Shown piece after piece: positions 1-64,000 of a stretch of 64,000 nt of DNA. Below the pieces are notes generated by a model, which saw only the letters and a list, made by a program, of their open reading frames with translations, was not told where the DNA came from and ran no database searches. Location of the stretch: contig CBDCXX010000002.1 of assembly GCA_965223965.1 (NCBI GenBank), forward strand, positions 56,132 to 120,131, written 5' to 3'. This stretch comes from Phototrophicaceae bacterium. GTDB lineage: Bacteria; Chloroflexota; Anaerolineae; Aggregatilineales; Phototrophicaceae. The position numbers and the translations under genes are program-made. Numbering within the stretch: the first letter of the stretch is position 1; each line of letters opens with the position of its first letter.

Positions 1-423
1 TTGCGACATGGCGATGCGCTGGCCGTAGCCGAGCTCGAGGCCGATCGTGCCATCCGCCACGCCGAGCTGCTCACAGGCGTCATGGATGGCAGTCAGCGGA
101 TCGGGCGCGGCGTCGGCGATGCGCCAGCCACCCCAGGGGCGCACCTCTTCGATCCAGGAGGACTGGTAGGCGACGTCGACGAGACTCTCGGCGATGACGC
201 TGATGACGGGCTTGCTGTTGTCCCGGGGGACGATGATGCCCAGCGGGCGGTGTTTCGAATTCCAGCCGATGGTGCGGATGCCGGAGAAGTAGATGCCATT
301 TTCCTTGGCGGTGATGATGAGTGCGTCCATGCCATGTGCGTCCATACGTTCGCGCGCGCGTTCGACTCGGTTCAGATATTCCCCGGTCGGGAACATGGCG
401 TAGTTTGGTTCACGATGGGACAT
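1..423 (-). CDS. M24-family hydrolase (creatinase/prolidase-like), N-terminal part; 3' end runs off the window
   Basis: Absent from the ORF track because it has no stop inside the window. Hand translation of the reverse strand from ATG 423-421 (AGAGGAG about 8 nt upstream) stays open to base 1: MSHREPNYAMFPTGEYLNRVERARERMDAHGMDALIITAKENGIYFSG... This is the creatinase/prolidase N-terminal domain pattern, also seen at the N-terminus of 8487-9611. Confidence 0.6.
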   Translation of the reverse strand, partial: MSHREPNYAMFPTGEYLNRVERARERMDAHGMDALIITAKENGIYFSGIRTIGWNSKHRPLGIIVPRDNSKPVISVIAESLVDVAYQSSWIEEVRPWGGWRIADAAPDPLTAIHDACEQLGVADGTIGLELGYGQRIAMSQ

Positions 424-453
424 ACAAGATCTCCTCTTTATTGAGCGAACGAA

Positions 454-1761
454 TCAAACCGGAACGAGCTTCGGGCGGTAGCGCTGCCGGAAGCGCCAGC
501 CGGTGAGCAGTGCTCGCACGAGCATCTGCAGGAACATCGCTGACCAGACGCCTTGCAGCCCCCAACCCAGGACGCCCGTGAACAGGACGATCAGCGGCAG
601 GGAGACCAGCCAATGGCCAAAGACCGTCACCCACATCGGGTAGCGTGTATCGCCCGCGCCGCGCAGCGCGCCCGTCAACACCTGATTGATGGCCTCCAGC
701 GGCACCGCGAGCAGCACCAGGCGCAGACCGGGCAGGGCCGCCGCCCGCACCACTTCATCGGCAGAGAATAACCGGGTTACGCCTGGCCATGCAAAGAAGA
801 GCAGCGCCAGCCCGCCCATCACGAACCAGGCCTGACGCTGCAACTGAAAGGCGCTGGCGTAGATGTGCTGCGTCAGGCCGGCGCCGGTCAGCTGGCCGAT
901 CAAGGTGAGCGAGGCCAGCAAAAAACCCAGCCCCAGCATCAGGATGATGGACAGTGTGTGGGAGGTGACGGCATAGGCGGCCAGGGCGGCCACGCCGAGC
1001 TCGGTAACCAGGCGCAGCTGCAGCAAGCGGGCGCCACGAATCGCCAGTTGTTCCAGGCCGACGGGCGTGCCCAGGCGCATCAACCCTTGCATCGCGCGCC
1101 TGGAGGTCTGCCAGCCACGCCAGCGCAACGCGGCCGTGCCGCGCCAGAGCCAGAATCCCAGCAAGAGCAGACCGGCGACGCGGCTGACGAAATTGGCGAG
1201 CGCCAGGCCCATCAGGCCGGCCTCCAGCGCGAAGACCAGCAGCAGGGCCAGGACGACGTGCAAGCCGTTGGCCAGGCCCATCACGAGTAAGGGACGGCGC
1301 GCATCACCCGCGCCGCGCAGGCAGCCATTGGCGCTCAAGAGCAGGAATTGCAGTGGCAGTGCGAGCGATAACGCGCGCATATAAGGAGTGCCCAGTTGCT
1401 CGACCGAACCCGAGACACCCATCAAGGTCATAAGCAGCGGGCTGATCGCCCAGACCAACAGCATCACCGCGAAGCCGACGGCCAGGGAGAGCAGCGAGGC
1501 ACTGCGCAAGGTGAGCTCGGCGTCGGAGCGGTCGCCACGGCCGATCGCCTGGGCCACCAGGATCGAGCCACCGATCGCGGTGACCTGGAAGAGGACGGCG
1601 GTCAGCTCCACCAAACGGGCGACGACGAGCTGGGCGGCGAGCGGGTCAACGCCCAATTGACCGGCCAACACGGCATCGAAGAGGATGACGCCATAAAGCA
1701 GCGTCTGCTCCGCGGCCATCTGCAGCGCGAGCGGCAAAGTATTGCGGTGGCGTATTTTCAC
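454..1761 (-). CDS. MATE family efflux transporter
   Basis: 435-aa polytopic membrane ORF with GTG start. It has about 12 hydrophobic segments and the two-halves organisation and sequence style of MatE exporters. Confidence 0.8.
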   Translation of the reverse strand: MKIRHRNTLPLALQMAAEQTLLYGVILFDAVLAGQLGVDPLAAQLVVARLVELTAVLFQVTAIGGSILVAQAIGRGDRSDAELTLRSASLLSLAVGFAVMLLVWAISPLLMTLMGVSGSVEQLGTPYMRALSLALPLQFLLLSANGCLRGAGDARRPLLVMGLANGLHVVLALLLVFALEAGLMGLALANFVSRVAGLLLLGFWLWRGTAALRWRGWQTSRRAMQGLMRLGTPVGLEQLAIRGARLLQLRLVTELGVAALAAYAVTSHTLSIILMLGLGFLLASLTLIGQLTGAGLTQHIYASAFQLQRQAWFVMGGLALLFFAWPGVTRLFSADEVVRAAALPGLRLVLLAVPLEAINQVLTGALRGAGDTRYPMWVTVFGHWLVSLPLIVLFTGVLGWGLQGVWSAMFLQMLVRALLTGWRFRQRYRPKLVPV

Positions 1762-1788
1762 GATTCGCCGCTACGGAAGTGCGCCACA

Positions 1789-2793
1789 CTAACCAAAGTG
1801 CGGCATTACTTCGCGGGCGATCCGCTCCAGCACCTGGCAATTGCTTTCGGCATCGGCGCCGGTGAGCAGGATGCCGATCTGCCCGACGCCGCGGTCCGCG
1901 AGGCGCTCGCAGGTTTCGCGCACGCGCGCGGCGTTGCCCACAATGGTGAGCATATCGATCTCGCGCCGGGTGACAAGGGGCGCGGCGCCGGCCGGGCCGC
2001 CCGCGGCGTAGGCGCGTTTCAGGTCAACGATCGCCCCTTCTTCCATGCCAATGGCCCGCAAGAGCGAGAGGGGCGCGCCGCCGATGATATGGGCCACGCT
2101 GGGTTTGAGGCGCTCGTGGGCGGCCTCTTCGTCATCGACCACGCGGCAGGTAACCCAGCTGACGATTTCCATTTCGCTCAGGCTGCGGCCGGCGCGTGCC
2201 GCCCCGCGCTCCAACGCTGCGAAGGCGTAATCCAGCCCTTCTTTGGATACGAGCGCGCCAATCGCTGCGCCGTCGGCCAGCTCGCCAGCCGCTTCCAGCA
2301 TGCGCGCGCCGCGGGCGGCAATGTAGATCGGGATGGCCGCGCGCTCCGGTTGCCAGGAAAGCTTAAGGCCTTTGGCGGTTACGTAGCTGGATTCATGTTG
2401 CAAGGTCTCGCCCTGCAGGAGGGCGCGCACCAGGGTAACCATCTCCCGCGTGCGCGGCGCGGCGGCGTCCTGTTCGTAACCCATAGGCAGCAACAGCTCG
2501 CGCCGGTTGCCGCTGCCGATGCCCAGATTGGCGCGGCCAGCGCTGATTTCGTCCACGGTGGCGATGGCCCGCGCGACCTGGGCCGGGTGGCGCGTATAGG
2601 GGTTGGTTACCCCGATCATGAGCTGGATGTTCCCGGTCGCCTGCGCCCAGGCGGCCATAACCAGGAAGGGATCGCGGTAGAAAGTCTGGTCCGGGATCCA
2701 GGCCATCTCGTAGCCGAGGCGCTCGCCGAGTTGGACAACGCGCAGGCCTTCCGCCAGCGGTTGGGTGGGTACGAAACCGAAGCCGAAACGCAT
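1789..2793 (-). CDS. LLM-class (luciferase-like) flavin/F420-dependent oxidoreductase
   Basis: 334 aa. MRFGFGFVP start, LGYEMAWIPDQ and GRANLGIGSG are typical of luciferase-like monooxygenase family proteins. Confidence 0.75.
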   Translation of the reverse strand: MRFGFGFVPTQPLAEGLRVVQLGERLGYEMAWIPDQTFYRDPFLVMAAWAQATGNIQLMIGVTNPYTRHPAQVARAIATVDEISAGRANLGIGSGNRRELLLPMGYEQDAAAPRTREMVTLVRALLQGETLQHESSYVTAKGLKLSWQPERAAIPIYIAARGARMLEAAGELADGAAIGALVSKEGLDYAFAALERGAARAGRSLSEMEIVSWVTCRVVDDEEAAHERLKPSVAHIIGGAPLSLLRAIGMEEGAIVDLKRAYAAGGPAGAAPLVTRREIDMLTIVGNAARVRETCERLADRGVGQIGILLTGADAESNCQVLERIAREVMPHFG

Positions 2794-2826
2794 CTGATGC
2801 TCCTTTCGGGGGCAATCCGGACGGAC

Positions 2827-3957
2827 TCAGTCCGGGTGGACTTCGAAGGAATCGCTCTGGTAACGGACGACCAGGTCGGGATCCAGATCGCCACCGAGGC
2901 CGGGACCATGTGGCACGACAAGGGCGCCGTCCTCGAAGAGGATGGGCTCGGCGCTCAGATCGGCTTCGAGCAGGAATTGGCCGCCCATCTCGCAACCCCA
3001 GGTCACGTTGGGCGTCGAAGCGGCGAAATGCAGGCAGGCGCGTGAGGCGATAGCCCCTTCGAGAGCGCCGCCGACATAGCAACCGATGCCGGCCGGTTCG
3101 GCGACGATGGCCATCTTCTTGGCGTTGATGATACCACCGCCGTTGTTGATGTAGATGCTGATCAGGTCACAGGCGCGCTTCCTGGCGTGCTCAAAAACGT
3201 CGCGCGTTGAGTTGGCACCCTCGTCAGCCATGATGTAGGTGTTGGTGGCGCGGCGCACCTCGGCCATGCCGTCCAGGTCCCAGGCCTTCACCGGTTGCTC
3301 CATGAATTCCAGGCCGCTCTCGGCGAGGGAGTTAATGACGTAGATGGCCGTGTTGACATCCCAGGCCTGGTTGGCGTCGGCGCGCAGGCGGATCGCGTCA
3401 CCGGCGACGGCGCGGACGCGGCGCGTGCGCTCGATATCGTGGTCGGGGTCTTCGTGGCCGGTCTTCATCTTGAGGATGCGGATGCCACGGGAGATGGCCA
3501 TTTCAGCATCTTGTGCGGCATGTTCGTGGTCTGTGATGGGGATGGACCAACTGAGCGGAATATGGTCATGCACGATGCCGCCGAGCAGGTTGTAGACTGG
3601 CGTATTCAGGGCCTTGCCGGCGATGTCATAGAGGGCGATGTTGACAGCGCTCTTGGCGCGTGGGTTCCAGGGCAAGGCGCGCTCCATATCCAGCTGGCGC
3701 GCTTCGATCTGGCGCGGGTCCTTGCCGAAAATGACGGGCAGCAAACGCTCGCGCAGCTGGAGGGCGACGGTCGCCTGCGTCTCCCCGGCGCCGGAAAAGC
3801 CAGCCATATGTGGCGTTTCGCCCAACCCGACGATTCCCTCGTCGGTATGGAGGCGCAGGTAGACGCATTCCTGATGGCGCGTGGTGGCGAAAGACATGCG
3901 GTGCGAGCGCACGGTCGGCACTTTGGTCAGAATCACTTCGGCATTGGTGATTTTCAT
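2827..3957 (-). CDS. Enolase-superfamily enzyme (mandelate racemase/muconate lactonizing enzyme family)
   Basis: 376 aa. Carries KMK (KxK) motif and the metal-ligand contexts ADANQAW, FMEQP and IMADEG. Substrate unknown. Confidence 0.8.
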   Translation of the reverse strand: MKITNAEVILTKVPTVRSHRMSFATTRHQECVYLRLHTDEGIVGLGETPHMAGFSGAGETQATVALQLRERLLPVIFGKDPRQIEARQLDMERALPWNPRAKSAVNIALYDIAGKALNTPVYNLLGGIVHDHIPLSWSIPITDHEHAAQDAEMAISRGIRILKMKTGHEDPDHDIERTRRVRAVAGDAIRLRADANQAWDVNTAIYVINSLAESGLEFMEQPVKAWDLDGMAEVRRATNTYIMADEGANSTRDVFEHARKRACDLISIYINNGGGIINAKKMAIVAEPAGIGCYVGGALEGAIASRACLHFAASTPNVTWGCEMGGQFLLEADLSAEPILFEDGALVVPHGPGLGGDLDPDLVVRYQSDSFEVHPD

Positions 3958-3984
3958 AGCATCCTCTTTCCCGGGTATTCCGGA

Positions 3985-5181
3985 TCAGTCCAGGTGATTG
4001 AGCAGGTTACGCGCGGCCGCACCGCGTTCGCGAATGGGGTGCCCGGCCTCTTCCAGGAAAATTTCCAGCAGAGTTACCAGTGCGAGCAAGAAGGTCGGCT
4101 GGGCAGAATGTCCCAGGATGCCTACGCGCCAGACTCTGCCGCGCAAATCGCCCAGGCCGCCGCCGATATCAATGCGGTAGGGAGCCAGTAGTTGCTGGCG
4201 GATGGCGGCGGCGTCCACCCCGGCCGGCACATTGATGGCGGTTACGGTCGGCAGGCGGAACACTGGCCTGGCATGGACGGAGAGATTCAACGTCTCAAAG
4301 GCGAGGACCAGGGCATCGCGCCGATTGACCATGCGGCTCACGCGATATTCCATGCCCTGCTCGGAAATCAGCTGCAGCAACTCGGTGAGGGCGTAGAGGA
4401 TCGGTGCGGGCATGGTCTGGGCAGCACGTTCGTCTTCGCGGAAGCGGCGCAGCTGTGCCAGATCCAGGGAGGAGCTGAGGACCTGCTGTTGGCGGGCAGC
4501 GTGGACGGCGGCGGCGCGTTCGCTGAAAGTGATCAGGCCCAGGCCGGGGTAGGCGCTGATCGCTTTCTGGCTGCCGGCGACGCCGATATCGATGCCCAGC
4601 TCGTCGTGGGGCACGTCGACGGCGCTGATCGTCCAACGGGAATCGACCAGCAGCAGAGCGCCGTGCGCGTGGGCCAGCTCGCCCAGGCCGGCCAGCGCTT
4701 GCTGGACGCCGGTAGAGCCGTCGCCATGCAGGGTAGCCAGCAGGCGCGTCGGCTGTCTATCGAGGGCATCCCGCAGCGCTTCCCAGGAGACGGCTTCACC
4801 CGCCGGCGCCACGACGCGGATCACATGCGCGCCGCAGCGTTCGGCCGCCTCGGCCAGCCGCTCGCCGAAGAAGCCGCTGATGGCGACGACGGCTGTTTCG
4901 CCCGGTTGCAGCGCGTTCAGCAGGGCTGCTTCCAGGGCGGTTTCTTCGGAGCCGGGGATCAGGTAAGTATCCGCATTGTCGGTGCCCCAGATATGGCACA
5001 GCCGCGCGATGGCTTCCTCCAGCACCGCGAGGAAGCCGGGGTCGTTGGCGCCTTCCAGAACGCCAATTAATCCCTGGCGCGCGCGTGGCGAAGCGTTGCT
5101 GAGGTCCGGTCCAAGGAGGGTGCGTTCCGGCGGGTTGAGGCGTCGGTAAGGGAGGGGTGGGGGAGCGGCGTCGTCGATCAC
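3985..5181 (-). CDS. Class V aminotransferase (serine-pyruvate/alanine-glyoxylate aminotransferase-like)
   Basis: 398 aa PLP fold-type I protein with the GSQKAISA lysine motif. Its start overlaps the upstream stop (ATGA at 5178-5181). Confidence 0.8.
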   Translation of the reverse strand: MIDDAAPPPLPYRRLNPPERTLLGPDLSNASPRARQGLIGVLEGANDPGFLAVLEEAIARLCHIWGTDNADTYLIPGSEETALEAALLNALQPGETAVVAISGFFGERLAEAAERCGAHVIRVVAPAGEAVSWEALRDALDRQPTRLLATLHGDGSTGVQQALAGLGELAHAHGALLLVDSRWTISAVDVPHDELGIDIGVAGSQKAISAYPGLGLITFSERAAAVHAARQQQVLSSSLDLAQLRRFREDERAAQTMPAPILYALTELLQLISEQGMEYRVSRMVNRRDALVLAFETLNLSVHARPVFRLPTVTAINVPAGVDAAAIRQQLLAPYRIDIGGGLGDLRGRVWRVGILGHSAQPTFLLALVTLLEIFLEEAGHPIRERGAAARNLLNHLD

Positions 5182-6200
5182 TGCAGCTCGGGGATCAGGA
5201 ACTGGCCGGCTTCCATGATCTGCAAGTCATCGAGCCAGATGCTCTTGTTGCGGCAGGGGAAATCCATATGCGCTTTGGAGACGTTCTGCCCCTGGAAGAT
5301 GGCCGTATTGGCGCCGAAGGCGATCTGCATGTTGCCGTAGTAGGCTTCCTGGTCCTGCACGGCACCTTCCATCAAATAAGCGCCCATGCGGTTCCAGTCG
5401 GCGCGGTGTTCGCAACCCCAACCGATGTGGGCGATACGGTAGGCTGTCTCGTCGTTGAAGGCGGAGAACCAATCCTCCAGCAAACGTGCATCCAGGCCGC
5501 CCTCGATCTTGACGATCAGGCCATCGCGGATGGTCATCGTCACCGGCGAGGTGACGTAGCGCCCGAGGCGCAGGATCACGTCGTTGATATCGACCACCAG
5601 CGTGCCGTTGGCGCTGAACTCATCCGGGCCGACGGTGACCATGCCACTCGGCCAGTTGTCCCAGCGGCCGGGTTCATCGGCGAGGCTGTAGAGGCCCAAC
5701 ACGACGCGATCTTTGACATTGCAAGTGAGGTCCGTGCCCATGGCGGAGGTGACGCGCATCGTCTCCGCCTTGCGCAGCAGGTCGGCGCCTGCCAACGCGC
5801 GGCGGCGAATGACGGGATCGGGAGCCAGGCGCATCAGGACATCCTGCGGCTGGCCGCAACGGAGGACGCGGCCGCCATTCTCGAGCGCCGCCGCGTTGAG
5901 TAGCGAATAGGCATGGGCGACGGTGCTGACCAGGTCAATCACCATATCGGCACCTGCCCAGATGTCGGCGATGATGCCGCGGTCGTTCTCCGGCACGGTG
6001 GTCGGCACGGTGACCTGGAAGGCCTCCACGCCCAGATCGAGGGCCGCGCCGAGCGCGGCGGCCGGGTAATGCGGCGTCGTATGCGTGTCGCAATAGATGA
6101 GCAACGTCTCCCCTTCGTGCAGGTTGCAGAGCTCGAAAGTGCGCTTGAAGAGTGGAATCAACTCGGTGGATGCGCTGTAATTTAAAGGAAATTTCTTCAC
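5178..6200 (-). CDS. NicX/aminopeptidase T (M29)-like protein, paralogue 1
   Basis: Track ORF 5178-6296 trimmed to GTG 6200, which is preceded by AAAGGAGGG. Shares H(I/V)GWGC, QIAFG and H(I/M)DF motifs with 6308-7354 and 9629-10687. From memory, it resembles the family annotated as 2,5-dihydroxypyridine 5,6-dioxygenase/leucyl aminopeptidase T. Confidence 0.5.
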   Translation of the reverse strand: MKKFPLNYSASTELIPLFKRTFELCNLHEGETLLIYCDTHTTPHYPAAALGAALDLGVEAFQVTVPTTVPENDRGIIADIWAGADMVIDLVSTVAHAYSLLNAAALENGGRVLRCGQPQDVLMRLAPDPVIRRRALAGADLLRKAETMRVTSAMGTDLTCNVKDRVVLGLYSLADEPGRWDNWPSGMVTVGPDEFSANGTLVVDINDVILRLGRYVTSPVTMTIRDGLIVKIEGGLDARLLEDWFSAFNDETAYRIAHIGWGCEHRADWNRMGAYLMEGAVQDQEAYYGNMQIAFGANTAIFQGQNVSKAHMDFPCRNKSIWLDDLQIMEAGQFLIPELQ

Positions 6201-6307
6201 CTTTGTCCCTCCTTTGGCTTGCTCCCGGACAATGACTATACTCAGGAGTAACAGGCGGCTGCAACCGGTACTGTTGGCAGTGAAGCGGGCGGCCACGGGG
6301 AGGATTC

Positions 6308-7354
6308 ATGTTTCACTGGACGTATCGCGATTCCGGCGGGGCGCTGACGGATTTGATCCCGCTTTTCCAACACACGCTCCAGCTGTGCCAGTTGCGCGAG
6401 GGCGAGCAGGTGATGGTCTATGGCGACCACCACACGCCGACGCATTACGCCAAGGCCGCCATGGCCGCGGCGCAGGACGCTGGCGCGCAGGTCTTCCAGC
6501 TGGAGGTGCCGACGGAAGGGGGCGATATCCTCTCCGGGCCGGTCTGGGATATCTGGCACGCGGTAGATCTGGTGGTGGATCTGGAATCAATTGGTACGAG
6601 CATCTACCGGCCCATGCGGGTCCACGCGCTGGAAGCGGGCGTGCGTGTATTGCGGGTAACCCAGCCGGAGGATGTGCTCTCGCGCCTCCGGCCCTTGCCC
6701 GCCTTGCGGGACCGGGTGCGGCGCTGCGAGGCGCTGCTGGCCGCGGCGCGCGAGTTGCGGGCTACCTCGCCGGCCGGGACGGATCTGGTGTTGAATACCG
6801 CGGGCCGCAAGGCCTTCGGGCTCTGGGGCGCAGCTGACCAGCCGGGCAAGTGGGATCACTGGTCGGTGGCGGTAGTCGTCGGCGGCGCCAGCCGCCCGAA
6901 CAGCAACGGCCGGCTCGTCATTGACGTCGGCGACATCATTCTCGGGATGCGGCGCTATGCGACCACGCGCATCGACCTCATCATCGAAGAGGGCATTATT
7001 ACCCGCATCGAAGGTGAAGGTTTGGACGCGCATTTGCTGCGGAACTGGTTCGCCAGCTGGGGTGACGAGCGCGCCTTTCATATCTCGCACGTCGGCTGGG
7101 GTTGCGATGAGCGCGCCGATTGGGGGCGGATGGCCGGGCCGACCGGTGGCATCGGCGACGCGGAATCCTACCCGGGTGTTTTCCAGATCGCCTTCGGGCG
7201 CGATACATCCTGGTATATCGGAGACGGCACGAACGACGTCGTCGCCCATATCGATTTCAACGGGCTGGCGCACAGCATCGCGCTGGATGGCCTGCCGATT
7301 ACGGAAAACGGGCGCTTCGTACACCCGGATTTGGTCAGCGACGCCGTCGGGTAA
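6308..7354 (+). CDS. NicX/aminopeptidase T (M29)-like protein, paralogue 2
   Basis: 348 aa, clearly homologous to 5178-6200 and 9629-10687 along its full length (LCQLREGEQV..., HVGWGCDERADW, FQIAFG, AHIDF). Divergently transcribed from paralogue 1. Confidence 0.5.
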   Translation: MFHWTYRDSGGALTDLIPLFQHTLQLCQLREGEQVMVYGDHHTPTHYAKAAMAAAQDAGAQVFQLEVPTEGGDILSGPVWDIWHAVDLVVDLESIGTSIYRPMRVHALEAGVRVLRVTQPEDVLSRLRPLPALRDRVRRCEALLAAARELRATSPAGTDLVLNTAGRKAFGLWGAADQPGKWDHWSVAVVVGGASRPNSNGRLVIDVGDIILGMRRYATTRIDLIIEEGIITRIEGEGLDAHLLRNWFASWGDERAFHISHVGWGCDERADWGRMAGPTGGIGDAESYPGVFQIAFGRDTSWYIGDGTNDVVAHIDFNGLAHSIALDGLPITENGRFVHPDLVSDAVG

Positions 7355-7395
7355 GGGCGAGCCCTGGAGTGGTCGCTGGCCGCCTGGCGGTCGCG

Positions 7396-8484
7396 CTAGC
7401 TTCGTTCGCCCGTTTCCAGGTAGTGCAGCAATTGCTCGCGATTCATGCCGGCGATGCCCATCGCTTCGGCGTTGCGCCCGGTCGACCAGTAGTCCTCTTC
7501 TTCCGTTACGCAGAAGAGGTGGTTGATGCTGTTATTGACGGGCGTCGGCACGTCGAGCAGGCGGCCCAGCGACGAATAGAGTACCGAGCCATAAGGCACG
7601 TCTTCGGTGATATAGCGGTCCCAGATGCGGTCGCGCAGGTTGAAGGGCTCGCCCTGGACGCGGTAGACATGGGGGCCGCTGCCGGTTTCGCGGTAGAGGT
7701 CATCGATGAAGACGACATCAAGCCCCAACGCGCGCTGCAGGGCCATCTTCTCCTCGTCAACGGCGTCCAGCAGGCGCAACACGCCGGGCGTCATCCCTTC
7801 GTTCATGATGGAGAGGTAGCCATCCTGGCGCTCGACGGCAGCGTAGTTGAGCAGCATCGGCGCGGGATGGATCATGAAATTGGGATTGTTGAGGCCGGGG
7901 TCCAGCACGTTGGGTTTGGGGATGAGGCGCAGCGTATCGCCTATCCGCTCCATCAGCCGCTCGGTATTGCGGCCAGGGAAGGCGGCGCAGCGCAGGTTGG
8001 ACGGCAGACGGATGCGCAGCTTGCCCGGCCCGACCATGCGCGCCGATTGTGGCAGGGTGACCGTTTCTCCCAGCAGAATGTCATCCAGACTGTGCCCGGC
8101 GGCGCGCAGCACCGGCGCCAGCTCCAGCGAGCCGGCCGAACCTGTGAGCAGGAGGATTATCTGGCCGCTGCGCAAGTAGGGCAGGCAGGCCTTCAGCATC
8201 GGTTTTTGCCCGTAGGCGGGCACGGCGATGAGGATCAGATCGACGTTCTCCATGGCCGCGGCGATGTCGGTGGTGATGAGGTCGAGCGGCACCAGCTCTT
8301 CGGCCTGGTCCCCTCCGATCAAATCCCCTTCGATTGCGACGCCACCCTGCTCGAGGATGGCCGCAATACGCTCACCAGTGCGGTTGTAGAGATGGACGCT
8401 ATAGTCGCGGCGGGAGAGGGCGGCCGCCGCCGCCATCCCCCCGGGGCCGCCGCCCATGACAAGGATGCGTTTGATGGCACTCAC
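7396..8484 (-). CDS. NAD(P)-dependent opine (octopine/nopaline) dehydrogenase family protein
   Basis: 362 aa with an N-terminal Rossmann motif (VMGGGPGGMAAA). The remainder matches the opine dehydrogenase family style. Confidence 0.65.
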   Translation of the reverse strand: MSAIKRILVMGGGPGGMAAAAALSRRDYSVHLYNRTGERIAAILEQGGVAIEGDLIGGDQAEELVPLDLITTDIAAAMENVDLILIAVPAYGQKPMLKACLPYLRSGQIILLLTGSAGSLELAPVLRAAGHSLDDILLGETVTLPQSARMVGPGKLRIRLPSNLRCAAFPGRNTERLMERIGDTLRLIPKPNVLDPGLNNPNFMIHPAPMLLNYAAVERQDGYLSIMNEGMTPGVLRLLDAVDEEKMALQRALGLDVVFIDDLYRETGSGPHVYRVQGEPFNLRDRIWDRYITEDVPYGSVLYSSLGRLLDVPTPVNNSINHLFCVTEEEDYWSTGRNAEAMGIAGMNREQLLHYLETGERS

Positions 8485-8486
8485 GA

Positions 8487-9611
8487 TTACAGGACCTGCA
8501 ATTCGTGAGTACTGAAGTTGAAGCGGCGCGCGCCGTTAGCCGTCACGGTAACGATGTCTTCGATACGCACACCGAAGCGCCCTTTCAGGTAGATACCGGG
8601 CTCGATGCTGAAGACCATCCCCTCGCGCAGGATGGTCGTATCGCCGCTTACTATGTACGGTGCTTCGTGGAGATCAAAGCCGAGACCATGGCCGGTGCGG
8701 TGCAGAATGCCCTCACCATAGCCGGCGGCAATGATGTGCCTGCGGGCGACAGCATCGATCGATTCCGCCCTTACGCCGGGTCGGACGGCCTCGAAGGCCA
8801 GCTGGTTGGTTTCGTTGACGACGTCGTAGACGCGTCGATATTCATCCGAAGGCGGACCGACGTGGAAACTGCGGGTCATATCGGACCAGTAGCCATTCAC
8901 GGTGCTGCCGAAATCGACGACGATGGCATCACCCGGCCCGATGCGGCGCGGGCCGACGTGGTGATGCGGCGAAGCACCATTTTCGCCGACGCCGACGATG
9001 GCGCCGGAGGGAGCGCCGGGGTCGTGGCCGTGTTCCGGCAGGAGCGCCATCAGTTGCCGTTTTACCTCCGCCTCGCTCATGCCAATGAGAGCTAGCTCCA
9101 GCAGGGCGAGGTAGCTGCGGTCGGCGGCGCCACCGGCCTGGGTCAGGTATTCCAGTTCGCGCGCTTCCTTGACCATGCGGATGGGGTTGAGCAGGGCGCC
9201 GCCGGGCACAAATTCGGCTTCCGGCGCAGCGGCCTGCAGGCCATACAGGAAGTGAGAGAAGATCTTGTCAGCGACGCCCAGGCGCAGCGGCTGCCCTGTC
9301 GCTGCAGGGGGTAGCGAGGCGGCGAAACGCTCGAAGGGGCTTTCGGTTTCCTCCCAGGGGATGAGATCGAAGAAATGTGCCAGCGGCTCCGCGAGGGCTG
9401 TCTCGAAACCGGGAAGGAGAAGGCGCGGGGCCTCGTCTTCGGAAGCGGGCAGGATGAAGAGCGTCAGGCGCTCGGATTGCGGTCGGTTCAGTCCGATCAG
9501 GTAGAAAAGATCACTGGAAGGGCCGACGAGCAGGGCATCGGTGCCCGCGGCGCGCAGGCCTTCCCGAACCCGCTGGCAGCGCGCCGCGTAATCAAAAGGC
9601 TGGTTATTCAT
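8487..9611 (-). CDS. M24 family metallohydrolase (Xaa-Pro dipeptidase/creatinase-like)
   Basis: 374 aa. Creatinase-type N-domain followed by a pita-bread domain with HRTGHGLG, SIEPGIY and RIED motifs. Confidence 0.8.
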   Translation of the reverse strand: MNNQPFDYAARCQRVREGLRAAGTDALLVGPSSDLFYLIGLNRPQSERLTLFILPASEDEAPRLLLPGFETALAEPLAHFFDLIPWEETESPFERFAASLPPAATGQPLRLGVADKIFSHFLYGLQAAAPEAEFVPGGALLNPIRMVKEARELEYLTQAGGAADRSYLALLELALIGMSEAEVKRQLMALLPEHGHDPGAPSGAIVGVGENGASPHHHVGPRRIGPGDAIVVDFGSTVNGYWSDMTRSFHVGPPSDEYRRVYDVVNETNQLAFEAVRPGVRAESIDAVARRHIIAAGYGEGILHRTGHGLGFDLHEAPYIVSGDTTILREGMVFSIEPGIYLKGRFGVRIEDIVTVTANGARRFNFSTHELQVL

Positions 9612-9628
9612 GGCGATTTTTCAACCTT

Positions 9629-10687
9629 TCAACCGGGCCGGGAGCCGTGGCCGGTCTGCGTGCCGCCGGTTTCCGTGGTGATACCGGCTTCACCTTTGTA
9701 GCGCAGCTCCTCGCGCACAAATTCGCCGTTCTCCATGATGTGGATGTCATCCACCCAGTAGCTGTTGTTGAGGCTGGGGAAATCGATATGCGAATTGGTG
9801 AGGGTGGTAGCGCCCTTGAAGATGCCGATGTTGGAGCCGAAGGCGATCTGCATGTTGGCGTACATGCACTCGTTATCCTGGCCGGGGATGAGCCAGTTGG
9901 CGCGCCGCTCGCAACCCCAACCGACGTGGGCAATGCGGTAGGAATCCTCGGAGTTGAACTGGGCGAACCAGCGCTTCAGCAATTCGGCTTGCATGCCACC
10001 CTTGATACTGGTGATTCGGCCGTCATTCATTTCCAGATAAACATAATCCTGAATATACTGGTTGATCACGAGCATGTAATCGCCCGGGGAAAGCACGAGG
10101 ACACCGCCGCCCTTGTGTTCTTCGGGCGCGCAGCAGACCATCCCGCTCGGCCAGATATCCCAGCGGCCGGGGACATCGGAGACGCTGTAGATACCCATCG
10201 GGTCACGCCCCTCCTTGTAGAAGGTGAGGTCGGTACCGCCAGGGGAAGTGATACGCATGGTGCTGGCGTTCTTCATGAGCTTTTGGCCGGCGAGGACGCG
10301 CTCGCGCAGTTCCTGGGTGGGGAAGAGACGGCGCATGGTGTTGATGGCCACGCCGATGCGTTGCAGGCGCGTGCCGCTATCCATCGATTCGCGCATGATG
10401 TGGCCGTAGGCATGGGGACCGGAGGAGACGTCGACGACCATGTCGGCGCGTTTCCAGGCGTCGATGACCGCTTTTTCTTCACGGTTGGGGTGCACGATCT
10501 GGAAAACATCGGCGCCGAGCTCAATGGCCGCACCCATATAGGCGGCGGCATAATGGGGATAGCTGCCCGGGTCGGTATGGATGAGGAGATGTTCACCCGG
10601 CTGCAACTTGCATAATTCCAGGTGCCTCCGGAACATATCTACCAGTTGGGTACTTGCTGCATAACTCAGAGCCAGCGTTTCGACCAT
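9629..10687 (-). CDS. NicX/aminopeptidase T (M29)-like protein, paralogue 3
   Basis: Track ORF 9629-10711 trimmed to ATG 10687, preceded by CAGGAG. Carries HVGWGCERRANW, NMQIAFG and SHIDF motifs, the same family as the other two paralogues. Confidence 0.5.
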   Translation of the reverse strand: MVETLALSYAASTQLVDMFRRHLELCKLQPGEHLLIHTDPGSYPHYAAAYMGAAIELGADVFQIVHPNREEKAVIDAWKRADMVVDVSSGPHAYGHIMRESMDSGTRLQRIGVAINTMRRLFPTQELRERVLAGQKLMKNASTMRITSPGGTDLTFYKEGRDPMGIYSVSDVPGRWDIWPSGMVCCAPEEHKGGGVLVLSPGDYMLVINQYIQDYVYLEMNDGRITSIKGGMQAELLKRWFAQFNSEDSYRIAHVGWGCERRANWLIPGQDNECMYANMQIAFGSNIGIFKGATTLTNSHIDFPSLNNSYWVDDIHIMENGEFVREELRYKGEAGITTETGGTQTGHGSRPG

Positions 10688-10879
10688 GTTACATCTCCTG
10701 AATGGATCCAATATGTGTCTCGTAAGTTAGCACGAAGCGCGTACGGAATACAAATGAGTTGTGTGGGCCCGGTTGTGACAGCGCTTGCAAAGGGCGTGGA
10801 ATTCGGGCAGGTGGCTACCAGGCCGGCGTCGCGCTGAAGGGCTGCCGCAGGTCAAGCTAGGCCGGGACGACGAGGAGTT

Positions 10880-11383
10880 TCACGGGTCTGTGCTCTCCTC
10901 CCGCACCGGCAGCGAATAGCGAAAGTCGCAGTGGGTCGCACCCTGCATGATGGTCTGCGTGCGCTCCAGCTGGACATCTGCGTTGAAGCCCTCGATGAGC
11001 GCGAAGTCGCGGTTGCAGGAGAGCAGCGCACCCAGTTCCGGGATGCCCAGCGCGTGATAAAGCTCGGCGTAGCGGCAGCGCGTGACGTTGAAGTGGAAGG
11101 CGTTGTCGTCCTGGCGCAGCGTCTCGATGCGCAGCGCGTCATCCTGCTGCCAGGCGGGCAGGGTGTCGGCGAAGGCCTGCATGTCGTCGCTGCCCATCTG
11201 TTGCGCCATGACCGCGCCCTGTTCCTGCGCGATCTTGATGATCGTCTCGCGCAGGACGTTGAGCACACGCTCGCGGCCGAATTCCTCACCCAGCGCCTCG
11301 ATCAGTGGCGCCAGGATGCGCGCCTCGGTTTCGCGGCGCGTGAGCACGCCGATGCGCTGGTTCAGTTCGTCTTCTGCGGGCAT
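10880..11383 (-). CDS. ATC-hydrolase family protein (L-2-amino-thiazoline-4-carboxylic acid hydrolase-like)
   Basis: 167 aa. [11 protein letters not shown] and GATHCDFRY motifs recall the ATC hydrolase family, recognised from memory. Confidence 0.5.
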
Positions 11384-11414
11384 GAGCGGCCTCCGGCAAC
11401 TGGCTCAGGGCCGG

Positions 11415-11423
11415 ATTGTAGCA
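11415..11423 (-). promoter_or_regulatory. Candidate extended -10 promoter element (TGCTACAAT on minus strand)
   Basis: The reverse strand reads cgccgTGcTACAATc about 30 nt upstream of the 10880-11383 start. The same 15-mer recurs at 13834-13848. Confidence 0.35.
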
Positions 11424-11567
11424 CGGCGCGCCCAACGTGGTTTCCCAGGCTGGTGGGCAGGTTGTTGTTGACCTTGAGGTGCCGGGACCGGCTGGCAACG
11501 CAACAGGGCGCCCCGTGAGGAGCGCCCCGGAGAATGCCGCCGCGGGCTGCAGCCCGCCAGCGGGTGC

Positions 11568-13631
11568 CTAGCCCATGGCGGCGGCGAGGCTGCCGCAGGC
11601 GGGGCAATCGCCGCCAGGACGCACGATGGCATAGCCGGCCTGGGGGTCGGAGTCGTAGCGGATGGCGTCGACATTCCAGACGATGAGCAGGCGGACGCGG
11701 CCGCTGCTCCGGGCGAGAGTGACGACGCGCCCGAGCCAGTTGGCCTGGTCGGCGATGGTGACGTTGCCCGCCCAGGCGAAGCCAACGGGGAGAGGTCCGA
11801 AGCCTTCGGAACTGAGATAGCCGAGTTCGGTGAAGCAGAGGGGCTTGCCGGGAAAGGTGGCGGCGTAGGTTTCGAACATGCGCGGGTAGTAGCGGGTGTA
11901 GTGGCCGCTGTTGCCGCGCGGGTCACCGCTGCGGGCGTCCGGGCTGAGGATACCCTCGTTGTAGTGGACGCCGACGCAGTCCATGTAGCTGGCGGCGCCG
12001 GCCGCGGCCATGCCGCGGATGAAGGGCAGGTCATCGCAGCCGGAACCGCCACAGCCACCGCCGAAGAAGCCGGTGGGGGCGGGGGCGCCGCTGATGACCA
12101 TGACGTTGGGGTTGGCGGCCTTGATGGCATTCCAGGCGGCGCTGAGCATGGAGGTATAGGCCCGGGGGCTGATCTGACCGTTGGGCCACTCGCGGCTGAT
12201 GTTCTGTTCGTTCCAGACCTCTATGGCATTGGGGCCGAGAGAGGCGACGCCGCCGAGGAAGTTGACGAAGTCCCGGGTATAGCCGGCGGGGTCGGGGGCC
12301 ATCTGACCGGGCTCGCCGACGATACTGAGGAGGACGCGGAAGCCGGCGCCATGGGCCTGGCCGATGATGCCCCCGACCCTGGCGGCGTCATCGCCGCGGT
12401 GATAGCGGACCTGCCGTTTGACCCAGGTCATGCGCGCGGCGTGCATGTGATTGGGGAAGGCAAAGCTGAGGGCCTGGCCGCCGAGCGCAAAGCTGCCGCC
12501 GATAGCCGGCGCGCTGACCCGGGCCGGTTGCTCTGCCGGGGCCGCCTGTTGTGGACGAGGTTGTGGCGCCGGCGCCACCGTGGCTGGCTCGCTGCGCGAC
12601 AGCAGAGGGGCGTGTACGAAAATCACGTCGTCGTCGTGTTTCACCGCCTGCCAGGTCGCGTCGCCGTTTACGGACTCGCCGGAGACGCGCTGCAGGACGT
12701 CCACCGCCGTGCCGCGCGCGAAGCCGGAGATCACAGCGCAATTCGTGCCCGGGCAAGCGCGCGCGTTGGCGCTCACGGCAGCGACGACGTAGTAGCGGGT
12801 TGTCGCCTGATTGATGTTGACGGACGGCGCAAAGCTGACCACCTCTGTGGCCGTGGTGTCAGTCTGATGCGGCGTCACTGATGATGAGCTCGTTTCGGCA
12901 AGGGAGGCGTGTACGAAGACCTCGCTCCCTGCGTGGCGTACCTTCAGCCAGCGCGCGTCGCCGAGCCAGGCCGTGCCAGCTACATGCCCGGTGACGTCCA
13001 GCGCCTGGCCGCTGCTGAAGCTGGTGACGACTGCGCAACTTGTGGCGGGGCAGACCCGTGCGTTCACCCTGCCGCTGCTGGCGACGACGTACCCGTCACC
13101 GGCAGACATCGTTACGTCAGAAATGCAGCCCGTCAGCACCTCGATGAGCGCATCCACTTCGCGCAGGTCGATGGTCAGGCCGTAAGCCTTCCGCACCCTG
13201 ACGATGGTTTCGGCGAACCAGCAGCGGTTCTGCGGCGGCAGCCAGTCCGTGGCGTCCCCGTCGCCCTTCTGCTCGTGTACCAGTCGGGGATCGGCGACGA
13301 TCAGGTTGCGCAGGTCCGCGGCGAATGCGCTTCTGGTCGCGCTGTCGGCAGCGCAAAGGCCGCTGTCATGCGCCTCGGCGAGAGCGATGACGTGATCGAC
13401 CACCATTTCCTGGTCCGTATTGAAGCATTCGTTGGTGTAGGGACTGCAGATCGTTCCGCCCTGATTGTCGATCACCTGCGACACAATGGAGCGGGGGACG
13501 GGATAGTCCGCAAGGTTGAAAGGCGCGCAGCGCGTTTCAGGGGCGACGGTCAGGTCAAGCCAGCGGTCCTGCGCCTGCAGCGCGCCGGTGCCGGCCAGTG
13601 CCAGCAGCAGGATTGCGAATGAGCGAATCAC
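11568..13631 (-). CDS. Secreted modular protein: DUF1524/HNH-type nuclease domain + 2 SH3b-like modules + clan GH-A-like glycoside hydrolase domain
   Basis: 687 aa. Signal peptide MIRSFAILLLALAGTGALQA. Nuclease-type block DHVIALAEAHDSG...NLIVA...QKGDGDATDWLPPQNRCW. Two NAR(V/A)CP..(S/N)CAV SH3b-like repeats. C-terminal (beta/alpha)8-like domain with EVWNEQN and CFTELGY candidate catalytic glutamates. Confidence 0.6.
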   Translation of the reverse strand: MIRSFAILLLALAGTGALQAQDRWLDLTVAPETRCAPFNLADYPVPRSIVSQVIDNQGGTICSPYTNECFNTDQEMVVDHVIALAEAHDSGLCAADSATRSAFAADLRNLIVADPRLVHEQKGDGDATDWLPPQNRCWFAETIVRVRKAYGLTIDLREVDALIEVLTGCISDVTMSAGDGYVVASSGRVNARVCPATSCAVVTSFSSGQALDVTGHVAGTAWLGDARWLKVRHAGSEVFVHASLAETSSSSVTPHQTDTTATEVVSFAPSVNINQATTRYYVVAAVSANARACPGTNCAVISGFARGTAVDVLQRVSGESVNGDATWQAVKHDDDVIFVHAPLLSRSEPATVAPAPQPRPQQAAPAEQPARVSAPAIGGSFALGGQALSFAFPNHMHAARMTWVKRQVRYHRGDDAARVGGIIGQAHGAGFRVLLSIVGEPGQMAPDPAGYTRDFVNFLGGVASLGPNAIEVWNEQNISREWPNGQISPRAYTSMLSAAWNAIKAANPNVMVISGAPAPTGFFGGGCGGSGCDDLPFIRGMAAAGAASYMDCVGVHYNEGILSPDARSGDPRGNSGHYTRYYPRMFETYAATFPGKPLCFTELGYLSSEGFGPLPVGFAWAGNVTIADQANWLGRVVTLARSSGRVRLLIVWNVDAIRYDSDPQAGYAIVRPGGDCPACGSLAAAMG

Positions 13632-13834
13632 GGAATTCTCCCTGTACCTTGCACCGACAAATGCTGTGCCAGACTGCCCGAAGCGACACCATTGTTTGAG
13701 CGCGAGTTGCTGGTCGGGTGGAGCAGCGGGCGTGGCGGCCGGGGTGCCTCAGATGTCGCGGATTCCCTGCTCCTGTTCATTGGACATGAAGCGGGCTTGC
13801 CACGGTCGGCCTGTGGCAACTGGCGTCCCGCCAG

Positions 13835-13843
13835 ATTGTAGCA
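13835..13843 (-). promoter_or_regulatory. Candidate extended -10 promoter element (TGCTACAAT on minus strand)
   Basis: Identical 15-mer to the one at 11414-11428, about 200 nt upstream of the 11568-13631 start and just downstream of the hairpin at 13847-13872. Confidence 0.35.
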
Positions 13844-13846
13844 CGG

Positions 13847-13872
13847 CGGGAGAGGAGGGGTCTCCTCTCCCG
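13847..13872 (-). terminator. Stem-loop downstream of 13882-14574 (11-bp stem, no U-tract)
   Basis: cgggagaggag/gggt/ctcctctcccg is a perfect inverted repeat, 10 nt after the stop codon of the upstream minus-strand gene. Confidence 0.4.
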
Positions 13873-13881
13873 CGTCAGCAG

Positions 13882-14574
13882 TTACAAATCACAGGCGATT
13901 CCATCCCCGTCGCGGTCCCTGTTCCCGTTGTAGGCAGGATGACCGGGAGTAAAGTTGCCGTCGCCGTACTGTTCACGAATCGCCTTGCAGGACATACCTG
14001 GATAGGCGGACCGGGAATCGGAAGGTGGCTGTACAGGCTGGGGTTGCGCTGCGCCAGACTGTGCGGGTTGTATCGGATGCACCTGCTGCGTCTGTGGACG
14101 GGTTTGGCTGACAAGTGAACTGTGAATGAAGGCGTCTTGGCCGCTCAACTGGATTCGCGTCCAGTTGCTGCTGCCCAGGACGAACTCCCCTTCAACCTGG
14201 CCAGTGGTACTGATCACGTCGCCGCGTACGAAACTGCGCACGATGGCACAGCTGGTTTGCGGGCAGGAACGCGCGTTGGCAGTGTCTGAGGCTGCGATGT
14301 ACTGGTTTGTAGTTACCCTAGTTTGTGAGCGAGAGTCTGCAGTTGTAGCAGCTGGCCGAACAGTGACTGGTTCACGGCGGACTGTGACTGGTATTGATAC
14401 TGGACGTGAAGAGGAGACCGGTGCAGTTACTGGCGCCCGCTGCAATGTCATAGTCTGCGAAGACCGTGCCGAGAAAACGAGGTATAGAGCAATCAGCAGG
14501 ATGCCTGTGGCGATGAGCGTCAAACATCCGCACCCAGCGATGATCACCAAAGCTCGTCTTGAGATGTGCATCAC
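13882..14574 (-). CDS. Membrane-anchored SH3b + Excalibur domain protein
   Basis: 230 aa. N-terminal TM segment, one SH3b-like module (NARSCPQTSCAIV...), Pro/Gln-rich linker, C-terminal Excalibur-type Ca-binding motif NRDRDGDGIACDL. Confidence 0.6.
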   Translation of the reverse strand: MMHISRRALVIIAGCGCLTLIATGILLIALYLVFSARSSQTMTLQRAPVTAPVSSSRPVSIPVTVRREPVTVRPAATTADSRSQTRVTTNQYIAASDTANARSCPQTSCAIVRSFVRGDVISTTGQVEGEFVLGSSNWTRIQLSGQDAFIHSSLVSQTRPQTQQVHPIQPAQSGAAQPQPVQPPSDSRSAYPGMSCKAIREQYGDGNFTPGHPAYNGNRDRDGDGIACDL

Positions 14575-14598
14575 AAGTATCTCCTCTTTCGAACCAAC

Positions 14599-15942
14599 TC
14601 AGCCGCCCGGGCAGATGCTTTCGCAGGGCACGCCGTCGCTGTCTGAGTCTCGACGTGAGCAGCCGCACTGGTTCAACTGGAAACGGGCTTCTGCGCAGGA
14701 GGCCATGGCGCCGCAGGTCTTTGAGCAGTTGCAACTGAACTGCGGGCCGGGCACGGTGGTCGGCGGTACGCTGACCTGGGCTGGCTGTTGCTGCTGTTGC
14801 TGTGGCGCCGGTTGCTGCGAACGCGTTACCGGCTGCGGCGCCGGCGTGCTGGTCGGGCGCGGCCGGGTCTGGGAGAGCAGGGGCGCGTGGATGTAGACGG
14901 CGGCGTTGTTGTGCTTCACCGCTTGCCAGCTCGAATTGCCGCTGACTGAATCGCCAGTGACGCGCTGCAGCACATTGACCGCCGCGCCGCGCGCGAAGCT
15001 GGTGACCACGTTGCAGGTGGTGCGCGGGCAACTGCGCGCGTTGGCGCTGACCGACGCGATCACGTAGTAAGTGGTCGTCGCCTGATTGATGTTGACCGTT
15101 GGCGCGCTGCCGCTCGCAGGCGTGGAGGTTGGTACAGGCGTCGGCGTTGGCGTGACCATGCCCGCGAGTGATACGTGGACAAATACTTCAGCGTCCCCAT
15201 GGCGGACCTTCAGCCAGCGCGTGTCGTCGCGCCAGGCCGCGCCCTCCACCTGCTCCATCACGTCCAGCGCTTGGCCACTGCTGAAGGTGGTGACGACGGC
15301 GCAGGTCGTGTCCGCGCAGGCGCGCGCGTTCACCGTGCCGCTGTGGGTGACGACCCAGACCGTTGCGGTCGGCTGATCCACAGTCGTATCCGCGGGAACA
15401 GTCACATCGCAGGTGGCGAGTACGCGGTCAAGCGCATTGGCTTCGCGCCGGTCGATGGTCAGGTTGTAGGCGCGGCGCACGGTGATGATCTGGTTTGCGA
15501 ACCAGCAGCGATTCTGCGCGGGCATCCAGTCGGCCGCGTCCTTGGCCCGTTTCTGGTTGCGGTTCAAACCGGGCGAAGCCAGGGTCAGGTTGCGCAGGTC
15601 GGAGGAGAACTGCCGCTTGATGGCGTTGCTGACAGCGCAGAGGCCGCTGTCGTGCGCTTCCGACACGGCGACGATGTGCTCAATATCCGTGTCAAATCGT
15701 GACTCAAAGCACTCGTTGGTATAGGGGCTGCAGATGTTGCCGCCCTCGCGCGCGATGATGGCCAGCTCGACGGACTGGGAGTAGGGGTAGTCATCGCGGT
15801 CGTAGAGAGCGCAGCGGTTCTCGGCCGCCACGCGAATGCCACGCCACTCCTCCTGTGCCAGTGAAGCGTTCGGCGTGCCCGTGACGTGCAGGACAGCAGC
15901 AGCCAGGGCGACCAGCAGCGTGGCATACAGAAAACGACTCAT
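14599..15942 (-). CDS. Secreted DUF1524/HNH-type nuclease + 2 SH3b-like modules + Excalibur domain protein
   Basis: 447 aa. Signal peptide; DIEHIVAVSEAHDSG...NLTLA...NQKRAKDAADWMPAQNRCW, paralogous to the N-terminus of 11568-13631. Two SH3b-like repeats. Cys-rich C-terminus with RRDSDSDGVPCE. Confidence 0.6.
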   Translation of the reverse strand: MSRFLYATLLVALAAAVLHVTGTPNASLAQEEWRGIRVAAENRCALYDRDDYPYSQSVELAIIAREGGNICSPYTNECFESRFDTDIEHIVAVSEAHDSGLCAVSNAIKRQFSSDLRNLTLASPGLNRNQKRAKDAADWMPAQNRCWFANQIITVRRAYNLTIDRREANALDRVLATCDVTVPADTTVDQPTATVWVVTHSGTVNARACADTTCAVVTTFSSGQALDVMEQVEGAAWRDDTRWLKVRHGDAEVFVHVSLAGMVTPTPTPVPTSTPASGSAPTVNINQATTTYYVIASVSANARSCPRTTCNVVTSFARGAAVNVLQRVTGDSVSGNSSWQAVKHNNAAVYIHAPLLSQTRPRPTSTPAPQPVTRSQQPAPQQQQQQPAQVSVPPTTVPGPQFSCNCSKTCGAMASCAEARFQLNQCGCSRRDSDSDGVPCESICPGG

Positions 15943-15948
15943 GGATTA

Positions 15949-16006
15949 GCCTCCTCGCGAAGCAAAAAAACGCCCGCTGGACGCGGTATCGGGGGTGCGA
16001 GGAGGC
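15949..16006 (-). promoter_or_regulatory. RBS-sequestering helix in the 5' leader of 14599-15942
   Basis: On the mRNA strand, GCCUCCUCGC (16006-15997) is perfectly complementary to GCGAGGAGGC (15958-15949). The latter contains the GGAGG Shine-Dalgarno 6 nt before the ATG. A U7 run (15970-15964) lies inside the loop. Confidence 0.4.
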
Positions 16007-16369
16007 CACAATGATGAAACCACGCCCCGAAGGGCGACCTTAACACTGGGTCAAGGCAGGCGGCCAGTGTACATCAACACTGTGTTCTATGGCAGTCATG
16101 CATTTGGCCTGTGGTAGCGGTCACAGCGCAGCAGCCCTGGCGCGCGCCTGCTCAGCGCAATTTCGCTGAATTACTGCCTGGATTCAGGTCTCCGCATCCA
16201 TGGTTGCCATGCAGCCAGGCAGGTCAGGTACAGAGTAGGCGATTTTGGATCGATGCGAACAAAAGCGGGACATAGTGTTAGCAAGCGCTTGTTGGTCAAG
16301 CAAGGGGCAACACCATCGCACGGCGACGGCGAAGCTGTCTCAATGCTGTGTAACGGGTTTGGGCTGGCC

Positions 16370-17968
16370 TTAGCCGAAGAGGCGTAGCTGTTTGAGCGCG
16401 AGCTGCAGGTTGAGCCGGGCGGCGGGCTCGCTGAGCGGGTCGCCGCAGATGCTGCGGATACGTTGCAGGCGATAGTTGAGCGTGCTCCGGTGGATGTGCA
16501 GCGCGCGAGCCGTGCGGGCGCCATTGCCGCCGGCGTCCAGCCAGGTCTCGAGCGTGCGGAACAGGTCCGCCTGTTCCTCCTGCTGCAGCTGGCGCAGCGC
16601 CTCCTGATGCGGGCTGTGCGCCAGTTCCTGGGGCCCGGCCTGCCACAACGTGAGCAGGTAGCCGAGGCCCGCGTATTCCGTCACCGGGGGTAGCTCCAGG
16701 CGGCGCGCGATCTGCAGCGCCTGCTGACACTGGCTGTAGGCGAGCGGCACGTTGGCGGCGTCGCGCTGCGGCGGGCTGATGCAGATGCGCAGGCCCCTGC
16801 CCAGGCGCAGACGGCGCAACTGCGCGCTGATGTCCTCATGCGGCCTGTCCGCCGGGGTCAGCAGCAGCACCTGGCCGGCGAACTGGCCTACGACCGCCTG
16901 CCATGCTTCGCGCGCCGCCAGCTGATGGATGCGGCGCTGCACACGTAGCAGCTGCTGACGTTCCGGCGGCGCCACCAGCAAGAGGCGCCAGGGCGCGGCG
17001 AGGTCGATGCCGAAGCGCAGGGCCTGATCGGCCAGCAGGGCATTCTGTCCGTCGCCGCCCTCGATCAGGCGCGCGAAGAAACTGCCCTTCAATGACATCT
17101 CGGCGCCTTGCACGGCTTCCTGGTGCAACATCATCAGGGCGGCGATGGTGGCGCCGCTTTCGATGGCCATGTGGTCGATGTCGGTCAGCGGGCGGTCGTC
17201 GGCGATGATCCAGACGTAGCCGTAGATGTCGCCATGGACGACGACGGGCGCGAGGATACGCTCCATCTCGAGGCCGACTGCGGGCAGCGCCGGCAGCGCC
17301 AGCGGGCGCAGCGTGCTGCGGATGGTGGCCAGGTCGCCGCGTTCGCGCAGGGCGCGCACGAGGCGCGGGTCGGTGCGCCCTTCGCGCAGGGTGTAGCGGC
17401 GCGCCTCGTCGAAAATGCTGATGTTGGCGCTGGCGAGCGCCTCGAAGCGCTCGTTCTCGATGCTGACCGACTGATCGATGAGGCCGGCGAGGGTGTTGGC
17501 CAGCTGCTGCAGGTCACCGCCATCCAGCACCAGCTGCGTCAGCACGCGCTGGATGTTAAGCGCGCGCTCCAGCAGCGCCATGTGCTGCTGGGCGATGAGT
17601 TCGTTGGCGCTGCGGGTGATATCAACGAAGCGCAGGCGCGAGGGCAACTCGATGAGCGGGAAGCAGTGATGCTCCGCGGCTGCGCGCAAGGCCTCGGGCG
17701 CGCAGTCGATGGTGCTGCCGACGGCCAGGCCCATGCCGGCCACGCCCTTGTCCACGAGGGCCTTCAGCCAGGCGCGTTGAGCGTCAGCGTCGGCCGGCAG
17801 GTTGATGGCGGTGGTCAGGATGAGCTCGCCGCCGTTGAGCCAGTTGGCGGCATCCGGCACGCTGACCGGGTGCACCTGGCGGATGGGACGGTGGCTGCCC
17901 GCCGCGCCGGCGACCAGTCTGGCGCCAGCGAAGGCCGGCAATTGCAAGGCGTCAGCTACCGTGAGCAC
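16370..17968 (-). CDS. PucR family transcriptional regulator
   Basis: 532 aa. N-terminal purine-catabolism-regulator-like domain and C-terminal PucR HTH (ARTARALHIHRSTLNYRLQRI). Confidence 0.8.
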   Translation of the reverse strand: MLTVADALQLPAFAGARLVAGAAGSHRPIRQVHPVSVPDAANWLNGGELILTTAINLPADADAQRAWLKALVDKGVAGMGLAVGSTIDCAPEALRAAAEHHCFPLIELPSRLRFVDITRSANELIAQQHMALLERALNIQRVLTQLVLDGGDLQQLANTLAGLIDQSVSIENERFEALASANISIFDEARRYTLREGRTDPRLVRALRERGDLATIRSTLRPLALPALPAVGLEMERILAPVVVHGDIYGYVWIIADDRPLTDIDHMAIESGATIAALMMLHQEAVQGAEMSLKGSFFARLIEGGDGQNALLADQALRFGIDLAAPWRLLLVAPPERQQLLRVQRRIHQLAAREAWQAVVGQFAGQVLLLTPADRPHEDISAQLRRLRLGRGLRICISPPQRDAANVPLAYSQCQQALQIARRLELPPVTEYAGLGYLLTLWQAGPQELAHSPHQEALRQLQQEEQADLFRTLETWLDAGGNGARTARALHIHRSTLNYRLQRIRSICGDPLSEPAARLNLQLALKQLRLFG

Positions 17969-18015
17969 GGGCGCTCAGGACCATATGGTGGTTATGGAGT
18001 TGGGGCCGGCATGGC

Positions 18016-18636
18016 TCATGGTTCGCGATCCGCGCCGGGCGCTGCGGAAGGGGCCCGCTCCAGCAGTTGACGCAGGGCTGCCATGCGCGGGTCCAGGTCC
18101 TCGTTGTCGCAGTTACAGTCCGTCTGGTTGCGGTTGGCACCACAGTCGAGACAGAGGCCGCGGCAATCTGCCTTGCAGAGCAGGCCCTGCTCGCTGGCGA
18201 TGAGCACCTCGGCGCGCAGCAGCGGCGCCAGGTCGAGCATGCCGTCCTCGCCAATGCTGAACTCCACGCTGGTGGCGACCGGGTAGCTGTAGAGTTCCTC
18301 CAGCTGCAGCGAAAGTTGCGCCATGGTCGGCGTCAGACAGCGGTCGCAATCGCTGCTCAGGCCGGCCTGCAACTGCCCCTGGAGCAACACGCCTTCGCGC
18401 GTGCGGCTGAGGCGAAAGGGGCCGCGCAGGTATTCCAGCGCCAGGTCTGGGGCGACGCGCAGGGCAGGAAGGTCCAGCGTCGCGTCCTGGCTGTAGCCGG
18501 GCCCGGCGCCGGTGATGTCACCGACGTTGAGCCGTAACACGCGTTTGTTGAGGAAGTGTGTCGATGCGCTCATGGGAATTGTTGTCACAGGATCGGCTGT
18601 GTTGTGATGATAGGAGAGAGTCGCGCGCACTGTCAA
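18016..18636 (-). CDS. DUF177 (YceD-like) protein
   Basis: CDRCLTP ... CKADCRGLCLDCGANRNQTDCNC ... DPRMAALRQLL is the DUF177 cysteine pattern. The track start is TTG 18636; ATG 18573 is an alternative start. Confidence 0.75.
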   Translation of the reverse strand: MTVRATLSYHHNTADPVTTIPMSASTHFLNKRVLRLNVGDITGAGPGYSQDATLDLPALRVAPDLALEYLRGPFRLSRTREGVLLQGQLQAGLSSDCDRCLTPTMAQLSLQLEELYSYPVATSVEFSIGEDGMLDLAPLLRAEVLIASEQGLLCKADCRGLCLDCGANRNQTDCNCDNEDLDPRMAALRQLLERAPSAAPGADREP

Positions 18637-19796
18637 GCGCGCGGCGCCGCCAGCACCCGGTCGAGCGTAGTTTCAAAATGACGCGCGCAGGCGGCAGCAG
18701 TGAAGTTGCGCAGGACGTGTTTGCGGCCGGCGGCGCCCATGCGCTGGCGCAGGGCCGGATCGCGCAGCAGCTGCAGCACGCGCTCGGCGAGGGCGGCCGG
18801 GTCGCCTGGTGGGACGAGAAAGCCGGTCTCGCCATCCAGCACGGTTTCAGACGGGCCGCCGCGGTTGGTGCTGACCACCGGCCGGGCGCTGGCCATGGCC
18901 TCCAGATTGACCATCCCGAAGCTTTCGAAGTGCGAACTGCAGACGACAACGTCGGCGGCTGCAAGGATGCGCTCGCTGTCCGCGCGGAAGCCGAGATAGC
19001 GCAGGCGCTCGCGCAGCAACGGGTCGGCGTGCGCGCTTTTCAGGATGCGTTCGCGATAGCGCACGTCGGCGCGCGTGTGCGGATTGTCGCCGGCGACAAG
19101 GAAGCGCGCCTCTGGCAGGGCCTGGGCGACGCGACGCGCCATAACCTGGAAGATGTCGTGCCCCTTCACGTTCTGGAAGCGCGCGAGCAGGACGACCAGC
19201 GGCGTCTCGGGCGCGAGCTCCAGATCGCTGCGCAGCAGCGCGACATCCGCACGCGGTCGAAAGCGCTCGCAGTCCACGCCGAGGTAGAGCAATTCGATTT
19301 CCTGTGACGGCATGAAGGGTGGCTGGCCGAGAAAGCCGTCGCGGATCGCGCGCGACGAGGCGAAGGTAGCCGCCGGGCGCCGGAAGAAACTGTGCTGCCA
19401 GGGACGCGGCCGGAACCACCAGCCCGAGCAGGTCCACAGGACCGGGACGTTGACGCGCTCGGCCGCTGGCAGCAGCAGGGGCAGGCTGTGATACTCGCAG
19501 TGCGCCGCTACAAAGTTCGCCGAGCGCAGCACGCGTTCCATGCGCCGCGAGCCAGGCAGCCGCGCCCACAGCGATGGCAGGAAGTAGACGTTGGCGCCGC
19601 GCCAGGGCGCGACGTGTACTGGCCAGCCCTGTGCCTCCCAGGCAGCGCTGAGCTGGCCCGCGCCCGGCACCAGCAGATGCGGCCGCCAGCGCGCCGTGTC
19701 GAGCTGCTGCGCCAGCGCGAGCAAGGTGGTCTCGCCGCCGCCGAGGTCCCTGTAGCTACTGACGAAGAGCAGATCGCGGGGCATGGGCTGCATCAT
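18633..19796 (-). CDS. Glycosyltransferase family 4
   Basis: C-terminal ESFGMVNLEAMASARPVVSTNRGGPSETV..GETGFLV (EX7E) motif. The track ORF extends to 19925, but ATG 19796/19784 (MMQPMPRDLLFVSS) fits the family N-terminus. Confidence 0.75.
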   Translation of the reverse strand: MMQPMPRDLLFVSSYRDLGGGETTLLALAQQLDTARWRPHLLVPGAGQLSAAWEAQGWPVHVAPWRGANVYFLPSLWARLPGSRRMERVLRSANFVAAHCEYHSLPLLLPAAERVNVPVLWTCSGWWFRPRPWQHSFFRRPAATFASSRAIRDGFLGQPPFMPSQEIELLYLGVDCERFRPRADVALLRSDLELAPETPLVVLLARFQNVKGHDIFQVMARRVAQALPEARFLVAGDNPHTRADVRYRERILKSAHADPLLRERLRYLGFRADSERILAAADVVVCSSHFESFGMVNLEAMASARPVVSTNRGGPSETVLDGETGFLVPPGDPAALAERVLQLLRDPALRQRMGAAGRKHVLRNFTAAACARHFETTLDRVLAAPRA

Positions 19797-19892
19797 TGCA
19801 TGGAAGCTGGCGGCAATTATGCGGGCTGGCAACGCTGAATGCGAACTGGCGTCTGATGTTGTGGCGAATGCTGCTGTGCTATACTGGCGCGC

Positions 19893-20126
19893 ATGACCGG
19901 GCAGGACTGGATACGCGAGTTGCAAGCGCGCGGTCTGGGTGGCCCGCTGCGGCTTCTGCTGGACGTCATCGAGCCGTTGGGCGTTCCAGGGGCGCAGTTG
20001 CTGTGGGTCGCGCAGCCACTATTTGGCCTGTTCGGCGCGGCAGCGGTGGCAGGACGCCTGGCCGCGTTGTTGCAGGAACCGGACGGCATCGCGCGCCTGC
20101 GCGAAATGCTGGAAAGCGACTGCTGA
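19893..20126 (+). CDS. Small hypothetical protein, first gene of a coupled four-gene operon
   Basis: 77 aa. Its stop overlaps the next start (TGATG at 20124-20128). No family recognised. Confidence 0.45.
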   Translation: MTGQDWIRELQARGLGGPLRLLLDVIEPLGVPGAQLLWVAQPLFGLFGAAAVAGRLAALLQEPDGIARLREMLESDC

Positions 20127-20905
20127 TGGCCTTGCTCGAACCCCTGCTGATCTGGCTGGAACAAAACGGCAGTCTGGTTCTGCCCCTGCTGGTCGCGCTC
20201 GGCTTTGGCATGTCATCATTTGCTGTCAGCCGCCGCGGCGCGCGCAGCCTGCGCCTCATTGCCGCCTGGGAGGCCTTGCCCTACATGCTGGAGGAGAGCG
20301 CCGGGCAGGGGCGTCCGGTGCATCTGTCTACTGGCGGCGCCGGTTTGCAGGGCAGCGATACCCTGCTGGCGCTGGCGGGCGCGGAAGCCGTTTACCAGGC
20401 TGCGCGCCAGGCGCAGGGTCCGGTCATCCTGACCACCAGCGCCACCACGATGATCCCGCTCGGCTACGAAACCTTGCGTCGGGCCCAACGGGCGCGCGGT
20501 TTCGCCGGAAGCATGTTGCCCGGCACCCTGCGCTGGTTCCCGGACGGGCCGCGCTCGCTGGCCTGGGCCGGCGCGACGAGTGTGCTGATGGGCAGTGAGA
20601 ATGTCGGCACCAACCTGCTGGTTGGCGCGTTCGGACCAGAGCTGGCGCTGGTCAGCCAGGCGGCCGCGCGGCACGGCCAGCATTTTCTGGCCGCCAGCGA
20701 CCAGCTGGATGGCCAGGCGGTGGCCTGGGCGACCGGCACCGAACCCCTCATCGGCGAGGAAATCTTCTTCGCCGGCGCTTACCTGAACCCGACGCCGGGC
20801 AACCAGGCGGCGCTGGTCATGCAGGACACGCTGCGCTGGCTGCTGATTGCGGCGCTGGTCGCGCTGGCGTTCCTCGCCTACACAGAAGGGGCCAGCCCGG
20901 CATGA
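20126..20905 (+). CDS. Hypothetical membrane-associated protein
   Basis: In-frame ATG 20126 within track ORF 19796-20905 (MALLEPLLIWLEQNGSLVLPLLVALGFG...). Coupled to both neighbours by overlapping stop/start codons. Confidence 0.5.
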   Translation: MALLEPLLIWLEQNGSLVLPLLVALGFGMSSFAVSRRGARSLRLIAAWEALPYMLEESAGQGRPVHLSTGGAGLQGSDTLLALAGAEAVYQAARQAQGPVILTTSATTMIPLGYETLRRAQRARGFAGSMLPGTLRWFPDGPRSLAWAGATSVLMGSENVGTNLLVGAFGPELALVSQAAARHGQHFLAASDQLDGQAVAWATGTEPLIGEEIFFAGAYLNPTPGNQAALVMQDTLRWLLIAALVALAFLAYTEGASPA

Positions 20906-21588
20906 CGCGCGGCTTCTTCACAATGATCGCGGTGCTGGTCGCGCTGGCCACCGCGCTGCTCACGCTGACCGGCCTGTTGCTGGAACAGCAGCCGCTGGTG
21001 CTCGGCGGCGCGCTGGCAACCTGGGAGCCGCTCATCCTTGAGTGGAGCGCCACGCTGCTGCAAGTATTCTCGATCAGCGTCGCCGTGACCATCATCATCG
21101 GAATCTTCAATCTCTTGCTGGTGCATTCGCGGCGCGCCGGTCGGCGCGAAGCGGGCTGCGGCTACAGCTTCATCCTTTTCCTCAGCGCTGCGACAGTCAT
21201 CGCGCTGACCTACCTGGAGCGCGAGAATCTGATCAGCACCGGGGCGGAATGGCGCGACCTGTTGCTGGAGCAGGTGCAGGTCACGGTCGAATCCTCGCTG
21301 GCCGGGCTATTACTGTTCGCGCTGGTGTATGGCGCCTCGCGCGTGATGTCCCTGCGCACCAGCGGCTGGGGCGCGCTCTTCGTGGGCACCGTGCTGGTTG
21401 TGCTGGCGGCTTCGTTGCCGCTGCCGCTACTGGCGGTGCTGATCCCGGTGCGCGACTGGCTGCTGGCGGTGCCGGTCAATGCGGGCGCGCGCGGCATCCT
21501 GCTGGGCATCGCGCTGGCCACCATCGTTGCCGGCGCCCGCGTCCTCATCGGTCAGGATCGCAGCCTGCGGGGCGAGCGCGATGACTGA
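20902..21588 (+). CDS. Hypothetical polytopic membrane protein
   Basis: 228 aa with about 6 hydrophobic segments. Start overlaps the previous stop (20902-20905) and stop overlaps the next start (21581-21588). Confidence 0.55.
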   Translation: MTRGFFTMIAVLVALATALLTLTGLLLEQQPLVLGGALATWEPLILEWSATLLQVFSISVAVTIIIGIFNLLLVHSRRAGRREAGCGYSFILFLSAATVIALTYLERENLISTGAEWRDLLLEQVQVTVESSLAGLLLFALVYGASRVMSLRTSGWGALFVGTVLVVLAASLPLPLLAVLIPVRDWLLAVPVNAGARGILLGIALATIVAGARVLIGQDRSLRGERDD

Positions 21589-23116
21589 CGCTTATGGTCA
21601 GGGCTCGGGCGACGATGCCTGGCCGCCAGGCGGCGGAGACCCCCCCCTGGCCTGGTCCGGAGACCCTTCCACCTCCCCCTTGCACGCCCTGCTCGGCCAG
21701 CTGAGCGACCGCCCGCTTGGTCGTCTGACCAGGCGGCTGCGCCGGCTGCGCAGGCGCAGCGAACAGCTGGCCCGCCGCGATCCTTCGTCCGTGCCCAACG
21801 TCTTCGCGCCCGAGGTCGGGGCCGTCGCCAGCAGCGCGCCGGGCCGTCGGCGGCGGCGACGACGCCTGAGCCTGAGTGGCGACCGCTTCCTCATTTCGCT
21901 GGTGCTGGCGGGCGGCATGCTGTTGCCCTTCTACAGCGCGCAGACGCGCCTGGGCGAGAGCGCCCCGCTCGAATTCGCTGCTGACAGCCCGCAGCAGACG
22001 CTCTACGAGGCGCTTGATGCGCTGCAACCTGGCGACCTGGTGCTGGTCGGGATGGAATACGGCCCGACTGCCGCCGGCGAGCTGGACACGGTCGCCAGCG
22101 TGCTCTTGCGCCACATCCTGCTGCGGCGCGCGCTGCCGGTCGTCGTCAGCCGCTACCCGGTCACGCTCCTGCGCGCGGAGCATATGTTGCTGGAGCTGGG
22201 CGCCGCCGCTGCGCCGCTGCTGCAGCTGCTGGAACGCGAGGACCCCCTGCTCGCCAACGGGGACTGGTTTGTGACGCGCTTCCTGGCAGGCGACATGGCG
22301 GGCCTGCGCTCGCTGACGATGAATATTGAAAAGCAGCTGGCCAAAGACCTGCGCGGCGCCCCGACCGGCCTGACGGTGGATGAACTGGAGGACTTTGCGC
22401 GCGTCCTCGTCGTCGCCGAGCGGCCCGGAGATCTGCGGCAATGGGCGGAGCAGATCGCCCCGCTGGCCGATAGTAATTTGCTGGGCGCCGTGGGTCAGGC
22501 CGCTGCGCCGTTGACCCGACCCTGGCTGGAGGTGGCGCTGGCGGGCATGATAACCGGCTTCCGCGATGCGCTGACCTATGACTCGCAGCTGCAGGGCCTT
22601 GAGGTGATTGTCGGGCCGCCCTCAGCGCCCAGGAATGTTATGGCGCTGAGTCGCGATGAAAGCATCGCGTTGACCTGGGACCCGCCCCTGTCCGACGGCG
22701 GCGCGTCAATCACCGGCTATTCCATACGCCGCCAGTCTACGCCCTACCTGACGTGGGTGGAAGTCGCCGCTACGGGCACAAGTCACACGCTGACGTCTCT
22801 CGATAACGGCACGTCCTACGACATCCAGGTGCGCGCCAGCAACAGCGAGGGCGACAGCGGCTGGAGTGAACAGATAACCGCCACACCGCGGACGGTGCCA
22901 TCGCAGCCCCGCTCGCTTGACCTGACTGCTGGCGACACGAGCGTGGCGGCCAGCTGGCAAGAGCCCGCCGCCGACGGCGGATCGGTCGTGACCGGGTATC
23001 GGCTGCGCTGGCGCACAGGCAGCGAGGACTGGCTTGGCGCAAACACGACCGAAACGGAATTCACTGCGGCGGGACTCACGAACGGCGATACTTACGAGTT
23101 CCAGGTGCGCGCCAGT
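21581..23116 (+). CDS. Hypothetical protein with two C-terminal fibronectin type III modules, truncated at the 23.11-kb breakpoint
   Basis: ATG 21581 within track ORF 21479-23356. Arg-rich segment, TM segment, then PSAPRNV..LTWDPPLSDGGASITGY...YDIQVRASNSEGDSGWS and PSQPRSL...GGSVVTGY...YEFQVRAS (FN3). The second module lacks its last strand. Confidence 0.6.
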
Positions 23117-23356
23117 GTCTATCTGGGCATGGCGCGCGACATGGCGCGCAGGCTTGCCTTGCAGACCGTTCTGGGCAGCGCTCAGCTTGTGCAGGAGACC
23201 GGGCGGCATCCGGCCGAACTTAAGGATATGGTAACCTCGCCGGGAGGTACGACGATAGCGGCGCTTCGAGCGATGGAGAGCGGCGGTTTCCGCGCTGCCA
23301 TATTTGATGGCGTTATCGCGGCATTCGACAAGTCGGAAGAACTAGGGAAGAAGTAA
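23117..23356 (+). CDS. proC: Pyrroline-5-carboxylate reductase, C-terminal fragment only (about 79 aa)
   Basis: VYLGMARDMARRLALQTVLGSAQLVQETGRHPAELKDMVTSPGGTTIAALRAMESGGFRAAI is the conserved ProC dimerisation domain. The Rossmann domain is absent. It sits in frame with the preceding FN3 ORF and is followed by yggT. Confidence 0.8.
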   Translation, partial: VYLGMARDMARRLALQTVLGSAQLVQETGRHPAELKDMVTSPGGTTIAALRAMESGGFRAAIFDGVIAAFDKSEELGKK

Positions 23357-23619
23357 TGACGCAGTATCTGGGTACATTCATTAACGTTCTGTTCTATGTG
23401 CTTTGGGCGGCGATACTGGGGCGCGTTATTCTCTCGTGGCTTAACCTGTCTCCTGAGAATCCTATTGTCGTGCTAATCTATGGGATAACGGAGCCTATCC
23501 TGAAGCCGATACGCCGTGTGCTGCCGTCGATGGGTATGATTGACCTGTCGCCGATGGTGGCGCTTATCGTGATGATGATTCTCCAGCGTGTGTTGCAGAG
23601 TTTGGTCAAGGGTTCTTGA
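23356..23619 (+). CDS. yggT: YggT family membrane protein
   Basis: 87 aa with two TM segments and the typical ILSW...PIV.....TEP.L.P.RR..P motif. Start overlaps the proC stop (TAATG). Confidence 0.85.
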   Translation: MTQYLGTFINVLFYVLWAAILGRVILSWLNLSPENPIVVLIYGITEPILKPIRRVLPSMGMIDLSPMVALIVMMILQRVLQSLVKGS

Positions 23620-23649
23620 AGCGCCTGCCGAGTTCGATTTTGCTCGGCT

Positions 23650-23853
23650 TCAGCCGCCGAACAGGTTGCTCGCCCAAACGGATGCAATCGTTGCGATGCC
23701 GATGCCGAGAATCAGGTAGAACAGGCGGTCAACGCGCTCCGACAGGTGATTGACCGCATTTTCGAGGCCATCCATCCTACCTTCCAGCCGCCCAATTGCG
23801 CGCCACACTTCGGCGGCGTCAATCTGCTGACCTTGCTGCGTTTCAGTAGTCAT
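23650..23853 (-). CDS. Small coiled-coil protein with C-terminal TM anchor (DUF1640-like architecture)
   Basis: 67 aa. N-terminal heptad-like segment (IGRLEGRMDGLENAVNHLSERVDRL), then LFYLILGIGIATIASVW. Same architecture as 34303-34515 and 59081-59281. Confidence 0.5.
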   Translation of the reverse strand: MTTETQQGQQIDAAEVWRAIGRLEGRMDGLENAVNHLSERVDRLFYLILGIGIATIASVWASNLFGG

Positions 23854-23902
23854 AGCAATTCCTTGACCGTTTTACTGTCTATCTTAGTCCGATTATACAC
23901 AA

Positions 23903-24166
23903 TTAGTAGAGTTCTGTCTGAAGGGCTTTCAGCACTTCCGATGCCGACATTCCATCTATGCGAATGCGCTTGTCACGCGACTTGTGACCACGCGCGATTT
24001 GCGCGCTTCGCTTGGGAACGCCAAGACGCTTCGCCAGCAGCGACGCCACCGCATCGTTTGCCTTGCCGGATTCCGGCGCCGCAGTGACGCGCACCGTTAT
24101 GCGCTCGCCGTCAATCTCCACTGCATTGCGGCTTGCGCGGGACTGTACGCGAATGTCGAGTTCCAT
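23903..24166 (-). CDS. DUF167 (YggU-like) protein
   Basis: 87 aa. RVTAAPESGKANDAVASLLAKRLGVPKRSAQIARGHKSRDKRIRI matches the DUF167 signature. Confidence 0.85.
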   Translation of the reverse strand: MELDIRVQSRASRNAVEIDGERITVRVTAAPESGKANDAVASLLAKRLGVPKRSAQIARGHKSRDKRIRIDGMSASEVLKALQTELY

Positions 24167-24173
24167 GTGGATG

Positions 24174-24932
24174 CTACGCGTGCGCCAGCGCGCCGCCGTC
24201 TATGAAGATTGTCTGCCCCGTAACGAAGTCGCAGGAGTCCGACGCCAGATAGACGAGCAGTCCGCACAGGTCGGTCGGATGTCCTTTGCGGCGAGCGGGC
24301 AGGTAGCGCACGAGAAGTTCGCGCTGCGACTCTTCGGTCGGCTCTTCGGTCGTAATCCAGCCTGCGCCGATGCCGTTGACGCGGATGCCGCGCCGCGACC
24401 ATTCCAGCGCGAGCGCCATTGTAATCTGATGAACCGCGCCTGCGGCGGCGCATGCAGCCACGGAGTTCCACAGCCCGCGCACCGCAAGGCCGGAGCCGAT
24501 ATTCACGATGTGTCCGCTTTCCTGCGCCAGCATCCGCCTGCCGACAGCCTGACTACACAGGTACATGGACTTCACATTGAAGTCCATCAGCGTCTGCCAC
24601 TCGGATTCAAGCACATCCTCGAAGGGCTTGCCGAACACTGCGCTCGCGTTATTGACCAGAATGTCCACCTTGCCGAACTCGTCCACGACGCGCTGCGTCA
24701 TAGCCTCCACATCGTCGGCGTCTGTAATGTCGGTTGTGATGTTAAGCGCGCGGCGTCCCTGTTCCTCGACGGCTTTGGCGGCGTCTGCTGCGTCGGAGCG
24801 CGCCGAGCCTGCGATTGCGACATCGGCGCCTGCTTCGGCGAGCGCAGCCGCGAGAAAGGGCGTCCAGCCGCGCCGGTCGGCAGTGATGATTGCGGACTTG
24901 CCGCTCAGGTTCCATTCTTCAGGTATGGGCAA
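24174..24932 (-). CDS. SDR-fold protein lacking the cofactor and catalytic motifs (probable non-catalytic paralogue)
   Basis: 252 aa with SDR architecture (NNAS, IVNIGSG, FIDGG). The TGxxxGxG position reads TADRRGWT, and the YxxxK position reads AACAAAGAV, with no Tyr or Lys. Confidence 0.6.
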   Translation of the reverse strand: MPIPEEWNLSGKSAIITADRRGWTPFLAAALAEAGADVAIAGSARSDAADAAKAVEEQGRRALNITTDITDADDVEAMTQRVVDEFGKVDILVNNASAVFGKPFEDVLESEWQTLMDFNVKSMYLCSQAVGRRMLAQESGHIVNIGSGLAVRGLWNSVAACAAAGAVHQITMALALEWSRRGIRVNGIGAGWITTEEPTEESQRELLVRYLPARRKGHPTDLCGLLVYLASDSCDFVTGQTIFIDGGALAHA

Positions 24933-24957
24933 TTCTTTCTCCTTTAGTCGTAAGTTT

Positions 24958-25054
24958 TCAGTTATCAGTGTTCAGTCCACCTAATCGCGTCAGTTGCCAT
25001 AGTTACGCACCGCAGTTTGCAGGTACGAACTGACAACTGAGCACTGACAACTGA
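24958..25054. repeat. Imperfect inverted repeat between the two SDR genes
   Basis: tcagttatcagtgttcagt (24958-24976) versus the reverse complement of actgagcactgacaactga (25036-25054) gives 17/19 matches. The right arm is itself tandemly duplicated (ctgacaactgagc x2). Confidence 0.6.
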
Positions 25055-25057
25055 GCG

Positions 25058-25861
25058 CTACACCTCCAACGGTATCTCGGGCGCGTAGCCTGTGGGCGCG
25101 TAGCCGCCTGCCAGTCCGCCGCCGTCGATGACGAACATCTCGCCGTTCATGTAGTCGGAGGCGTCGGAAGCGAGATACACGGCGAGCGGTCCCATCTCAT
25201 GGGGTCTGCCAACACGCCCCATCGGGATGAAGCCTCCACGAGGCAGCGTATCGTTCGATTCGGCCGTGCCCTCGGTCGGGATGTAGCCCGGCACGATGCA
25301 GGTGCAAGTGATACCGAAGCGGCTCATGCTCGTGGTGATGGTGCGGGTGAGCTGCGCGATGCCGCCCTTGCCGCAGGTGTACATATAATTGTCGCGCCCG
25401 CCTCGAAATCCGAAGCCAGACGACACATTCACAATCTTGCCGCCGCCGCGCTCAATCATGTGCTTTGCGATTGCGCGCGAGCAGTAGAATGCGCCGGTGA
25501 GGTTCGTGTCGATGCCGATGCGCCACTCCTCGTCGCTGATGTCCCATATCGGGATGGAGCCTTGACCGCGCACGATGCCCGCGTTGTTGAAGAGCGCGTC
25601 AACCTTGCCGAACTCATCGATTGCGCGCTCGAAGAGTTGGTTGACCTGCGCCGAGTCGGTGACATCGGTGGATACGGCGATGGCGCGCCTGCCGACCTCG
25701 CGCACTGCTTCGGCGGTCTCCTCGATTGGCCCCATGCGTCGCGAGGCAATCACCATGTCCGCGCCCGCCTTCGCCATCGCAACCGACATCTCGCGTCCCA
25801 GCCCCGTGCCGCCGCCCGTGATAACGATGGTCTTGCCGTCCAGACTGAGTTTTTCAAGCAT
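25058..25861 (-). CDS. SDR family oxidoreductase (canonical)
   Basis: 267 aa with TGGGTGLG cofactor motif, NNAG, and the S...YTCGK catalytic tetrad context. Confidence 0.85.
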   Translation of the reverse strand: MLEKLSLDGKTIVITGGGTGLGREMSVAMAKAGADMVIASRRMGPIEETAEAVREVGRRAIAVSTDVTDSAQVNQLFERAIDEFGKVDALFNNAGIVRGQGSIPIWDISDEEWRIGIDTNLTGAFYCSRAIAKHMIERGGGKIVNVSSGFGFRGGRDNYMYTCGKGGIAQLTRTITTSMSRFGITCTCIVPGYIPTEGTAESNDTLPRGGFIPMGRVGRPHEMGPLAVYLASDASDYMNGEMFVIDGGGLAGGYAPTGYAPEIPLEV

Positions 25862-25895
25862 CTTGTGTTCTCCTTGGGTTTGGAAGGGGTATTTC

Positions 25896-26369
25896 TTATG
25901 AGTTCATATAGTCATTTAAGAAGTCGTCTCTGTGAATGACTTGGACTTCTTGTCGGGATTCAAAGGCTTCAAGCAAGCCTTTGTCGGTGGTAATCAGCAG
26001 GTCCGCGCCCGCTGAGTAATATGTCTGGATCAGATATACATCCTCTTCGGGAGCGGCGGCGATTGCGTCTTGGGGCGTGGCGTCCGTAACATCGTCGGGT
26101 TGCAGAATTACGCACTTGCTCGGGTCAATTATCAAGCTCCGTACAAGCTTGCTTAACCGCCGTATATCAGGGGCGCTATGTGTCATGAGTTCATAAGCTT
26201 TTGTCATCCATGGTTTGCCGTTCAGGGCGGCTAACTTGTCTCGCCCTTGCGCGAACTGGGTAAGGAATCTGGCAGTTTCCTGTCTCTTGGGTTGACCGTT
26301 CTCACCTTTAATGTCTTGAAACAACCACTCGTTTATGACCAGCAGTTTAGTAGGCGAGTCATCCAACAT
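25896..26369 (-). CDS. Hypothetical protein, possibly PIN-like nuclease fold; partner of the upstream ATPase
   Basis: 157 aa. Its ATG abuts the stop of 26370-27653. N-terminal LLVINEWLF and C-terminal GADLLITTDKGLL resemble first and last PIN strands, which is weak evidence. Visibly AT-richer than its surroundings. Confidence 0.35.
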   Translation of the reverse strand: MLDDSPTKLLVINEWLFQDIKGENGQPKRQETARFLTQFAQGRDKLAALNGKPWMTKAYELMTHSAPDIRRLSKLVRSLIIDPSKCVILQPDDVTDATPQDAIAAAPEEDVYLIQTYYSAGADLLITTDKGLLEAFESRQEVQVIHRDDFLNDYMNS

Positions 26370-27653
26370 CTACACTCCAAGAAAAGCTTTCATATCTTCA
26401 AGCTCGCCCTCTATGAAGCTTGCAAGGCCGCCTTCGACTTGCCCGTTTTCGTTCACTTGCTGACGCTGGAACTTGGACTCTTTTCCTTCCTTGGTAACCA
26501 GATACATGGCCAAGTCGTCCGGGGAGTGTATGCCCTCGGCAACAAGCGCCAATAGAGACATGACGAACTGCTCGCTGTGGGTCGAGATTATCAGGCGCTT
26601 GTCGCCATTTTCTCCCACTATATCTGCCAACGCCCGCGCCAGCCTCCGAATGGCAGAGGGGTGAAGATGGATTTCCGGCTCTTCGATGCACACGACGCCT
26701 GCATCGGGGTGAAGCGCCTTCGCAAGCATATACACCAGTTGGTTGACGCCAAAACCTTCGTTCACTAGCGACGCGCCTAGCCCAGTCTTTCTGTCTATCG
26801 AGTCCAGGGAAAATTGATTGGAGCTTGAACCTATATCTGCCCTGATATGAAAATTCCTGTTCAGTATCATTTCCATGTGCTGGTTAACTGCATATTCAAG
26901 ATGCCTATTAGTAGCAAGCAGGTCGGTTACTTCTCGTTCGATAGGAGGGGTATATTCGCCATGCCCCTGATTACCCAGAGAGTACCAAGGTTGAAAAAAT
27001 CCCCTACCTAGTGGAACAAAACTTACCCCTCGTAACTCTGCTGAGGGCAGGTTCAGCATTTCGATTGCTGTCTCTGATACATACTCTAGGTCAGGCGGTA
27101 GCCGTGCCTCATCATCATAAGGCGAGGGTGTAATGTCTTCGGTACTTATGCCGTTCCATTGGAAGATTTTATCGGACTGACTCACGCCAAATAATTCGTG
27201 ATTTCTTCTTTTGTCAAGGTAGTTGACTGGCAGCATCGCCCTCAGCATATCTTTACTGAACTCAGGAACATCTCGGTTCTCTTCTGTGATTCCGATTCGA
27301 AAAGAGCCAGAAGCATCGTTCAGACAAGCAATCCTATAGTCTATCTCCGTCTCAATAACAAAGCCATTGGTGCCTGAATTCTCATTAGGAGATTCTATTG
27401 TTATGCCTAACTCCAATTCATTGTTCGTATTGTGGTCGAAGACAACCTCTTCAAACGCCCCCAAACTGGTAAATCCATAGTTGAAGAACTCTTGAATATG
27501 TTGAATAGGATTGTTAACTATATTCTTCAGCGTCAGCGGCGCATATAGCGCGCTGGACTTGCCTGTGCCGTTATGACCGTATAGCACGGTGATAGGCGCA
27601 AGTTCCAGGTCCAACTGCTTTATGGAGCGGAAGTTCTTGATGTGGAGTTTCAT
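26370..27653 (-). CDS. ABC/SMC-like AAA ATPase (AAA_21-type, defence-associated style)
   Basis: ATG 27653 inside track ORF 26370-27773 (MKLHIKNFRSIKQLDLEL). Walker A GHNGTGKSS, signature-like NEGFGVNQL, Walker B VVCIEEPEIHLHP, H-loop STHS. Confidence 0.7.
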   Translation of the reverse strand: MKLHIKNFRSIKQLDLELAPITVLYGHNGTGKSSALYAPLTLKNIVNNPIQHIQEFFNYGFTSLGAFEEVVFDHNTNNELELGITIESPNENSGTNGFVIETEIDYRIACLNDASGSFRIGITEENRDVPEFSKDMLRAMLPVNYLDKRRNHELFGVSQSDKIFQWNGISTEDITPSPYDDEARLPPDLEYVSETAIEMLNLPSAELRGVSFVPLGRGFFQPWYSLGNQGHGEYTPPIEREVTDLLATNRHLEYAVNQHMEMILNRNFHIRADIGSSSNQFSLDSIDRKTGLGASLVNEGFGVNQLVYMLAKALHPDAGVVCIEEPEIHLHPSAIRRLARALADIVGENGDKRLIISTHSEQFVMSLLALVAEGIHSPDDLAMYLVTKEGKESKFQRQQVNENGQVEGGLASFIEGELEDMKAFLGV

Positions 27654-27750
27654 TGCGGGGCCCCTCATACACGGCTTGTCGCCACCACTTTGTCCGGGCA
27701 GGCGCTTAAAGCCAACCTCATCTAGCATATCACCTGGCATTGGAACTCGC

Positions 27751-28545
27751 TCACACCTGCGATGTGACCTCACCCGCCGTGGCGGTGTGCAGGCTGCCGT
27801 CTGACAGGCGCACCAGCAGGTTGCCCTGCTCGTCCACGGACTCTGCGACGCCTTCGATGACCTCGTGCTGCGAGCGCAGGCTTATCGCGCGGCCCAGCGT
27901 GTCCAGCATTTCCGACCAGTCGGTGGTCAGAGACATACCTGAACGAACTGCTGTGTAAGCGTCATCGAAGTGTTCCAGCAATGTCTGGAGCACCGGCGTT
28001 CGGTTGCGACGCTGCCCGGTTTCACGGTAGAGGCTGGTCGAGATGCCGGCGATCTCGGCGTAGAGTGAGGGATCGAAGTTGACATTGACGCCGATGCCTA
28101 TGATGGCGCAAACGGAGTCCTCGTCCTCGATGGCAGTCTCGATGAGGATGCCTGATATCTTCAGCCCGCCCACGCGCACGTCGTTGGGCCACTTGATGGT
28201 GGGCTTCAGATCCGCAGTGTCGGCAACCGTGCGCGCAACGGCAAGCGTCGCGGCCATATTCATGTACGGCAACTGCTTCGCAGTAGGAGTCAGAATGACC
28301 GAGAAGGACAGGTTTTCGCCGCGCGGCGACACCCATGGGCGGTTGAAGCGCCCCCTGCCTGCCGTCTGCTCCTCGGCGATGACCACCGTGCCTTCCGGCA
28401 TGCCCTCTGCCGCAAGCCGCCGCGCCTCGTCCATCGTAGAGCCGATGATGTCGTAGTGATGGATACGACGGCCGATGATGCGGCGCGAGAGCGCGCTTTC
28501 AAGCGCGGGGATGTCTAGGTCTGATGCGTGGGCGGCGTCTGGCAT
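27751..28545 (-). CDS. birA: Biotin--[acetyl-CoA-carboxylase] ligase (no N-terminal HTH)
   Basis: 264 aa. GRGRFNRPWVSPRGENLSFS and KWPNDV motifs, C-terminal SH3-like domain. Confidence 0.85.
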   Translation of the reverse strand: MPDAAHASDLDIPALESALSRRIIGRRIHHYDIIGSTMDEARRLAAEGMPEGTVVIAEEQTAGRGRFNRPWVSPRGENLSFSVILTPTAKQLPYMNMAATLAVARTVADTADLKPTIKWPNDVRVGGLKISGILIETAIEDEDSVCAIIGIGVNVNFDPSLYAEIAGISTSLYRETGQRRNRTPVLQTLLEHFDDAYTAVRSGMSLTTDWSEMLDTLGRAISLRSQHEVIEGVAESVDEQGNLLVRLSDGSLHTATAGEVTSQV

Positions 28546-28601
28546 GCGCAGGATGATACTTGCGGCTTTCGCGGCGTGTCAAGCGGGGTTTGGCGAGGGC
28601 T

Positions 28602-29819
28602 TCAGCGTCTTCCTAGCAGTCGGCGCAGTTCAGCCATCGCCGGATGAGTAGTTGATACCGCGGACGGCATTTTCTCGTAGCGTTCGAGCAATTCCGACTC
28701 TGAGAATCGCTGCGGCCAGTCTAGGTTGAGTGTGAAGTTTCCCTGGTCATCAATGAGGATAGCCCCTAGTTCCGATAACCCAAGTACATCTCTAAACGCC
28801 GCTCTCTCAGGATATTTGAGGTCTTTATAATGTGGAAACAAAGTCGCATATGTAATCGAACCACCGTCTATTAAAATATCCAAGATTTGAAGCTGTCGTT
28901 CTACTAAAACCCGGCGGCGCGGACTACGCAACTGGCCGAAAAGTGACCGAGCGAACTCGCGGAACAAGATGCGACGATGGTTTTCAGCGATTTCATCAGT
29001 CAGCGAGTTGCATCTGTCGATTATTGCTCTGAGCGCAAACAACAAAAACGGCGTGATATTATGCCCGTTCTGCCGCGACTGATATAGCGATGCCAGATAC
29101 TCGTCCTTATGTTCGTAGTAATAGTTCGAGAGGCTGACCATAACCACATCGTTGACATCAGCGCGCCGTAGCATAAATGCCTCAAGCGCGCGCGCAGTGC
29201 GACCGTTGCCATTTCCGAAAGGATGCATTGCGCCGATGTGGTAATGTACAGCAACGGCTTGGATAATCGGGTCGTGCTGGCCGAATGAGCCTGCAATAGC
29301 CAAACATAAGCCGTGGAAGGCAGTCTGGCACTCGCTGCCACCTCCAGCGCCCCGACAAGTTGGCGTTCCGAATGTTACATTCCATCCGTCGGGACGCAAT
29401 GCCCCTGGTTCACAGTGGTCATCGTCGCAGCCGGCTACAATTCGTTGATGGATCTCCCTGATGAACTCGGAAGTTACAGGGCGTTCCGCAGGTTGCGTTT
29501 GCAACCAGCGATAGGTGGCATCAGCACATTTCAACTGTCGCTGGGAATGGGTAAGACCAGATTGCTGGGGTGATGCCGAGGAAAATACCTCGTCCTGTTC
29601 GCGTTGAGTGAACTCAGCGCCTTCTATGCGCGAAGTTCCCGCTGCTTCCAGCCGCAGTTGTTCCTCGTGAGCTTGCTCAATCCATTGGTGCAAGTAAGGC
29701 ATTTGCCGCAGGACGGCTGCGGCAGTTTTCGCCTCAACTAGAAGATTGAACACAGCTGATGGATCGTAGCGTATCCAGTGGTGAGGGATGATGTATCGCC
29801 TGACATTTTCGGATGTCAT
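28602..29819 (-). CDS. Fic family protein with an N-terminal auto-inhibitory motif (class II-like)
   Basis: 405 aa. Fic motif HPFGNGNGRTAR. TSRIEG matches the (S/T)xxxE(G/N) inhibitory helix and lies N-terminal to the core. Confidence 0.85.
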   Translation of the reverse strand: MTSENVRRYIIPHHWIRYDPSAVFNLLVEAKTAAAVLRQMPYLHQWIEQAHEEQLRLEAAGTSRIEGAEFTQREQDEVFSSASPQQSGLTHSQRQLKCADATYRWLQTQPAERPVTSEFIREIHQRIVAGCDDDHCEPGALRPDGWNVTFGTPTCRGAGGGSECQTAFHGLCLAIAGSFGQHDPIIQAVAVHYHIGAMHPFGNGNGRTARALEAFMLRRADVNDVVMVSLSNYYYEHKDEYLASLYQSRQNGHNITPFLLFALRAIIDRCNSLTDEIAENHRRILFREFARSLFGQLRSPRRRVLVERQLQILDILIDGGSITYATLFPHYKDLKYPERAAFRDVLGLSELGAILIDDQGNFTLNLDWPQRFSESELLERYEKMPSAVSTTHPAMAELRRLLGRR

Positions 29820-29855
29820 TTCAAGTTCATTTCGGCTTCATTTCTGGCTCATTTC
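29816..29855 (-). promoter_or_regulatory. Four 11-nt phased GAAATGA repeats abutting the fic start codon
   Basis: TCATTTC (plus strand) at 29816, 29827, 29838 and 29849. More copies lie at 29899-29920, and an inverted copy at 29946-29952. Confidence 0.5.
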
Positions 29856-29955
29856 ACAAATTCGTACTTGAATTGTACATTTTCGCGGGTTTTATTTCCA
29901 TTTCATTTCGCGTTCATTTCGTTTTTGTTTCCTGTTGAATTCACCGAAATGAGCA

Positions 29956-30906
29956 CTACGCCTCCAGCGCGTCCGCGTCCGGCTTGGCTATCCGCACCTC
30001 TACATTGCCGGCGCGTTCTTCTTGCAGGCGCATCGCCACGCGGGAGTCCAGGTCTGCCCAGCCGCGGTTGAGGGCTGCGGTCAGCTCTTGGTGCGCGATG
30101 TTGCCGACGCTCATGGGAACGCCGTACTCGCGGCCGAGTTCAAGCGCAAGGCTGACGTCCTTGTGTGCGAGACGCAGCGCGAAGCTGGGCGGGTCAAAGT
30201 TGCCCGCGAGGAATGTGTTCGGGTATGTGTTTGCGAACGAGCTGCCGCGACCGACCGAGCCGTTGGAGATTGCCTCAAAGAGCGGCTCCGGGTCCACGCC
30301 CGCCTTGACGCCGAGCGTGAGGCATTCGGCTACGATGGTCTGCAAGCCGTAGCCGATGCAGTTGTGCATCAGCTTGGCGATGCTGCCGGAACCTATGGGC
30401 CCGATGTAGCTAACCTTGTCGCCAATGGCGTCAAGCGCGGGCTTGACTCGCTCGTACACTTCACGGTCGCCACCGACCATAACCGCAAGCCTGCCGGTGC
30501 GGGCGCCGACCGGCCCGCCGCTCACAGGCGCGTCCAGGACGCTGACGCCTTTCGCCGCGAATTCATCAGCGATGCTGCGAATGAGCGTGGGCGAGCTTGT
30601 GCTGAGGTCGATATAGACCTTGCCTTCCGTGCCGCTCTCCCCCATGCCCTCGCCCATGCCTTCTAAAATACCGCCCTCTCCGAGCGCGATTGCTTCGACT
30701 TCGCGTGGACCCGGCAGCGATGTGAGCACGATGTCGCAAGCGGCGGCGAGTTCTGCGGGCGTGTCTGCCCACGATGCGCCCGCCTCCAGCAGCGGAGTCG
30801 CCGCCTCGCGCCGCAGGTCATGCACTGTCAGGTCATGTCCGGCTCGCAGAACATTCGCCGCCATGCCGCCGCCCATGTTGCCAAGTCCGATGAATCCGAT
30901 GTTCAT
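29956..30906 (-). CDS. NAD(P)-dependent 3-hydroxyisobutyrate dehydrogenase family oxidoreductase
   Basis: 316 aa. MNIGFIGLGNMGGGMA Rossmann start and the family-typical DAPVSGG. Contains a GMGEGMGE duplication. Confidence 0.8.
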   Translation of the reverse strand: MNIGFIGLGNMGGGMAANVLRAGHDLTVHDLRREAATPLLEAGASWADTPAELAAACDIVLTSLPGPREVEAIALGEGGILEGMGEGMGESGTEGKVYIDLSTSSPTLIRSIADEFAAKGVSVLDAPVSGGPVGARTGRLAVMVGGDREVYERVKPALDAIGDKVSYIGPIGSGSIAKLMHNCIGYGLQTIVAECLTLGVKAGVDPEPLFEAISNGSVGRGSSFANTYPNTFLAGNFDPPSFALRLAHKDVSLALELGREYGVPMSVGNIAHQELTAALNRGWADLDSRVAMRLQEERAGNVEVRIAKPDADALEA

Positions 30907-30978
30907 TCCACTCTCCTTGTTGATCCGATTTCAGAGATATAGCCACGATAGGCACACAGAATATGTTAGATTAGGGCT

Positions 30979-31689
30979 ATGGTAGAGCCTGTGGTGTTGT
31001 ACAGCAAGAGCGGCGCGGTGGCGCATATTGTGCTGAACCGTCCGAGGGTGATGAACGCCTACAATGTGCAGATGCGCGATGAACTGTTCTTCACGCTGGA
31101 GGCGGTGCGCGACGACCCGGATGTGCGCGTGGCGGTGATTAGCGGCGCGGGCGCACGCGCGTTCTGCGCCGGCGCGGACCTGACGGAGTTCGGCGCTGCG
31201 CCCTCGCAGGTCATCGCGCGGCAGGTGCGGTGGGAGCGCGATATATGGGGCCTGTTTCTGTCGCTGCGAAAACCTCTGATTGCCGCGATGCGCGGCTATG
31301 TAATCGGCTCCGGGGTGGAGATTGCCTGCCTCTGCGACATCAGGATTGCCGCCGATGACGCGCAGTTCGCCATGCCGGAAGTTGCGCTTGGCATGATACC
31401 CGCCGCGGGCGGAACGCAGACGCTGCGCCGCGTCGTTGGCGCGAGCAGGGCACTTGAAATGGCGCTGTCCAACAGGCGCGTCGGAGCGGAGGAGGCGAGG
31501 CGCATAGGACTGGCGCATAATGTTGTGCCAGCCGATGCGCTGATGAATGAGGCGGATAAGGTCGCTCATCGTCTTGCCGCTCTCAATCCCACTGCGCTCG
31601 CGCTCGCCAAGCGCGCCATCCTTGAGGGCATGGACATGCCGCTTGCAGCCGGGCTGGAACTAGAGCGCCGACTTGCCGCTCAGGTGTAG
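30979..31689 (+). CDS. Enoyl-CoA hydratase/isomerase (crotonase) family protein
   Basis: 236 aa. AFCAGADLTEF and GSGVEIACLCDIRIA oxyanion-hole motifs. Confidence 0.8.
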   Translation: MVEPVVLYSKSGAVAHIVLNRPRVMNAYNVQMRDELFFTLEAVRDDPDVRVAVISGAGARAFCAGADLTEFGAAPSQVIARQVRWERDIWGLFLSLRKPLIAAMRGYVIGSGVEIACLCDIRIAADDAQFAMPEVALGMIPAAGGTQTLRRVVGASRALEMALSNRRVGAEEARRIGLAHNVVPADALMNEADKVAHRLAALNPTALALAKRAILEGMDMPLAAGLELERRLAAQV

Positions 31690-31772
31690 GCCGTCGGCGC
31701 TTAAAAGTCAGTAGAATGGAAAATTCGGACGGGTTATTGACTGACATGCCGAAATGCTGACATACTGACACC

Positions 31773-32468
31773 ATGACTACCGTGCTTGTCGTTGAGGACG
31801 AAGAGAACCTGCTTGAAGCGCTCAGATATAGTTTGGAGCGCGAGGGCTACGCTGTGGAAACGGCGATTGACGGCGAACAGGCTCTTAATGCGGCGCGCTC
31901 CACACGTCCTGATCTAGTGATTCTCGATGTGATGCTGCCGCAGCTTGACGGCTTCGAGGTGTGCCGCATCCTTCGCCGTGAAAGCGATGTGCCCATCATG
32001 ATGCTCACGGCGCGCGGCGAGGAGATTGACCGCGTCGTGGGACTGGAACTAGGCGCGGACGACTATGTTACCAAGCCGTTCAGCATCCGCGAACTGATGG
32101 CGCGCGCGCGCAACATGCTGCGCCGCTCCGCGCGCTCCGCATCCTCGGGCGGAGACGCCGTCGATGTGGACATCCTGCGCGCAGGCGACCTCGAAATCGA
32201 CAGCACCAGCCACATGGTGCGACGAGGCGGCTTGCGGCTGGAACTCAAGCCGCGAGAGTTCGACCTGCTTACGTTGCTCGCCAAGAATCGCGCACGCGCC
32301 TTCACCCGCGATCAGATTCTCGAACGCCTCTGGGGGCACGACTACTATGGCGACAGCCGCACCGTTGATGTGCATATCCGCTGGCTGCGCGAGAAGATAG
32401 AGCCTGAACCGAGCAAGCCCGTCAGAATCGTTACGATCCGCGGCGTAGGATACCGCTTCGACGGATGA
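31773..32468 (+). CDS. OmpR/PhoB-type response regulator
   Basis: 231 aa. Receiver domain (VLVVEDE, DLVILDVMLP) plus winged-helix output (RTVDVHIRWLREKIE, IRGVGYRF). Overlaps the kinase gene. Confidence 0.9.
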   Translation: MTTVLVVEDEENLLEALRYSLEREGYAVETAIDGEQALNAARSTRPDLVILDVMLPQLDGFEVCRILRRESDVPIMMLTARGEEIDRVVGLELGADDYVTKPFSIRELMARARNMLRRSARSASSGGDAVDVDILRAGDLEIDSTSHMVRRGGLRLELKPREFDLLTLLAKNRARAFTRDQILERLWGHDYYGDSRTVDVHIRWLREKIEPEPSKPVRIVTIRGVGYRFDG

Positions 32469-34255
32469 GGCTGCCCCGATCGCTCCACTGGCGCATCGCC
32501 CTAGCTTATACTGCGCTTATTTTCCTGAGCCTGGGCATCGTAAGCCTGTATCTCGTAAGTTTCGTGCGCGATACATACATCGCCAACTTGCAAGCCAGCC
32601 TGGACAAACAGGCTCGCTTAGTGAGCGACAGTGTGAGCGAGAAAGGGACCATTATTCCAATTGCTTTCACCGAGCAGGCGGAAGTCGAATTGCAAGCCTT
32701 TATATCGAGTATCGGGCAGATTGCGAGCGCGAGAGTTACCCTCATAGGGGCCGATGGCAGAGTTGTCGCGGACAGCCTGCAATCGCCTTCGCAACTTCCA
32801 TCACAGCTTGGACGCAGCGAGGTGCGCGCCGTACTATCACAGGACAGCGCCAGCAGTGTTGGCATCGGCTCGCCCCTTGACGGTAGCTTCGACGAAGAAA
32901 TGTTGTATGCCGTAGTGCCGATTGCAACCTCAGTAGGCACAGGCGGCGTTGTCGGCGCGGCGCGGGTTGCAGTTCCGTCCTCGCAAGTGCAGCCCGACAT
33001 CAACCGCATCATCGTCAGCATAGCCGTTGCCGCAGCGCTAGTAGGCCTGCTGTCCGTCGGCGCCGGATACTTCCTGTTTCGCCGCACATCACGCTCCGTG
33101 CGCGCTGTGGCAGAGGGAGCGAATCGGTTCGCGCAAGGAGACCTCGGACATCGTGTAGCTGCTGCGTCCTCCGATGAGACGCAGGAACTCGCTGTGGCGT
33201 TCAACAGCATGGCAGACACCATTCGGAGTATGCTGAGCGACATGTCGGCGGAAAGCAGCAAGCTGACGGCGATGCTGGATACAATGGAAGACGGTGTGAT
33301 GGTGATAGAGGCGGACGGCAGGATTACATTGATGAACAGCGCCGCAGAGTGGATGCTGGGAGTGGGCGCCGGAGATGCAGTAGGCGCGCGTCTCGTCGAG
33401 GCGCTGCGCGACCACGAGATTCAGCAAGTGGCCGCCTTGTCGCTTAGCTCCGGACGATTGCAACAGGCTGAGGTCGAACTGCTGACGCAGCGACGCTTCC
33501 TGAATGCCATAGCGACCCCACTCGGTGGTGGGGGTACCAGCGGTATCCTGCTTACATTGCACGACCTGACTACCGACCGGCAAGTGGAAAATACCTTGCG
33601 CGAATTTGTCACAAATGTCTCCCATGAGCTTCGCAGCCCTCTGGCGTCAGTGAAGGCTATGGTAGAGACTCTGGATGACGGCGCGCTGGATGACGGACGC
33701 GCGGCGCGCGACTTCCTGAGCCGCATCAACCGCGAGGTTGACCGAATGAATGCTATGGTCGAGGACCTTCTGGAACTCTCGCGCCTTGAGAGCGGACAGC
33801 AACAGCCCAGCCTGACGCCGCTCAACCTGTCTGAGCTGGTGTCCGAGGTCGTGTCTGAGTATCGAGACAGGGCGAACGGCGTGGATTTTCGCGCCTTTTT
33901 GCCACAGTCGCCGGCAATCGCGCTGGGGGATTACGGCAAGCTGCGGCAGGCGCTGGTGAATCTGCTGGACAACGCGCTGAAAAACACGGAAGCGGGCAGC
34001 GTCGAAGTGTCCATCGAAGCAGGAGAAGGCATGCACTATGTGCGTGTGCGGGACACCGGCGCGGGCATAGCGCATGAGCACCTGCCGCATGTGTTCGAGC
34101 GTTTCTACAAGGTTGACCGCGCGCGCCGCGACGGGGGCAGCGGATTGGGGCTTGCGATAGTGCGGCAGATTGTGCAGGCGCACGGAGGCGAAGTCAGCGT
34201 GGAGAGCGAGGAGGGCAGGGGCAGCGCCTTCAGTTTCAGCGTGCTGCGGCACTAA
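32465..34255 (+). CDS. Sensor histidine kinase (extracytoplasmic domain, HAMP, PAS, HisKA, HATPase_c), PhoR-like
   Basis: 596 aa with two TM segments. H-box SHELRSPL, N-box LLDNALKNT, G-boxes RDTGAGI and GSGLGL. Pho assignment is inferred from the pstCAB-phoU neighbourhood. Confidence 0.85.
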   Translation: MRLPRSLHWRIALAYTALIFLSLGIVSLYLVSFVRDTYIANLQASLDKQARLVSDSVSEKGTIIPIAFTEQAEVELQAFISSIGQIASARVTLIGADGRVVADSLQSPSQLPSQLGRSEVRAVLSQDSASSVGIGSPLDGSFDEEMLYAVVPIATSVGTGGVVGAARVAVPSSQVQPDINRIIVSIAVAAALVGLLSVGAGYFLFRRTSRSVRAVAEGANRFAQGDLGHRVAAASSDETQELAVAFNSMADTIRSMLSDMSAESSKLTAMLDTMEDGVMVIEADGRITLMNSAAEWMLGVGAGDAVGARLVEALRDHEIQQVAALSLSSGRLQQAEVELLTQRRFLNAIATPLGGGGTSGILLTLHDLTTDRQVENTLREFVTNVSHELRSPLASVKAMVETLDDGALDDGRAARDFLSRINREVDRMNAMVEDLLELSRLESGQQQPSLTPLNLSELVSEVVSEYRDRANGVDFRAFLPQSPAIALGDYGKLRQALVNLLDNALKNTEAGSVEVSIEAGEGMHYVRVRDTGAGIAHEHLPHVFERFYKVDRARRDGGSGLGLAIVRQIVQAHGGEVSVESEEGRGSAFSFSVLRH

Positions 34256-34302
34256 GCCTTCCGAAATATATTTGAGCGGTCCGAGAACGGCTTTGAAGGC
34301 GA

Positions 34303-34515
34303 TTAGAACAACTCGCGCGCAATGCCTATCACCAAGGCTGTTAAGATTGCGCCTCCGACGCCCAAGATTGCGTAGAGTACAAGGTCAATCTTGGCGCTCA
34401 TGGCGCGCGCGTCTTGACGCATGTCGATCTGCCCTTGTGTAAGGTATTCGATTGCGGTTTCTACGCTTGAGATTCGTTCTTGTTCGCTTGCCATCAAATC
34501 TTCCCTAACACTCAC
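34303..34515 (-). CDS. Small coiled-coil protein with C-terminal TM anchor
   Basis: 70 aa. Polar or helical N-terminus, then LVLYAILGVGGAILTALVIGI. Same architecture as 23650-23853 and 59081-59281. Confidence 0.45.
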   Translation of the reverse strand: MSVREDLMASEQERISSVETAIEYLTQGQIDMRQDARAMSAKIDLVLYAILGVGGAILTALVIGIARELF

Positions 34516-34676
34516 TGAGGTATTTCGAGTGTATTTTCATTATCGGTATGATAGAGCGCCTTTGTCAACGCCCCTTGAATAGTGGCATTCTCAATGTGTG
34601 TTGGTATTTGGAAACCAGCATAGTCAGCGAGCGCGGGAATGACGATTTGGAAACCAACGCATACTGAGAATACCGG

Positions 34677-35136
34677 CTAGAGGTTCTCTCCAAGCGCCAC
34701 AGAATTTCCCCATTCCGCTACATCGGAAGGGTCCAGCCGAGTAATCCCCGGCAGTCTGTCGAAGTCAGTATCCGCGGATATAATGCAGTTCTGCCCCCAA
34801 TCGCTGCATTACTGCTGCATGCACGAGGTCTCGTGTGCTGACGTGAGGGTGATGGTCTGCCAGGCGCACCGCGAGAAGTATGTCCTCCTCGTAGATGGGT
34901 TCGATGCGGTCATGCATGACCTCTGCGAAGGAGCGAACCACATGCCTGCCAAGCTCCCATCGCCTTGAAGTAAGGTAGTGATGCACAAGTTCCTGTAGAA
35001 CTTCGACATTAGTCACGAACGCGAACGGCGACTCGGCGACAATTGTCAGAACACGAGCGCAGGGTTCTTTGTAGAGATGTTCTCTGCCGGAGGCGTAGAT
35101 GGGAATGTTAGTATCAATGAATACCGCCGGGCTCAT
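34677..35136 (-). pseudogene. vapC: VapC-type PIN toxin, interrupted by a +1 frameshift in a G5 run
   Basis: ATG 35136 (MSPAVFIDTNIPIY...). The frame stops at 34765 after ...MQRLGAELHYIRGY. The next frame reads QNCIISADTDFDRLPGITRLDP..., the conserved VapC C-terminus, down to TAG 34679-34677. The shift is at C5/G5 34794-34798. Confidence 0.7.
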
Positions 35137-35195
35137 GTGCCTTCTCCAACTCACGCGAGAGCGTGGCAGCATCTGGAAGATGTTCTACATTCAGA

Positions 35196-35363
35196 TTAGA
35201 CCAATCTTTCGACGGCTTCCATACGACGCCTACGCATGACATCTTCATAGGCGTCATCTATCAATCGGCGCACTACCTCGGAGATTGGCATACCCCGCTC
35301 TGCGACAAGTTCTTCTAGCCGTCGCCTCCGCTCAGCATCAAGTCGTACATCCAGTCTAGGCAT
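35196..35363 (-). CDS. Ribbon-helix-helix (CopG-like) antitoxin, VapB
   Basis: 55 aa, below the track cutoff, hand-translated: MPRLDVRLDAERRRRLEELVAERGMPISEVVRRLIDDAYEDVMRRRRMEAVERLV. A second frame continues LNVEHLPDAATLSRELEKAHEPGGIH to 35114, overlapping the vapC start, so this gene may also carry a frameshift. Confidence 0.55.
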   Translation of the reverse strand: MPRLDVRLDAERRRRLEELVAERGMPISEVVRRLIDDAYEDVMRRRRMEAVERLV

Positions 35364-35505
35364 ATCCCTTCCTCATTGCGCGGATAAGTTTGTACGGATA
35401 TAATCATACAGCACAATGTATTTCTCATCAACCACCCCACGCGTCGTAGCCAATTGCATCGATTCCTGCCCCTGTCTTCAGAGGGGTGACAACGAACCGC
35501 CTTCA

Positions 35506-35544
35506 TTAATGGAATGTTAAAAATCCGTTCACTGATGCTTAAAC
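35506..35544 (+). promoter_or_regulatory. Candidate Pho box: four TT(A/C)A-type hexamers at exact 11-nt phasing upstream of pstC
   Basis: TTAATG 35506, TTAAAA 35517, TTCACT 35528, TTAAAC 35539. The last ends 25 nt before ATG 35569. OmpR-family regulators bind direct repeats with about 11-bp periodicity. Confidence 0.4.
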
Positions 35545-35568
35545 ATTGCGGAGTATCGTTGTTCGTGT

Positions 35569-36531
35569 ATGGAAAGAACAATAGGTCAGCCCCAAGAGAG
35601 TGTGGAAGCTGCCTCGTCATCCCGCGTGGAGTTGCCGCGCATGCGGCGTAGGAGAGGCAATTCCCTTGAAGGCAGAATAGTACGCTGGATATTCTTCGGC
35701 TGCGCTCTGATTTCTATCCTCACTACTCTCGGCATCATCTTCACACTGGTGTCGCAGGCGCTCGGCTTCTTCATGGAGGTCTCGGTATGGGACTTCCTCA
35801 CCGGAACCCGCTGGACGCCGATACTGAAGCCCCGCGCCTATGGTGTGCTGCCGCTGGTCGGGGGCACGCTGCTCATTGCGGCAATTGCGGCGATGGTCGC
35901 GCTTCCCATCGGTTTGGCGGCGGCGATCTTCCTGTCAGAGTACGCGCCGAACAAGGTGCGCCGCATCGTGAAGCCTGTCCTTGAAATCCTGGCGGGCATT
36001 CCCACTGTCGTGTACGGCTACTTCGCGCTCACTTTCGTAACCCCACTGCTGAAGATCTTATTCCCCGAGATGCTGGTGTTCAACGCACTGAGCGCCGGAA
36101 TCGTGATGGGCGTTATGATAATCCCGATGGTGTCGTCGCTGAGCGAGGACGCTATGAGCGCGGTGCCTAACTCACTGCGTAACGGCGCTTATGCGCTCGG
36201 CGCGACTCGCGTTGAAGTGAGCCTGCGCGTGGTGCTGCCTGCCGCGCTGTCCGGTATCGTCGCGTCTTTCATTATTGCCATATCTCGCGCCATTGGCGAA
36301 ACGATGCTCGTCACTATCGCTGCGGGCGCGACGCCGAACCTAACGCTCAATCCACTCGAAAGCATACAGACGATGACCGCATTCATCGTGCAGCTCAGCC
36401 TCGGCGAAACGCCGCGCGGCTCACTTGAGTACAACACCATCTTCGCGGTGGGTCTGCTTCTGTTCTTGATTACGCTGGCGATGAATCTGATGGGCCACTT
36501 CATCGTCAAGCGATGGCGGGAGAAATACTAA
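35569..36531 (+). CDS. pstC: Phosphate ABC transporter permease PstC
   Basis: 320 aa; conserved PstC blocks ([41 protein letters not shown]). The start could instead be ATG 35641. Confidence 0.9.
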
Positions 36532-37418
36532 TGCAGCAACCGGCAGCCTTGTTCAAGCCACGCCTGTCTATGCGCAAGAACATGGGTAATGCAATCTATG
36601 TTCTGTTCCTGCTCGCTACAATGGCGGGCATTGTCGGGTTGTTGGCGCTGCTGACTCAGATAATCGCCGAGGCCGCGCCTTGGCTCAACTGGAACTTCCT
36701 GAATTCGTACCCTTCGCGCCACCCCGAAGAGGCAGGCCTGAAGTCTGCCCTATGGGGCAGCGTGTGGCTGATGGGACTGACGGGTATGTTCGCCATTCCT
36801 ATCGGAGTGGGCGCAGCCATTTACCTTGAGGAGTACGCGGTGCAGAGCCGCCTGACCGGCTTCATCGAAATCAATCTATCCAATCTCGCAGGCGTGCCGT
36901 CAATCGTCTATGGACTGCTGGGACTGACGCTCTTCGTACAGTGGATGTTCCAAGGGGAGCGGGTGCTGCTGGCGGGCGCGATGACGATGGCTCTGCTTGT
37001 GATGCCAATTGTGATATTAGCGTCGCGCGAAGCGATTCGCGCTGTGCCTGACACCTACAGGCAAGCGGGCTACGCGCTCGGCGCGGAGAAGTGGCAGGTA
37101 GTAAAGGGCATCGTGCTGCCCCAGGCGCTTCCGGGCATTCTCACCGGCACGATACTGGCAATGTCCCGCGCTCTCGGCGAAGCGGCGCCGGTCATCGCCA
37201 TCAGCGCGCTGGTCTATCTGACATTCGTTCCTGTGCATCCCATGGAACAATTCACTGTGCTGCCGATACAGATATTCAACTGGACATCGCGACCGCAGGA
37301 CGAGTTCCGCGGCATAGCGGCGGCGGCAATCGTCGTGCTGCTAGTTGTGCTACTCTCTATGAACGCGGTGGCAATAATCGTGAGAGACCGTCATCAGGTG
37401 AGATCGGATGGTTCATAA
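36531..37418 (+). CDS. pstA: Phosphate ABC transporter permease PstA
   Basis: ATG 36531 overlaps the pstC stop (TAATG); the track gives an in-frame start at 36513. Typical PstA blocks (GI..A..GS, IYLEEYA, PSIVYGL, REA...VP...R.A..ALGA..W). Confidence 0.9.
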
Positions 37419-38214
37419 CATGAACGGCAGCAATGCCGATAACGCCAACGGCAATATAGTCCTGCATTCCGAGGATGTGAGCGTCAACTACGGCGACTTC
37501 CGCGCGCTGCGCGACATCAATATGGACATCAAGCGCCGTGAAGTTACCGCGCTCATCGGTCCGTCCGGGTGCGGCAAAAGCACGATGCTGCGCTGCTTCA
37601 ACCGCATGAACGATCTCGTGCCGGGCGCGGAAATCGGCGGGCGGATACTATTCGAAGGCTACGACCTGTACGGCGCGGATGTTGACCCGACCGAGATACG
37701 CTCGCGCATCGGCATGGTCTTCCAGAGGCCGAACCCCTTCCCAAAGTCGATCTATGACAATGTGGCGTTTGGACTGAGGATCAACGGCTACCAGGGGAAC
37801 TACGACGAGGCAATCGAACAGTCCCTGCGCCAAGCTGCGCTGTGGGACGAGGTCAAAGACCGCCTGAACACGAGCGCCCTAGACCTCTCCGGCGGTCAGC
37901 AGCAGCGCCTCTGCATTGCCCGCGCCATCGCAGTAGAGCCGGAAGTGGTGCTTATGGATGAGCCCGCATCGGCGCTCGACCCCATCGCAACGCTCGCCAT
38001 CGAGGAGCTCATCCGCGAGTTGAAGGTCAACTATACGATCATTATAGTAACGCACAATATGCAGCAGGCGGCGCGGGTATCCGACGATACGGCATTCCTG
38101 ATGGTTGATGAAGATCGCTGCGGATACATGGTAGAGTTCGCCCCCACCCAGCAGATGTTCACCAACCCCACAGACGAGCGAACAGAAGCATATATTACTG
38201 GACGGTTTAGCTAG
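37408..38214 (+). CDS. pstB: Phosphate ABC transporter ATP-binding protein PstB
   Basis: 268 aa. Walker [10 protein letters not shown], signature LSGGQQQRL, Walker B VVLMDEP, plus PstB-typical [15 protein letters not shown]. Confidence 0.95.
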
Positions 38215-38277
38215 GCGGACGCTTCAGCAAGGTAGCCGCCCAAGAGGATGCGAACCGTCCTCACAAGGATTGACGCG

Positions 38278-38946
38278 ATGCCGAGAGCAGAATTTCACCA
38301 CGACCTTCAGGCGCTTCAAGATGACCTGCTCGTGCTGGGCAGCATGGTGGAAAAGGCGATTCAGCGCTCACTTGTCGCGCTCAGGAATCGCGATCGCATC
38401 ATGGCCGAGGAAGTTGTACGCGACGATGACATCATCGACGACAAGCAGGAAGAGATAGAAGAGCGCTGCATCGACCTGATAGCCACGCAGCAACCTATGG
38501 CGGTTGACCTGCGTGTGCTCGTAACAGTGATTCACCTCGGCATCGAGCTTGAGCGCATGGGCGACTACGCCGAAGGCATCGCCAAGATATCCTTGATGAT
38601 GGGCGACGAGCCTCCGCTCAAGCCACTCATAGACATCCCGCGAATGGCGGATATGGCGTCAGATATGCTGCGGCGCAGCCTTGATGCCTTCGTCGACCGG
38701 GATGTCGACTCCTCGATGATGGTGCGCCAGGACGACGACGTAATAGACGCGCTCTACGAGCAAGTCTATCGCGAACTGCTGACATTCATGCTTGGCGACC
38801 CAACAGTAATTCGCCGCGCGACCTACCTGCTTTGGGCGGCGCACAACATCGAGCGCATCGCAGACCGCACCACGAACATCGCGGAGAGCGTCATCTACAT
38901 GGTGACCGGCGCGCGCACCGACGAGGTTCCCGTTCGGGCCAATTAA
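38278..38946 (+). CDS. phoU: Phosphate signalling regulator PhoU
   Basis: Two PhoU repeats (E..ID, D..VN..YE...). The track ORF starts at 38248, but ATG 38278 (MPRAEFHHDLQAL) fits the family N-terminus better. Confidence 0.9.
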   Translation: MPRAEFHHDLQALQDDLLVLGSMVEKAIQRSLVALRNRDRIMAEEVVRDDDIIDDKQEEIEERCIDLIATQQPMAVDLRVLVTVIHLGIELERMGDYAEGIAKISLMMGDEPPLKPLIDIPRMADMASDMLRRSLDAFVDRDVDSSMMVRQDDDVIDALYEQVYRELLTFMLGDPTVIRRATYLLWAAHNIERIADRTTNIAESVIYMVTGARTDEVPVRAN

Positions 38947-38963
38947 AAGCCGATTTTCACGCA

Positions 38964-39010
38964 AGGGACGGACAGGATATTATTCCCCTATTTTATCCTG
39001 CGCCGTCCCT
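38964..39010. terminator. Long hairpin between convergent phoU and the nucleoside hydrolase gene
   Basis: agggacgg (38964-38971) pairs with ccgtccct (39003-39010). An inner helix caggat/atcctg and an AT-rich loop follow. Confidence 0.5.
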
Positions 39011-39028
39011 GCCTATTGTGCGAGGAGA

Positions 39029-39955
39029 TCAAGCAAGGCGATGCAACTTCTCGAAGAAGTCGCTGAAGATTGCGTCCCTGTTCAGCCAGTCAACGATTCG
39101 CATAGGATGGCGGCCCGCGTCCCGGCTGTATCCCAAGTGGTCGTTCAGCATCGGAGCTCCCTCTATGTGGGTCTTCAGCCAGTCCGAGTTCAGCAGCCAC
39201 GCTCCCGGAGCCAAGTCCCAGATGGGCTTGCTGCGGCCCGCGAAGTCCTGCACAAAGTCCTCGTATAGTTGGAACAGGTAGTCGCCGATCCTGCCGCGCC
39301 CCTTGACCTGCTGCGCCATCTCCCAGCGCGTCGTGCGAAGCAGCTCGGACACGCCGAAGCCGGTTACATGCACCATCGCGACTCCGCTGTCGAAGACCGC
39401 CTGCGCCGCCTTGATGTCCTGGATGAAGTTGAAGTCGTGGAAGCCCGCGACGTGGTACGGCCAGCCGCCCAGCGCGACCACGCAGATGCGCTCGCGGATG
39501 CGCGGCTCCATCAGAACTGCGGATGCCACATTCGTCAGAGAGCCAAGGGCGAGCACATACAGCGTTTCGTCGCGGTCCTGCATCGCCCGGCTGACGATGT
39601 TGTCGGCGGCATCGCTGGGCGCCGGCTCGCCGCCAGTGGCGGTCATCGTCTGCCGCGAGCCGTAAAGCACGGGCCCGTCGTAGCTCACCGGCGAGAGTTC
39701 CAGAACGCGCTGAATCTCCTCGTAGCTCAGCTCCATGCCGTGCTCGAAGCTATTGGTGTTTCGTGCGGCAGCGTGAAAGCCCGCCGCCTGAATTGTCTCG
39801 ATGCGCAGCTCCGGCGACATCAGCGCATGAATGATGGCGAACTGGTCGTCAACCTCGTTCCATGCGTCGGTGTCGATAATGACGCTGCATCCGCCGCTCG
39901 GCGGCTCCAGCAGTCTAACAGTGGTGGCGTGGTCGATAGGTGATAGTGTTGTCAT
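39029..39955 (-). CDS. Nucleoside hydrolase (inosine-uridine preferring family)
   Basis: 308 aa. N-terminal VIIDTDAWNEVDDQFAI aspartate cluster is typical of IUNH-family hydrolases. Confidence 0.8.
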   Translation of the reverse strand: MTTLSPIDHATTVRLLEPPSGGCSVIIDTDAWNEVDDQFAIIHALMSPELRIETIQAAGFHAAARNTNSFEHGMELSYEEIQRVLELSPVSYDGPVLYGSRQTMTATGGEPAPSDAADNIVSRAMQDRDETLYVLALGSLTNVASAVLMEPRIRERICVVALGGWPYHVAGFHDFNFIQDIKAAQAVFDSGVAMVHVTGFGVSELLRTTRWEMAQQVKGRGRIGDYLFQLYEDFVQDFAGRSKPIWDLAPGAWLLNSDWLKTHIEGAPMLNDHLGYSRDAGRHPMRIVDWLNRDAIFSDFFEKLHRLA

Positions 39956-40030
39956 GCGGTCAGTATATCATGGGGGGATCTGGAGACTGGATGGGACGAA
40001 TTTGTTGGGTAGTGCGTCAGTACGAAATTT

Positions 40031-40067
40031 ATTCGCAAAAGAAATAGCCCCCGATAGTCGGGGGCTA
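40031..40067 (-). terminator. Rho-independent-type terminator for the minus-strand TA operon
   Basis: On the minus strand, UAGCCCCC/GACUAUC/GGGGGCUA (40067-40045) is followed by UUUCUUUUG. Confidence 0.5.
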
Positions 40068-40070
40068 TGA

Positions 40071-40225
40071 TTAGGTTCTGTTGACATTTCTGATTTCCAG
40101 CCCGTCATTCCCGCGCAGGCGGGAATCCAGAGAGCTTGGGCCGTGCAGGTGTCGCTGGACGCACCGATTTTCAGTGCTAACCTTCGGCAAACCGCTTCGA
40201 AATTCAGAATGTCCACACACCCTAG
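40071..40225. mobile_element. MITE-like element (about 155 nt) with imperfect terminal inverted repeats and an internal REP hairpin
   Basis: Left end ttaggttctgttgacattt; right end gaatgtccacacaccctag, whose reverse complement is ctagggtgtgtggacattc. Internal attcccgc-gcag-gcgggaat hairpin at 40107-40126. Related ends occur at 61815, 62232 and in the 115-nt tandem array. Confidence 0.6.
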
Positions 40226-40226
40226 T

Positions 40227-40523
40227 TTACGGTTGATAGAGATTTGACTTGAGATATAAGCGGGATACGGATATGACTTGATCATTTTCGATCATGTATG
40301 CCATGCGCCAATATCGATTGTTGGTGAGTATGACTCCCGACCTATTAGGGAAATAATCTGCGCGAAATTTAGTTTGCTCATCTGGTTCAGGGTTGCGCAG
40401 TATTTCAGCAAATAAGTCTATGGCGGCTTCTAATTCATATCTGTTCGCTTTTTCAAGTTCCGTCAGTGCCGATTCTGATAGACGGAGTCTATTCGATGGT
40501 TCGGAACGTCTTGGTATTCTCAT
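40227..40523 (-). CDS. RelE/ParE-superfamily-like toxin (pair 1)
   Basis: 98 aa. C-terminal ...YWRMAYMIENDQVISVSRLYL fits the RelE/ParE last-strands pattern. Paralogous to 43222-43512. Overlaps its upstream partner. Confidence 0.5.
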   Translation of the reverse strand: MRIPRRSEPSNRLRLSESALTELEKANRYELEAAIDLFAEILRNPEPDEQTKFRADYFPNRSGVILTNNRYWRMAYMIENDQVISVSRLYLKSNLYQP

Positions 40524-40710
40524 CTATCTCTATTGTTCGATACTCTCCTCGCTCAATCTCCCTGAAGCCCTCCTCAATGTCCGCAGTGAACCAATCGGAG
40601 CGAAGTTTGGCAAGTTCATCTCTTGTTTGCTCCAGTGATTGCTCTTCCCTCTCTTTAGTGGCCAATTCCCGCCTCCCATGGTGGCTTTGGGTTACCCTGA
40701 ACCACGACAT
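40489..40710 (-). CDS. Putative antitoxin (pair 1)
   Basis: 73 aa. LAKLRSDWFTADIEEGFREIERGEYRTIEID is paralogous to LDQLRPEWLAEDVAEGLKEIERDEVVEIEID of 43059-43235. Overlaps the toxin by 35 nt. Confidence 0.5.
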   Translation of the reverse strand: MSWFRVTQSHHGRRELATKEREEQSLEQTRDELAKLRSDWFTADIEEGFREIERGEYRTIEIDENTKTFRTIE

Positions 40711-40794
40711 CAGATGTTGAATTACTGATGTTGGAACATCGTAGGAAAGTTCTTGCGAATTGTCAATTTTGTAATGGGTCTCTTACTGTTACTG

Positions 40795-41249
40795 TGGTAT
40801 TCTCAACATGCGTTGGTGTTCATACTCGTCATTCCCGCGCAGGCGGGAATCCACGCGGTCGCTGACTATGCTGGTTTCCAATGCCAACACGCATTGAGAT
40901 TACCGCCTACTAGGTTCTGTTGACATTTCTGATTCCCAGCCCGTCATTCCCGCGCAGGCGGGAATCCACGCGGTCGCTGGCTATGCTGGTTTCCAATGCC
41001 AACACACATTGAGATTACCGCCTACTAGGTTCTGTTGACATTTCTGATTCCCAGCCCGTCATTCCCGCGCAGGCGGGAATCCACGCGGTCGCTGACTATG
41101 CTGGTTTCCAATGCCAACACACATTGAGAATACCGCCTACTAGGTTCTGTTGACATTTCTGATTCCCAGCCCGTCATTCCCGCGCAGGCGGGAATCCACG
41201 CGGTCGCTGGCTATGCTGGTTTCCAATGCCAACACACATTGAGAATACC
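40795..41249. repeat. Tandem array of a 115-nt unit (about 3.7 copies) upstream of rtcB
   Basis: Unit starts (taggttctgttgacattt) at 40911, 41026 and 41141. Each unit holds the MITE left end, the REP hairpin gtcattcccgcgcaggcgggaatcca and ...ggtttccaatgccaacacacattgaga(a/t)taccgcct. The array is bounded by inverted copies of ccaacacacattgagaatacc. Confidence 0.9.
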
Positions 41250-41378
41250 ATTACTGTTCTTGTATTGCCTTGGTCGATTAGGCGTGCCCGAAATTTATGC
41301 TACGATGAAGTATTGCTATCGCGAATACGAAGCGCGAATACGAGAACTGTAAGAACTGGAATTGGGAGAGGACGCGCT

Positions 41379-42560
41379 ATGCCACCACATTCACTAAGCC
41401 CCAATGCGCTTTCCTGGGTGCCACAGGAGCAGATCGAGGAAGCGGCGCTGCAACAGATACACAACCTGTCCGAGATGCCGTTCATCTTCAAGCATGTGGC
41501 TGTGATGCCCGATTGCCACTTTGGGTTGGGCGCGACGGTGGGTTCGTGCATCCCCACGCTGAGAGCGATCATCCCGGCTGCTGTGGGCGTGGACATAGGC
41601 TGCGGCATGATTGCAGTGAAGACGAGCATGAGCCGATCCGACCTGCCAGATGACCTATCCGACATTCGCAAGGCGATCGAGAGCCAGATACCGCTCAGCG
41701 CCGGGCGCTACAATGCCAGCGTCAAGAAGACCGCAAAGCCGCGCATCAAGCAGCTGGAAGGCAGAGCGGAAGAACTGGGGCGGCTGGATTTCTACGACAA
41801 GACGGGCCGCAACTGGCGCAAGCAGCTTGGCTCGCTCGGCTCGGGCAACCACTTCATCGAGATTGTGCTCGACGAAGAGGATGGCGTCTGGGCGTTCCTG
41901 CACTCCGGCTCGCGCGGCGTCGGCAACCGCCTGGCAACGCATCACATCAGGGTAGCGAAGGGGCTTATGGAGCGCGATGGCGTCGAGCTGCCGGATGCCG
42001 ACCTCGCCTACCTGCAGGAAGGCGCGCCTGAATTCGACGCCTACATCACAGATCTGGAGTGGGCGCAGGAGTTCGCGCTGCTGAACCGTGAGGAGATGAT
42101 GGAGCGCGTCATCAGGCTGCTGCAGTATCGCTGCGGCGACTTCGAGGTTGTCGAGCGTATCCAGTGCCACCACAACTTCACGCAGCGCGAGAATCACTTC
42201 GGCGAGGACATACTGGTGTCGCGCAAGGGCGCGATCGAGGCGCGCGAGGGGCAGCTCGGGCTGATACCGGGTTCGATGGGCACGCGCAGCTACGTGGTGC
42301 GCGGGAAGGGCAACGCGCAGGCGTTCAACACCGCGCCGCATGGAGCGGGTCGCCGCATGAGCCGCCGCAAGGCGCGCGACTCGTTCACCATGGACGACTT
42401 CGACCGACTGATGACGGGCATCGAGGTCAACCGCTCCGAAGCGTTCCTCGACGAACTGCCGGGCGCGTACAAGGACATCGACCTCGTGATGGAGCAGTCT
42501 AAGGACCTCGTCGAAGTCATCCACGCCTTCCGCCAGATAGTCAATGTGAAGGGCGCGTAG
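41379..42560 (+). CDS. rtcB: RNA 3'-phosphate ligase RtcB
   Basis: ATG 41379 (GGGAGAGG upstream) within track ORF 41226-42560; 393 aa. Motifs PDCHFGLGATVG, GSGNHFIE, HSGSRGVGN, CHHNF, GSMG and APHGAGR. Confidence 0.9.
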   Translation: MPPHSLSPNALSWVPQEQIEEAALQQIHNLSEMPFIFKHVAVMPDCHFGLGATVGSCIPTLRAIIPAAVGVDIGCGMIAVKTSMSRSDLPDDLSDIRKAIESQIPLSAGRYNASVKKTAKPRIKQLEGRAEELGRLDFYDKTGRNWRKQLGSLGSGNHFIEIVLDEEDGVWAFLHSGSRGVGNRLATHHIRVAKGLMERDGVELPDADLAYLQEGAPEFDAYITDLEWAQEFALLNREEMMERVIRLLQYRCGDFEVVERIQCHHNFTQRENHFGEDILVSRKGAIEAREGQLGLIPGSMGTRSYVVRGKGNAQAFNTAPHGAGRRMSRRKARDSFTMDDFDRLMTGIEVNRSEAFLDELPGAYKDIDLVMEQSKDLVEVIHAFRQIVNVKGA

Positions 42561-43058
42561 GCTGCGCAAGTGAGGGTTCAACCGCATAACGGAAGCAGAA
42601 CGTGAGTCAGAGCGACGGGGTTACGTCGCAGAGACCGGAGTCAGCCCCGAGATACCGTGCAAGCCCTTGAAACTACCAGTTTCGAGTGTACTCCCCCGCT
42701 TTGACCCTAGCGGAGGCGATTGGTAAGATGTTGCCAAAGACTTAGTTCTTCGCTTAGTATGTGTAACCGGAGCGAGACAACACACATAACAGATGGCGCG
42801 AACACACAGCAGCGCAAGGAGGTGAAGGATGGCAATTTCAGCAACTAGGTGTAGCAAGAGACCCAGGCTAGGCGCACGACGTTGCGTCTAGCTGGATTCA
42901 TTTGCAAGGGGATGCGGTGAACGGTGCGCGCGAGGCCCAGACCTCGAAAATGAACACACCTCTTGCGTTTCTCAAGTTACCCACCCTGTTTGGAGTAAGC
43001 GGAGGAGCGGACGACAGTACAGACCGCTACGGCCCGTTCATAAAAGCAGGGAGAAGAC

Positions 43059-43235
43059 ATGACAACTAAGGCAAGGAGAAAGCCGAGATTCAAGACGAAG
43101 GAAGAATTAGACCAGTTACGACCCGAATGGCTGGCTGAGGATGTTGCGGAGGGTCTGAAGGAGATCGAGCGAGACGAGGTGGTGGAAATCGAAATCGACG
43201 CGGAACGCGGAGAGTATCGATTTGTTCAGGGTTAG
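43059..43235 (+). CDS. Putative antitoxin (pair 2)
   Basis: 58 aa, below the track cutoff, hand-translated: MTTKARRKPRFKTKEELDQLRPEWLAEDVAEGLKEIERDEVVEIEIDAERGEYRFVQG. Overlaps the toxin start by 14 nt. Paralogue of 40489-40710. Confidence 0.5.
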   Translation: MTTKARRKPRFKTKEELDQLRPEWLAEDVAEGLKEIERDEVVEIEIDAERGEYRFVQG

Positions 43236-43512
43236 TCTGGGAATTAACGCTCGAAGGGCATTAGACAGTGCGACCGAGTCAGAGGTGGAGTCCGCAGTAG
43301 AATTATTTGCTGCTTTGCTAGATGACCCTTTCCCAGACGAAGTTACCAAGTTTTCGGTCAATTATTTTCCGAATCAATCGGGAGTAGTGGAAGTAGGTAA
43401 CGACGTTTGGTATGCGGGTTATGTTGTAGAGGGTCAGGATATACTGATTGCAAGGCTCTACTTATGGTCTAAATTGACGGATGACCCTATGCAGTACGGG
43501 GTTGAATTGTAA
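43222..43512 (+). CDS. RelE/ParE-superfamily-like toxin (pair 2)
   Basis: 96 aa with TTG start. FSVNYFPNQSGVVEVGNDVWYAGYVVEGQDILIARLYL is colinear with FRADYFPNRSGVILTNNRYWRMAYMIENDQVISVSRLYL of 40227-40523. Confidence 0.5.
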   Translation: MFRVSLGINARRALDSATESEVESAVELFAALLDDPFPDEVTKFSVNYFPNQSGVVEVGNDVWYAGYVVEGQDILIARLYLWSKLTDDPMQYGVEL

Positions 43513-43724
43513 GATAAAATAGATGAGGGTGGGTACACCTGCGAGGGATGGGTTGTTAAACCCATCCCTCCTTTATATGTCTTATCATATCGTGTTCAGA
43601 TTTGGAGATCTGGAAGAAAGGGAGCTACTACTTTAATTCAACCCTCGTAATATTTTCTGGTGCATGGCTCTCGTCAGAAAAAGGACAGGAAACTATTGTA
43701 TTGCCTTGCACTCGTACCTTTCCC

Positions 43725-43753
43725 TTGACATAGACGAACATACAATCTATATT
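43725..43753 (+). promoter_or_regulatory. Near-consensus sigma70-type promoter
   Basis: TTGACA (43725-43730), a 17-nt spacer, then TATATT (43748-43753). Confidence 0.55.
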
Positions 43754-43764
43754 GGATCCAGCAA

Positions 43765-43801
43765 GGGACAGACCCGATTGATTTGGGTCTGTCCCTTTTT
43801 T
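43765..43801 (+). terminator. Intrinsic terminator immediately downstream of the promoter
   Basis: gggacagaccc (43765-43775) pairs with gggtctgtccc (43785-43795), followed by T6 (43796-43801). Confidence 0.65.
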
Positions 43802-43844
43802 GTTGGCGATTGTTGAGTCGTATCGGATGCGTGGGAGGTTTGGG

Positions 43845-44273
43845 ATGGCGTTCACGGATGGGCAGAGGTCGCGCTTTCGCATTGCGGACACGGATGGCGT
43901 GATGCGCGACCTGTCGGCGTACATCACGGAAGTGAGCGGGCTGCCGGGCGGGCGAACACTGAACGAAGTAACGGCTCTTGGCAACTTGGGAGCGCGCTTC
44001 AAGCCGGGCGCGGAGGCGGTGCAGTTCACGCTGCGTGGACTGTTCGACGACACGCCGGACGCGGGCGCGGATGCGGTGTTGGGAGCGCTGCGATGCCACG
44101 CCGCTGCTACTGCCTTCGAGTATGCGCCGGCAGGTTTGGCAGGCGACAGCGTGCGTTACACGGGCGATTGCTGGGTGAGGTCCTACGAACTGCTCAGTCG
44201 CAGTGGGGAGATCGTGTCCTGGCGGGCGACGCTGCAAGTTGAGGGTGTTGCCAACAGGACGGACGGGGTGTAG
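43845..44273 (+). CDS. Phage major tail (tube)-like protein
   Basis: ATG 43845 (GGGAGG 6 nt upstream) in track ORF 43800-44273; 142 aa. MAFTDGQRSRFRIADTDGVMRDLSAYITEVSGLPGGRTLNEVTALG... has the style of siphophage/GTA-type tail tube proteins, recognised from memory. Confidence 0.45.
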   Translation: MAFTDGQRSRFRIADTDGVMRDLSAYITEVSGLPGGRTLNEVTALGNLGARFKPGAEAVQFTLRGLFDDTPDAGADAVLGALRCHAAATAFEYAPAGLAGDSVRYTGDCWVRSYELLSRSGEIVSWRATLQVEGVANRTDGV

Positions 44274-44295
44274 AGGATACAAGGGGATGTGAATT

Positions 44296-46269
44296 ATGAC
44301 CGATGCGAAGTGGAAGCTAATGGTGGACTGGCAGGGCGATGGAGAGTTCGCGGGCGCTGACGACGATATTGCGCCCGCAGCGCTAGGTCTGTCGCTGCGG
44401 CACATGCGAGATCTGAGAAGCGAGTATATTGATCCGGCGCGGCTGCACATTCGGCTGGCGAACTTCGACCACAAGTACAGTCCGCCCAACACGGCATCGC
44501 CTCTGTTCGGCGCGCTCAAGCCGGGACGCAAGGTGTGGCTGCGCGCCGCGTTCCCGTGCGATGAGTTCGGCGATATGGCGGGCGCAAGACTCGCTGACCA
44601 CGCGCCCGAATGCGGCGCGGCGTATCGCTGGACTGATGCCAACCATGACTTTCGCATTGCTGCCGGCGGCGCACAGATTAACGGCGCGCAGACGGATGGC
44701 GCTCGCTCCGGACGACGCATCGCAACGATGAACTTCGGCCTTGCGGATGTGTCGTTCGGCTGCGATTTCACGCGCGGAAGCAATGCGACGCGGCATGGCG
44801 GGCTCACCCTGCGATATGCGGACGCCGACAACTTTCTGTATGTGCGTGCTATGCCCAACGCGGTGCAGGTTCGCAGAGTAGAGCAAGGAAGCGATGCACT
44901 GGTGGCTGAGTCGGCTCTGCAATGGAACGCGGGAGACAAGAAGTTCATTCAGGCGGAGTTGCACGGCGACTCTATTCGAGTGTTTGTTGATGAGAAGCAA
45001 GTGATAGCGGCGCGCTCAGGGTTCAACCGCAACGCAACGCGGCACGGCTTGCACTGCGATGGCGCAGCCGATCACCTGTGGCAGCAGTTCGGAGGCTGGG
45101 TATCGCTCTTCTACGGCGATGTCGAGAGCATCGACCCGCAGCCCGGATCGGGTCCCGGATCGGGGCAATGTCGCATACGCGCTTACGACGAAATGCGTCG
45201 CCTCGAGAGCGTAACGCTGTACATGTACGCAACATCCTCATTTCCTCAAACATCCGATGAAATCCTCAGAGACATACTGGACTATGCGAGCGTTGACGCA
45301 AGCATTCGCAGGCTGGATGCGGGCACAGAACTTGTGCCGCAGTTATGGAGTCCGCCGCTCTGGGGAGTGCAGGCTGCGGATGAGATTCGGCGCCTGCAGG
45401 ATGAAGAGGACGGCTTCATCTATGTGGACGGGCATGGCTTCTGGCGCATGGAGAGTCGCGGTCACCGTGAAGCGGCGCCGCACTCGGCGGCAAGAGCGAC
45501 GCTGAGGGCGCGCAATGACGGCGCAGATGCCTACTTCTCCGCCCTGGAGTGGAGCGACGGTGTGGGCAACATCGAAAACAAGGTCTTCATGCGAGTCCGC
45601 GACGCCGCGAACCACGGACATCGCACGGCCTGGACGCTTGGCGAGACGCCGCGCTTCGACGTGGGCGAGACGCGCGAGTTCCTCGCCGAAAGCAAGGACT
45701 TCGATGTCGTTGGTGGACAGCTCAGTCCGCAGGCGAGCACCGACTATGCGGCAAACACGCAACCCGACGGCACGGGCGCTGACATCACAGCGCAGCTCAC
45801 CGTTACATATTCCGCGACGAGGCTATTCAACGGCAAGGGCGCCCTGATACGCGTGCGCTTCGGCGCAACGGCAGGCTACCTGACACGGCTGGGGATGCGC
45901 ACCGTTAACGCTTTGACCTTCAATGCGCCGGTGCTGGTGACCGCAGAGGACACGAACAGCCAGAACACTTATGGGCAGCGCATTCGCAGCATAGACGCTC
46001 GCTGGACGCGCGAGGCGCAGTCGGCGCAGGCAACAATCGCGCGGCGATTGGCTCGCAAGTCTTCGCCCCGCACCGCGCTCAGTGTGACTCTGCCCAACGG
46101 CTCGGATGCCAATCTGCTTCTGATGCTGCAAACGAAGTTGTCAGATCGGCTCGCCGTGCATTACGAGGACATGGGCGTGGACGGCGACTTCTTCGTGGAA
46201 GGCTACACGCTCGAAGTGGGGCAATCGGGAAAACATCTGGAGCGGACGCTGCTATTGCAGCAGGCATGA
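44296..46269 (+). CDS. Phage distal-tail (Dit)-like protein with an inserted lectin/LamG-like module
   Basis: 657 aa. N-terminus (WKLMVDWQGDGEF...RLHIRLANFDHKYSPPNTASPLFGALKPGRKVWL) resembles phage tail family proteins. The middle segment (GGLTLRYADADNFLYVRA...IQAELHGDSIRVFVDEKQV) looks like a concanavalin/LamG-type jelly roll. Confidence 0.45.
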   Translation: MTDAKWKLMVDWQGDGEFAGADDDIAPAALGLSLRHMRDLRSEYIDPARLHIRLANFDHKYSPPNTASPLFGALKPGRKVWLRAAFPCDEFGDMAGARLADHAPECGAAYRWTDANHDFRIAAGGAQINGAQTDGARSGRRIATMNFGLADVSFGCDFTRGSNATRHGGLTLRYADADNFLYVRAMPNAVQVRRVEQGSDALVAESALQWNAGDKKFIQAELHGDSIRVFVDEKQVIAARSGFNRNATRHGLHCDGAADHLWQQFGGWVSLFYGDVESIDPQPGSGPGSGQCRIRAYDEMRRLESVTLYMYATSSFPQTSDEILRDILDYASVDASIRRLDAGTELVPQLWSPPLWGVQAADEIRRLQDEEDGFIYVDGHGFWRMESRGHREAAPHSAARATLRARNDGADAYFSALEWSDGVGNIENKVFMRVRDAANHGHRTAWTLGETPRFDVGETREFLAESKDFDVVGGQLSPQASTDYAANTQPDGTGADITAQLTVTYSATRLFNGKGALIRVRFGATAGYLTRLGMRTVNALTFNAPVLVTAEDTNSQNTYGQRIRSIDARWTREAQSAQATIARRLARKSSPRTALSVTLPNGSDANLLLMLQTKLSDRLAVHYEDMGVDGDFFVEGYTLEVGQSGKHLERTLLLQQA

Positions 46270-46346
46270 TTTGCGTTCTCAATCAGACTTAGGAACCCCT
46301 ACCCTCTCTGAGGGGAAGGGAAGGTTAGGGGAAAGGAGACTGAAAG

Positions 46347-46559
46347 TTGGTTAGCGACTTGATTCAGTTCATCAACATAGGATTGGCGGGCGTGCTGCTT
46401 ATGTGGTTCATGTTCCGGCTGGAGCGCATGCTCGTGCGCCTCGACAAGACCCTGCAGCTAATGGCGCGCGCCACGCTGAGGATGCTCGACCGCCGCGACC
46501 CCAAGACGGCAACAGACCTCAGCAAGGAGCTGTATCGTATGAGCGGGGATGAGGATTAG
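46347..46559 (+). CDS. Small membrane protein (N-terminal TM, C-terminal helical tail), holin-like size
   Basis: 70 aa with TTG start and AAGGAG 8 nt upstream. INIGLAGVLLMWFMF TM segment. Confidence 0.4.
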   Translation: MVSDLIQFINIGLAGVLLMWFMFRLERMLVRLDKTLQLMARATLRMLDRRDPKTATDLSKELYRMSGDED

Positions 46560-47290
46560 GATTGCCGACCGCGCAATTCGGCTTCCAACTCACGGATGTG
46601 CGCCTGGGCTGCGGCAAGGTCGTCTTGGGCTGCAGCAAGGCTGCGGACATAATTGCCTATTTCGGGATCGTAGAATAGCAGCCTGTCCATGCGAACACTG
46701 TCGGCGATCGGATGCATGCCTTCTTGCGCGCACAGACTCAGTCCCAATAGCGCGCTGTAACCGCTCACCAAACCGTCGGAGTTGACTTCCAGCTCAATTG
46801 GCTCGTATGCGCCGCCAACCAGTATGTCGCCTGCAAGCGACGCGTCGTAGTAATTGCCGCCGCTCGGATCGAAACGCCAATATTCCTTGACGCCGATGCG
46901 TTCGTACAGGTCTCGCTTGTCTGTGAGGTCCCGCCGCGCCGTTGACGGAGAGGCTATCTCCAGTGCGAAGTCCGGCGCTTTGCCCACTTGCCATATCAGA
47001 TAGCCGTTCTGCGCGAATATGGCTCCGGCGTCCACACCGAAGGCGACATAGCAGTCTGGGAAAACCCTGTCGTTAAGGTTGTCGGGATTGTAGCAGACTA
47101 CGGTGTTTCCGTCGACGAACACGGTCGGATCGTCTTTATAATAGTTTTCCAAGATAGTCAAAGCGTCAGTGAAGTTCGGTCTCTGGAACATAGCATCCGG
47201 CATCTGATTGAGTTCACCGGGCAAGTCGCGCGGGTCTATAATGGGAAGGGCGTTCGTCATAGCATGCAACGGTATGGACTTTGTAGTCAT
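46556..47290 (-). CDS. Uma2 family (DUF820) endonuclease
   Basis: ATG 47290 (GGAGGCGAGGTGAT upstream). PDFALEIASPSTARRDLTDKRDLYERIGVKEYWRFDP is the Uma2 PD-(D/E)xK core. Confidence 0.8.
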   Translation of the reverse strand: MTTKSIPLHAMTNALPIIDPRDLPGELNQMPDAMFQRPNFTDALTILENYYKDDPTVFVDGNTVVCYNPDNLNDRVFPDCYVAFGVDAGAIFAQNGYLIWQVGKAPDFALEIASPSTARRDLTDKRDLYERIGVKEYWRFDPSGGNYYDASLAGDILVGGAYEPIELEVNSDGLVSGYSALLGLSLCAQEGMHPIADSVRMDRLLFYDPEIGNYVRSLAAAQDDLAAAQAHIRELEAELRGRQS

Positions 47291-47330
47291 ATCACCTCGC
47301 CTCCGTCTCATTCGTCCATGTCAATGCCCG

Positions 47331-48353
47331 TCAATCCCGTTGATACACCTGTATGCGGTGCCGCGACGACTCCGTCACATACATCCGCCCCTCGCTGTCG
47401 AAGTTCACGGACGCCGGTCCCCAGAAGTACGGCTCGATTTGCGAAGAGATCAGGTGCCGCGTGTTGAAGTGAGGAGGCAGTTCCGGCGTTAGGTTGGAAA
47501 TCTTGCGCGTCTCAACCTCGTCCGGGTTGGCGGCGAGGAAGTCATACGCCCACTTGGAGAGCGTAGCCTCGCCTAGAAGCGTCATCAGGTGGCTGCCGTC
47601 CCCGGCTAGTACCTGCACGCGCTCGTTGCCCCAGTCCGCGACATAGATGTTGCCGTCCGCGTCAACCGCCACGCCTGCCGGGCGTGTGAACTGGCCGTCG
47701 CCGTAGCCTGATTCGCCGAACTTCGCTATGAACTCGCCGTCCGCGCTGAATTGCTGGATGCGGTCATTGCGCCAGTCCGCCACGAAGATGCTGCCGTCCG
47801 GCGCGACGCAGATGCCCCAGGGCATGTTCATCTCGCCATCGCCGCTGCCCTCGCTGCCGAAGCTGATGAGGTGGCGACCCTCGGGCGTGAACTTCTGCGC
47901 GCGATGGTTGTTCTGGTCAGTGATGTACAGGTTGTCCTCGGCGTCAACTGCGATGCCGGATGGACCGTTGAGCTCCCCCGGCTCGCTGCCCAGAGCGCCC
48001 CAAGCCCTTACGAAGTCGCCGCTGTCCGCGTCAAAGGCGCTGATGCGATGGTTGTACTCGTCCGAGACATAGACACTGCTGCCGTCGTTGCTCAGCGCGA
48101 TGCCTGCCGCGAGCCTCAACTGGCCCTCCCCGTTTCCGTGCGAAGAGAACTCGTACAGATAGTCGTCGGTCATGTTAGTGACGCCGATGCGCGTGAACAC
48201 GGGCGCGCCGCGATTCAGCACGAAGATGCGCCCATCCGCGTGTACCGCGAGGTCAACCGGATTGGCGAAACCGCGCCCCACCGGAGCGTTGTTCACGATT
48301 CCTATCGTCTTCACATATTCGAGCTTCAGCGTCTTTGCGGCGGAAGTGGTCAT
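47331..48353 (-). CDS. NHL-repeat beta-propeller protein
   Basis: Six repeats of the G.F..P.G(I/V)AVD.(D/E)G.(I/L)YV(A/S/T)D..N.R(I/V)Q.F type. ATG 48353 is preferred over the track start 48419. Confidence 0.75.
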   Translation of the reverse strand: MTTSAAKTLKLEYVKTIGIVNNAPVGRGFANPVDLAVHADGRIFVLNRGAPVFTRIGVTNMTDDYLYEFSSHGNGEGQLRLAAGIALSNDGSSVYVSDEYNHRISAFDADSGDFVRAWGALGSEPGELNGPSGIAVDAEDNLYITDQNNHRAQKFTPEGRHLISFGSEGSGDGEMNMPWGICVAPDGSIFVADWRNDRIQQFSADGEFIAKFGESGYGDGQFTRPAGVAVDADGNIYVADWGNERVQVLAGDGSHLMTLLGEATLSKWAYDFLAANPDEVETRKISNLTPELPPHFNTRHLISSQIEPYFWGPASVNFDSEGRMYVTESSRHRIQVYQRD

Positions 48354-48429
48354 TGATGCACCTTTTTTCTTATCCGTATATGATGCGAGCAGATAAGTCG
48401 TGATTTCGTTGACAGTCATTGATTGGTGT

Positions 48430-48750
48430 TTATGCTTGTCTTTCTATGATGGCTATGTGTTCCGGCATACGATTAAGCCAATCGCGGATACAGGATTCAT
48501 CCTCTGGGCTTATGTCGCGCCTTTGAACGTATTCTGTGAGCGCTAATTGCAGATCATCTTTGTCAATTGGAGTAACAACGTGGGGGCTAAGCACATCAGC
48601 GCATATAACGTTGAGCTCATTGCTGTGTGCAAACTTATACACCACGTCTTCATCTTTTCTATCGGGTCGGAAGTAATCGTATTGAATTACATCAACGAGC
48701 GCGCTCTTATTCTCTCGCTGTGTCATATTACGTATATCACCCTCCGTCAC
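48430..48750 (-). CDS. Hypothetical acidic protein, translationally coupled to the PLD nuclease gene
   Basis: 106 aa. ATG overlaps the upstream stop (ATGA at 48747-48750). No family recognised. AT-rich. Confidence 0.45.
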   Translation of the reverse strand: MTEGDIRNMTQRENKSALVDVIQYDYFRPDRKDEDVVYKFAHSNELNVICADVLSPHVVTPIDKDDLQLALTEYVQRRDISPEDESCIRDWLNRMPEHIAIIERQA

Positions 48751-49637
48751 TTCAACTTCCAGCGTTCATTCTCTAATATGATAACGCCTCGTTGTTTCAA
48801 AATTTGCTGAGCATTGCGCATGCTATGCTTCCAATGATTGTCGCCAAGAAAAGTTTCCCCCTTAATGATAAGGTCAACGTTATCGTCGCACCACTCAGGC
48901 ATCAACTCTTGAACCAGCGGATATATTTCGATAGTGGACAAGGCGCCGCGCCGACGCAGGACATATTTTAACGCATCTGTAAACTTGGCAGTAATAGTTG
49001 CCTCTGGGTTAACAAGGAACTCTTCAGTAGCGTTTCGCAGCTCCCTTAGCTTGGCATCAATGTTGTTGAGTAGATGGTCGTATTCTGCGCCAGTGTCTGA
49101 CATTATATCGTCTATGTCAGACTTAGTTTGCCGTGCCTTATCCGCCAAGTCGTCCAGATCAGCCAGAGAGTCGGCTGGAACCGATATACCGAAACTGCCG
49201 TATTCGCGCAAATCATTGGATATGTCGCTAACCGCTTGAGGGTCAGTAATCGCAACGCCCAGTTCGTAATTTCGCCAAATCCCACCAGCAGTGAGATTTG
49301 CAGATGTAACAATGGCGGTGTGCCTGTCAGCGACATAGGCTTTGGCGTGAAGATAACGGAGATGGCGCACGGCAGCGCCTGGTACTTGCTCGCATAACCA
49401 AGAAAGCGCTCCCGCATCCACTGAACCGTCACGGAGGCTATCCCTGTTCAAATTAGTCAATATGTCTAATTGTACCGACTGTGGAAACCGCAAGCCGCTT
49501 TCTAATCGCTCTACAGGTTCTCTTGTGATGAAAGGCGCTGCGATAATAGCCGAATGTTGAATCGAATCAATAAATTGGTCGAAGGTGGTTTGCCAAGGTG
49601 ACTTGATGGACAGCAATTTCGGCATCCCATCCACCAA
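48747..49637 (-). CDS. Phospholipase D-family (single HKD) nuclease with a C-terminal winged-helix (Mrr_N-like) domain
   Basis: 296 aa. HKD motif LHAKAYVADRHTAIVTSANLT. The C-terminal ...ALKYVLRRRG.LSTIEIYPLV...WKHSMRNAQQILKQRGVI...RWKL resembles restriction-system wHTH domains. Confidence 0.65.
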   Translation of the reverse strand: MVDGMPKLLSIKSPWQTTFDQFIDSIQHSAIIAAPFITREPVERLESGLRFPQSVQLDILTNLNRDSLRDGSVDAGALSWLCEQVPGAAVRHLRYLHAKAYVADRHTAIVTSANLTAGGIWRNYELGVAITDPQAVSDISNDLREYGSFGISVPADSLADLDDLADKARQTKSDIDDIMSDTGAEYDHLLNNIDAKLRELRNATEEFLVNPEATITAKFTDALKYVLRRRGALSTIEIYPLVQELMPEWCDDNVDLIIKGETFLGDNHWKHSMRNAQQILKQRGVIILENERWKLK

Positions 49638-49710
49638 TCAGTAATTGGTGGAAATGAAACGGATGGGCAGGACGCAACGATGAATCGTCTCGCCCATCCG
49701 TATGTATTTA

Positions 49711-51165
49711 TTATACTAGCTGGTACTCCGTGGTCGATGCGATGAGGCCAAGCAACTCGCAGATACGCCGCTCACACTTGCCTCCCTTCTCCCCGCCCGT
49801 AAGCGAAATATCGCCCTGCATGCCCACATGCGCGATGAGCGCCGCGCGCAACTCAATATCCATCTCGGCGGTGCCCATGATGTCGAGGCAGGCGTCCACA
49901 ATCTCAGACGGCGCGTACTCGCCACCGTTTTGCTCTGCCAGTCTGTCGAGCAATAGCCGCACGCCCGGCGCGTTGATGTCGCTAATCTCCTTGGCGGCGA
50001 AGTTGACGCGCTCCACCAGCGCGCCGCTGTTGATCCACTCCGTGCCCTCATGCCAGCCCTCCACCGACGGAGGGTTGAGCAGCGTCTGCCCCATGAAGCC
50101 GGAAAGGTCCGAAGTCGGGAGGATGCCCATGTCCGGGCGTGTAACGCTGCCGCTGAGCCGCATCGTGCCCGCGACCAGCTCTGCCGGACACTTGACACGC
50201 GCGTACTGCGCCTCTTTGAAGAAGTCGGAGTTGAAGAGCACGCGCAGCATGTGGCGAATCTCGTGGTTGCCGTCGAAATATGCCTGCGACAGTTCGTCGA
50301 TGGCATCGGGGTCGCGCGGCGCGGTGTACGGCCACTGCGAAACCGGCTCTTCGTCAGCTACGAAGAAGTCGTACAGATGTCGGGCGATGAAGCGAGCCGT
50401 CGCGGGCTGCTTGCAAACAATGCGCACAATGTCGTCGCCGTTGAAGTTGCCTGTCTCGCCGAGGAACTGCTTCTCGCCGTCATCATGGTCGCCATCGCGG
50501 AAGTTGAAGTGCCACGCGATTCTGCCATAAGGCCAGATGGAGTCCTTCGATGCGCGCACCGCCATGTACTCCGCGTTGCCCAGCGTCCAGCCGGTGAATG
50601 CGCGGGAGGCTTCCTTGATGTCGTCCTCGGTGTAGTTGCCTATGCCCATGCTGAAGAGTTCCAGCAGCTCGCGGCCCCAGTTCTCGTTGATGGCGCCGTC
50701 GTGATTCTCCTGGTTGTCCAGCCAGATAATCATCGACGGGTCCTTGGCGAGGTCGATCAGCAGGTCGTCGAGCTTGCCAAGTCCCAGCCTGCGGAACATG
50801 TCGATCTGGTTCAGCAGCGAGCGCGCCTGGTTCGTCTTTGCGTAGCCGGTGGCGAATACGCCGTGCCAGAAGAGCGCAACCTTCTCCTCCGTCGGCGCCT
50901 TCGTGGTCACCATTCGGTAGAGCCAGTAGGCGGAGGCGGAGTTGCCATAGCGCAGTTCGTGCATGTCGGTGTGATAGCGCTTGATGATGTCGTCCGGCAT
51001 ATTCTGCGCGTCGCCGGGATGAAGCAGCTCCTCGACCGCAGCCTCATAGCCCAGTTCCTCGTAATGATCAAGCTCGACCGGCGTAGCGCCGAATGAAGCG
51101 CGCCGCAGCAAGTGCTTGATAAGTCCAACATCCGATTTCGTTGCAGTGGTCATATTCGCCTCCAA
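49711..51165 (-). CDS. DUF1800 domain protein
   Basis: 484 aa. LLRRASFGATP, ALFWHGVF, REL.ELFSMG and similar blocks are characteristic of DUF1800. Usually paired with DUF1501. Confidence 0.75.
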   Translation of the reverse strand: MEANMTTATKSDVGLIKHLLRRASFGATPVELDHYEELGYEAAVEELLHPGDAQNMPDDIIKRYHTDMHELRYGNSASAYWLYRMVTTKAPTEEKVALFWHGVFATGYAKTNQARSLLNQIDMFRRLGLGKLDDLLIDLAKDPSMIIWLDNQENHDGAINENWGRELLELFSMGIGNYTEDDIKEASRAFTGWTLGNAEYMAVRASKDSIWPYGRIAWHFNFRDGDHDDGEKQFLGETGNFNGDDIVRIVCKQPATARFIARHLYDFFVADEEPVSQWPYTAPRDPDAIDELSQAYFDGNHEIRHMLRVLFNSDFFKEAQYARVKCPAELVAGTMRLSGSVTRPDMGILPTSDLSGFMGQTLLNPPSVEGWHEGTEWINSGALVERVNFAAKEISDINAPGVRLLLDRLAEQNGGEYAPSEIVDACLDIMGTAEMDIELRAALIAHVGMQGDISLTGGEKGGKCERRICELLGLIASTTEYQLV

Positions 51166-51207
51166 GTTGGGGGTGTTGATTATATTTTCGTTCCTAGATG
51201 TGGAAAC

Positions 51208-51579
51208 TCAAAGTAGGAAAGCTTCACCTGGCACCAGACGCCTGTTATATGGGTCAACTGCTAAACGTAAGCCTTCAAGTGCATATGCGCCCAGTAAGGG
51301 CATCGAATCATCGTCGCCAAAGACTACAATTGTTATGGCCTGTTTGCCCCGGGCTCGTATCCAAGTCTGTCCAATATCAAGGTCAATTCGGCCTCCACCC
51401 GCCAAGGTGAACTCCACCGTTTCCATTGGCTCGACTTCGAGACGCTCAAGCAGCGATGTGGGCATGAAGCTATATGTCGCGCCCGTGTCCACCATCGGAT
51501 TCACAAGCTCAAACTGCGTTCCCGAAGGATTGCCAAGTTCGACGGGATATCGGAATGTTCCCACTCTGGTAACCCTCAT
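51208..51579 (-). CDS. Retropepsin-like (clan AA) aspartic protease
   Basis: 123 aa. VDTGAT active-site motif and GAYALEGL flap/dimer context. Sits between the DUF1501 and DUF1800 genes. Confidence 0.6.
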   Translation of the reverse strand: MRVTRVGTFRYPVELGNPSGTQFELVNPMVDTGATYSFMPTSLLERLEVEPMETVEFTLAGGGRIDLDIGQTWIRARGKQAITIVVFGDDDSMPLLGAYALEGLRLAVDPYNRRLVPGEAFLL

Positions 51580-51651
51580 TGCTATGCAGCTTAAAGTATA
51601 TGTACCTCGGTCAATCTCTTGGCGATTGGCTGGGGGACAAGATCGTAATCC

Positions 51652-52791
51652 CTACTTCTTGATGAACTCCAGCTTCTCGAAAGATCCATTCACGATCGGC
51701 TTGGCGTCCACGCCCATCCAGTCCTCCAGCAGCGTCGTGTACGCGCCGCGGAAGTCGTTGTTGAAGTGCATGTCGCCTTCGAGCTGGTCCTCGGGCGCGA
51801 GCGACGGGAAGTCGCCGTACAGGCCTCCCTTGACGCCGCCGCCTATGACGAACGCCACGCCTCCTGAGCCGTGGTCGGTGCCGGAACCGTTGTCCTTGAT
51901 GCGCCGCCCGAACTCGGAGAAGATGACGATTGCCGTGTCGTTTTCATAGCCATGCTCTTCCACATCATCCCAGAAGTCGCCGACCGCGTTGGACAGCTCG
52001 CCGATGAGCTTCGCATGCATGGGAACTTCGCCCGCATGCGTATCGTAGCTGCCCTGACCCGTGTAGAAGATGCGTGTGCCGATGTCCCCGAACATCACCT
52101 GCGCGGCATCCCGCAAGCTCTGCGCTATCGAAGTGTCGGCATACTCGATGCTCGACGAGTAGTTGCGCGGAGCGGTGCCCAGCGTATCGGCGCCCTGCAT
52201 CACGCCACGCCCCGTCTGCTGGATGAACTCTTTGACAGCATCCTTGCCCGAGCCGCCATACATCTGCGAGAACATATCCAGCGTCTGGTTGCGGATAGCC
52301 TCGTCGCGGATGTCCGGATACAGCCCGTATGTTGCGAGATCGCCGACCGACGCCACTGGAACGCCCTGCGCCGAAAGAACGCGAGGCAGGCCGCGACCGA
52401 AGTTGACGGCCGTCAGCACATTCTCGCCCTGCGGATCGAGGTCGCGCGTGAGCTGACCCAGCCAGCCTTCTGTGGCGACCTTCGTCGGCTCGGCGGTGTG
52501 CCAGATGTCCATCGAGCGGAAGTGAGAGCGGTTCGGGTTCGGGTAGCCGATGCCGTTGATGACGGCGACCTTGCCCTCGTCCCACAGCCTCTTGATTGCA
52601 GTCATATTCGGGTTCAACCCGATGTTGCCGTCCAGCTCCAGCAGCTCTTCGGGCTGAAACTGCACCGCAGGACGGAAATTGTAATAGTGCTCATCGTTAA
52701 TGGGAACGACCGTATTAAGCGCGTCGTTGCCTCCTGTGAGCTGTACAAACACCAAAGATTTGCTATGCCCGTTGCTGCCATTGGAACCCAT
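51652..52791 (-). CDS. DUF1501 domain protein (sulfatase/phosphatase-like fold)
   Basis: 379 aa. GGND.LN.VVP, RSHF.S.DIW and SEFGRR...NGSGTDHG blocks are typical of DUF1501. No obvious Tat signal in this ORF. Confidence 0.75.
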   Translation of the reverse strand: MGSNGSNGHSKSLVFVQLTGGNDALNTVVPINDEHYYNFRPAVQFQPEELLELDGNIGLNPNMTAIKRLWDEGKVAVINGIGYPNPNRSHFRSMDIWHTAEPTKVATEGWLGQLTRDLDPQGENVLTAVNFGRGLPRVLSAQGVPVASVGDLATYGLYPDIRDEAIRNQTLDMFSQMYGGSGKDAVKEFIQQTGRGVMQGADTLGTAPRNYSSSIEYADTSIAQSLRDAAQVMFGDIGTRIFYTGQGSYDTHAGEVPMHAKLIGELSNAVGDFWDDVEEHGYENDTAIVIFSEFGRRIKDNGSGTDHGSGGVAFVIGGGVKGGLYGDFPSLAPEDQLEGDMHFNNDFRGAYTTLLEDWMGVDAKPIVNGSFEKLEFIKK

Positions 52792-53073
52792 TATCTCGCT
52801 CCTCTCCTAACGCCTGTGCGTACTGTTCTGCCTTGTATCATTCACATCTTCATGATGCAACAAACAGCCTGAACACCTAGTGTATCAGGCCATCAGGCAC
52901 ACCTATGCATTATACGCTTGTAATTGTGCGCTTTTCATGGAAATTGGTCAAGTCCCAATCAGTGCAAAAGGCGCAATATCGCCCGCTATCAGCATTCGGT
53001 TTTCTCCGCTGACGGCAACTGAGTATATTCAAGTAAATCCTTCAGCGAACCATTCGCTGAAGGGGTACTCTCA

Positions 53074-54036
53074 TTACTCACGGCTGCCCCTGAGACGAGG
53101 GTCTAGCAAGTCTCTCAACGCATCTCCAAACATGTTCACGCCATATATGACAATTACGAGGGCAAGTCCCGGCAAGAGTGCCAATGCTGGCTTCACCTCC
53201 ATGTGCCGGCGTCCTTCACCACTCAGCATGCCTCCCCAACTAGGAACGTCGGGAGGGAGGCCGAACCCAAGAAAGCTGAGACCGGCCTCAGCCAAGATCG
53301 CCCATCCTACGCTCACACTGTATATCACGATAGTCGGAGCCATGATATTGGGGAGCACGTGTCGCCTGAGTGTCATGATCGTAGGACTGCCTATTGCTTC
53401 GGCAGCTATAAAGTAGTCATTTACCTTGATTCCGATAACCGCGCTTCTTACTACCCGTGACCAACCAATGCCGCTGAGTATGCCTATAACTAAGACTATC
53501 TGTAACATGCCACGGCCAACTATCGACATTATTGTTAACAGGATAAGCAACGACGGGAACGACAACCAAGCGTCGACAAATCGCTGCATTGTGATGTCGA
53601 ACTTTCCGCCGAAGTACCCAGATGGGATACCAATCATTCCGGCGCACACCACCGTGACACTCGTTGCCCCAAGTCCAACTATCATGGAAACACGCGCCCC
53701 GTAAATTAGCCTGGTGAGGATATCTCTTCCTGCCTGGTCCGCGCCCAGCAGGTGTTTCCAAGATAGTGGGTCAAATCTATCGACTATGTTGATTTCGTTC
53801 ATGGCATAGGGAGACAGAACGTCGGCGAAAGTGCCGCAGAACAGCAACAGCGCTACTATCACACCGCCCACTACCCCCAACGGCTTCTCGCGTGCCAACC
53901 TACCTAAGAAGGCGCGGAGCCGGTTGGATCCCCTGACTTCGTCTCCTATTTCCGAGGTGTCTATTTGCTGTTTCATTTCCTCGATTCCATTACCTATAGC
54001 GGATTCTGGGGTCCAAGTAGGCGTACGAGATATCAA
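53074..54036 (-). CDS. ABC transporter permease (DppC/OppC-like)
   Basis: 320 aa. BPD_transp_1 core (EAEGLSFLGFG-type loop: LAEAGLSFLGFGLPPDVPSWG). The start may be ATG 53976. Confidence 0.85.
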   Translation of the reverse strand: MISRTPTWTPESAIGNGIEEMKQQIDTSEIGDEVRGSNRLRAFLGRLAREKPLGVVGGVIVALLLFCGTFADVLSPYAMNEINIVDRFDPLSWKHLLGADQAGRDILTRLIYGARVSMIVGLGATSVTVVCAGMIGIPSGYFGGKFDITMQRFVDAWLSFPSLLILLTIMSIVGRGMLQIVLVIGILSGIGWSRVVRSAVIGIKVNDYFIAAEAIGSPTIMTLRRHVLPNIMAPTIVIYSVSVGWAILAEAGLSFLGFGLPPDVPSWGGMLSGEGRRHMEVKPALALLPGLALVIVIYGVNMFGDALRDLLDPRLRGSRE

Positions 54037-54976
54037 TCAGGAGATTTGCTCCGATTACCGCGCCCGCAAAGATCAGGTTGATGCCGGAGATTAGAGCGTA
54101 GTCCCTTCGACCCAACGCATCGACCATCAGACGTCCTGTGCCGGGCAAGGAGAAAATCTGCTCTATGATGACTGCACCGCCGATGAGCACGGGTAACTCC
54201 GCTCCAGCTATTGTCACCACCGGAATCAGCGCGTTCTTGAGAGCATGCCTTATGATGACAACATTTTCTCTCAAGCCCTTTGAATAGGCAGTCCTGATAA
54301 AGTCCTGCCGTAACACCTCAAGCATCATAGTGCGAGTCATCCGCATAGTCGTACCAGCCATAGCCATGCCTAGAATGAACGCCGGGATGATATACACCTT
54401 TAGATTAGCCAGTGGGTCTTCAACGAATGAGACCAGCTCTATGGGAGGCGACCAACCCCACCAGATGGAGGGATATATCAGTATGAGCGTCGCCACCCAA
54501 AAACTCGGCGCAGCTATAAGGACAATCGATAGACTACGCCCTACATAGTCACCTACGGTGTCCTGTCTGATTGCCGAGAATATGCCTATTGGCAGGCTGA
54601 TCGCCACTGCGATTACCAAGGCGATGATGCCAAGTTCAAGAGTCACTCCGAGTCTCTCGAAGATCGTCTTCGTGACGGGTACTCCGGTCTGCAGGGACTC
54701 GCCTAAGCTACCGTGCAGAACCAATTCATTGATCGAGCGTAGGTATTGAATGTGTACGGGGGCGTCCAATCCGAGGAAGCGTTCCATGGCCTCGCGGTCG
54801 ATTTCCCCTCCGGATCTCTGAGCCCGCTGTATCATTGAGTCTATGATGTCGCCTGGCAACAGGTGAGTCATAGCAAAGACAATAGTGTACACCATCAAAA
54901 TCGTGGGTATGATCAATAGAAATCTTCTGATCAGATAGTTACCCAAATGAGCCTCCGCCAATGGTGCAATCAACAC
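53990..54976 (-). CDS. ABC transporter permease (DppB/OppB-like)
   Basis: 328 aa. YLIRRFLL..P start and the RTAYSKGL conserved loop. Confidence 0.85.
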   Translation of the reverse strand: MLIAPLAEAHLGNYLIRRFLLIIPTILMVYTIVFAMTHLLPGDIIDSMIQRAQRSGGEIDREAMERFLGLDAPVHIQYLRSINELVLHGSLGESLQTGVPVTKTIFERLGVTLELGIIALVIAVAISLPIGIFSAIRQDTVGDYVGRSLSIVLIAAPSFWVATLILIYPSIWWGWSPPIELVSFVEDPLANLKVYIIPAFILGMAMAGTTMRMTRTMMLEVLRQDFIRTAYSKGLRENVVIIRHALKNALIPVVTIAGAELPVLIGGAVIIEQIFSLPGTGRLMVDALGRRDYALISGINLIFAGAVIGANLLIDISYAYLDPRIRYR

Positions 54977-55189
54977 CGCCTACCGCAGTCTGGCACACCT
55001 CAATATGGCTTTGTACGAGCCGCCTGACTTCGACTGTCAACCACTCCCCGATAGTGATGCAATCGCCTATGCTCAGAGACCATCCTCCACTTGAGGGACG
55101 ACCGCCCCAAGAGAAAAAGCGCCTGGCATGGACCACTGAGGTTCGGTCCATTTACACCAGGCGCCCTATTCACTCAGCACTTGGTAAGG

Positions 55190-57415
55190 TTAGTCATGCC
55201 CCAAATCATTTTGCAGTTTCAGGTCGATCCAAGTGTACTTCAGATGGGTCATCCAGCCCTCATCGCCGCCGCCATCTTCGCCCCTGTAACCTTTCAGCCA
55301 CGGCTGAACCAGCATGTATTGAGGGGTTACAGGAAGCCAGACCGTCCACATTTCCTTAACAAAGTAATCGTCCATCTGAGTCGCTAGCCTGAGCAGCTCT
55401 GCCTGATCACTTGTCGACTGTGCCTCATCGATTATGGCTTGATAAACGGGATCATTGATCCCAGTATTCAACCACGTCTGCGGCACGCCAAACCGACCAA
55501 CATTAGAAACCATTGGGTTAAAGTTCTTGTGACGGCAGCCGCAACTGGTCATTCCACCGTACTCCGCGTTAGTCCTTCTCTCTGACATCTCGGAGTCTTC
55601 CGCAACCTGCGTGATAGTAACCTTAACGCCGACCTTCTCCCAATAGCTTGCGACTATCAATGAAAGGTCAATGTCATGTCCCCAGGGAGGGAATACGTCC
55701 CAGTTCGTCTCAAACCTTATTCCGTCACCGTCACGAGGATACCCGGCTGCGTCAAGAAGCCTCTCTGCCTCCGTAGGGTCATATTCGAAGAGTTGCTTGA
55801 CGTCGTCTGGCAATTGCTCGAAGGGAGTGTAGTAGCCGATTGCTGGCGACGGAGCAAAGCCCCAAGGGGTGGGGTCCGCATCGCCGTTATAGTAGGACTC
55901 GATTATTTCAGGGACGTTGATGGCCTTCTGCATAGCCCAGCGCACATTCCTGTCGTTAAACGGCGCATCTCCTATATAAAAGGCGGGATCAGACTTGGAG
56001 GTGCCGGTTATCTTCACCACTGCCAGTTCAGGATTGGTCTTTCTAAGGCTATTCACCTGGTCGAGGTTTAGGTGCTGTCCGCCCTGCATTACCGTCTTGC
56101 CTGTGCGCAATGCTGCCACTCTCGCGGCAGCGTCCGGTATTACGTGGATCTTGATCTCGTCAGCGTAAGGCAACTGGTTTTCCAGGTCCGGAAAGACAGG
56201 GTCCGTCTGGAAGTAGCTGGGATTCTTAGTCAACTCAATTAGCGACAATGGCACGAAGTCCGTAATCTCATAAGGACCTGTCCCAACGACAGTTTCCCAA
56301 TTTTTCATGTCGCCGTGCTGTTCAATGACTTCCGGTGGCACAAAGGTGTTAGTCCAAGGCCCACCAATACCGCAAAGTCGCCCAATATTCTCAAGGCTAC
56401 CGACTTCTGCATTGACGACGACCGTCTGAGCGTCGACGGATTCTATAGAAGTGACGGACAGCGTGTTGAGGAGCCAGTCATGCGGGCTGGGTCCTGCTTC
56501 GGCAAATTGCTCGAGACCCAGGACTCGGTCCCAGCTGTATTTAACATCATCCGCTGTGAATAGGCGCCCGTCGAGCGGTGCTTTATCGTGCCAAAGGACA
56601 TCATCGCGTAGGTTGAACGTATACTTGAGAAGGTCTGGGGAAATGTCCCAACTTGTAGCTAAGTGACCTGTGTAAAAGCCCATGTCCTTATACCCGGCGG
56701 TGAAGTCACGTTCACTACGGGGTATTGACCAGTCCATCACACAGAGGTCGTCCCAGATGTATTCGCCGTAAACGCTGATCCAGTCGCCGAACCAAGGGTC
56801 AAATATCTCTGGAGCGACGTTTGTTGCAATCGGAATAGACCCACCATACCGGGGCTTCTCGACTAATTGGCCCCAAACATCGTTCACCATCTCTGCACCG
56901 GGTGAAGGCGCGGCAGGCGCGGCGGGAGCAGGTGCTGCTGCCGGTATCCCTTTGATGGCGTCTGAAACGATCTTCTCTACTTCAGAAGCCGAAACACCAG
57001 ATTGACTCTGAGCCGATTCAGCTACTGCTTTGGCGACAATATCCTCAATGTCCGCTTTCGACGCGCCGGGTTGGGCTGCCGGCTGCGCCGCTGCCGTTAC
57101 CGCCTGCCGCACCATCGCGCTGATTTCTTCGGCGCTCGCGCCCTCGGGTGCCGCAGCGGTCACTGCCGCCTCCACCATGCTCTGGATTTCCTGCGCAGAT
57201 ACCGGCGCAGGGACTTCGGGCTGCTCCGGTACGGACTGCTTCACAGCGTCCTGCACAAGTTTGCTCAGCTCAGCAGGATCAATAGCGGGCTGAGCAGGGG
57301 CTGGCGCGGGCGCGGCCGGTTGGCTGCCGCACGCTATTGCCGCCATTGCGAACGCGACGATTACAAATACGAACAACGACGCTTTGACATTAAACAGTCT
57401 GCAAAACATGCTCAC
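55190..57415 (-). CDS. Family 5 (peptide/nickel-type) ABC substrate-binding lipoprotein with a long repeat-containing N-terminal extension
   Basis: 741 aa. Lipobox AAIACGS. About 150 residues of Ala/Pro-rich linker carry five xxE(I/V)xxxVxxAVxxx helical repeats, then a typical SBP_bac_5 body. Confidence 0.8.
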   Translation of the reverse strand: MSMFCRLFNVKASLFVFVIVAFAMAAIACGSQPAAPAPAPAQPAIDPAELSKLVQDAVKQSVPEQPEVPAPVSAQEIQSMVEAAVTAAAPEGASAEEISAMVRQAVTAAAQPAAQPGASKADIEDIVAKAVAESAQSQSGVSASEVEKIVSDAIKGIPAAAPAPAAPAAPSPGAEMVNDVWGQLVEKPRYGGSIPIATNVAPEIFDPWFGDWISVYGEYIWDDLCVMDWSIPRSERDFTAGYKDMGFYTGHLATSWDISPDLLKYTFNLRDDVLWHDKAPLDGRLFTADDVKYSWDRVLGLEQFAEAGPSPHDWLLNTLSVTSIESVDAQTVVVNAEVGSLENIGRLCGIGGPWTNTFVPPEVIEQHGDMKNWETVVGTGPYEITDFVPLSLIELTKNPSYFQTDPVFPDLENQLPYADEIKIHVIPDAAARVAALRTGKTVMQGGQHLNLDQVNSLRKTNPELAVVKITGTSKSDPAFYIGDAPFNDRNVRWAMQKAINVPEIIESYYNGDADPTPWGFAPSPAIGYYTPFEQLPDDVKQLFEYDPTEAERLLDAAGYPRDGDGIRFETNWDVFPPWGHDIDLSLIVASYWEKVGVKVTITQVAEDSEMSERRTNAEYGGMTSCGCRHKNFNPMVSNVGRFGVPQTWLNTGINDPVYQAIIDEAQSTSDQAELLRLATQMDDYFVKEMWTVWLPVTPQYMLVQPWLKGYRGEDGGGDEGWMTHLKYTWIDLKLQNDLGHD

Positions 57416-57643
57416 CTCTTAGTGCTCGCTAGGAAGAATCTGACGAAAGCCTAATTGTGGAGTATATTGCCAAGTTGGCATGGATTAAACCACTAGATAT
57501 ACTTCTTATGTCAACTTCAAATAAATTTGGGCGAATGTCCTCCTGCGCGGCGTAATAGACTACAACTGCAGTTGAACGCATCGGTTCTTATAACCCAGTC
57601 CTCGTTAGCTTACCAGCCAGTTGGTCTGACCCGAGTAGCGTCA

Positions 57644-58777
57644 TCAGGCCAGCAGCACCTCGCTCAGCCGCCGTATCACAATCTCCAGCTCTTCGTCGTC
57701 CAGGTTGAGTGGATCAACAGCCAGCTCGTCCGGATCGAATATGTCGTGCAGATATATCGGCGGATCCCCCGCGATCATCGACTGATACACCTCGTTGCGC
57801 CCCGGCCCGCGCCAGTCCCTCGTGAAGCGCATCACCGCGTGCGGGATGAGATAGTTATGCTCGTCGTGCTCCAGCGAAACGCGCAGCCCGTCAACCTCCG
57901 CGAGCGCGTCAACAACCTGCTGCGCCTTGCGCCGGTACATCGCCATCTCCGCATCCTCGTCCTCGTCCACAAAAATCTGGATGGCGCGCATCAGCCCGAT
58001 AATCTCTTCTTTGGCGACTTTCATGCCGCGCCCAATGAACTGGTGCGGCGCGGCATTGGCGAATGCAGCGTCTATCAGGTCGGCGCGACCGCACAAGATG
58101 CCCGTGCCCTGCGGTCCTCGAACCGCCTTGCCTCCGCTGTATATCACCATGTCCGCGCCCTCGGCGGTGAAGCGGCGCAGATTGGAGCGTGGCGGCAGCA
58201 TCGACGCCGCGTCAACGATGACCGGAACGCCGTGGCTGTGCGCTATCTCGCAGACCTCCGGGAACGGAATGGAACGCCGTGTGATGAACGGCGAGAACAG
58301 GTACGCGACTGCCGCCGTGTTCTCGGTGAACGCCGCCTCAAGCTGCCACGGCTGGCAGCGCCTGCCGTCGCCAATTTCCACAAACTTCGCGCCGACAGAG
58401 GTGTAGCACTGGTCGTAAGGGAAACGATGGCTCTTGTGGATGATAATCTCGTTTTTCATGCCGCTGCTGTCCGGCAGCCTGTCCATCTTCGCCGGGTCCG
58501 AGCCGGCGATGACCGCGGCCGCTTGCAGTACGAGTCCGCCCGCCGCGCCGCTCGATACGAAGCCCGCCTCCGCGCCCGTCGCATCCGCAATTATGCTGCT
58601 TGCTGCGCGGTTCAGCTCGTCCAGACTCACCATCATCCCGGACGCCTTGTTCATCGCCTCCAGAATCTCGCGCCTTGTCTTGCTGCCGCCGTAAGCGGTC
58701 GTGCTGCCAGACGCCGCGATAATGCGCTTCACGCCAAGCGCGCTGTAAATGCCGTCAGGGTCGCCGCTCCATGCCAT
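57644..58777 (-). CDS. SelA-like / DgaE-like PLP-dependent enzyme
   Basis: ATG 58777 within the track ORF. DAASMLPP and YSGGKAVRGPQGTGIL (PLP lysine) resemble the L-seryl-tRNA(Sec) selenium transferase-related family. Confidence 0.55.
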   Translation of the reverse strand: MAWSGDPDGIYSALGVKRIIAASGSTTAYGGSKTRREILEAMNKASGMMVSLDELNRAASSIIADATGAEAGFVSSGAAGGLVLQAAAVIAGSDPAKMDRLPDSSGMKNEIIIHKSHRFPYDQCYTSVGAKFVEIGDGRRCQPWQLEAAFTENTAAVAYLFSPFITRRSIPFPEVCEIAHSHGVPVIVDAASMLPPRSNLRRFTAEGADMVIYSGGKAVRGPQGTGILCGRADLIDAAFANAAPHQFIGRGMKVAKEEIIGLMRAIQIFVDEDEDAEMAMYRRKAQQVVDALAEVDGLRVSLEHDEHNYLIPHAVMRFTRDWRGPGRNEVYQSMIAGDPPIYLHDIFDPDELAVDPLNLDDEELEIVIRRLSEVLLA

Positions 58778-59080
58778 ATCGCACCTCCGATTAGACATCA
58801 GTTTTCAGGGATTGGAAGTCAGTCATGTCTGTCTGTCACAGCCGAATGTGGCGATTATATCACTGAACTCCGCCTGCATACTCGACGATGTTCCCTCAAC
58901 TGCGATCCGCCTGGAAACCGTCGCCCTCAACCTGACGCTTCCGGCTGACGCTTCTGGCAGCCCACGGCAAATATGATACAATGCTTATCGTTACAGAAGT
59001 AAATGCGTAGTTCTGAAAATATCATGAAATAGACTTGTTACTCATCGCATCTTGTTACTCATCGCATAAAGGTTAGACGC

Positions 59081-59281
59081 ATGACCACATCTGAAAATCG
59101 ATTCATCACCTACGAAGAAGCGCGCGACATATTCGCAACCAAGGCCGACATCGCCAAGATGGAGGCTCGCCTCGCTGAGATGGAGACTCGCCTTGTAAAG
59201 TGGATGGTCGGAATGATGCTCGGCGGCATGGCCACGGCGGCTACTCTTGCTTTGGTCGTAGAGCGCATACTTGGACGCTAG
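59081..59281 (+). CDS. Small DUF1640-like coiled-coil protein with C-terminal TM anchor
   Basis: 66 aa. FATKADIAKMEARLAEMETRLVKWMVGMMLGGMATAATLAL recalls DUF1640 family proteins. Confidence 0.55.
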   Translation: MTTSENRFITYEEARDIFATKADIAKMEARLAEMETRLVKWMVGMMLGGMATAATLALVVERILGR

Positions 59282-59307
59282 GCATGCTAATTCATTAAGT
59301 GCGCTTC

Positions 59308-61811
59308 CTACCGCTCCGTGCGTACCCACAGCCTCTCCCCGTCACTGATGAACTCAACCGTCCCGCGCTCCGCCGTCTGAAACAGCATGCCATCAGCCAC
59401 ATGCTCCCGCAGCCTCTCCATCACATTCGCATGCGGATGACCGTATGAATTGCCTTCACCCACTGAAATCACCGCCGCGGCGGGGCTTACCGCGCTCAGA
59501 AAGTCCCGCGTCGAACTGCTATCGCTCCCATGATGCGGCACCTTCAATACATCGCTGTCCAGCGCCGCGCCGCTCGCCAATAGCGCCCGTTCCGCCTCGG
59601 AGAAGATGTCTCCCGTCAGAAGTATGCTGACTTCCCCATACACCAGCCGCAGAACCAGCGATGCATTGTCGGCGTCCGATTCCGTGCCGCTCAACAATTC
59701 ACTCGGCGGCCACAGCGCCTCAATCCGCACGTCGCCGTCCAGCGTAATGACCTGCCCCGCGCTCGCCTCAATTACCCGCGCCCCTTTTGCCTCCTCCGCA
59801 TCCACCAATCTCGCCCATGCCTCGTATGCGCCGCTTTCATACTCGATACGCCGCTCCAGCGCCGCGCCCACATCGTATCGCTCCAACACCTGCGCCAACC
59901 CGCCTATGTGGTCGCTGTTCGGGTGTGTTGCGGCCACGATGTCGATGTGCCTGTCGTTGAACCGCATGCGCTCGCCCAGCAGCCGCGTCATCAGCAAAGG
60001 GTCGGAGCCGCCGTCAACGACCACCTGCCTGCCGCCCGGTGTCTCGATGAATATCGCATCGCCTTGACCGACATCGAAGAACATCACATGCAGGCGGTCG
60101 TCGTTCGTAAGCGCCTGCGACCACGCCAGCGACGCCGCAAATGCGGCGGGCGCTATCAGCCACATGGCGATGCGCCCGAAACGGGACATTTTCGCAACTT
60201 GCTGAGAACTCCCAACCGCTCGTGGTGAGCTTGTCGGACTACGCCTGATGGACATGCCCCTCAAGAACCCGCGCACCGTACCTGGGAACATCACTTTCGC
60301 GCCGTAAGCCAGAATTAGTACGCCATAGAAGGCAATGACGACCGGCAGCCCAACGATGCCAATATCCACCGAAGCGCCAGGCAGTCCTGCCAAAAGCCTG
60401 ACCACTCCTGATAGGTACGCGCCCGCCCCCCATGCCACCCAGCCGAACGGCAGCGCAAGCGTTGTGCTTGCCAGCCCGACCAGCGCCGCGCCCGCGCTTC
60501 CAACTATGAGAAACGGTAGCACGGGCAGCGTCAGCACGGACGCCGGTATTCCCAGCGTGGACACTCGCTCGAAGTGAAAAGCAATCAATGGCAGCGTGGT
60601 GATGGTTGCGGCAAGAGACACGGTCAGCATATTTGCTGCTGCAATGAACGGTGTGTACAGCGTGGAACGCCACCCAATTCGGTGCTCGATGGGCACGCTG
60701 AGTCCGCGCCCGAATACATCCGAAAACGCCGCTATGCCTGCTATCGCCGCGAAACTTAGCTGAAACGATATGCTGTACAAGATGGATGGCGACGCGGCGA
60801 CCATCAGCGCGGCAGCGACGCCAATTGGCGCAAGCGACCCGCGCTGCCTGCCGAATGCCAGCGAAGCAAGATAGACGCTGCCCATGATGCAAGCCCGCGT
60901 CGCCGATGGGGACATGCCCGCCAGCAAGCCATATACAGCCAGATGACTAGCAGCGGCGCAATCAGGTGAAGATGATGCTTCCTGCCAAGAAGCGCGGCAG
61001 ACCCGGCAAGGCTGATGCCGAGCAGTATGCCCACATGCAGCCCAGATATCGCCAGCAGATGCGCTGCTCCCGTGCGCCGGAATGCCTCATTCAGGTCTTG
61101 CGGGATGTTCCGCCGCAGTCCAAGCAGCGTCGCCTGACCGAGCGCCGCCTGTGGCTCCGGCACAACGGCAGCAATGGACGCAGCAAGCCGCCGCCTGAAC
61201 CCGAACAGCGAGCGATAGAACGCGCTGCCCTCGCCCTCGCGGATCAGCGTAACTCTGCGCGCATCCAGAACCTCAACGATGCCCTGTCGCGCCAGATATG
61301 CCGCGTAGTCGAACCCGTCCAGTTCTGGCGGTTCGCTAATGCGCCCTTCAACTCGCAGTTTATCGCCATAGCGGAAGTACGGCGCTTGCCGCTTTTGCGC
61401 TATCTCAGATGTGGCGCGCGCCGATACAAGCAACACGCCATCAGCCGGCATCCACTCGCCGCCGCCCGCGCGTATGCGCTCTAAGCCCAGTCGAAAACGC
61501 GCAAAGTCGCCCAGAGCCTCCACATCGCTCAGCACAACGCCGTCAACCTGTTGCGAACGCGGACTTGCGTACATTGGCCCGTACATTGGCATCCGCGCGT
61601 CGCCGATCAGCGCCACCCGCATGACTCCGAGTATGAAGGCGAGCGCGATCAGCGCGGGCAAGGGCGACCGCCGCATGCTTGCGAACAACAATGCGCCGAG
61701 CAGCGCCGCGAGGGCGAACAGGATTAGCGCGCTTAACGGCGCTTTGCCGCCAAACTCGGGCGCAAGAAGCGTTCCGCCCACGAACGCGATGGCAGCGACA
61801 AGTAGTTTCAT
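59308..61811 (-). pseudogene. comEC: DNA internalisation competence protein ComEC/Rec2, split by a 2-nt frameshift
   Basis: 60804-61811 encodes the DUF4131 and first competence-domain helices. 59308-60927 continues LLAGMSPSATRACIMG... and ends with the metallo-beta-lactamase domain (VGQGDAIFIE, ATHPNSDHIGG). The frames meet at ctgtatATggc, around 60931-60934. Confidence 0.8.
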
Positions 61812-61814
61812 GGG

Positions 61815-62235
61815 CTAGGTTCTATTGACATTTGATACACAAAGCGTTTTGGACCCGAAAAGTAGCTTAATTCTGTCATTCCGAACGCAGCACCTTCACC
61901 CCCTGTCATTCTGAACACAGCGCCCCTTACCTGTCATTCTGAACACAGCACCTTCACCCCCTGTCATTCTGAACACAGCGCCCCTTACCTGTCATTCTGA
62001 ACACAGCGCCTTCACCCCCTGTCATTCTGAACACAGCACCTTCACCCCCTGTCATTCTGAACACAGCGCCCCTTACCTGTCATTCTGAACACAGCGCCCC
62101 TTACCTGTCATTCTGAACGCAGCGCAGCGGAGTGAAGAATCTTAAATCGTCGCACACACGCCATTCACAGACTTCAGATTTCTCGCTTCGCTCGGAATGA
62201 CAGGGAACAAAAGGGGAAATGTCCACACACCCTAG
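61815..62235. mobile_element. MITE-like unit 1 containing a 28/30-nt minisatellite
   Basis: Bounded by ctaggttctattgacattt and gaaatgtccacacaccctag (15/19 match as inverted repeats). Inside, eight tandem tgtcattctgaacacagc(gccccttacc/accttcaccccc) units lie at 61874-62142. Starts 4 nt from the comEC start codon. Confidence 0.7.
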
Positions 62236-62559
62236 GTTCTGTTGACATTTGATACACAAGGCGTTTTGGATCCGAAAAGTAGGTTTGTTCTGTCATTCTG
62301 AACACAGCGCCTCTTACCTGTCATTCTGAACACAGCGCCTCTTACCTGTCATTCTGAACACAGCGCCCCTTACCTGTCATTCTGAACGCAGCGCCCCTTA
62401 CCTGTCATTCTGAACGCAGCGCCCCTTACCTGTCATTCTGAACGCAGCGCAGCGGAGTGAAGAATCTTAAATCGTCGCACACACGCCATTCACAGACTTC
62501 AGATTTCTCGCTTCGCTCGGAATGACATTGGACAAATGGGAAATGTCAACACAACCTAG
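62232..62559. mobile_element. MITE-like unit 2 containing a 28-nt minisatellite
   Basis: Ends are ctaggttctgttgacattt and aaatgtcaacacaacctag (18/19 match as inverted repeats). Five tandem 28-nt units lie at 62291-62467. Shares the CTAG with unit 1. Confidence 0.7.
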
Positions 62560-62793
62560 AATATATCGCAGTTTCCAACAAGTTGCCGCTTACCCTGCTC
62601 ACCGATGTTTCCAATCTGCCTTGAAAACCCTGAACTCCGCGACTACACGCTCCCATCCTCGCCTTCCTGTCCATCCATGTCTGTTCTCCACTCGCCCTGA
62701 ACCTGTCGAAGGTCACTGACAGACTGACGAACTGAAAAACTGACCGACTTTCTCTCTTGACAGCCCAAACATTTGTGCTATCATGGCTTCACT

Positions 62794-63744
62794 ATGGTCA
62801 CTCAACTGCACCAGGCTACACCAGAGCAAGACGCCCACCAGAGGCTGCGGGAGTCCGTACAGCGCATCGTCCTTGAGGAAACTCAGGGCGGCAGGCGCAT
62901 CGTCCGCAGCGTCGTCTCCATCATGGAGGGCGACGCGCCCGGCAGCTCCCCTTGGCACCAGCTCGAAGCCGCTAAGCTCCTGCTGAAGCTCGGCTTCGAG
63001 GACGCCCGCGCCACGCTCGGCAGCATCCACAAGCAGAGCAGAAAAACTCCTCCCGCTTCTCAGTCCGTCATTCCCGCGCAGGCGGGAATCCAGGGGTGGA
63101 GTGGTGCGCCAGGTGAGAGTGACTCACAGCAATCCCACATCAACCCCGAGCAGCTAAAACTCAACAAGAAGCTCGTCCGCCAGATCCGCGTGGACACCGG
63201 CGACGGCGCTTCTATGGTCAAGTTCCTCATAGATGTCGTAGAAGGCAACGAGCCTGACGCAAAGGTCAAGGACAGGATAGGAGCTGCCAAGGTATTGCTG
63301 CATCTCTGCTTCGACAACCCCGCCCAGCCCGACCCTGAGTTCATGATGCACTACGCGCCCTGCCACCCCGACTGCCTCTGCGTCTGCAAGGACCTCCCCG
63401 AAGACCACCCGGAGGTAGTCAAGGCGCACACCCCTCCCACCGACGAGCAGCGCGAGCAGTGGGCAAGGGAGGCGGAGATGACCGAGCGCGCAGCGGAATC
63501 GGCGGAGCTCAAAGCAGCACAGAAAGCCAGGGCAGACAAGGACTGGAAGCTCCAGCAGTACCACTCCCCCGACACTGTAGTCGAGAGGCGTCTCGAAAGA
63601 GAAGAACTCCGCACAAAGCGCGAACACAAGCGAGAACTTGAACAGGAGCGCGAACGAGAGCGCAAGAGAGAAATAGACCGCGAGAACAGGCAAGACCTGC
63701 AACAACAGCGCATCCGAGAACCGGAGCGCATCCGCAGCCCATAG
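62794..63744 (+). CDS. Hypothetical protein with an internal duplication, an in-frame REP insertion and a highly charged C-terminal tail
   Basis: ATG 62794 in track ORF 62773-63744. Two homologous modules (...VVSIMEGDAP...LEAAKLLLKLGFED / ...LIDVVEGNEP...IGAAKVLLHLCFDN) are separated by QSVIPAQAGIQGW, which is encoded by the REP hairpin. The tail is E/R/K-rich. Confidence 0.55.
   Translation: MVTQLHQATPEQDAHQRLRESVQRIVLEETQGGRRIVRSVVSIMEGDAPGSSPWHQLEAAKLLLKLGFEDARATLGSIHKQSRKTPPASQSVIPAQAGIQGWSGAPGESDSQQSHINPEQLKLNKKLVRQIRVDTGDGASMVKFLIDVVEGNEPDAKVKDRIGAAKVLLHLCFDNPAQPDPEFMMHYAPCHPDCLCVCKDLPEDHPEVVKAHTPPTDEQREQWAREAEMTERAAESAELKAAQKARADKDWKLQQYHSPDTVVERRLEREELRTKREHKRELEQERERERKREIDRENRQDLQQQRIREPERIRSP
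63066..63092. repeat. REP-type palindrome inside a CDS
   Basis: gtcattcccgc-gcag-gcgggaatcca is identical to the copies at 40103-40129 and in each 115-nt tandem unit. Confidence 0.85.
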
Positions 63745-63762
63745 CCACTACCTTAACTCGTC

Positions 63763-63782
63763 ATTCCTGCGAAGGCAGGAAT
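63763..63782. repeat. REP-type palindrome, variant with a compensatory base-pair change
   Basis: attcctgc-gaag-gcaggaat versus the canonical attcccgc-gcag-gcgggaat. The C-G pair is replaced by T-A on both arms. Confidence 0.8.
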
Positions 63783-63875
63783 CCAGAGGGGAAGGGTTGG
63801 GCGCATCTGTCCATCCATGTCGGTTAAGACCCCTTTCGTGGCAAGCCTGTCGAACCACACTCTTTCCCGAGTTTG

Positions 63876-64000
63876 TGTCAAACCACTCTCTTTCCTACTG
63901 TCAAACCACTCTCTTTCCTACTGTCATTCCGATCTCTTTCCCACTGTCATTCCGATCTCTTTCCCACTGTCAAACCACTCTCTTTCCTACTGTCATTCCG
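63876..64000. repeat. 23-nt minisatellite running off the window end
   Basis: Units tgtcaaaccactctctttcctac and tgtcattccgatctctttcccac alternate in the order A A B B A, followed by a sixth unit cut after 10 nt at the window end. Period is exactly 23 nt starting at 63876. Confidence 0.85.

Follow-up and report, generated by a model that had tools for sequence, protein, structure and literature searches.

A two-gene module of an ABC ATPase and a PIN-fold protein in a Phototrophicaceae bacterium: a probable immune system related to HEC-03 and Menshen

Introduction

Modules that join an ABC ATPase to a nuclease are a major theme in bacterial immunity. Two described systems come closest to the gene pair examined here. 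HEC-03 (Hma-embedded candidate 03) of Pseudomonas cichorii is a validated system reported by Payne et al. and encoded by WP_025259138 and WP_025259137; it combines an ABC ATPase with a 157-aa PIN protein, both genes are needed for phage protection of E. coli, and there was apparent toxicity on induction (10.1101/2024.01.29.577857). Menshen, or NsnABC (Millman 2022; Li et al. NAR 2025, PMC12065111), contains the ATPase NsnB, in which the signature motif reads GxG instead of SGG, an arginine replaces the Q motif, Walker B has EN and a DUF3696 tail is present (PMC12065111). This tail is where NsnB is predicted to bind NsnC, by an N-domain that is PIN-like; the bound domains are catalytically dead, and these N-domains (inPIN) are reported to be without catalytic acidic residues and are fused to a C-terminal toxin domain (PMC12065111).

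We followed up a gene pair in a stretch of 64,000 nucleotides from a Phototrophicaceae bacterium, hereafter the window. An earlier note on this DNA had proposed the pair as a candidate defence module that fits no known ATPase-based system. The first proposal is supported by the kind of ATPase, the PIN fold of its partner, strict pairing, accessory status and the defence context of related loci; the second is out of date, given HEC-03 and the association of Menshen NsnB with PIN-like domains.

Results

The gene pair and its flanks

The two genes, described in the earlier note as a cassette without a gap, do abut (Table 1): the small gene starts with its ATG directly after the TAG stop codon of the ATPase gene (...GGAGTGTAGATGTTGGAT...). 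A longer ATPase start, a GTG at 27773 opening a mechanically called ORF of 467 aa that overlaps birA, was rejected; MKLHIKNF opens the homologues, which indicates that the 427-aa start is right. Neither reading frame is a chance ORF: close homologues of the small protein fall into 49 clusters, a profile search with it gave 466 representative clusters, and the ATPase has more than 1000 homologues.

The pair is co-directional with the genes around it, namely birA (BPL_LplA_LipB and BPL_C domains by Pfam) on one side and, on the other, the SDR side, with two SDR genes in the flanks; its position between housekeeping genes was thus read correctly in the note. So was its low GC content, which is 0.483 for the pair against 0.601 for the window, 0.629 for birA and 0.631 and 0.634 for the SDR genes. 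The note had also placed the pair next to a fic gene. Such a gene is present at 28602-29819 (Pfam Fic 1.1e-12; PADLOC SoFic 3.5e-40), but it is not directly adjacent: birA lies between them, and fic is an insertion of its own beyond birA. In this Phototrophicaceae genome, the pair lies outside any defence island and sits in a housekeeping backbone instead.

Consensus scans, which are weak for this phylum, gave no sigma-70-like promoter in the 97 nt that separate birA from the ATPase gene, and no sigma-70 promoter or intrinsic terminator belonging to the pair itself; the sole strong sigma-70 match (11/12) lies upstream of birA, at 28582-28553. A search for direct or inverted repeats flanking the pair found none, the 64-kb window holds no tRNA, and no integrase adjoins the pair.

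Table 1. Features of the gene pair, with positions in the 64-kb window.
Feature	Position	Strand	Basis or remark
ABC ATPase gene, AAA_15/AAA_21, NsnB/HEC-03-like	26370..27653	-	427 aa, stop codon included
PIN-fold protein gene, proposed nuclease effector	25896..26369	-	157 aa; AF2 and Foldseek
birA-ATPase gene spacer, 97 nt	27654..27750	-	GAGGGG ribosome-binding site 7 nt 5' of ATG
Walker A GHNGTGKSS, aa 26-34	27552..27578	-	translation
Insert 1, hypervariable, beta-rich, aa 76-200, proposed sensor cassette	27054..27428	-	conservation, AF2
PLGRGF motif, aa 214-219	26997..27014	-	R217 at presumed Q-loop position
Signature-motif equivalent NEGFGVNQ, GxG instead of SGG	26739..26762	-	translation
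Walker B and D-loop VVCIEEPEIHLHP, aa 320-332	26658..26696	-	translation
H-loop STHS, aa 357-360	26574..26585	-	translation
ATPase C-terminal tail, aa 362-427, proposed PIN docking site	26373..26570	-	AF2, covariation
LVINEWL, end of beta 1, N13-E14-W15, first acidic position	26322..26342	-	138 members
EEDVY, D110, start of helix after beta 3, third acidic position	26034..26048	-	138 members
TTD after beta 4, D129, fourth acidic position	25983..25991	-	138 members
Variable N-terminal half of PIN protein, helices a1-a4	26106..26324	-	identity to L003, L071

The ATPase is closest to NsnB and the HEC-03 ATPase

Pfam assigned the ATPase to AAA_15 (6.9e-25) and AAA_21 (3.3e-17). Among the PADLOC models NsnB was the best match, over its full length (3e-38, 130 bits, positions 4-340 of 345). 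The HEC-03 ATPase model matched in two stretches, the best at aa 263-421 (1.3e-30, 105 bits), with a score no higher than those of NsnB, PDC-M55A or AriA; the AriA model matched at 5.7e-28, and the GajA and PtuA models matched too. For the AF2 model of the protein (pLDDT 83), the top Foldseek matches were the SMC head 5h68, Rad50, PtuA and OLD. The ATPase resembles an SMC/Rad50 head without the coiled coil, probably of the NsnB/HEC-03 branch, and the defence-style, AAA_21/SMC-like character that the earlier note gave it holds. The Pfam DUF3696 tail was undetected both in this protein and in the precomputed domains of 120 homologues.

Translation placed the Walker A, Walker B and H-loop motifs as the note had named them. 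G26, N28, G31, K32 and S33 of Walker A are invariant in 40 homologues. Invariance among the ATPase homologues extends to R217, G218 and F219 of PLGRGF, to N298, G300, G302, N304 and Q305 of the signature-motif equivalent, to E324 through P332 of the Walker B and D-loop segment, and to T358, H359 and S360 of the H-loop. R217 is probably the equivalent of the NsnB arginine that replaces the Q motif. Two regions stand out from this core. Insert 1, with beta strands at 80-166 in the AF2 model, has a column conservation of 0.14-0.46 with indels, compared with 0.7-0.9 in the ATPase core. The C-terminal tail is modelled by AF2 as a helix, a beta hairpin and an acidic helix, EGELED, and its positions 401-420 have a conservation of 0.85.

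The partner is predicted to have a PIN fold with a non-canonical active site

The fold of the PIN superfamily is Rossmann-like, with three layers (alpha/beta/alpha) and a parallel sheet of five strands. The AF2 model of the small protein (pLDDT 90.5, pTM 0.86) contains one PIN-fold domain only, with the topology b1-a1-a2-b2-a3-a4-b3-a5-a6-b4-a7-b5-a8. Its top PDB matches by Foldseek were VapC4 (5h4g), HARP (7og5 and 8kda; a PIN-type RNase P) and VapC (7vwo), all at a probability of 1.0, with TM scores of 0.5-0.65 and E values of 2e-3 to 2e-2. On these models the 157-aa partner is confidently predicted to have the PIN fold that the earlier note had suspected from its ends, LLVINEWLF and GADLLITTDKGLL, both of which are present. 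Sequence profiles gave a fainter signal: the protein has no Pfam, PADLOC (E<=1) or PHROG family match, TIGR00305 (PIN toxin) matched weakly at aa 108-134 (E 0.12), and sub-threshold Pfam matches in its family were to PIN_3 in 10/103 members (best E 0.032) and to PIN_9 in 4/103. Searching PDB sequences with the family profile gave chance-level matches only.

A canonical PIN active site is made of D-E-D-D, four acidic residues that are conserved and lie where the strands have their C-terminal ends, and a TxD motif is typical of PIN domains. Of these four positions, the partner family retains acidic residues at three (1, 3 and 4). At the first, position 13 is Asn in 80 and Asp in 54 of 138 members, being Asn in the window protein, and is followed by E14 (127/138) and W15 (133/138). 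D110, at the third, is found in all 138 members, with Y112 in 134 and L113 in 136, and D129, at the fourth, is found in 134, preceded by T127 in 125 and T128 in 103. The canonical second acidic residue, a Glu after beta 2, is absent; S52-P53 occupy its place, and D19 and an invariant K57 are conserved. Catalysis by the PIN-fold partner is therefore not assured, because this second residue is absent, position 13 is mostly Asn and the PIN-like domains bound by Menshen NsnB are dead.

Strict pairing in an accessory module

The two genes are kept together elsewhere. The ATPase gene lies directly upstream of the PIN gene in 23/23 genome loci, from Dehalococcoidia, Thermodesulfobacteriota, Acidobacteria, Calditrichaeota and Alphaproteobacteria, and the order is the same in 34/34 informative metagenome loci, found by a scan for the PIN partner with a 20-sequence alignment; loci L024-L030 also have this arrangement. 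The two proteins have correlated identity matrices (r 0.82). Dehalococcoidia carry the pair at either of two fixed positions, both among housekeeping genes: one lies between birA and an SDR gene, the other upstream of sufBCDSU. Related Dehalococcoidia (L065-L070) keep the first backbone, but in them birA and the SDR gene are immediate neighbours, and these empty sites have a spacer of 24-140 nt only, without a recognisable scar. The pair is an accessory module, because these relatives keep the backbone without it. Its GC content is 6-13 points under that of its locus in 21/21 loci checked.

When all neighbours in the 23 loci were clustered, no conserved third gene was found outside the two syntenic Dehalococcoidia backgrounds, and the neighbours common to the syntenic loci are housekeeping genes (the suf operon, birA, SDR). 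Upstream neighbours in other loci include HsdS, the N-terminal part of PglX, pgi and a TatD-like gene. In other phyla, copies of the pair are found within BREX and type I restriction loci: the gene order is BrxC, PglX N-terminal part, pair, PDC-M28ABC, PglX C-terminal part in L055; pair, PglX C-terminal part, PglZ in L048; and HsdS, pair, HEC-01A/B in L012, and type IIG restriction genes stand beside the pair in L013 and L033. When IMG/VR was searched with the family profile, no relative turned up on viral contigs.

Toxin-antitoxin genes were also seen around some copies. HEPN-MNT pairs lie near the ATPase-PIN pair in L026 and L027, and a canonical VapC fills the neighbouring slot in L072.

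Mosaic alleles at the fixed site

Compared with locus L003, the window has flanks of 94-100% nucleotide identity, but Insert 1 is 44% identical at the amino acid level, with 95% and 93% on either side of it. The PIN protein also differs between these two loci, with 53% amino acid identity in its N-terminal half and 83% at aa 89-157. Against locus L071 the ATPase body is 98-100% identical in nucleotides, compared with 62-84% for the ATPase tail together with the N-terminal half of the PIN protein and 62-64% for that half alone. Among 11 syntenic alleles, Insert 1 has a mean identity of 28%, and identity in the ATPase tail tracks that in the N-terminal half of the PIN protein (r 0.87), compared with r 0.56 for the adjacent ATPase core. 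By these alignments, the alleles at the fixed site are mosaic, with Insert 1 as one hypervariable cassette and the ATPase tail and PIN N-terminal half varying jointly.

Discussion

We consider it probable that the two genes make up an accessory immune module of the kind that couples an ABC ATPase to a nuclease effector. Most likely it acts against phages, as a system whose kind has been described before but whose sequence family is missed by current defence-finding tools. In the mechanism that we propose, the ATPase, which is probably oligomeric, would use its C-terminal tail to hold the PIN-fold protein in an inactive state, while the hypervariable, beta-rich Insert 1 would read a phage-derived cue. 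Binding or hydrolysis of ATP would then release or activate the PIN protein, which would cleave RNA, and the infected cell or the phage would be stopped. Docking of the PIN protein on the ATPase tail is suggested by analogy with the NsnB-NsnC models (PMC12065111); we infer that the pair has anti-phage and nuclease activity with RNA as its target, and that control would run from the ATPase to the PIN protein. The variation of the cassettes may be the signature of an arms race, and we counted it for the immune reading, as we did the precedent of HEC-03. Counted against that reading were the missing sequence link of the PIN partner to the HEC-03 PIN protein and to any PADLOC model, the doubt over catalysis, the fixed sites among housekeeping genes in Dehalococcoidia, the shared orientation there with no promoter-like site belonging to the pair, and the absence of mobile-element marks and of copies on viral contigs.

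It is possible, if rather doubtful, that the pair represents a distinct ATPase-PIN immune lineage unseen by PADLOC and Pfam, with at least 466 PIN clusters at 50% identity, with specificity held in two independently exchanged cassettes and with a non-canonical PIN site. Insert 1 would then be the sensor, the ATPase tail and the PIN N-terminal half would form an interface or the target of a phage inhibitor, and the site would consist of N/D-E, D19, K57, D110 and D129. If this were true, the single-cassette alleles on near-identical genomes (window and L003, window and L071) would map phage recognition by ABC ATPases.

An addiction module resembling a toxin-antitoxin system seems improbable to us. 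The PIN protein would be the toxin and the ATPase a proteinaceous antitoxin or a type IV-style counteractor, with no dedicated anti-phage role, and post-segregational killing or stabilisation of the genome would account for the persistence of the pair. Since many toxin-antitoxin systems are defence systems in their own right, this explanation overlaps with the one that we prefer. The VapC-like fold, the tight operon with zero gap, long persistence at fixed chromosomal sites, the toxin-antitoxin genes around the L026, L027 and L072 copies and the apparent toxicity of induced HEC-03 (10.1101/2024.01.29.577857) would all suit an addiction module. However, the upstream partner is an ABC ATPase of 427 aa with fully conserved catalytic motifs and not a small, labile DNA-binding antitoxin, the repeated embedding in BREX and restriction-modification loci speaks against it, and addiction alone would hardly explain a hypervariable surface insert.

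We also regard it as unlikely that the PIN-like partner is inactive, serving as an adaptor or nucleic-acid binder as the N-domain of Menshen NsnC does. In that case the two genes would be either a Menshen-type module reduced by the loss of its sensor NsnA and its toxin domain, or a sensor or regulator with unlinked partners. NsnB is the best PADLOC match of the ATPase, its tail is predicted to bind inactive PIN domains (PMC12065111), and in the pair studied here the ATPase tail co-varies with the PIN N-terminal half; the absent second acidic residue, the Asn at position 13 in 80/138 members and the lack of any Pfam PIN match at threshold also count for it. Nevertheless, 92-100% of the 138 diverse members retain E14, D110 and D129, where the topology places a PIN active site, and position 13 is Asp in 54/138, whereas the Menshen inPIN domains are reported to be without such residues. 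Neither a DUF262 gene nor a conserved third gene stands beside the pair in any context, and with at least 466 clusters under purifying selection a decaying remnant is unlikely.

Finally, a housekeeping role in nucleic-acid maintenance, as a RecF/SbcC/Rad50-like ATPase with a nuclease expressed together with birA and the SDR genes of these Dehalococcoidia, is highly improbable: the likeness to SMC and Rad50 heads, the shared orientation with the only promoter-like site upstream of birA and the stable synteny in at least eight genomes would fit it, but close relatives with the same backbone are without the pair, which has a GC content about 12 points under its flanks, evolves far faster than they do, and is patchy across phyla and embedded there in BREX and restriction-modification loci.

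Read as an immune module of the described kind, the pair widens the ATPase-PIN branch represented by HEC-03 and Menshen NsnBC to many mostly uncultured bacteria, including SAR202-type Dehalococcoidia. PADLOC v2, Pfam and NCBIfam would miss it, and defence inventories of these lineages would therefore be under-counted. The mosaic alleles amount to a natural experiment, which may isolate the parts under diversifying pressure: Insert 1 is a candidate for sensing of the trigger, and the ATPase tail with the PIN N-terminal half is a candidate for control of the effector.

Comparison with known systems

VapBC shares with the window pair an effector of about 150 aa with a VapC-like PIN fold. It differs in that the pair has no small VapB antitoxin, a 427-aa ABC ATPase being encoded upstream in all 57 informative loci, and in that the window PIN protein falls under all Pfam PIN thresholds and has a non-canonical active-site pattern. 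PARIS (AriA/AriB), Septu (PtuA/PtuB) and Gabija (GajA) likewise have an AAA_15/AAA_21 ABC ATPase with a nuclease under its control. The effector of the window pair, however, has a predicted PIN fold and is not a DUF4435 TOPRIM, HNH or fused TOPRIM protein, there is no helicase partner, and the PADLOC AriB model gave no match to it, all of which agrees with what the earlier note had said of the partner.

The likeness to Menshen is greater. NsnB is the top profile match of the window ATPase, both ATPases carry GxG as their signature and, probably at the equivalent Q-loop position, an arginine, and both have the SMC head 5h68 as their top structural match (PMC12065111). In both systems the gene just downstream of the ATPase encodes a PIN-like fold, this part is strongly diversified, and there is an association with BREX and type I restriction-modification loci. 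In contrast to Menshen, the NsnA gene (ParB-DUF262 and ParBDB) is absent, BirA being encoded upstream of the window ATPase, and the partner is a PIN domain alone, of 157 aa, without a C-terminal toxin domain. It retains E14, D110 and D129, which NsnC N-domains are reported to be without, and the window ATPase has EE in Walker B where NsnB has EN, with no DUF3696 tail detected by Pfam.

HEC-03, for which we took the sequences from supplementary table 2 of 10.1101/2024.01.29.577857, differs in its PIN protein. The two PIN proteins have no significant sequence similarity, with hhalign probabilities of 0.1% and 4.6% against WP_025259137 for 19- and 103-sequence profiles of the window partner, and none of 103 partner family members matches the PADLOC models for the HEC-03 PIN (E<=10) or NsnC. 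The first acidic position reads N-E in the window protein and E-T-N in HEC-03, Walker B has EE in the window ATPase and EQ in that of HEC-03, and Insert 1 is unrelated. The shared features are a two-gene operon in which the ABC ATPase gene precedes that of a single PIN-fold protein, 157 aa long in both, homologous ATPases that are 26% identical over their full length (BLASTP, E 1e-17) and have GFGVxQ (GFGVSQ in HEC-03), ExPEIHLHPS and HSE in common, and the occurrence of both pairs embedded in other defence systems. The ATPase-PIN architecture is not new, since HEC-03 and the predicted PIN binding of Menshen NsnB precede it; with the architecture and its likely logic already described, what is found here is useful rather than surprising.

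Conservation of the ATPase–PIN gene pair

The ATPase and PIN genes form one unit, in which the ATG of the small gene abuts the TAG stop of the ATPase gene with zero gap. The earlier note on this DNA had proposed looking for co-occurrence of the two genes elsewhere. The ATPase gene lay directly upstream of the small gene in all 23 loci from GTDB species genomes (mostly Dehalococcoidia, plus a single genome from each of Thermodesulfobacteriota, Acidobacteria, Calditrichaeota and Alphaproteobacteria) and in 34/34 informative metagenome loci, and this arrangement was also kept in loci found through ATPase homologues of only ~45% identity. Loci that are similar in one protein tend to be similar in the other (pairwise identities, r 0.82), and comparison of neighbours across the 23 loci detected no conserved third gene beside the pair. 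Three related loci (L027:7313-7645, L028 and L029) carry a truncated small gene of 110 aa, covering profile positions 15-110, that lies 115 nt past the ATPase gene and is probably a decaying copy.

A mechanical ORF list contained a longer ATPase ORF from a GTG at 27773, overlapping birA. This was rejected in favour of a start at 27653 because >100 homologues start with MKLHIKNF and this ATG has a GAGGGG ribosome-binding site in front of it. Other features of the first, sequence-only reading were recovered: the quoted motifs of both proteins were found by translation where expected, the GC content of the pair is low (48.3%, vs 60.1% for the window and ~63% for birA and two SDR genes) and these same housekeeping genes, BirA and the two SDRs, border the pair. 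The reported fic neighbour is present, but lies beyond birA rather than adjoining the pair.

Features of the window at and near the ATPase–PIN pair
Feature	Position	Strand	Basis or remark
ABC ATPase ORF, 427 aa	26370-27653	-	ORF reading, start set from homologues
PIN-fold protein ORF, 157 aa	25896-26369	-	ORF reading; downstream of ATPase gene
Fic-domain gene	28602-29819	-	PADLOC SoFic 3.5e-40; GC 0.52
ORF region with the C-terminal half only of proC (P5CR aa 131-255)	21479-23356	+	break near 22988

Predicted properties of the two proteins

Pfam assigns the ATPase to AAA_15 and AAA_21. Its top PADLOC match is Menshen NsnB (3e-38, a single stretch spanning the full length), followed by the HEC-03 ATPase model (1.3e-30), PDC-M55A and AriA. 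In structure searches its AF2 model (pLDDT 83, alignment of 40 homologues) resembles SMC heads (5h68), Rad50, PtuA and OLD, and coiled coil is absent; 5h68 is also reported as the top structural match of NsnB (PMC12065111). Invariant across the family are Walker A, the arginine R217 of PLGRGF (taken to be at the Q-loop position), the GFGVNQ signature, Walker B with the D-loop (IEEPEIHLHP) and the THS of the H-loop. The C-terminal tail (aa 362-427), which includes the acidic helix EGELED, shows good conservation, and Insert 1 (residues ~76-200) is beta-rich and hypervariable, with indels.

No family was assigned to the small protein in Pfam, PADLOC or PHROG, and the sole sequence hint was a weak TIGR00305 (PIN toxin) match covering the TTD region (E 0.12). 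Its AF2 model (pLDDT 90.5, pTM 0.86) has the topology b1-a1-a2-b2-a3-a4-b3-a5-a6-b4-a7-b5-a8, and the best PDB matches were VapC4, HARP (a PIN-type RNase P) and further VapC toxins (probability 1.0, TM 0.5-0.65), in agreement with the weak PIN likeness first noticed from the sequence alone. When 1.84 billion representative proteins were searched with the family profile, 466 clusters matched, and nearly all of the best 150 listed are proteins of ~150 aa; sub-threshold PIN_3 / PIN_9 matches recur in 14/103 family members. Among 138 diverse members, position 13 is N in 80 and D in 54, K57 and D110 are kept in all, and E14, W15, D19 and D129 are kept in 127, 133, 126 and 134, respectively. Judged from their place in the fold, these residues account for acidic positions one, three and four of a PIN active site, whereas the Glu that canonically follows beta 2 is missing. 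On this basis nuclease activity of the predicted PIN protein is rated as likely.

Genomic settings and allelic variation

Two settings were found in Dehalococcoidia: birA, pair, SDR, SDR (including the window), and immediately upstream of sufBCDSU. Throughout a second lineage (L008-L011, L015-L020, L023) the pair adjoins the upstream side of the sufB-sufC-sufD-sufS-sufU operon. At empty sites (L065-L070) birA directly adjoins SDR in the same backbone. Presence of the pair is polymorphic and does not simply track phylogeny, because these genomes lack it at SDR identities of 92%, 78% and 76% while L014 carries it at only 75%. GC of the pair was below that of its locus in 21/21 loci checked. One backbone collects differing accessory genes, as in the SDR region of the empty-site genome L070 (5898-8209), where a DUF2283 gene and a 395-aa nSTAND1/AAA_16 ATPase are inserted. 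A further locus (L002:8500-10970) has ~2.5 kb with an 821-aa opposite-strand ORF between the PIN and SDR genes.

The fic gene is an accessory insertion in its own right, located across birA from the pair. L001, L003 and L071 carry it; L002, L004-L007 and the empty-site genomes lack it. Its identity to L071 is only 57-66% nt in the C-terminal part (28716-28940), vs 76-98% in the rest. Both sides of birA act as variable accessory slots, since the closest relative, L072, whose pair is 99-100% identical, has a canonical VapC (Pfam PIN PF01850, 149 aa; L072:26-475) replacing fic upstream of birA. Elsewhere in the window, the partial proC is in frame with an upstream ORF bearing two fn3 domains. Relatives have full-length proC, then pdxA and ribonucleotide reductase; pdxA was not found in the 64-kb window, and the proC anomaly is a synteny break or chimeric assembly.

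Identity of three same-site relatives to the window allele
Relative	Backbone	ATPase	PIN protein	Whole pair
L003	birA, SDR 94-100% nt	aa 1-75 95%; aa 76-200 44%; aa 201-427 93%	aa 1-88 53%; aa 89-157 83%	
L071	birA, SDR 92-99% nt	body including Insert 1 (27516-26557) 95-100% nt; tail 82-84% nt	aa 1-88 62-64% nt; aa 89-157 85-87% nt	
L072	birA, SDR 92-100% nt			90-100% nt, mostly 99-100%

Mean identity among 11 syntenic alleles was 28% for Insert 1, 49% for the PIN N-terminal half and 68-82% elsewhere in the ATPase. In these alleles, ATPase tail identity follows PIN N-terminal half identity closely (r 0.87) and follows identity of the neighbouring ATPase core far less well (r 0.56). This pattern would fit a co-evolving interface, and physical linkage could be a contributor.

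Defence context and comparison with known systems

The earlier note had thought it worth checking whether the pair sits in defence islands; outside Dehalococcoidia its surroundings are overtly defensive, with BREX and restriction-modification genes. The order in L055 is BrxC, PglX N-terminal part, pair, PDC-M28ABC, PglX C-terminal part, and in L048 the pair is followed by that PglX C-terminal part, then PglZ. HsdS (type I specificity subunit), the pair and complete HEC-01A/B (3e-184, 5.5e-76) lie in a row in L012:68-5520, and type IIG restriction-modification genes occur near the pair in L013 and L033, the latter also with an SNF2 helicase. The split pglX of the L055 BREX locus (3015-15814) gives a 405-aa product matching PglX model positions 253-619 and a 708-aa product from 628 on, separated by five genes (the pair and PDC-M28A/B/C). 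L012 is one restriction locus with two stacked ABC-ATPase modules.

In a probable mechanism suggested by HEC-03, Menshen, PARIS and Septu, the ATPase would form an oligomer that keeps hold of the PIN protein via its tail, a phage cue would be sensed by Insert 1, and the nucleotide cycle would release the nuclease or switch it on. The first reading of a candidate ATPase–PIN defence module described a real observation, and its interpretation is supported. Its view that the pair fits no known ATPase-based system has been overtaken: the experimentally validated HEC-03 (10.1101/2024.01.29.577857) has the same two-gene architecture and a homologous ATPase, although its PIN partner is not demonstrably homologous in sequence. 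Menshen shares the ATPase type and a PIN-like fold encoded downstream, whereas the pair has neither NsnA nor a toxin domain and its PIN protein retains acidic residues. Profile-based membership tests place the pair in neither HEC-03 nor Menshen; by analogy, it would nevertheless work like both. The pair appears moderately new, with a predicted function, a PIN partner outside the HEC-03 PIN profile and an architecture already known from that system.

Follow-up and report, generated by a model that had tools for sequence, protein, structure and literature searches.

There is precedent for the repair of toxin-cleaved RNA by RtcB (PMC5416887, PMC9223846, PMC7790460): the ligase reverses MazF cleavage of 16S rRNA (PMC5416887) and the damage caused by colicin E3 (PMC9223846), and a role in mending tRNAs cleaved by host RNases has been ascribed to phage RtcB ligases (PMC7824862). 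Bacterial RtcB repair is represented by E. coli RtcR-RtcBA, RtcB2-PrfH and the reversal of MazF cleavage, and the closest toxin-antitoxin (TA) systems to the locus described here are RelBE (E. coli RelBE, M. tuberculosis RelBE1 and RelBE2, and the RelE proteins of T. thermophilus and P. horikoshii) and ParDE, including PaaA2-ParE2. We analysed an rtcB gene flanked by two small gene pairs in a 64,000-nucleotide stretch of DNA from a Phototrophicaceae bacterium (GCA_965223965.1 CBDCXX010000002.1:56132-120131; the whole stretch is referred to as the window) and compared it across 18 related Dehalococcoidia loci, the window among them. The features, with positions counted from the first letter of the window, are as follows.

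40044-40068, minus strand: terminator-like hairpin 3' of toxin 1, 11-bp stem with 7 G-C pairs, followed by a T-rich tail
40072-40129, plus strand: partial copy of the 115-nt repeat, 58 nt, 98% identical, family D2, just downstream of toxin 1
40227-40523, minus strand: toxin 1, ORF of 98 aa, RelE/ParE-fold protein of a rare unnamed family
40489-40665, minus strand: antitoxin 1, 58 aa from a TTG at 40665; the ORF reaches an ATG at 40710
40738-40766, minus strand: promoter-like site of pair 1, TTGACA-17-TACGAT, 10 of 12 consensus matches
40796-41249, plus strand: tandem array of a 115-nt REP/MITE-like element, 3.7 copies from 40827, with a diverged leading copy
41379-42560, plus strand: rtcB, 393 aa, intact RNA 3'-phosphate/5'-OH ligase gene
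42563-43716, plus strand: pair-2 block, a 1.15-kb indel holding a 498-nt spacer, the antitoxin 2 and toxin 2 genes, and roughly 200 nt of 3' flanking DNA
43059-43235, plus strand: antitoxin 2, ORF of 58 aa
43222-43512, plus strand: toxin 2, ORF of 96 aa with a TTG start
43543-43570, plus strand: terminator-like hairpin 3' of toxin 2, 12-bp stem with 7 G-C pairs

The architecture proposed in a sequence-only reading of this DNA holds: two paralogous TA pairs on opposite strands, whose ORFs were verified, bracket an intact rtcB and face outwards, and the core between them consists of the 115-nt repeat array, rtcB and about 500 nt of non-coding DNA. The antitoxin and toxin genes overlap by 35 nt in pair 1 and by 14 nt in pair 2. 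The TTG at 40665 is taken as the start of antitoxin 1 because all orthologues start at the equivalent TTG, positioned 3' of a GGGAGG ribosome-binding site; the longer frame is broken in orthologues by indels upstream of this codon. The toxins share 45% identity over 84 aa (E 9e-25, BLASTP local alignment), or 42% in the full-length family alignment, and the antitoxins share 41% over 46 aa (E 7e-12). Toxin 1 is closer to P0004 (47%) than to toxin 2 (42%), and toxin 2 is about equidistant from the lineages compared (P0007 44%, P0004 42%, toxin 1 42%); by these identities, neither of the two toxins is the other's nearest relative. Promoter-like and terminator-like sites are separate for the two pairs, and the -35 hexamer of pair 1 is kept in sequence and position in six related loci (L002, L003, L004, L174, L179, L184), all with TACACT as the -10 element. 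Toxin 1 gives a dN/dS of 0.25-0.49 against its orthologues. The toxin is absent from the gene-caller list in L179-L184, yet the frame is intact there, with a start two codons downstream.

The toxins had been described as RelE/ParE-like, and structure prediction bears this out. The AlphaFold2 model of toxin 1 is confident (pLDDT 88.4, pTM 0.76) and has the topology β-α-α-β-β-β-β (E12-15, H17-24, H28-43, E52-54, E64-68, E72-78, E83-91), so that the protein is predicted to adopt the RelE/ParE superfamily fold, about 90-100 aa with two N-terminal helices packed on an antiparallel sheet, as in the ~95-aa toxins of the RelBE systems. Foldseek returned a probability of 1.00 to many RelE, YafQ, YoeB and ParE structures (TM 0.65-0.81), the best matches being the RelE structures 2khe, 9g12, 3g5o and 1wmi (E 1.6e-5 to 1e-4); structures representing ParDE and PaaA2-ParE2, which share the superfamily fold (8c24, 7r5a, 6xrw, 5cw7), are also among the matches, with weaker E-values than the RelE-type ones. 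Unlike the described RelE proteins, both toxins fall below every curated family threshold in Pfam and NCBIfam scans. Toxin 1 scores 14.8 bits against Pfam ParE_toxin PF05016 (cut-off 23) and 13.3 bits against TIGR02385 RelE_StbE (cut-off 27.9, E 0.089), and toxin 2 matched no curated family in the same scans. Toxin and antitoxin profile searches against PDB sequences gave matches at chance level only. The family comprises 18 clusters at E ≤ 0.001 among 1.84 billion representatives; it was not found in viral contigs, and a tblastn search of plasmids with toxin 2 found nothing. Neither the toxin nor the antitoxin is named in Pfam, NCBIfam or PADLOC, and PADLOC matched neither pair nor RtcB.

A small upstream gene overlapping the toxin gene, the arrangement also seen in RelBE systems, is present in all family members examined (L001-L011), and both TA partners were detected together by profile search; these observations support the prediction that the small genes behave as type II TA pairs. 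The antitoxins carry a conserved motif (LxxLRS..ADxxEGFxEIxRGE) but match no Pfam family and no PDB sequence. Antitoxin 2 was modelled with moderate confidence (AlphaFold2, pLDDT 69) as a disordered N-terminus followed by two helices and a β-hairpin, with no DNA-binding fold in the model and no such Pfam domain. RelBE antitoxins thus differ from the protein here, which has only 58 aa and lacks a ribbon-helix-helix or other DNA-binding domain. The protein recalls PaaA2, likewise a short antitoxin devoid of a DNA-binding domain, but no separate PaaR2-like regulator gene is found near the pairs here. This defines a rare branch of the RelE/ParE superfamily, hitherto without annotation, along with the 58-aa antitoxin that accompanies it. 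Each antitoxin would wrap its cognate toxin via the C-terminal helix and β-hairpin and thereby neutralise it; loss of the labile antitoxin would then leave the toxin free to arrest growth.

On the question of how the toxin would do so, scanning every member of the toxin family with NCBIfam models could not tell RelE from ParE. Equivalents of the E. coli RelE catalytic residues K52, K54, R61, R81 and Y87 were sought by hhalign, and in the weak alignment obtained (E 0.056) K52 corresponds to V64, a hydrophobic family position, K54 falls on L66, a site usually occupied by Glu in the family, and R61 on R73, where Tyr predominates. The conserved toxin positions are L23, L42, P45, D48, P59, W72 and Y76, and the family alignment shows no invariant set of polar residues on the sheet. 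The mismatch is compatible with RNase activity, since the alignment is weak and RelE-like RNases other than the E. coli enzyme use different residues. Both the residue mismatch and the sheet without invariant polar positions would also suit ParE-like toxins acting on DNA gyrase or another non-RNA target without cleaving RNA, a reading that we consider unlikely, though by no means negligible, and one under which the chemistry of RtcB would be irrelevant. It draws further on the sole sequence-family signal, which is to Pfam ParE_toxin (PF05016 is matched at E < 1 by 5 of 16 family members, best E 0.003), on TM-scores to ParE that equal those to RelE structures (8c24_B, TMq 0.70) and on the resemblance of the antitoxin to PaaA2. 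Against it, Foldseek E-values are 1.6e-5 to 1e-3 for RelE, YafQ and YoeB and about 1e-2 for ParE; the first helix, short at 8 residues, resembles that of RelE, as does the N-terminal strand; and a match to the PHROG 'RelE-like toxin' family (E 0.0012) joins that to TIGR02385. RelE-like cleavage of mRNA on the ribosome is slightly favoured as the predicted toxin route, with ParE-like gyrase poisoning as the alternative.

The rtcB gene had been read as lacking the usual RtcA/RtcR or archease partners, and it is an intact stand-alone ligase gene: no gene for RtcA, RtcR or archease lies within about 5 kb, and no rtcA, rtcR, PrfH, archease or Rsr gene is adjacent, which sets it apart from the bacterial repair systems, although the intact protein with its full active site is shared with them. 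RtcB scores 387.6 bits against Pfam RtcB PF01139 (cut-off 27), and all metal ligands and the nucleophile histidine are present, with GVDIGCG, GSGNHF, HSGSRG, CHHNF and PHGAGR aligned with P. horikoshii D95/C98, H203, H234, H329 and H404, respectively. The start was placed at 41379; the first ATG of the ORF, at 41226, falls within the repeat array. The gene has a dN/dS of about 0.1. The protein is distant from described bacterial subfamilies, scoring 128.6 bits against TIGR03073 release_rtcB (cut-off 271.8) and 155 bits against the E. coli RtcB equivalog, far below its cut-off of 407; its best NCBIfam match is a model for intein-containing RtcB relatives, the intein itself being absent. Relatives at 50-60% identity, phage RtcB ligases among them, occur in at least 269 IMG/VR contigs, which places RtcB, by its relatives, in a clade common in viral contigs. 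The gene downstream of rtcB resembles a phage major tail protein, but rtcB itself is chromosomal and lies beside core pst/phoU genes; no tail-like gene was found beside RtcB in the viral loci surveyed (n = 80). The neighbourhood comprises pstA/pstB, phoU, a nucleoside hydrolase, the tail-like gene, a 657-aa ORF, Uma2 and an NHL-repeat protein. Apparent frameshifts affect rtcB in L176 and L178 and the tail-like gene in L178.

Comparison of the related loci shows that the two pairs have different histories. The pair-2 block is found in 3 of the 18 loci (window, L003, L178) and is missing from the other 15 (L002, L004, L012, L172-L177, L179-L184). The three copies are 97.5-97.8% identical, compared with 90-93% in the flanks, and the dS of the block is 0.03 against 0.22 for rtcB; judged by this divergence, pair 2 is a recent, sporadic insertion, far younger than its flanks. 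The 498-nt spacer (42561-43058) is non-coding; in the L003 copy, which is 98% identical, 1-nt indels disrupt its small ORFs. Its predicted folding is unremarkable (z = -1.5), and there was no Rfam match at gathering or permissive thresholds and no tRNA by scan, in the spacer or elsewhere. The repeats flanking pair 1 are variable too. The array (40827-41249; 98% matches, score 811 in Tandem Repeats Finder) contains repeat family D1/D2 and inverted repeats, I1/I2; segments 40770-41292, which covers the array, and 40085-40224 are both missing from all relatives. The core palindrome of the repeat occurs again elsewhere in the window, close to 63067 and 63760, as well as in L008 and L172. Among close relatives, indels at this site thus affect Uma2 and pair 2 as well as the array and the partial repeat copy, and 5 kb away there is a third TA-like module, which has a PIN domain; on this evidence the site is an insertion/deletion hot spot in the Dehalococcoidia chromosome.

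Pair 1, by comparison, adjoins rtcB in 17 of the 18 loci and in two unrelated chromosomal contexts, one with pst, phoU and the nucleoside hydrolase on the toxin side (context A) and one with a CoA-transferase, an MBL-fold hydrolase and a HAD hydrolase (context B), the latter without a tail-like gene. For the same genome pairs, dS values are 0.21 and 0.56 for toxin 1 and 0.18 and 0.73 for rtcB; because they track each other, the three genes have stayed together through at least one relocation. In the exception, L012, the nucleoside hydrolase, rtcB and the tail-like gene occupy the same site without either TA pair, and the conserved segment upstream of rtcB is nevertheless present. Apparent frameshifts are seen in toxin 1 of L004 and L178 and at its C-terminus in L003; these, like those in rtcB and the tail-like gene, may be low-coverage assembly errors and are not taken as evidence of pseudogenes.

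This constancy could mean that rtcB and pair 1 work together as a functional three-gene module of damage and repair to which pair 2 is an unrelated later addition, a reading that we regard as improbable. RelE-type cleavage yields ends that RtcB can seal, and in such a module a RelE-like toxin would leave 2',3'-cyclic-phosphate/5'-OH ends that the divergently transcribed RtcB reseals in structured targets (for instance tRNA or rRNA) during recovery, or RtcB would limit self-damage. The matching dS values, the two flanking contexts, the back-to-back promoters of pair 1 and rtcB within about 200 nt, the first rank of RelE-type RNases in Foldseek and the reversal of MazF and colicin E3 damage by RtcB noted above all argue for it. 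L012, however, retains an intact rtcB in the same place but lacks pair 1. RelE is known to act on mRNA in the ribosomal A site, and nothing keeps the resulting pieces together for religation. Conservation does not, moreover, extend to the catalytic residues of E. coli RelE. The association is confined to one narrow Dehalococcoidia clade (RtcB at least 84% identical) and represents one evolutionary event together with one relocation; recurrence in independent lineages was not found. Outside this clade the toxin family was not near rtcB in 7 more distant loci (L005-L011), and the TA family was absent from all 159 loci (79 metagenomic, 80 viral) whose RtcB is a relative at 50-62% identity; of 144 small neighbouring ORFs there, only 3 matched any toxin family (PIN_2, PemK, Gp49). 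A survey of other genomes had been proposed; in the loci covered here, co-localisation with rtcB does not extend beyond one clade. That so rare a family should occur on both sides of rtcB is a little unexpected. The adjacency of pair 1 fits simple co-inheritance, and we give a real functional link only a small chance. Quite improbable as well is the fuller version, in which a divergent RelE-like RNase toxin, a minimal antitoxin lacking a DNA-binding domain and a phage-type RtcB were selected as a unit for reversible RNA damage, with growth first arrested and the RNA afterwards resealed, and kept through relocation at the edge of a variable defence island. If it were true, the coupling would package a toxin with the enzyme that undoes its damage, with a bearing on recovery from toxin-induced dormancy.

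The inverted pairs had also been proposed as the ends of a composite mobile unit carrying rtcB, an idea suggested by paralogous pairs inverted around the gene and consistent with the presence of the pair 1-rtcB block in two chromosomal contexts. DNA similarity between the pairs is negligible, however, the best match being 51 nt at 75% identity plus an 18-nt inverted match, with no longer inverted repeat between them; lacking a usable DNA repeat, the pairs cannot serve as transposon ends. No transposase or recombinase gene lies in the unit, the block that has changed context is pair 1 with rtcB and never pair 2, and the pairs vary independently in their presence across relatives, pair 2 coming and going by itself. 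This reading, which we consider scarcely credible, is effectively refuted already.

With moderate confidence we favour the view that two separate type II TA modules landed at different times beside rtcB in the hot spot. Pair 1 would be an old resident inherited together with rtcB and pair 2 a recent 1.15-kb cassette insertion, while RtcB would act independently as a general sealer of 2',3'-cyclic-phosphate/5'-OH RNA breaks. Because related genomes show that the pairs arrived separately in an insertion hot spot, with pair 2 in 3 of 18 loci and rtcB without either pair in L012, the locus is probably not the self-contained, purpose-built RNA damage-and-repair cassette that its appearance in one genome had suggested. 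It points instead to ordinary genome dynamics, with TA cassettes piling up at a recombination hot spot beside a conserved gene, and adjacency in a single genome needs to be checked against relatives before function is inferred from it.

All four small ORFs described in the sequence-only reading were present at their reported positions, as two toxin-antitoxin (TA) pairs on either side of rtcB. The pairs are paralogues, as that reading held: toxins 1 and 2 are 45% identical (E 9e-25) and antitoxins 1 and 2 are 41% identical (E 7e-12).

Features of the rtcB locus and its surroundings (window positions)
34765-35172, minus strand: PIN-domain (VapC-like) ORF (Pfam PIN, E 1e-10)
35196-35363, minus strand: small ORF just upstream of the PIN-domain ORF
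40227-40523, minus strand: toxin 1, ORF of 98 aa
40489-40710, minus strand: antitoxin 1 ORF, start placed at TTG 40665 to give 58 aa
41379-42560: rtcB, from the orthologue start and the Pfam match position
42563-43716: pair-2 block (spacer, pair 2 and 3′ flank)
43059-43235, plus strand: antitoxin 2, ORF of 58 aa
43222-43512, plus strand: toxin 2, ORF of 96 aa
46556-47311, minus strand: Uma2-family endonuclease gene (PADLOC candidate system PDC-S03, E 3e-12)
40072-40129, 40796-41249, ~62535, 63067-63090 and 63760-63783: occurrences of the 115-nt repeat

Orthologues place the start of antitoxin 1 at the TTG downstream of a GGGAGG site, which gives it the same length as antitoxin 2, and show that the longer frame is disrupted by indels upstream of this codon. 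The long rtcB ORF opens at 41226, within the 115-nt array; because the Pfam match runs from residue 77 onward and all orthologues start at MPPHSLSPN, rtcB was assigned to 41379-42560. The encoded RtcB is intact (387.6 bits against PF01139), with the complete set of residues aligned to P. horikoshii D95, C98, H203, H234, H329 and H404 conserved and a dN/dS of ~0.1; as the sequence-only reading held, it has no RtcA, RtcR or archease partner gene, here over ~5 kb around it. Assignment to the E. coli-type equivalog was ruled out (155 bits against 407 needed); the top NCBIfam match is a model for intein-containing RtcB relatives, the window protein itself having no intein. Relatives at 50-60% identity are found on at least 269 viral contigs in IMG/VR. 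The stretch between rtcB and pair 2 (42561-43058) was correctly read as non-coding, with 1-nt indels disrupting its small ORFs in a copy that is 98% identical; neither Rfam nor a tRNA scan matched it, and its predicted folding is ordinary (z = -1.5).

The toxins score below threshold against all curated models (PF05016, 14.8 bits against 23; TIGR02385, 13.3 against 27.9) and are unmatched by PADLOC. Their family is very rare: a complete HMMER search over 1.84 billion representatives gave 18 clusters at E <= 0.001, some of them long repetitive proteins. An AlphaFold2 model of the toxin (16 family members) was confident (pLDDT 88.4), with the topology β-α-α-β-β-β-β. Conserved toxin residues include D48, K52, W72, Y76 and R88. 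In Foldseek comparison with the PDB, RelE structures ranked at the top (2khe, E 1.6e-5, then 9g12, 3g5o and 1wmi), followed by YafQ and YoeB; ParE structures gave E ~1e-2, yet similar TM-scores (0.70 for 8c24_B). The confident model and this ranking together indicate a RelE/ParE fold. Of the proposal that the toxins are RelE/ParE-fold RNases, the fold is thus upheld, but the catalytic residues of E. coli RelE are not matched: in a weak hhalign alignment, with a RelE sequence checked against 4v7k, the family has hydrophobic residues at the position of K52, mostly Glu at that of K54 and mostly Tyr at that of R61. The antitoxin belongs to no recognisable family; against 5.8 billion sequences its profile gave 68 clusters, not one of them named or carrying a Pfam domain. 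In its moderately confident model, a basic, disordered N-terminus is followed by two helices and a β-hairpin, with no DNA-binding fold. At L006, a distant toxin-family locus, an orphan second antitoxin-like ORF (5379-5579, profile E 2.5e-10) lies ~250 nt upstream of a complete TA pair.

The locus is common to three Dehalococcoidia MAGs (L002-L004) and several metagenome contigs, in an order designated context A: pstB, phoU, nucleoside hydrolase, [toxin 1, antitoxin 1], rtcB, a tail-like ORF and a 657-aa ORF. Pair 1 was found in 17 of 18 related loci; its dS follows that of rtcB, and its dN/dS of 0.2-0.5 indicates purifying but relaxed selection. The segment 42563-43716, carrying pair 2, was found only in the window, L003 and the related locus L178, at 97.5-97.8% identity against 90-93% in the flanks, and is missing from L002, L004, L012, L172-L177 and L179-L184. 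For the same genome pair, dS is 0.03 for pair 2 and 0.22 for rtcB. Presence in three loci only, higher identity than the flanks and low dS argue that the segment is a recent 1.15-kb cassette, exchanged horizontally. Within the toxin family, toxins 1 and 2 (42% identical in this comparison) are not mutual nearest relatives, toxin 1 being 47% identical to lineage P0004 and toxin 2 44% identical to P0007. A local inverted duplication was rejected, as each toxin is closer to another family member than to its paralogue; the two pairs are separate acquisitions.

The locus had also been suggested to behave as a composite mobile unit, against which stand a best DNA match between the pairs of 51 nt at 75%, a best inverted match of 18 nt, no transposase, and the independent presence and absence of the pairs. 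The 115-nt array was confirmed as tandem (40827-41249, 3.7 copies, 98% matches), with a diverged leading copy beginning at 40796 and a 58-nt partial copy at 40072-40129, on the opposite side of pair 1. Dispersed and REP/MITE-like, the repeat has GTCATTCCCGCGCAGGCGGGAATC as its core palindrome and carries inverted segments at its ends. Its copies around pair 1 are in direct orientation in the window and missing from all relatives; single copies occur in L008 and in L172, in the latter just downstream of rtcB (3606-4814), between rtcB and restriction-modification genes. Close relatives differ by insertion or deletion of the array, of the partial repeat and of the Uma2 gene; L004 has the Uma2 gene, L002 and L012 lack it, and in L003 other DNA takes its place. 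In L178, an IS element (3500-4137; DDE_Tnp_1 and DUF4096 ORFs) lies between antitoxin 1 and rtcB, the intergenic site occupied by the array in the window. The PIN-domain ORF and its small upstream ORF are probably a third TA module, ~5 kb upstream and less than 6 kb from pair 1. The region is a hot spot for indels in a genome rich in TA modules.

The idea of a self-contained cassette, in which RNA-cleaving toxins and the RtcB ligase are bracketed by inverted ends, is not supported, given the recent insertion of pair 2, the independence of the pairs and the lack of a family-wide link to rtcB. At the seven more distant toxin-family loci, a small overlapping upstream gene is present in all seven and rtcB in none. 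Among metagenomic RtcB relatives, the TA family was found at none of the 79 loci (of 80) at 53-62% identity, and of 144 small ORFs lying no more than 1.5 kb from metagenomic rtcB genes, just 3 matched a toxin family (PIN_2, PemK and Gp49, one each); nor was the TA family found at 80 viral RtcB loci examined from the IMG/VR set. The best explanation, which we hold to be reasonably probable, is that two TA modules, independent of each other and both from a rare RelE/ParE-like subfamily, occupy a hot spot for insertions next to an rtcB of phage type.

That pair 1 and rtcB are truly linked in function appears unlikely. Their adjacency, kept across two chromosomal contexts, is the single feature worth following, and its persistence is based on one lineage and one relocation event; against the link, L012 (RtcB 90% identical) holds rtcB at the same site without a TA pair, the nucleoside hydrolase and rtcB being back to back, ~150 nt apart. 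The second context (context B), unrelated to the first, carries pair 1 and rtcB on six strain-variant contigs from one sample. Its toxin side is conserved (HAD hydrolase, MBL-fold hydrolase and CoA-transferase), and the far side of rtcB (~1-3600 in locus coordinates of L172-L177) is hypervariable, differing among strain variants in its content of type I restriction-modification, type ISP restriction-modification with a PIN protein, Uma2, a HicB-like gene or a 1102-aa ORF. In context B, a variable defence island seems to be anchored by the conserved rtcB. The L176 rtcB is mosaic relative to the window protein, 85% identical in its N-terminal part and 93-95% in its C-terminal part.

Each pair has a separate promoter-like site and terminator-like hairpin. 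The pair 1 site reads TTGACA-17-TACACT in relatives, with TACGAT as the window -10, and relatives keep it at the same position. Ahead of rtcB, on the other strand and ~60-100 nt from this site, is a conserved segment that also occurs in L012, which lacks pair 1; in the window, the array is inserted between the two.

Genes downstream of rtcB (43800-46559) appear phage-derived. A 157-aa ORF (probable start ATG 43845) matches the PHROG major tail protein phrog_10528 (E 2e-23) and is followed by the 657-aa ORF, unmatched by any family, and a hydrophobic ORF of 70 aa. Every context-A relative keeps the 157-aa and 657-aa ORFs, at 68-91% identity, which suggests that a prophage remnant was retained here or that a tail-like cluster was domesticated. 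Just upstream of the tail protein-like gene (43725-43797), a near-consensus sigma-70 promoter (TTGACA-17-TATATT, 11/12) is followed directly by a 15-bp GC-rich hairpin and T-run; hexamers and stem are kept in L002, L003, L004 and L012, and spacer and loop vary. This arrangement resembles a lambdoid late promoter with a terminator that awaits antitermination, and in relatives without pair 2 the hairpin could be a plain rtcB terminator.

Follow-up and report, generated by a model that had tools for sequence, protein, structure and literature searches.

In a 64-kb stretch of DNA (64,000 nt, referred to here as the window) three genes, two of them recalling tail genes of phages, stand behind a promoter that runs straight into a hairpin followed by a run of T. 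This raises the question of what such a gene set does without a phage around it, and why its promoter should lead at once into what looks like a terminator. A preliminary description of the locus had left open whether it is a decayed prophage stub or a domesticated tail-derived module under conditional read-through control.

Organization of the locus

The features identified in the window are as follows.

43725..43730, plus strand: -35 hexamer TTGACA (consensus scan)
43735..43748, no strand assigned: imperfect palindrome CGAAC-ATAC-AATC-T between the two promoter hexamers, next to the -10; candidate LexA-type (Cheo-box-like) operator
43748..43753, plus strand: -10 hexamer TATATT, 17-nt spacer from the -35 (consensus scan)
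43763..43801, plus strand: promoter-proximal hairpin + T6 resembling an intrinsic terminator (stem-loop 43763-43797, T6 43796-43801)
43845..44273, plus strand: predicted tube gene, 142 aa; Shine-Dalgarno GGGAGG at 43833..43838 (plus strand), read from the sequence
44296..46269, plus strand: gene of the hub-like protein, 657 aa
44593..45165, plus strand: predicted CBM66/ConA-like lectin beta-sandwich inserted in the hub (residues ~100-290)
46347..46559, plus strand: gene of a 70-aa membrane protein, TTG start

The promoter, the hairpin, the T6 run and the three genes each lie where the preliminary description had placed them, and its statement that no other phage gene is present also holds for the window: when 34 proteins for head, packaging and tail from related clusters were used as tblastn queries, the 64 kb yielded no other phage structural genes, the only matches being the tube, hub and 70-aa genes themselves. 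None of the three proteins had a match in Pfam, NCBIfam or PADLOC, and Rfam contains no family for the leader or for any other part of the window.

Predicted functions of the three proteins

By profile match and predicted fold the 142-aa product is a siphophage tail-tube (major tail) protein, which bears out the earlier assignment. It was the only one of the three proteins matched in a PHROGs search (PHROG 10528, E = 1.9e-23, residues 2-138 of 142), and Foldseek with the AF2 model (pLDDT 63, moderate) returned monocin MttP, lambda gpV and the tubes of 80alpha and RcGTA with TM 0.5-0.6 and E = 5e-4 to 1e-2. The closest solved structure is the monocin tube.

The 657-aa product had been described as distal-tail-like with an inserted lectin module. 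Its model resembles trimeric tail-tip hubs of the gp27/Mu gp44/VgrG/Tal type, with Foldseek matches to 3d37, 3cdd, 4mtk, 9gtr_q, 9rku and 8zdo (E = 4e-7 to 2e-5, probability 1.0) at a TM to target of only ~0.4 and with three low-pLDDT segments in the model. In BFVD it matches minor tail proteins and A0A1B1IPF7 (E = 5e-51), and a tblastn search of 50,697 records of cultured phages with the hub as query gave no match. In L069 and L074 its gene comes directly after that of the tape measure, the position expected of such hubs, and in clade b after a mini tape measure; the window has no tape-measure gene, so this position rule does not apply there. The likeness to known hubs thus lies in the non-lectin fold and in gene position, whereas the protein differs from them in belonging to no Pfam or PHROG family, in carrying an insert of ~190 residues of CBM66/ConA-like type near its N-terminus and in being the sole tail protein after the tape measure, with no separate Dit. 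Of the earlier description the phage tail tip and the ConA/LamG-class lectin stood, but the likeness is to hubs rather than clearly to Dit, as there is no Pfam Sipho_tail match and the top folds are hub proteins; the one appearance of Dit (2x8k) was as a weak match of the tube protein.

For the lectin domain the best Foldseek match is CBM66 4b1l (E = 2.5e-9, TM 0.73 to target, 21% identity), a sequence search of the PDB found levanase CBM66 at E = 0.009, and one hub homologue matches Laminin_G_3 slightly under the cut-off. Sugar binding by this domain is predicted from the model. The segment is missing from many hub homologues of ~500 aa. The product of the third gene is, as had been proposed, a small membrane protein with one N-terminal hydrophobic helix (residues 5-24, single-pass). 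It is retained 3' of the hub in most loci and may be called holin-like by position only.

Distribution and selection

The hub has 190 full-length homologues, and the distribution covers 69 species-level Dehalococcoidia/SAR202 genomes, many of them closed chromosomes of ~3 Mb. The carriers are marine and sponge SAR202 Chloroflexi, an uncultured lineage that ranks among the most numerous bacteria of the deep ocean and of sponges. In dozens of these species-level genomes the module is syntenic, with an IU-nucleoside hydrolase and RtcB on one side and NHL-DUF1800-DUF1501 genes on the other. We calculated dN/dS from 13 genomes, with dS about 1 (saturating), and obtained 0.20 for the tube, 0.16 for the hub and 0.09, the lowest value, for the membrane protein, close to the 0.09-0.12 of the flanking housekeeping genes. 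The gene set is therefore conserved and under purifying selection at a syntenic chromosomal site. As in GTAs, it is inherited vertically, and neither an integrase nor a replication module lies near it.

These values together with the synteny across many species led us to reject the decayed prophage stub. That the trio is a functionless remnant, with promoter and terminator as leftovers, is hardly tenable and already contradicted. No phage genes adjoin the locus and some related loci are broken, with the hub split and interrupted in L044 and terminase and portal fragmented in L063, but dN/dS of 0.09-0.20 at saturating dS, full-length ORFs in 190 homologues and the preservation of both synteny and regulatory cassette all argue against decay.

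Head genes and tape measures in related genomes

Chaperone and tape measure are absent in about two dozen related genomes as well as in the window. Other relatives carry more, up to full clusters of siphophage type, and reveal a phage ancestry: a head protease, an HK97 capsid, an adaptor, a tail terminator and a tape measure appear among the clusters L017, L069 and L073. Head, tail and terminase-portal genes of the relatives are either contiguous or found at separate loci among housekeeping genes; head and tail loci are separated by 14 kb that include the ATP synthase operon (L035/L076), by ~100 kb (L031/L207) or by 1.49 Mb (L040/L075). Head and tail genes within one genome were found in related clade-b genomes, terminase and portal only in more distant relatives. 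Among the matches listed, the capsid is 73-82% identical over at least 120 clusters. The gene pair had been called orphan, and it is so locally, but in related genomes matching head genes are present at separate loci of the same chromosome. By analogy, this split head/tail layout is GTA-like.

Tape measures of 525, 136 and 90 aa form a declining series among the relatives, and the clade of the window (clade a) has none. Two contiguous head-tail clusters, L061 and L062, also have no tape measure; a lineage without a tape measure need not, therefore, have lost its head genes.

The promoter and the leader hairpin

The near-perfect promoter TTGACA-17-TATATT noted earlier at 43725-43753 was recovered by the consensus scan; it agrees with the consensus at 11 of 12 positions over both hexamers and is the sole such site in 42000-48000. 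From the spacing, transcription is predicted to start at about 43759-43761. TTGAC is retained in nearly all of 48 orthologous promoters. The hairpin begins ~10 nt past the -10 and comprises 15 pairs, 8 of them G-C, and a 5-nt loop, with the conserved arms GGGACAGACCC (43765-43775) and GGGTCTGTCCC (43785-43795). A hairpin with T6 shortly after the promoter had been reported correctly, with a stem given as 11 bp. The leader RNA (43760-43845) has a folding energy of -34.8 kcal/mol (z = -4.2), and none of 200 shuffled sequences was as stable. The sequence has the features of an intrinsic (Rho-independent) terminator, namely a G+C-rich stem, a short loop and a U-tract directly after it on the sense strand. 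Upstream of the hairpin there is too little sequence for an alternative RNA fold, and the 43 nt from the hairpin to the tube gene include the ribosome-binding site and leave no space for a second promoter. The anatomy of the locus shows that transcription must begin at the near-consensus promoter and that the 5' end of each transcript is a stable hairpin with a U-tract behind it.

The combination of promoter, hairpin and T-rich tail stands in front of the orthologous tube gene in 43 different leaders from the window and other species-level genomes, and because the cassette recurs in this way the arrangement is far beyond chance. In the 42 leaders with a GAC(A/G)G(A/G)CC arm the median dG is -22 kcal/mol and a median of 6 T is found in the 10 nt past the stem, while the arm spacing ranges from 3 to 16 nt and G-U intermediates are seen. 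From the -10 to the first G of GGGAC there are 7-14 nt across cassettes. Covariation is sparse, with one covarying position, because the stem hardly varies. In seven loci the promoter is kept and the hairpin is replaced by structures without a T-run, so the terminator is dispensable in some lineages.

The cassette is also found in front of other structural operons. It is complete before terminase and portal in L099, present as a weaker promoter with hairpin before the same genes in L060 and L063, and represented by a hairpin before protease and capsid in L077-L079 and L084. Head promoters have the same spacer box in the same register as well as their own leader hairpins with T-runs. The analogy to lambda PR'-tR' drawn in the preliminary description fits the data, since the terminase-portal operons of relatives stand behind the same cassette, and a domesticated module under conditional read-through control fits them too.

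A similar GGGAC(A/G)G... stem occurs in an ordinary terminator within the window (38963-39011). A scan of metagenomes for the hairpin yielded at least 120 matches, nearly all of those listed being in unrelated contexts, including tandem arrays; the listed matches that do belong to the system are confined to L099 (terminase-portal) and L181 (tail module). Conservation of the stem is therefore weak evidence for a specific binding factor. The stem sequence alone was dropped as a mark of the regulon, since similar stems lie on unrelated metagenome contigs, and we relied on position in homologous or paralogous operons.

A palindrome in the promoter spacer

Of 48 unique promoters, 47 have the pattern GnAC-N4-(G/A)(T/A)TC in an identical register, and they differ from GAAC-N4-GTTC by no more than two mismatches (none in five loci, one in 26 and two in 16). 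In 1.65 Mb the box was found in 50 of 178 TTGACN-16..18-TAnnnT sites versus 0.08 expected, a ~600-fold enrichment. Fernandez de Henestrosa et al. reportedly showed in 2002 that LexA of Dehalococcoides ethenogenes binds GAAC-N4-GTTC. The window copy CGAACATACAATCT agrees with 10 of the 14 positions of the Gram-positive-type sequence CGAAC-N4-GTTCG; its right half is degenerate, with AATC instead of GTTC, and the second base of the left half-site is variable among loci. The box resembles both the Gram-positive (CGAAC-N4-GTTCG) and the cyanobacterial (AGTAC-N4-GTACT) LexA consensus (PMC3091678), from which we infer that the palindrome is a putative operator of LexA or a LexA-like repressor. In 1.7 Mb of related loci lexA was not found, and the one copy of recA there (L032), which adjoins the cassette, has no proximal box of its own.

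A model for the locus and its alternatives

The most likely reading of promoter and terminator is a phage late-operon switch that was inherited and needs derepression as well as terminator read-through. LexA or a LexA-like repressor would occupy the spacer palindrome, and initiation would then be turned on by DNA damage. The hairpin would act as an intrinsic terminator at which most transcripts stop at about +40, so that productive expression would require factor-dependent read-through, brought about by an antiterminator that binds the hairpin or by modification of RNA polymerase at the promoter or close to it. No Q homologue, sigma-dependent pause signal or other antiterminator candidate was found in the window or the related loci. 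The ancestral phage's late switch would have been retained before each structural sub-operon after domestication. In the clade of the window, which has neither chaperone nor tape measure, the product might be a tube of very small length with the lectin-bearing hub as its cap. We see an even chance that the locus is the tail sub-operon, with its late-switch cassette, of a phage-derived, vertically inherited, GTA-like particle system of SAR202/Dehalococcoidia, whose head genes are seen in relatives only. Possible but more doubtful is the fuller version, in which the window holds the tail operon of an unrecognised multi-locus GTA-like system that would combine an HK97-type head and terminase-portal genes with a siphophage tail, its tape measure dwindling from 525 to 136 to 90 aa to none (a stub with lectin hub), under one shared LexA-type/terminator cassette and possibly with a conserved non-coding transcript of ~250 nt from the same promoter type.

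It is rather unlikely, in our view, that the heads were lost in the window's clade and the trio was exapted as a stand-alone device, either a minimal structure like an F-type tailocin or an adhesin, set free or exposed upon DNA damage, or a decoy that disturbs the assembly of tails by infecting relatives. The absence of chaperone and tape measure from the window and about two dozen related genomes, 64 kb without a head gene, the strong purifying selection and a lectin domain suited to surface binding would all agree with such a device. F-type tailocins (monocin, F-pyocin) likewise consist of siphophage tube and tip without heads at the locus, and the monocin tube is among the best structural matches of the tube protein. 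However, known tailocin clusters retain tape measure, chaperones, fibres and a lysis cassette, whereas relatives of the window locus carry head and packaging genes, L061 and L062 keep contiguous heads without a tape measure, and PADLOC gave no defence match. The best 120 capsid matches include several clade-b contigs and none of clade a, but they end at 73% identity, which makes the absence of clade a uninformative.

Doubt of another kind concerns the hairpin. Control might be at initiation only, with no dedicated antiterminator, the hairpin serving chiefly to stabilise the 5' end of the mRNA or as a fixed, leaky attenuator. We regard this as unlikely. The stem begins 5-12 nt past the -10, that is, at the predicted transcription start, an arrangement classic for 5' stem-loops that protect a transcript; in seven lineages the 5' hairpin is kept without a T-run, and several U-tracts are broken by C, so that those terminators would be weak. 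A stabiliser, however, needs no T-rich tail, and this tail (median 6 in 10 nt, plus T's paired to basal A's) is kept in 42 diverged leaders in which loops and flanks are not; head and packaging operons likewise have leaders with hairpin and T-run. Very improbable is that the inverted repeat serves as a double-stranded DNA operator, or that promoter and hairpin form a very small sRNA gene of their own. Sequence conservation of the 11-bp arms is unusually high, and promoter, hairpin and U-tail are the minimal layout of an sRNA gene, but an arm spacing varying from 3 to 16 nt and intermediates that are G-U, not A-C, on the sense strand only argue against a dimeric DNA-binding site. Conservation does not extend to the loop and the few unpaired bases, which therefore offer no seed for pairing in trans, Rfam has no family for the element, and the downstream operon has no other promoter.

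Comparison with known systems

The proposed late-operon switch shares with lambda PR'-tR'/Q a strong promoter followed by a terminator ahead of late structural genes, its position in relatives before terminase and portal, the usual start of a late operon, and a conserved element between -35 and -10, where the Q-binding element of lambda is located. It differs in that the terminator begins at the transcription start and not ~190 nt further on, the element in the spacer has the form of a LexA-box palindrome, neither Q homologue nor sigma-dependent pause was found in the window and loci, and the cassette is repeated before separate sub-operons. As in SOS-controlled (LexA) prophage and bacteriocin promoters, a phage-derived operon that could be lethal has a palindrome of Cheo-box form overlapping its core promoter; unlike there, the half-sites are degenerate (GnAC ... 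(G/A)(T/A)TC) and the box also precedes ORF-less transcripts.

The Caulobacter GTA is controlled by GafYZ activation and anti-termination (PMC11150451). With the GTAs of RcGTA and Caulobacter type the SAR202 genes have in common that they are phage-derived, vertically inherited and under purifying selection, that head and tail are at separate loci among housekeeping genes (RcGTA being multi-locus) with no integrase or replication genes nearby, and that terminators gate expression, which is predicted here. In contrast, the phylum is Chloroflexota, the proteins are unrelated in sequence to those of alphaproteobacterial GTAs, a tape measure is either missing or tiny, and the system is known from its genes alone. 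We found no report of a GTA in Chloroflexota in the literature, and if our reading is true this would be the first GTA-like system there: a stress-inducible, conserved, virus-derived particle system in SAR202 and a new means by which cells of a major ocean lineage exchange genes or interact with one another. The stepwise loss of the tape measure provides a natural series on the reduction of a long non-contractile tail to a stub, and the compact, portable cassette with its consensus promoter and terminator at the transcription start bears on how lethal phage-derived operons are silenced.

Rfam has no family for the ORF-less transcripts that share the box promoter. These are predicted transcripts near the module, and in some genomes the same box stands in front of them.

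Promoter, leader and gene layout

Consensus scanning, RNA folding and reading of the sequence gave the following elements of the tail module in the window:

43725-43730, plus strand: -35 element TTGACA (consensus scan)
43748-43753, plus strand: -10 element TATATT (consensus scan), 17-nt spacer from the -35 element
43763-43797, plus strand: leader hairpin of 15 pairs with arms GGGACAGACCC and GGGTCTGTCCC
43796-43801, plus strand: T6 run (read from sequence)
43845-44273, plus strand: tube gene, 142 aa
44296-46269, plus strand: hub gene, 657 aa
46347-46559, plus strand: membrane-protein gene, 70 aa, one N-terminal hydrophobic helix

The promoter matches 11 of the 12 consensus positions and is the top-scoring site within 42000-48000. 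The hairpin starts nine bases downstream of the -10 element, and the leader RNA (43760-43845) folds with -34.8 kcal/mol (z = -4.2). Only 43 nt, including the ribosome-binding site GGGAGG, separate the T-run from the ATG of the tube gene (43845), which leaves no space for a second promoter. The succession of promoter, terminator-like hairpin with T6 and three genes in the preliminary description is present as noted. Its statement that no other phage structural genes surround them also holds, as tblastn with 34 proteins from related clusters found no head, packaging or tail genes in the whole 64-kb window beyond these three. Neither a tRNA nor a match to an Rfam family was found in the window.

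Tube, hub and membrane protein

The 142-aa protein matches PHROG 10528 'major tail protein' (E = 1.9e-23), and its AlphaFold model, of moderate confidence (pLDDT 63), superposes on the tail tubes of monocin, lambda (gpV), 80alpha and the Rhodobacter GTA, in agreement with the earlier tail-tube-like call. For the 657-aa protein we found no Pfam, PHROG, NCBIfam or PADLOC family and no relative among 50,697 cultured-phage records; its family is large and uncultured, with 2,140 clusters (50% identity, E ≤ 0.001). The model (pLDDT 72) divides into a predicted CBM66/ConA-like lectin sandwich at residues ~100-290 (4b1l, E = 2.5e-9, TM 0.73) and a remainder that matches the gp27/Mu gp44/VgrG/Tal tail-tip hub (3d37, 3cdd, 4mtk, 9gtr_q, 8zdo), so that the protein, previously called distal-tail (Dit)-like, is better described as hub/Tal-like. 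Among predicted viral structures the top match is the unnamed viral protein A0A1B1IPF7 (E = 5e-51), followed by 'ConA-like lectin' proteins of uncultured Caudovirales and minor tail proteins of actinophages. Many hub homologues of ~500 aa lack the lectin segment, which is thus an insertion, and the proposed lectin/LamG-like module stands at the level of fold class. The 70-aa protein received no family assignment; its gene occupies the usual place of siphophage holins, a likeness by position only.

Related loci and shortening of the tape measure

All 190 detected hub homologues are full length and come from Chloroflexi MAGs. A scan with one genome per species yielded 69 loci, every one labelled Dehalococcoidia, SAR202 or Chloroflexota and many of them carried on closed ~3-Mb chromosomes. 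Among the related loci, L069 and L074 are siphophage-like clusters with adaptor, tail terminator, tube, chaperone(s), a tape measure of 525 or 592 aa, hub and small membrane proteins. In six clusters (L017, L026, L044, L054, L059 and the IMG/VR contig L073), genes for head protease, HK97 capsid, adaptor, terminator and tube precede those for a fused chaperone, a ~90-aa mini tape measure retaining the C-terminal motif KEIKRLISEDKRRGL, hub and membrane protein. In the ~30 genomes of clade b, the set downstream of the promoter-hairpin cassette comprises just tube, chaperone, mini tape measure (90-136 aa), hub and membrane protein. Tube and hub genes are direct neighbours, without an intervening chaperone or tape measure, in 31 loci, one of them in the window. 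Since the contiguous head-to-tail clusters L061 and L062 also lack a tape measure, a tail without one appears to be a working design in this lineage. The motif KEIKRLISEDKRRGL is common to the following tape-measure genes, whose products have lengths of 525, 136 and 90 aa in descending order:

L024:9569-9979
L017:9670-9942
L069:8427-10004

These lengths form a shortening series that ends in full loss in the window's clade. One MAG has both the full siphophage-like cluster L069 (contig_1) and the stand-alone tail module L024 (contig_2), with hubs 31% and 56% identical to that of the window, respectively. The L069 cluster also adjoins NHL and DUF1800 paralogues. Signs of decay were seen in L044:5812-11962, where four reverse-strand genes break up the tail cluster and the hub is split; in L063:18901-21718 the terminase and portal genes are both broken in two, for which assembly errors are another possible explanation.

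Conservation of the hairpin

The arrangement of promoter, terminator and tail genes is real and strongly conserved: promoter, hairpin and T-rich tail recur in 43 distinct leaders upstream of the tube gene. Counted from the -10 element, the first G of GGGAC comes after 7-14 nt (median 9.5), hence the stem begins at the predicted transcription start. The hairpins have a median of -22 kcal/mol and T at a median of 6 of the 10 bases after the stem. Loop sequence is variable, the gap between the arms ranges from 3 to 16 nt, and one stem position is A-U in 28, G-U in 4 and G-C in 8 cases, with G-U on the sense strand only, all of which fits a hairpin formed in RNA better than an operator in duplex DNA. 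In seven loci the promoter is kept with different 5' hairpins that have no T-run.

Because nothing is transcribed before the hairpin, no competing alternative fold is possible, and regulated read-through would therefore require a modified RNA polymerase or a hairpin-binding factor. No antiterminator candidate was found in the window or the related loci. An ordinary bidirectional terminator-like hairpin between phoU and a nucleoside hydrolase gene (38963-39011) has the same AGGGACGG starting stem bases, and numerous unrelated metagenome contigs likewise contain stems of the GGGAC(A/G)G type, so stem conservation alone is no proof of a specific factor. Unrelated soil and freshwater contigs (L100:10127-10247, L104, L114, L122, L149, L194) carry multiple or tandem GGGGACAGACCC-TGA-GGGTCTGTCCCC palindromes, in L100 with a period of about 48 nt, which look like a REP-like repeat family with the hairpin's stem sequence.

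A LexA-type box in the promoter spacer

A palindrome (C)GnAC-N4-(G/A)(T/A)TC abuts the -10 element in 47 of 48 unique promoters. Across 1.65 Mb, 50 of the 178 TTGACN-16..18-TAnnnT sites carry this box, with 0.08 expected from shuffled spacers. It matches the LexA boxes of Gram-positives (CGAAC-N4-GTTCG) and cyanobacteria (AGTAC-N4-GTACT) (PMC3091678). The right half of the copy in the window, CGAACATACAATCT, is weak. All told, SOS (LexA) control of the tail operon is a suggestion of moderate strength. In Dehalococcoides, GAAC-N4-GTTC is the LexA binding site at lexA and uvrA, and LexA is not known to bind at recA. In L032, recA (7457-8441, minus strand) is divergent from the tail cassette at a distance of about 200 nt, with an exact GAACTGATGTTC box in the shared intergenic region; the recA promoter itself has no box, in agreement with Dehalococcoides.

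Matching TTGAC...GnAC-N4-GTGC-TAnnnT promoters also drive conserved regions of ~250 nt without open reading frames:

L033:~4800-5067, minus strand: ORF-less region
L038:~5470-5739, minus strand: ORF-less region
L039:~1790-2061, minus strand: ORF-less region
L058:~670-939, minus strand: ORF-less region
L031:8009, plus strand: further ORF-less box-promoter transcript
L046:8253, plus strand: further ORF-less box-promoter transcript
L031:18987, plus strand: further ORF-less box-promoter transcript
L032:19522, minus strand: further ORF-less box-promoter transcript

Four of the ~250-nt regions align well with each other, and their first transcribed bases, CAACAAAGGACCGACC, resemble the hairpin's 5' arm in the tail leader. 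They have no Rfam match and may represent a non-coding RNA that belongs to this regulon.

Split loci and the origin of the module

The head loci L076, L207 and L075 each consist of protease, capsid, adaptor and tail terminator amid housekeeping genes. L076 and the tail locus L035 lie 14 kb apart on either side of the ATP synthase operon, and the overlap of their sequences is base-identical; L207 is about 100 kb from the tail locus L031, and L075 is 1.49 Mb from the tail locus L040. Such a multi-locus layout is known from GTAs. The full cassette also stands upstream of terminase and portal in L099, and a matching hairpin precedes the same genes in L060 and L063 (with a weaker promoter), protease and capsid in L077-L079 and L084 (with T-run), and the tube gene directly in the contiguous cluster L073 (with T-run). 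Head operons of clades b and c have the matching promoter type and a different conserved leader, in which a small hairpin precedes a GACGCCCCCG...CGGGGGCGTC hairpin that in most cases has a T-run. An ancestral phage late-operon switch would stay upstream of every sub-operon once the cluster had split, and the repeated cassettes show the pattern expected of such retention. Anti-termination control of the Caulobacter GTA cluster is a precedent (PMC11150451). The cassette upstream of terminase and portal in relatives fits the promoter-terminator logic proposed earlier.

Of the origins considered before, a decayed prophage stub is excluded. Among 13 genomes of the window's clade (dS about 1) dN/dS is 0.20 for tube, 0.16 for hub and 0.09 for the membrane protein, near the values of the flanking genes rtcB (0.09) and hydrolase (0.12), and IU-nucleoside hydrolase/RtcB and NHL-DUF1800-DUF1501 flank the module in three groups (the window's clade, intermediate clades without tape measure, and L018). 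Of the initial identification, tube, lectin module and promoter-terminator logic stand, and the Dit call and decay do not. The module is best read as the tail operon of a GTA-like SAR202 system that derives from a phage, is domesticated and is spread over several loci; a two-step switch would control it, an operator at the promoter and then a terminator at the transcription start. The chief alternative is that only the tail trio persisted in the window's clade, where it would serve a new function. Terminase and portal were found only in the more distant relatives L060, L063 and L099. A search with the L017 capsid gave 1,240 matches. Identity in the best 120 is 73-82%, and many of them come from Mb-scale contigs; among these 120, several capsid-bearing contigs apparently also carry stand-alone tail modules. 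A domesticated multi-locus SAR202 system of this kind would be akin to GTA-like domestication and to late-operon antitermination.

Flanking insertions and repeats

On either side of rtcB, in opposite orientations, are two paralogous pairs of short genes that overlap (58+96 aa and 73+98 aa; 43059-43512, plus strand, and 40227-40710, minus strand). Their layout is toxin-antitoxin-like, and neither pair has a family match. Compared with L001 and L004 the 43059-43512 pair is an insertion between rtcB and the tail promoter; L005 has matching upstream sequence. Directly upstream of rtcB (40796-41249) a 115-nt unit, each holding the REP-like palindrome GTCATTCCCGCGCAGGCGGGAATCC, is present in 3-4 tandem copies, with another copy at 40072-40129. 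Convergent with the end of the tail operon is a putative Uma2-family endonuclease gene (46556-47311, minus strand; Pfam PF05685; PADLOC candidate PDC-S03), missing at that position in L001 and found in L010 and L051. The NHL and DUF1800 genes are separated by an insertion of low GC content (0.45-0.47; 48430-49637, minus strand) that is missing in L001; it codes for a PLD-family nuclease (Pfam PLDc_2; PADLOC DrmC-like, E = 8e-15) and an unassigned 106-aa protein and is possibly a defence islet.
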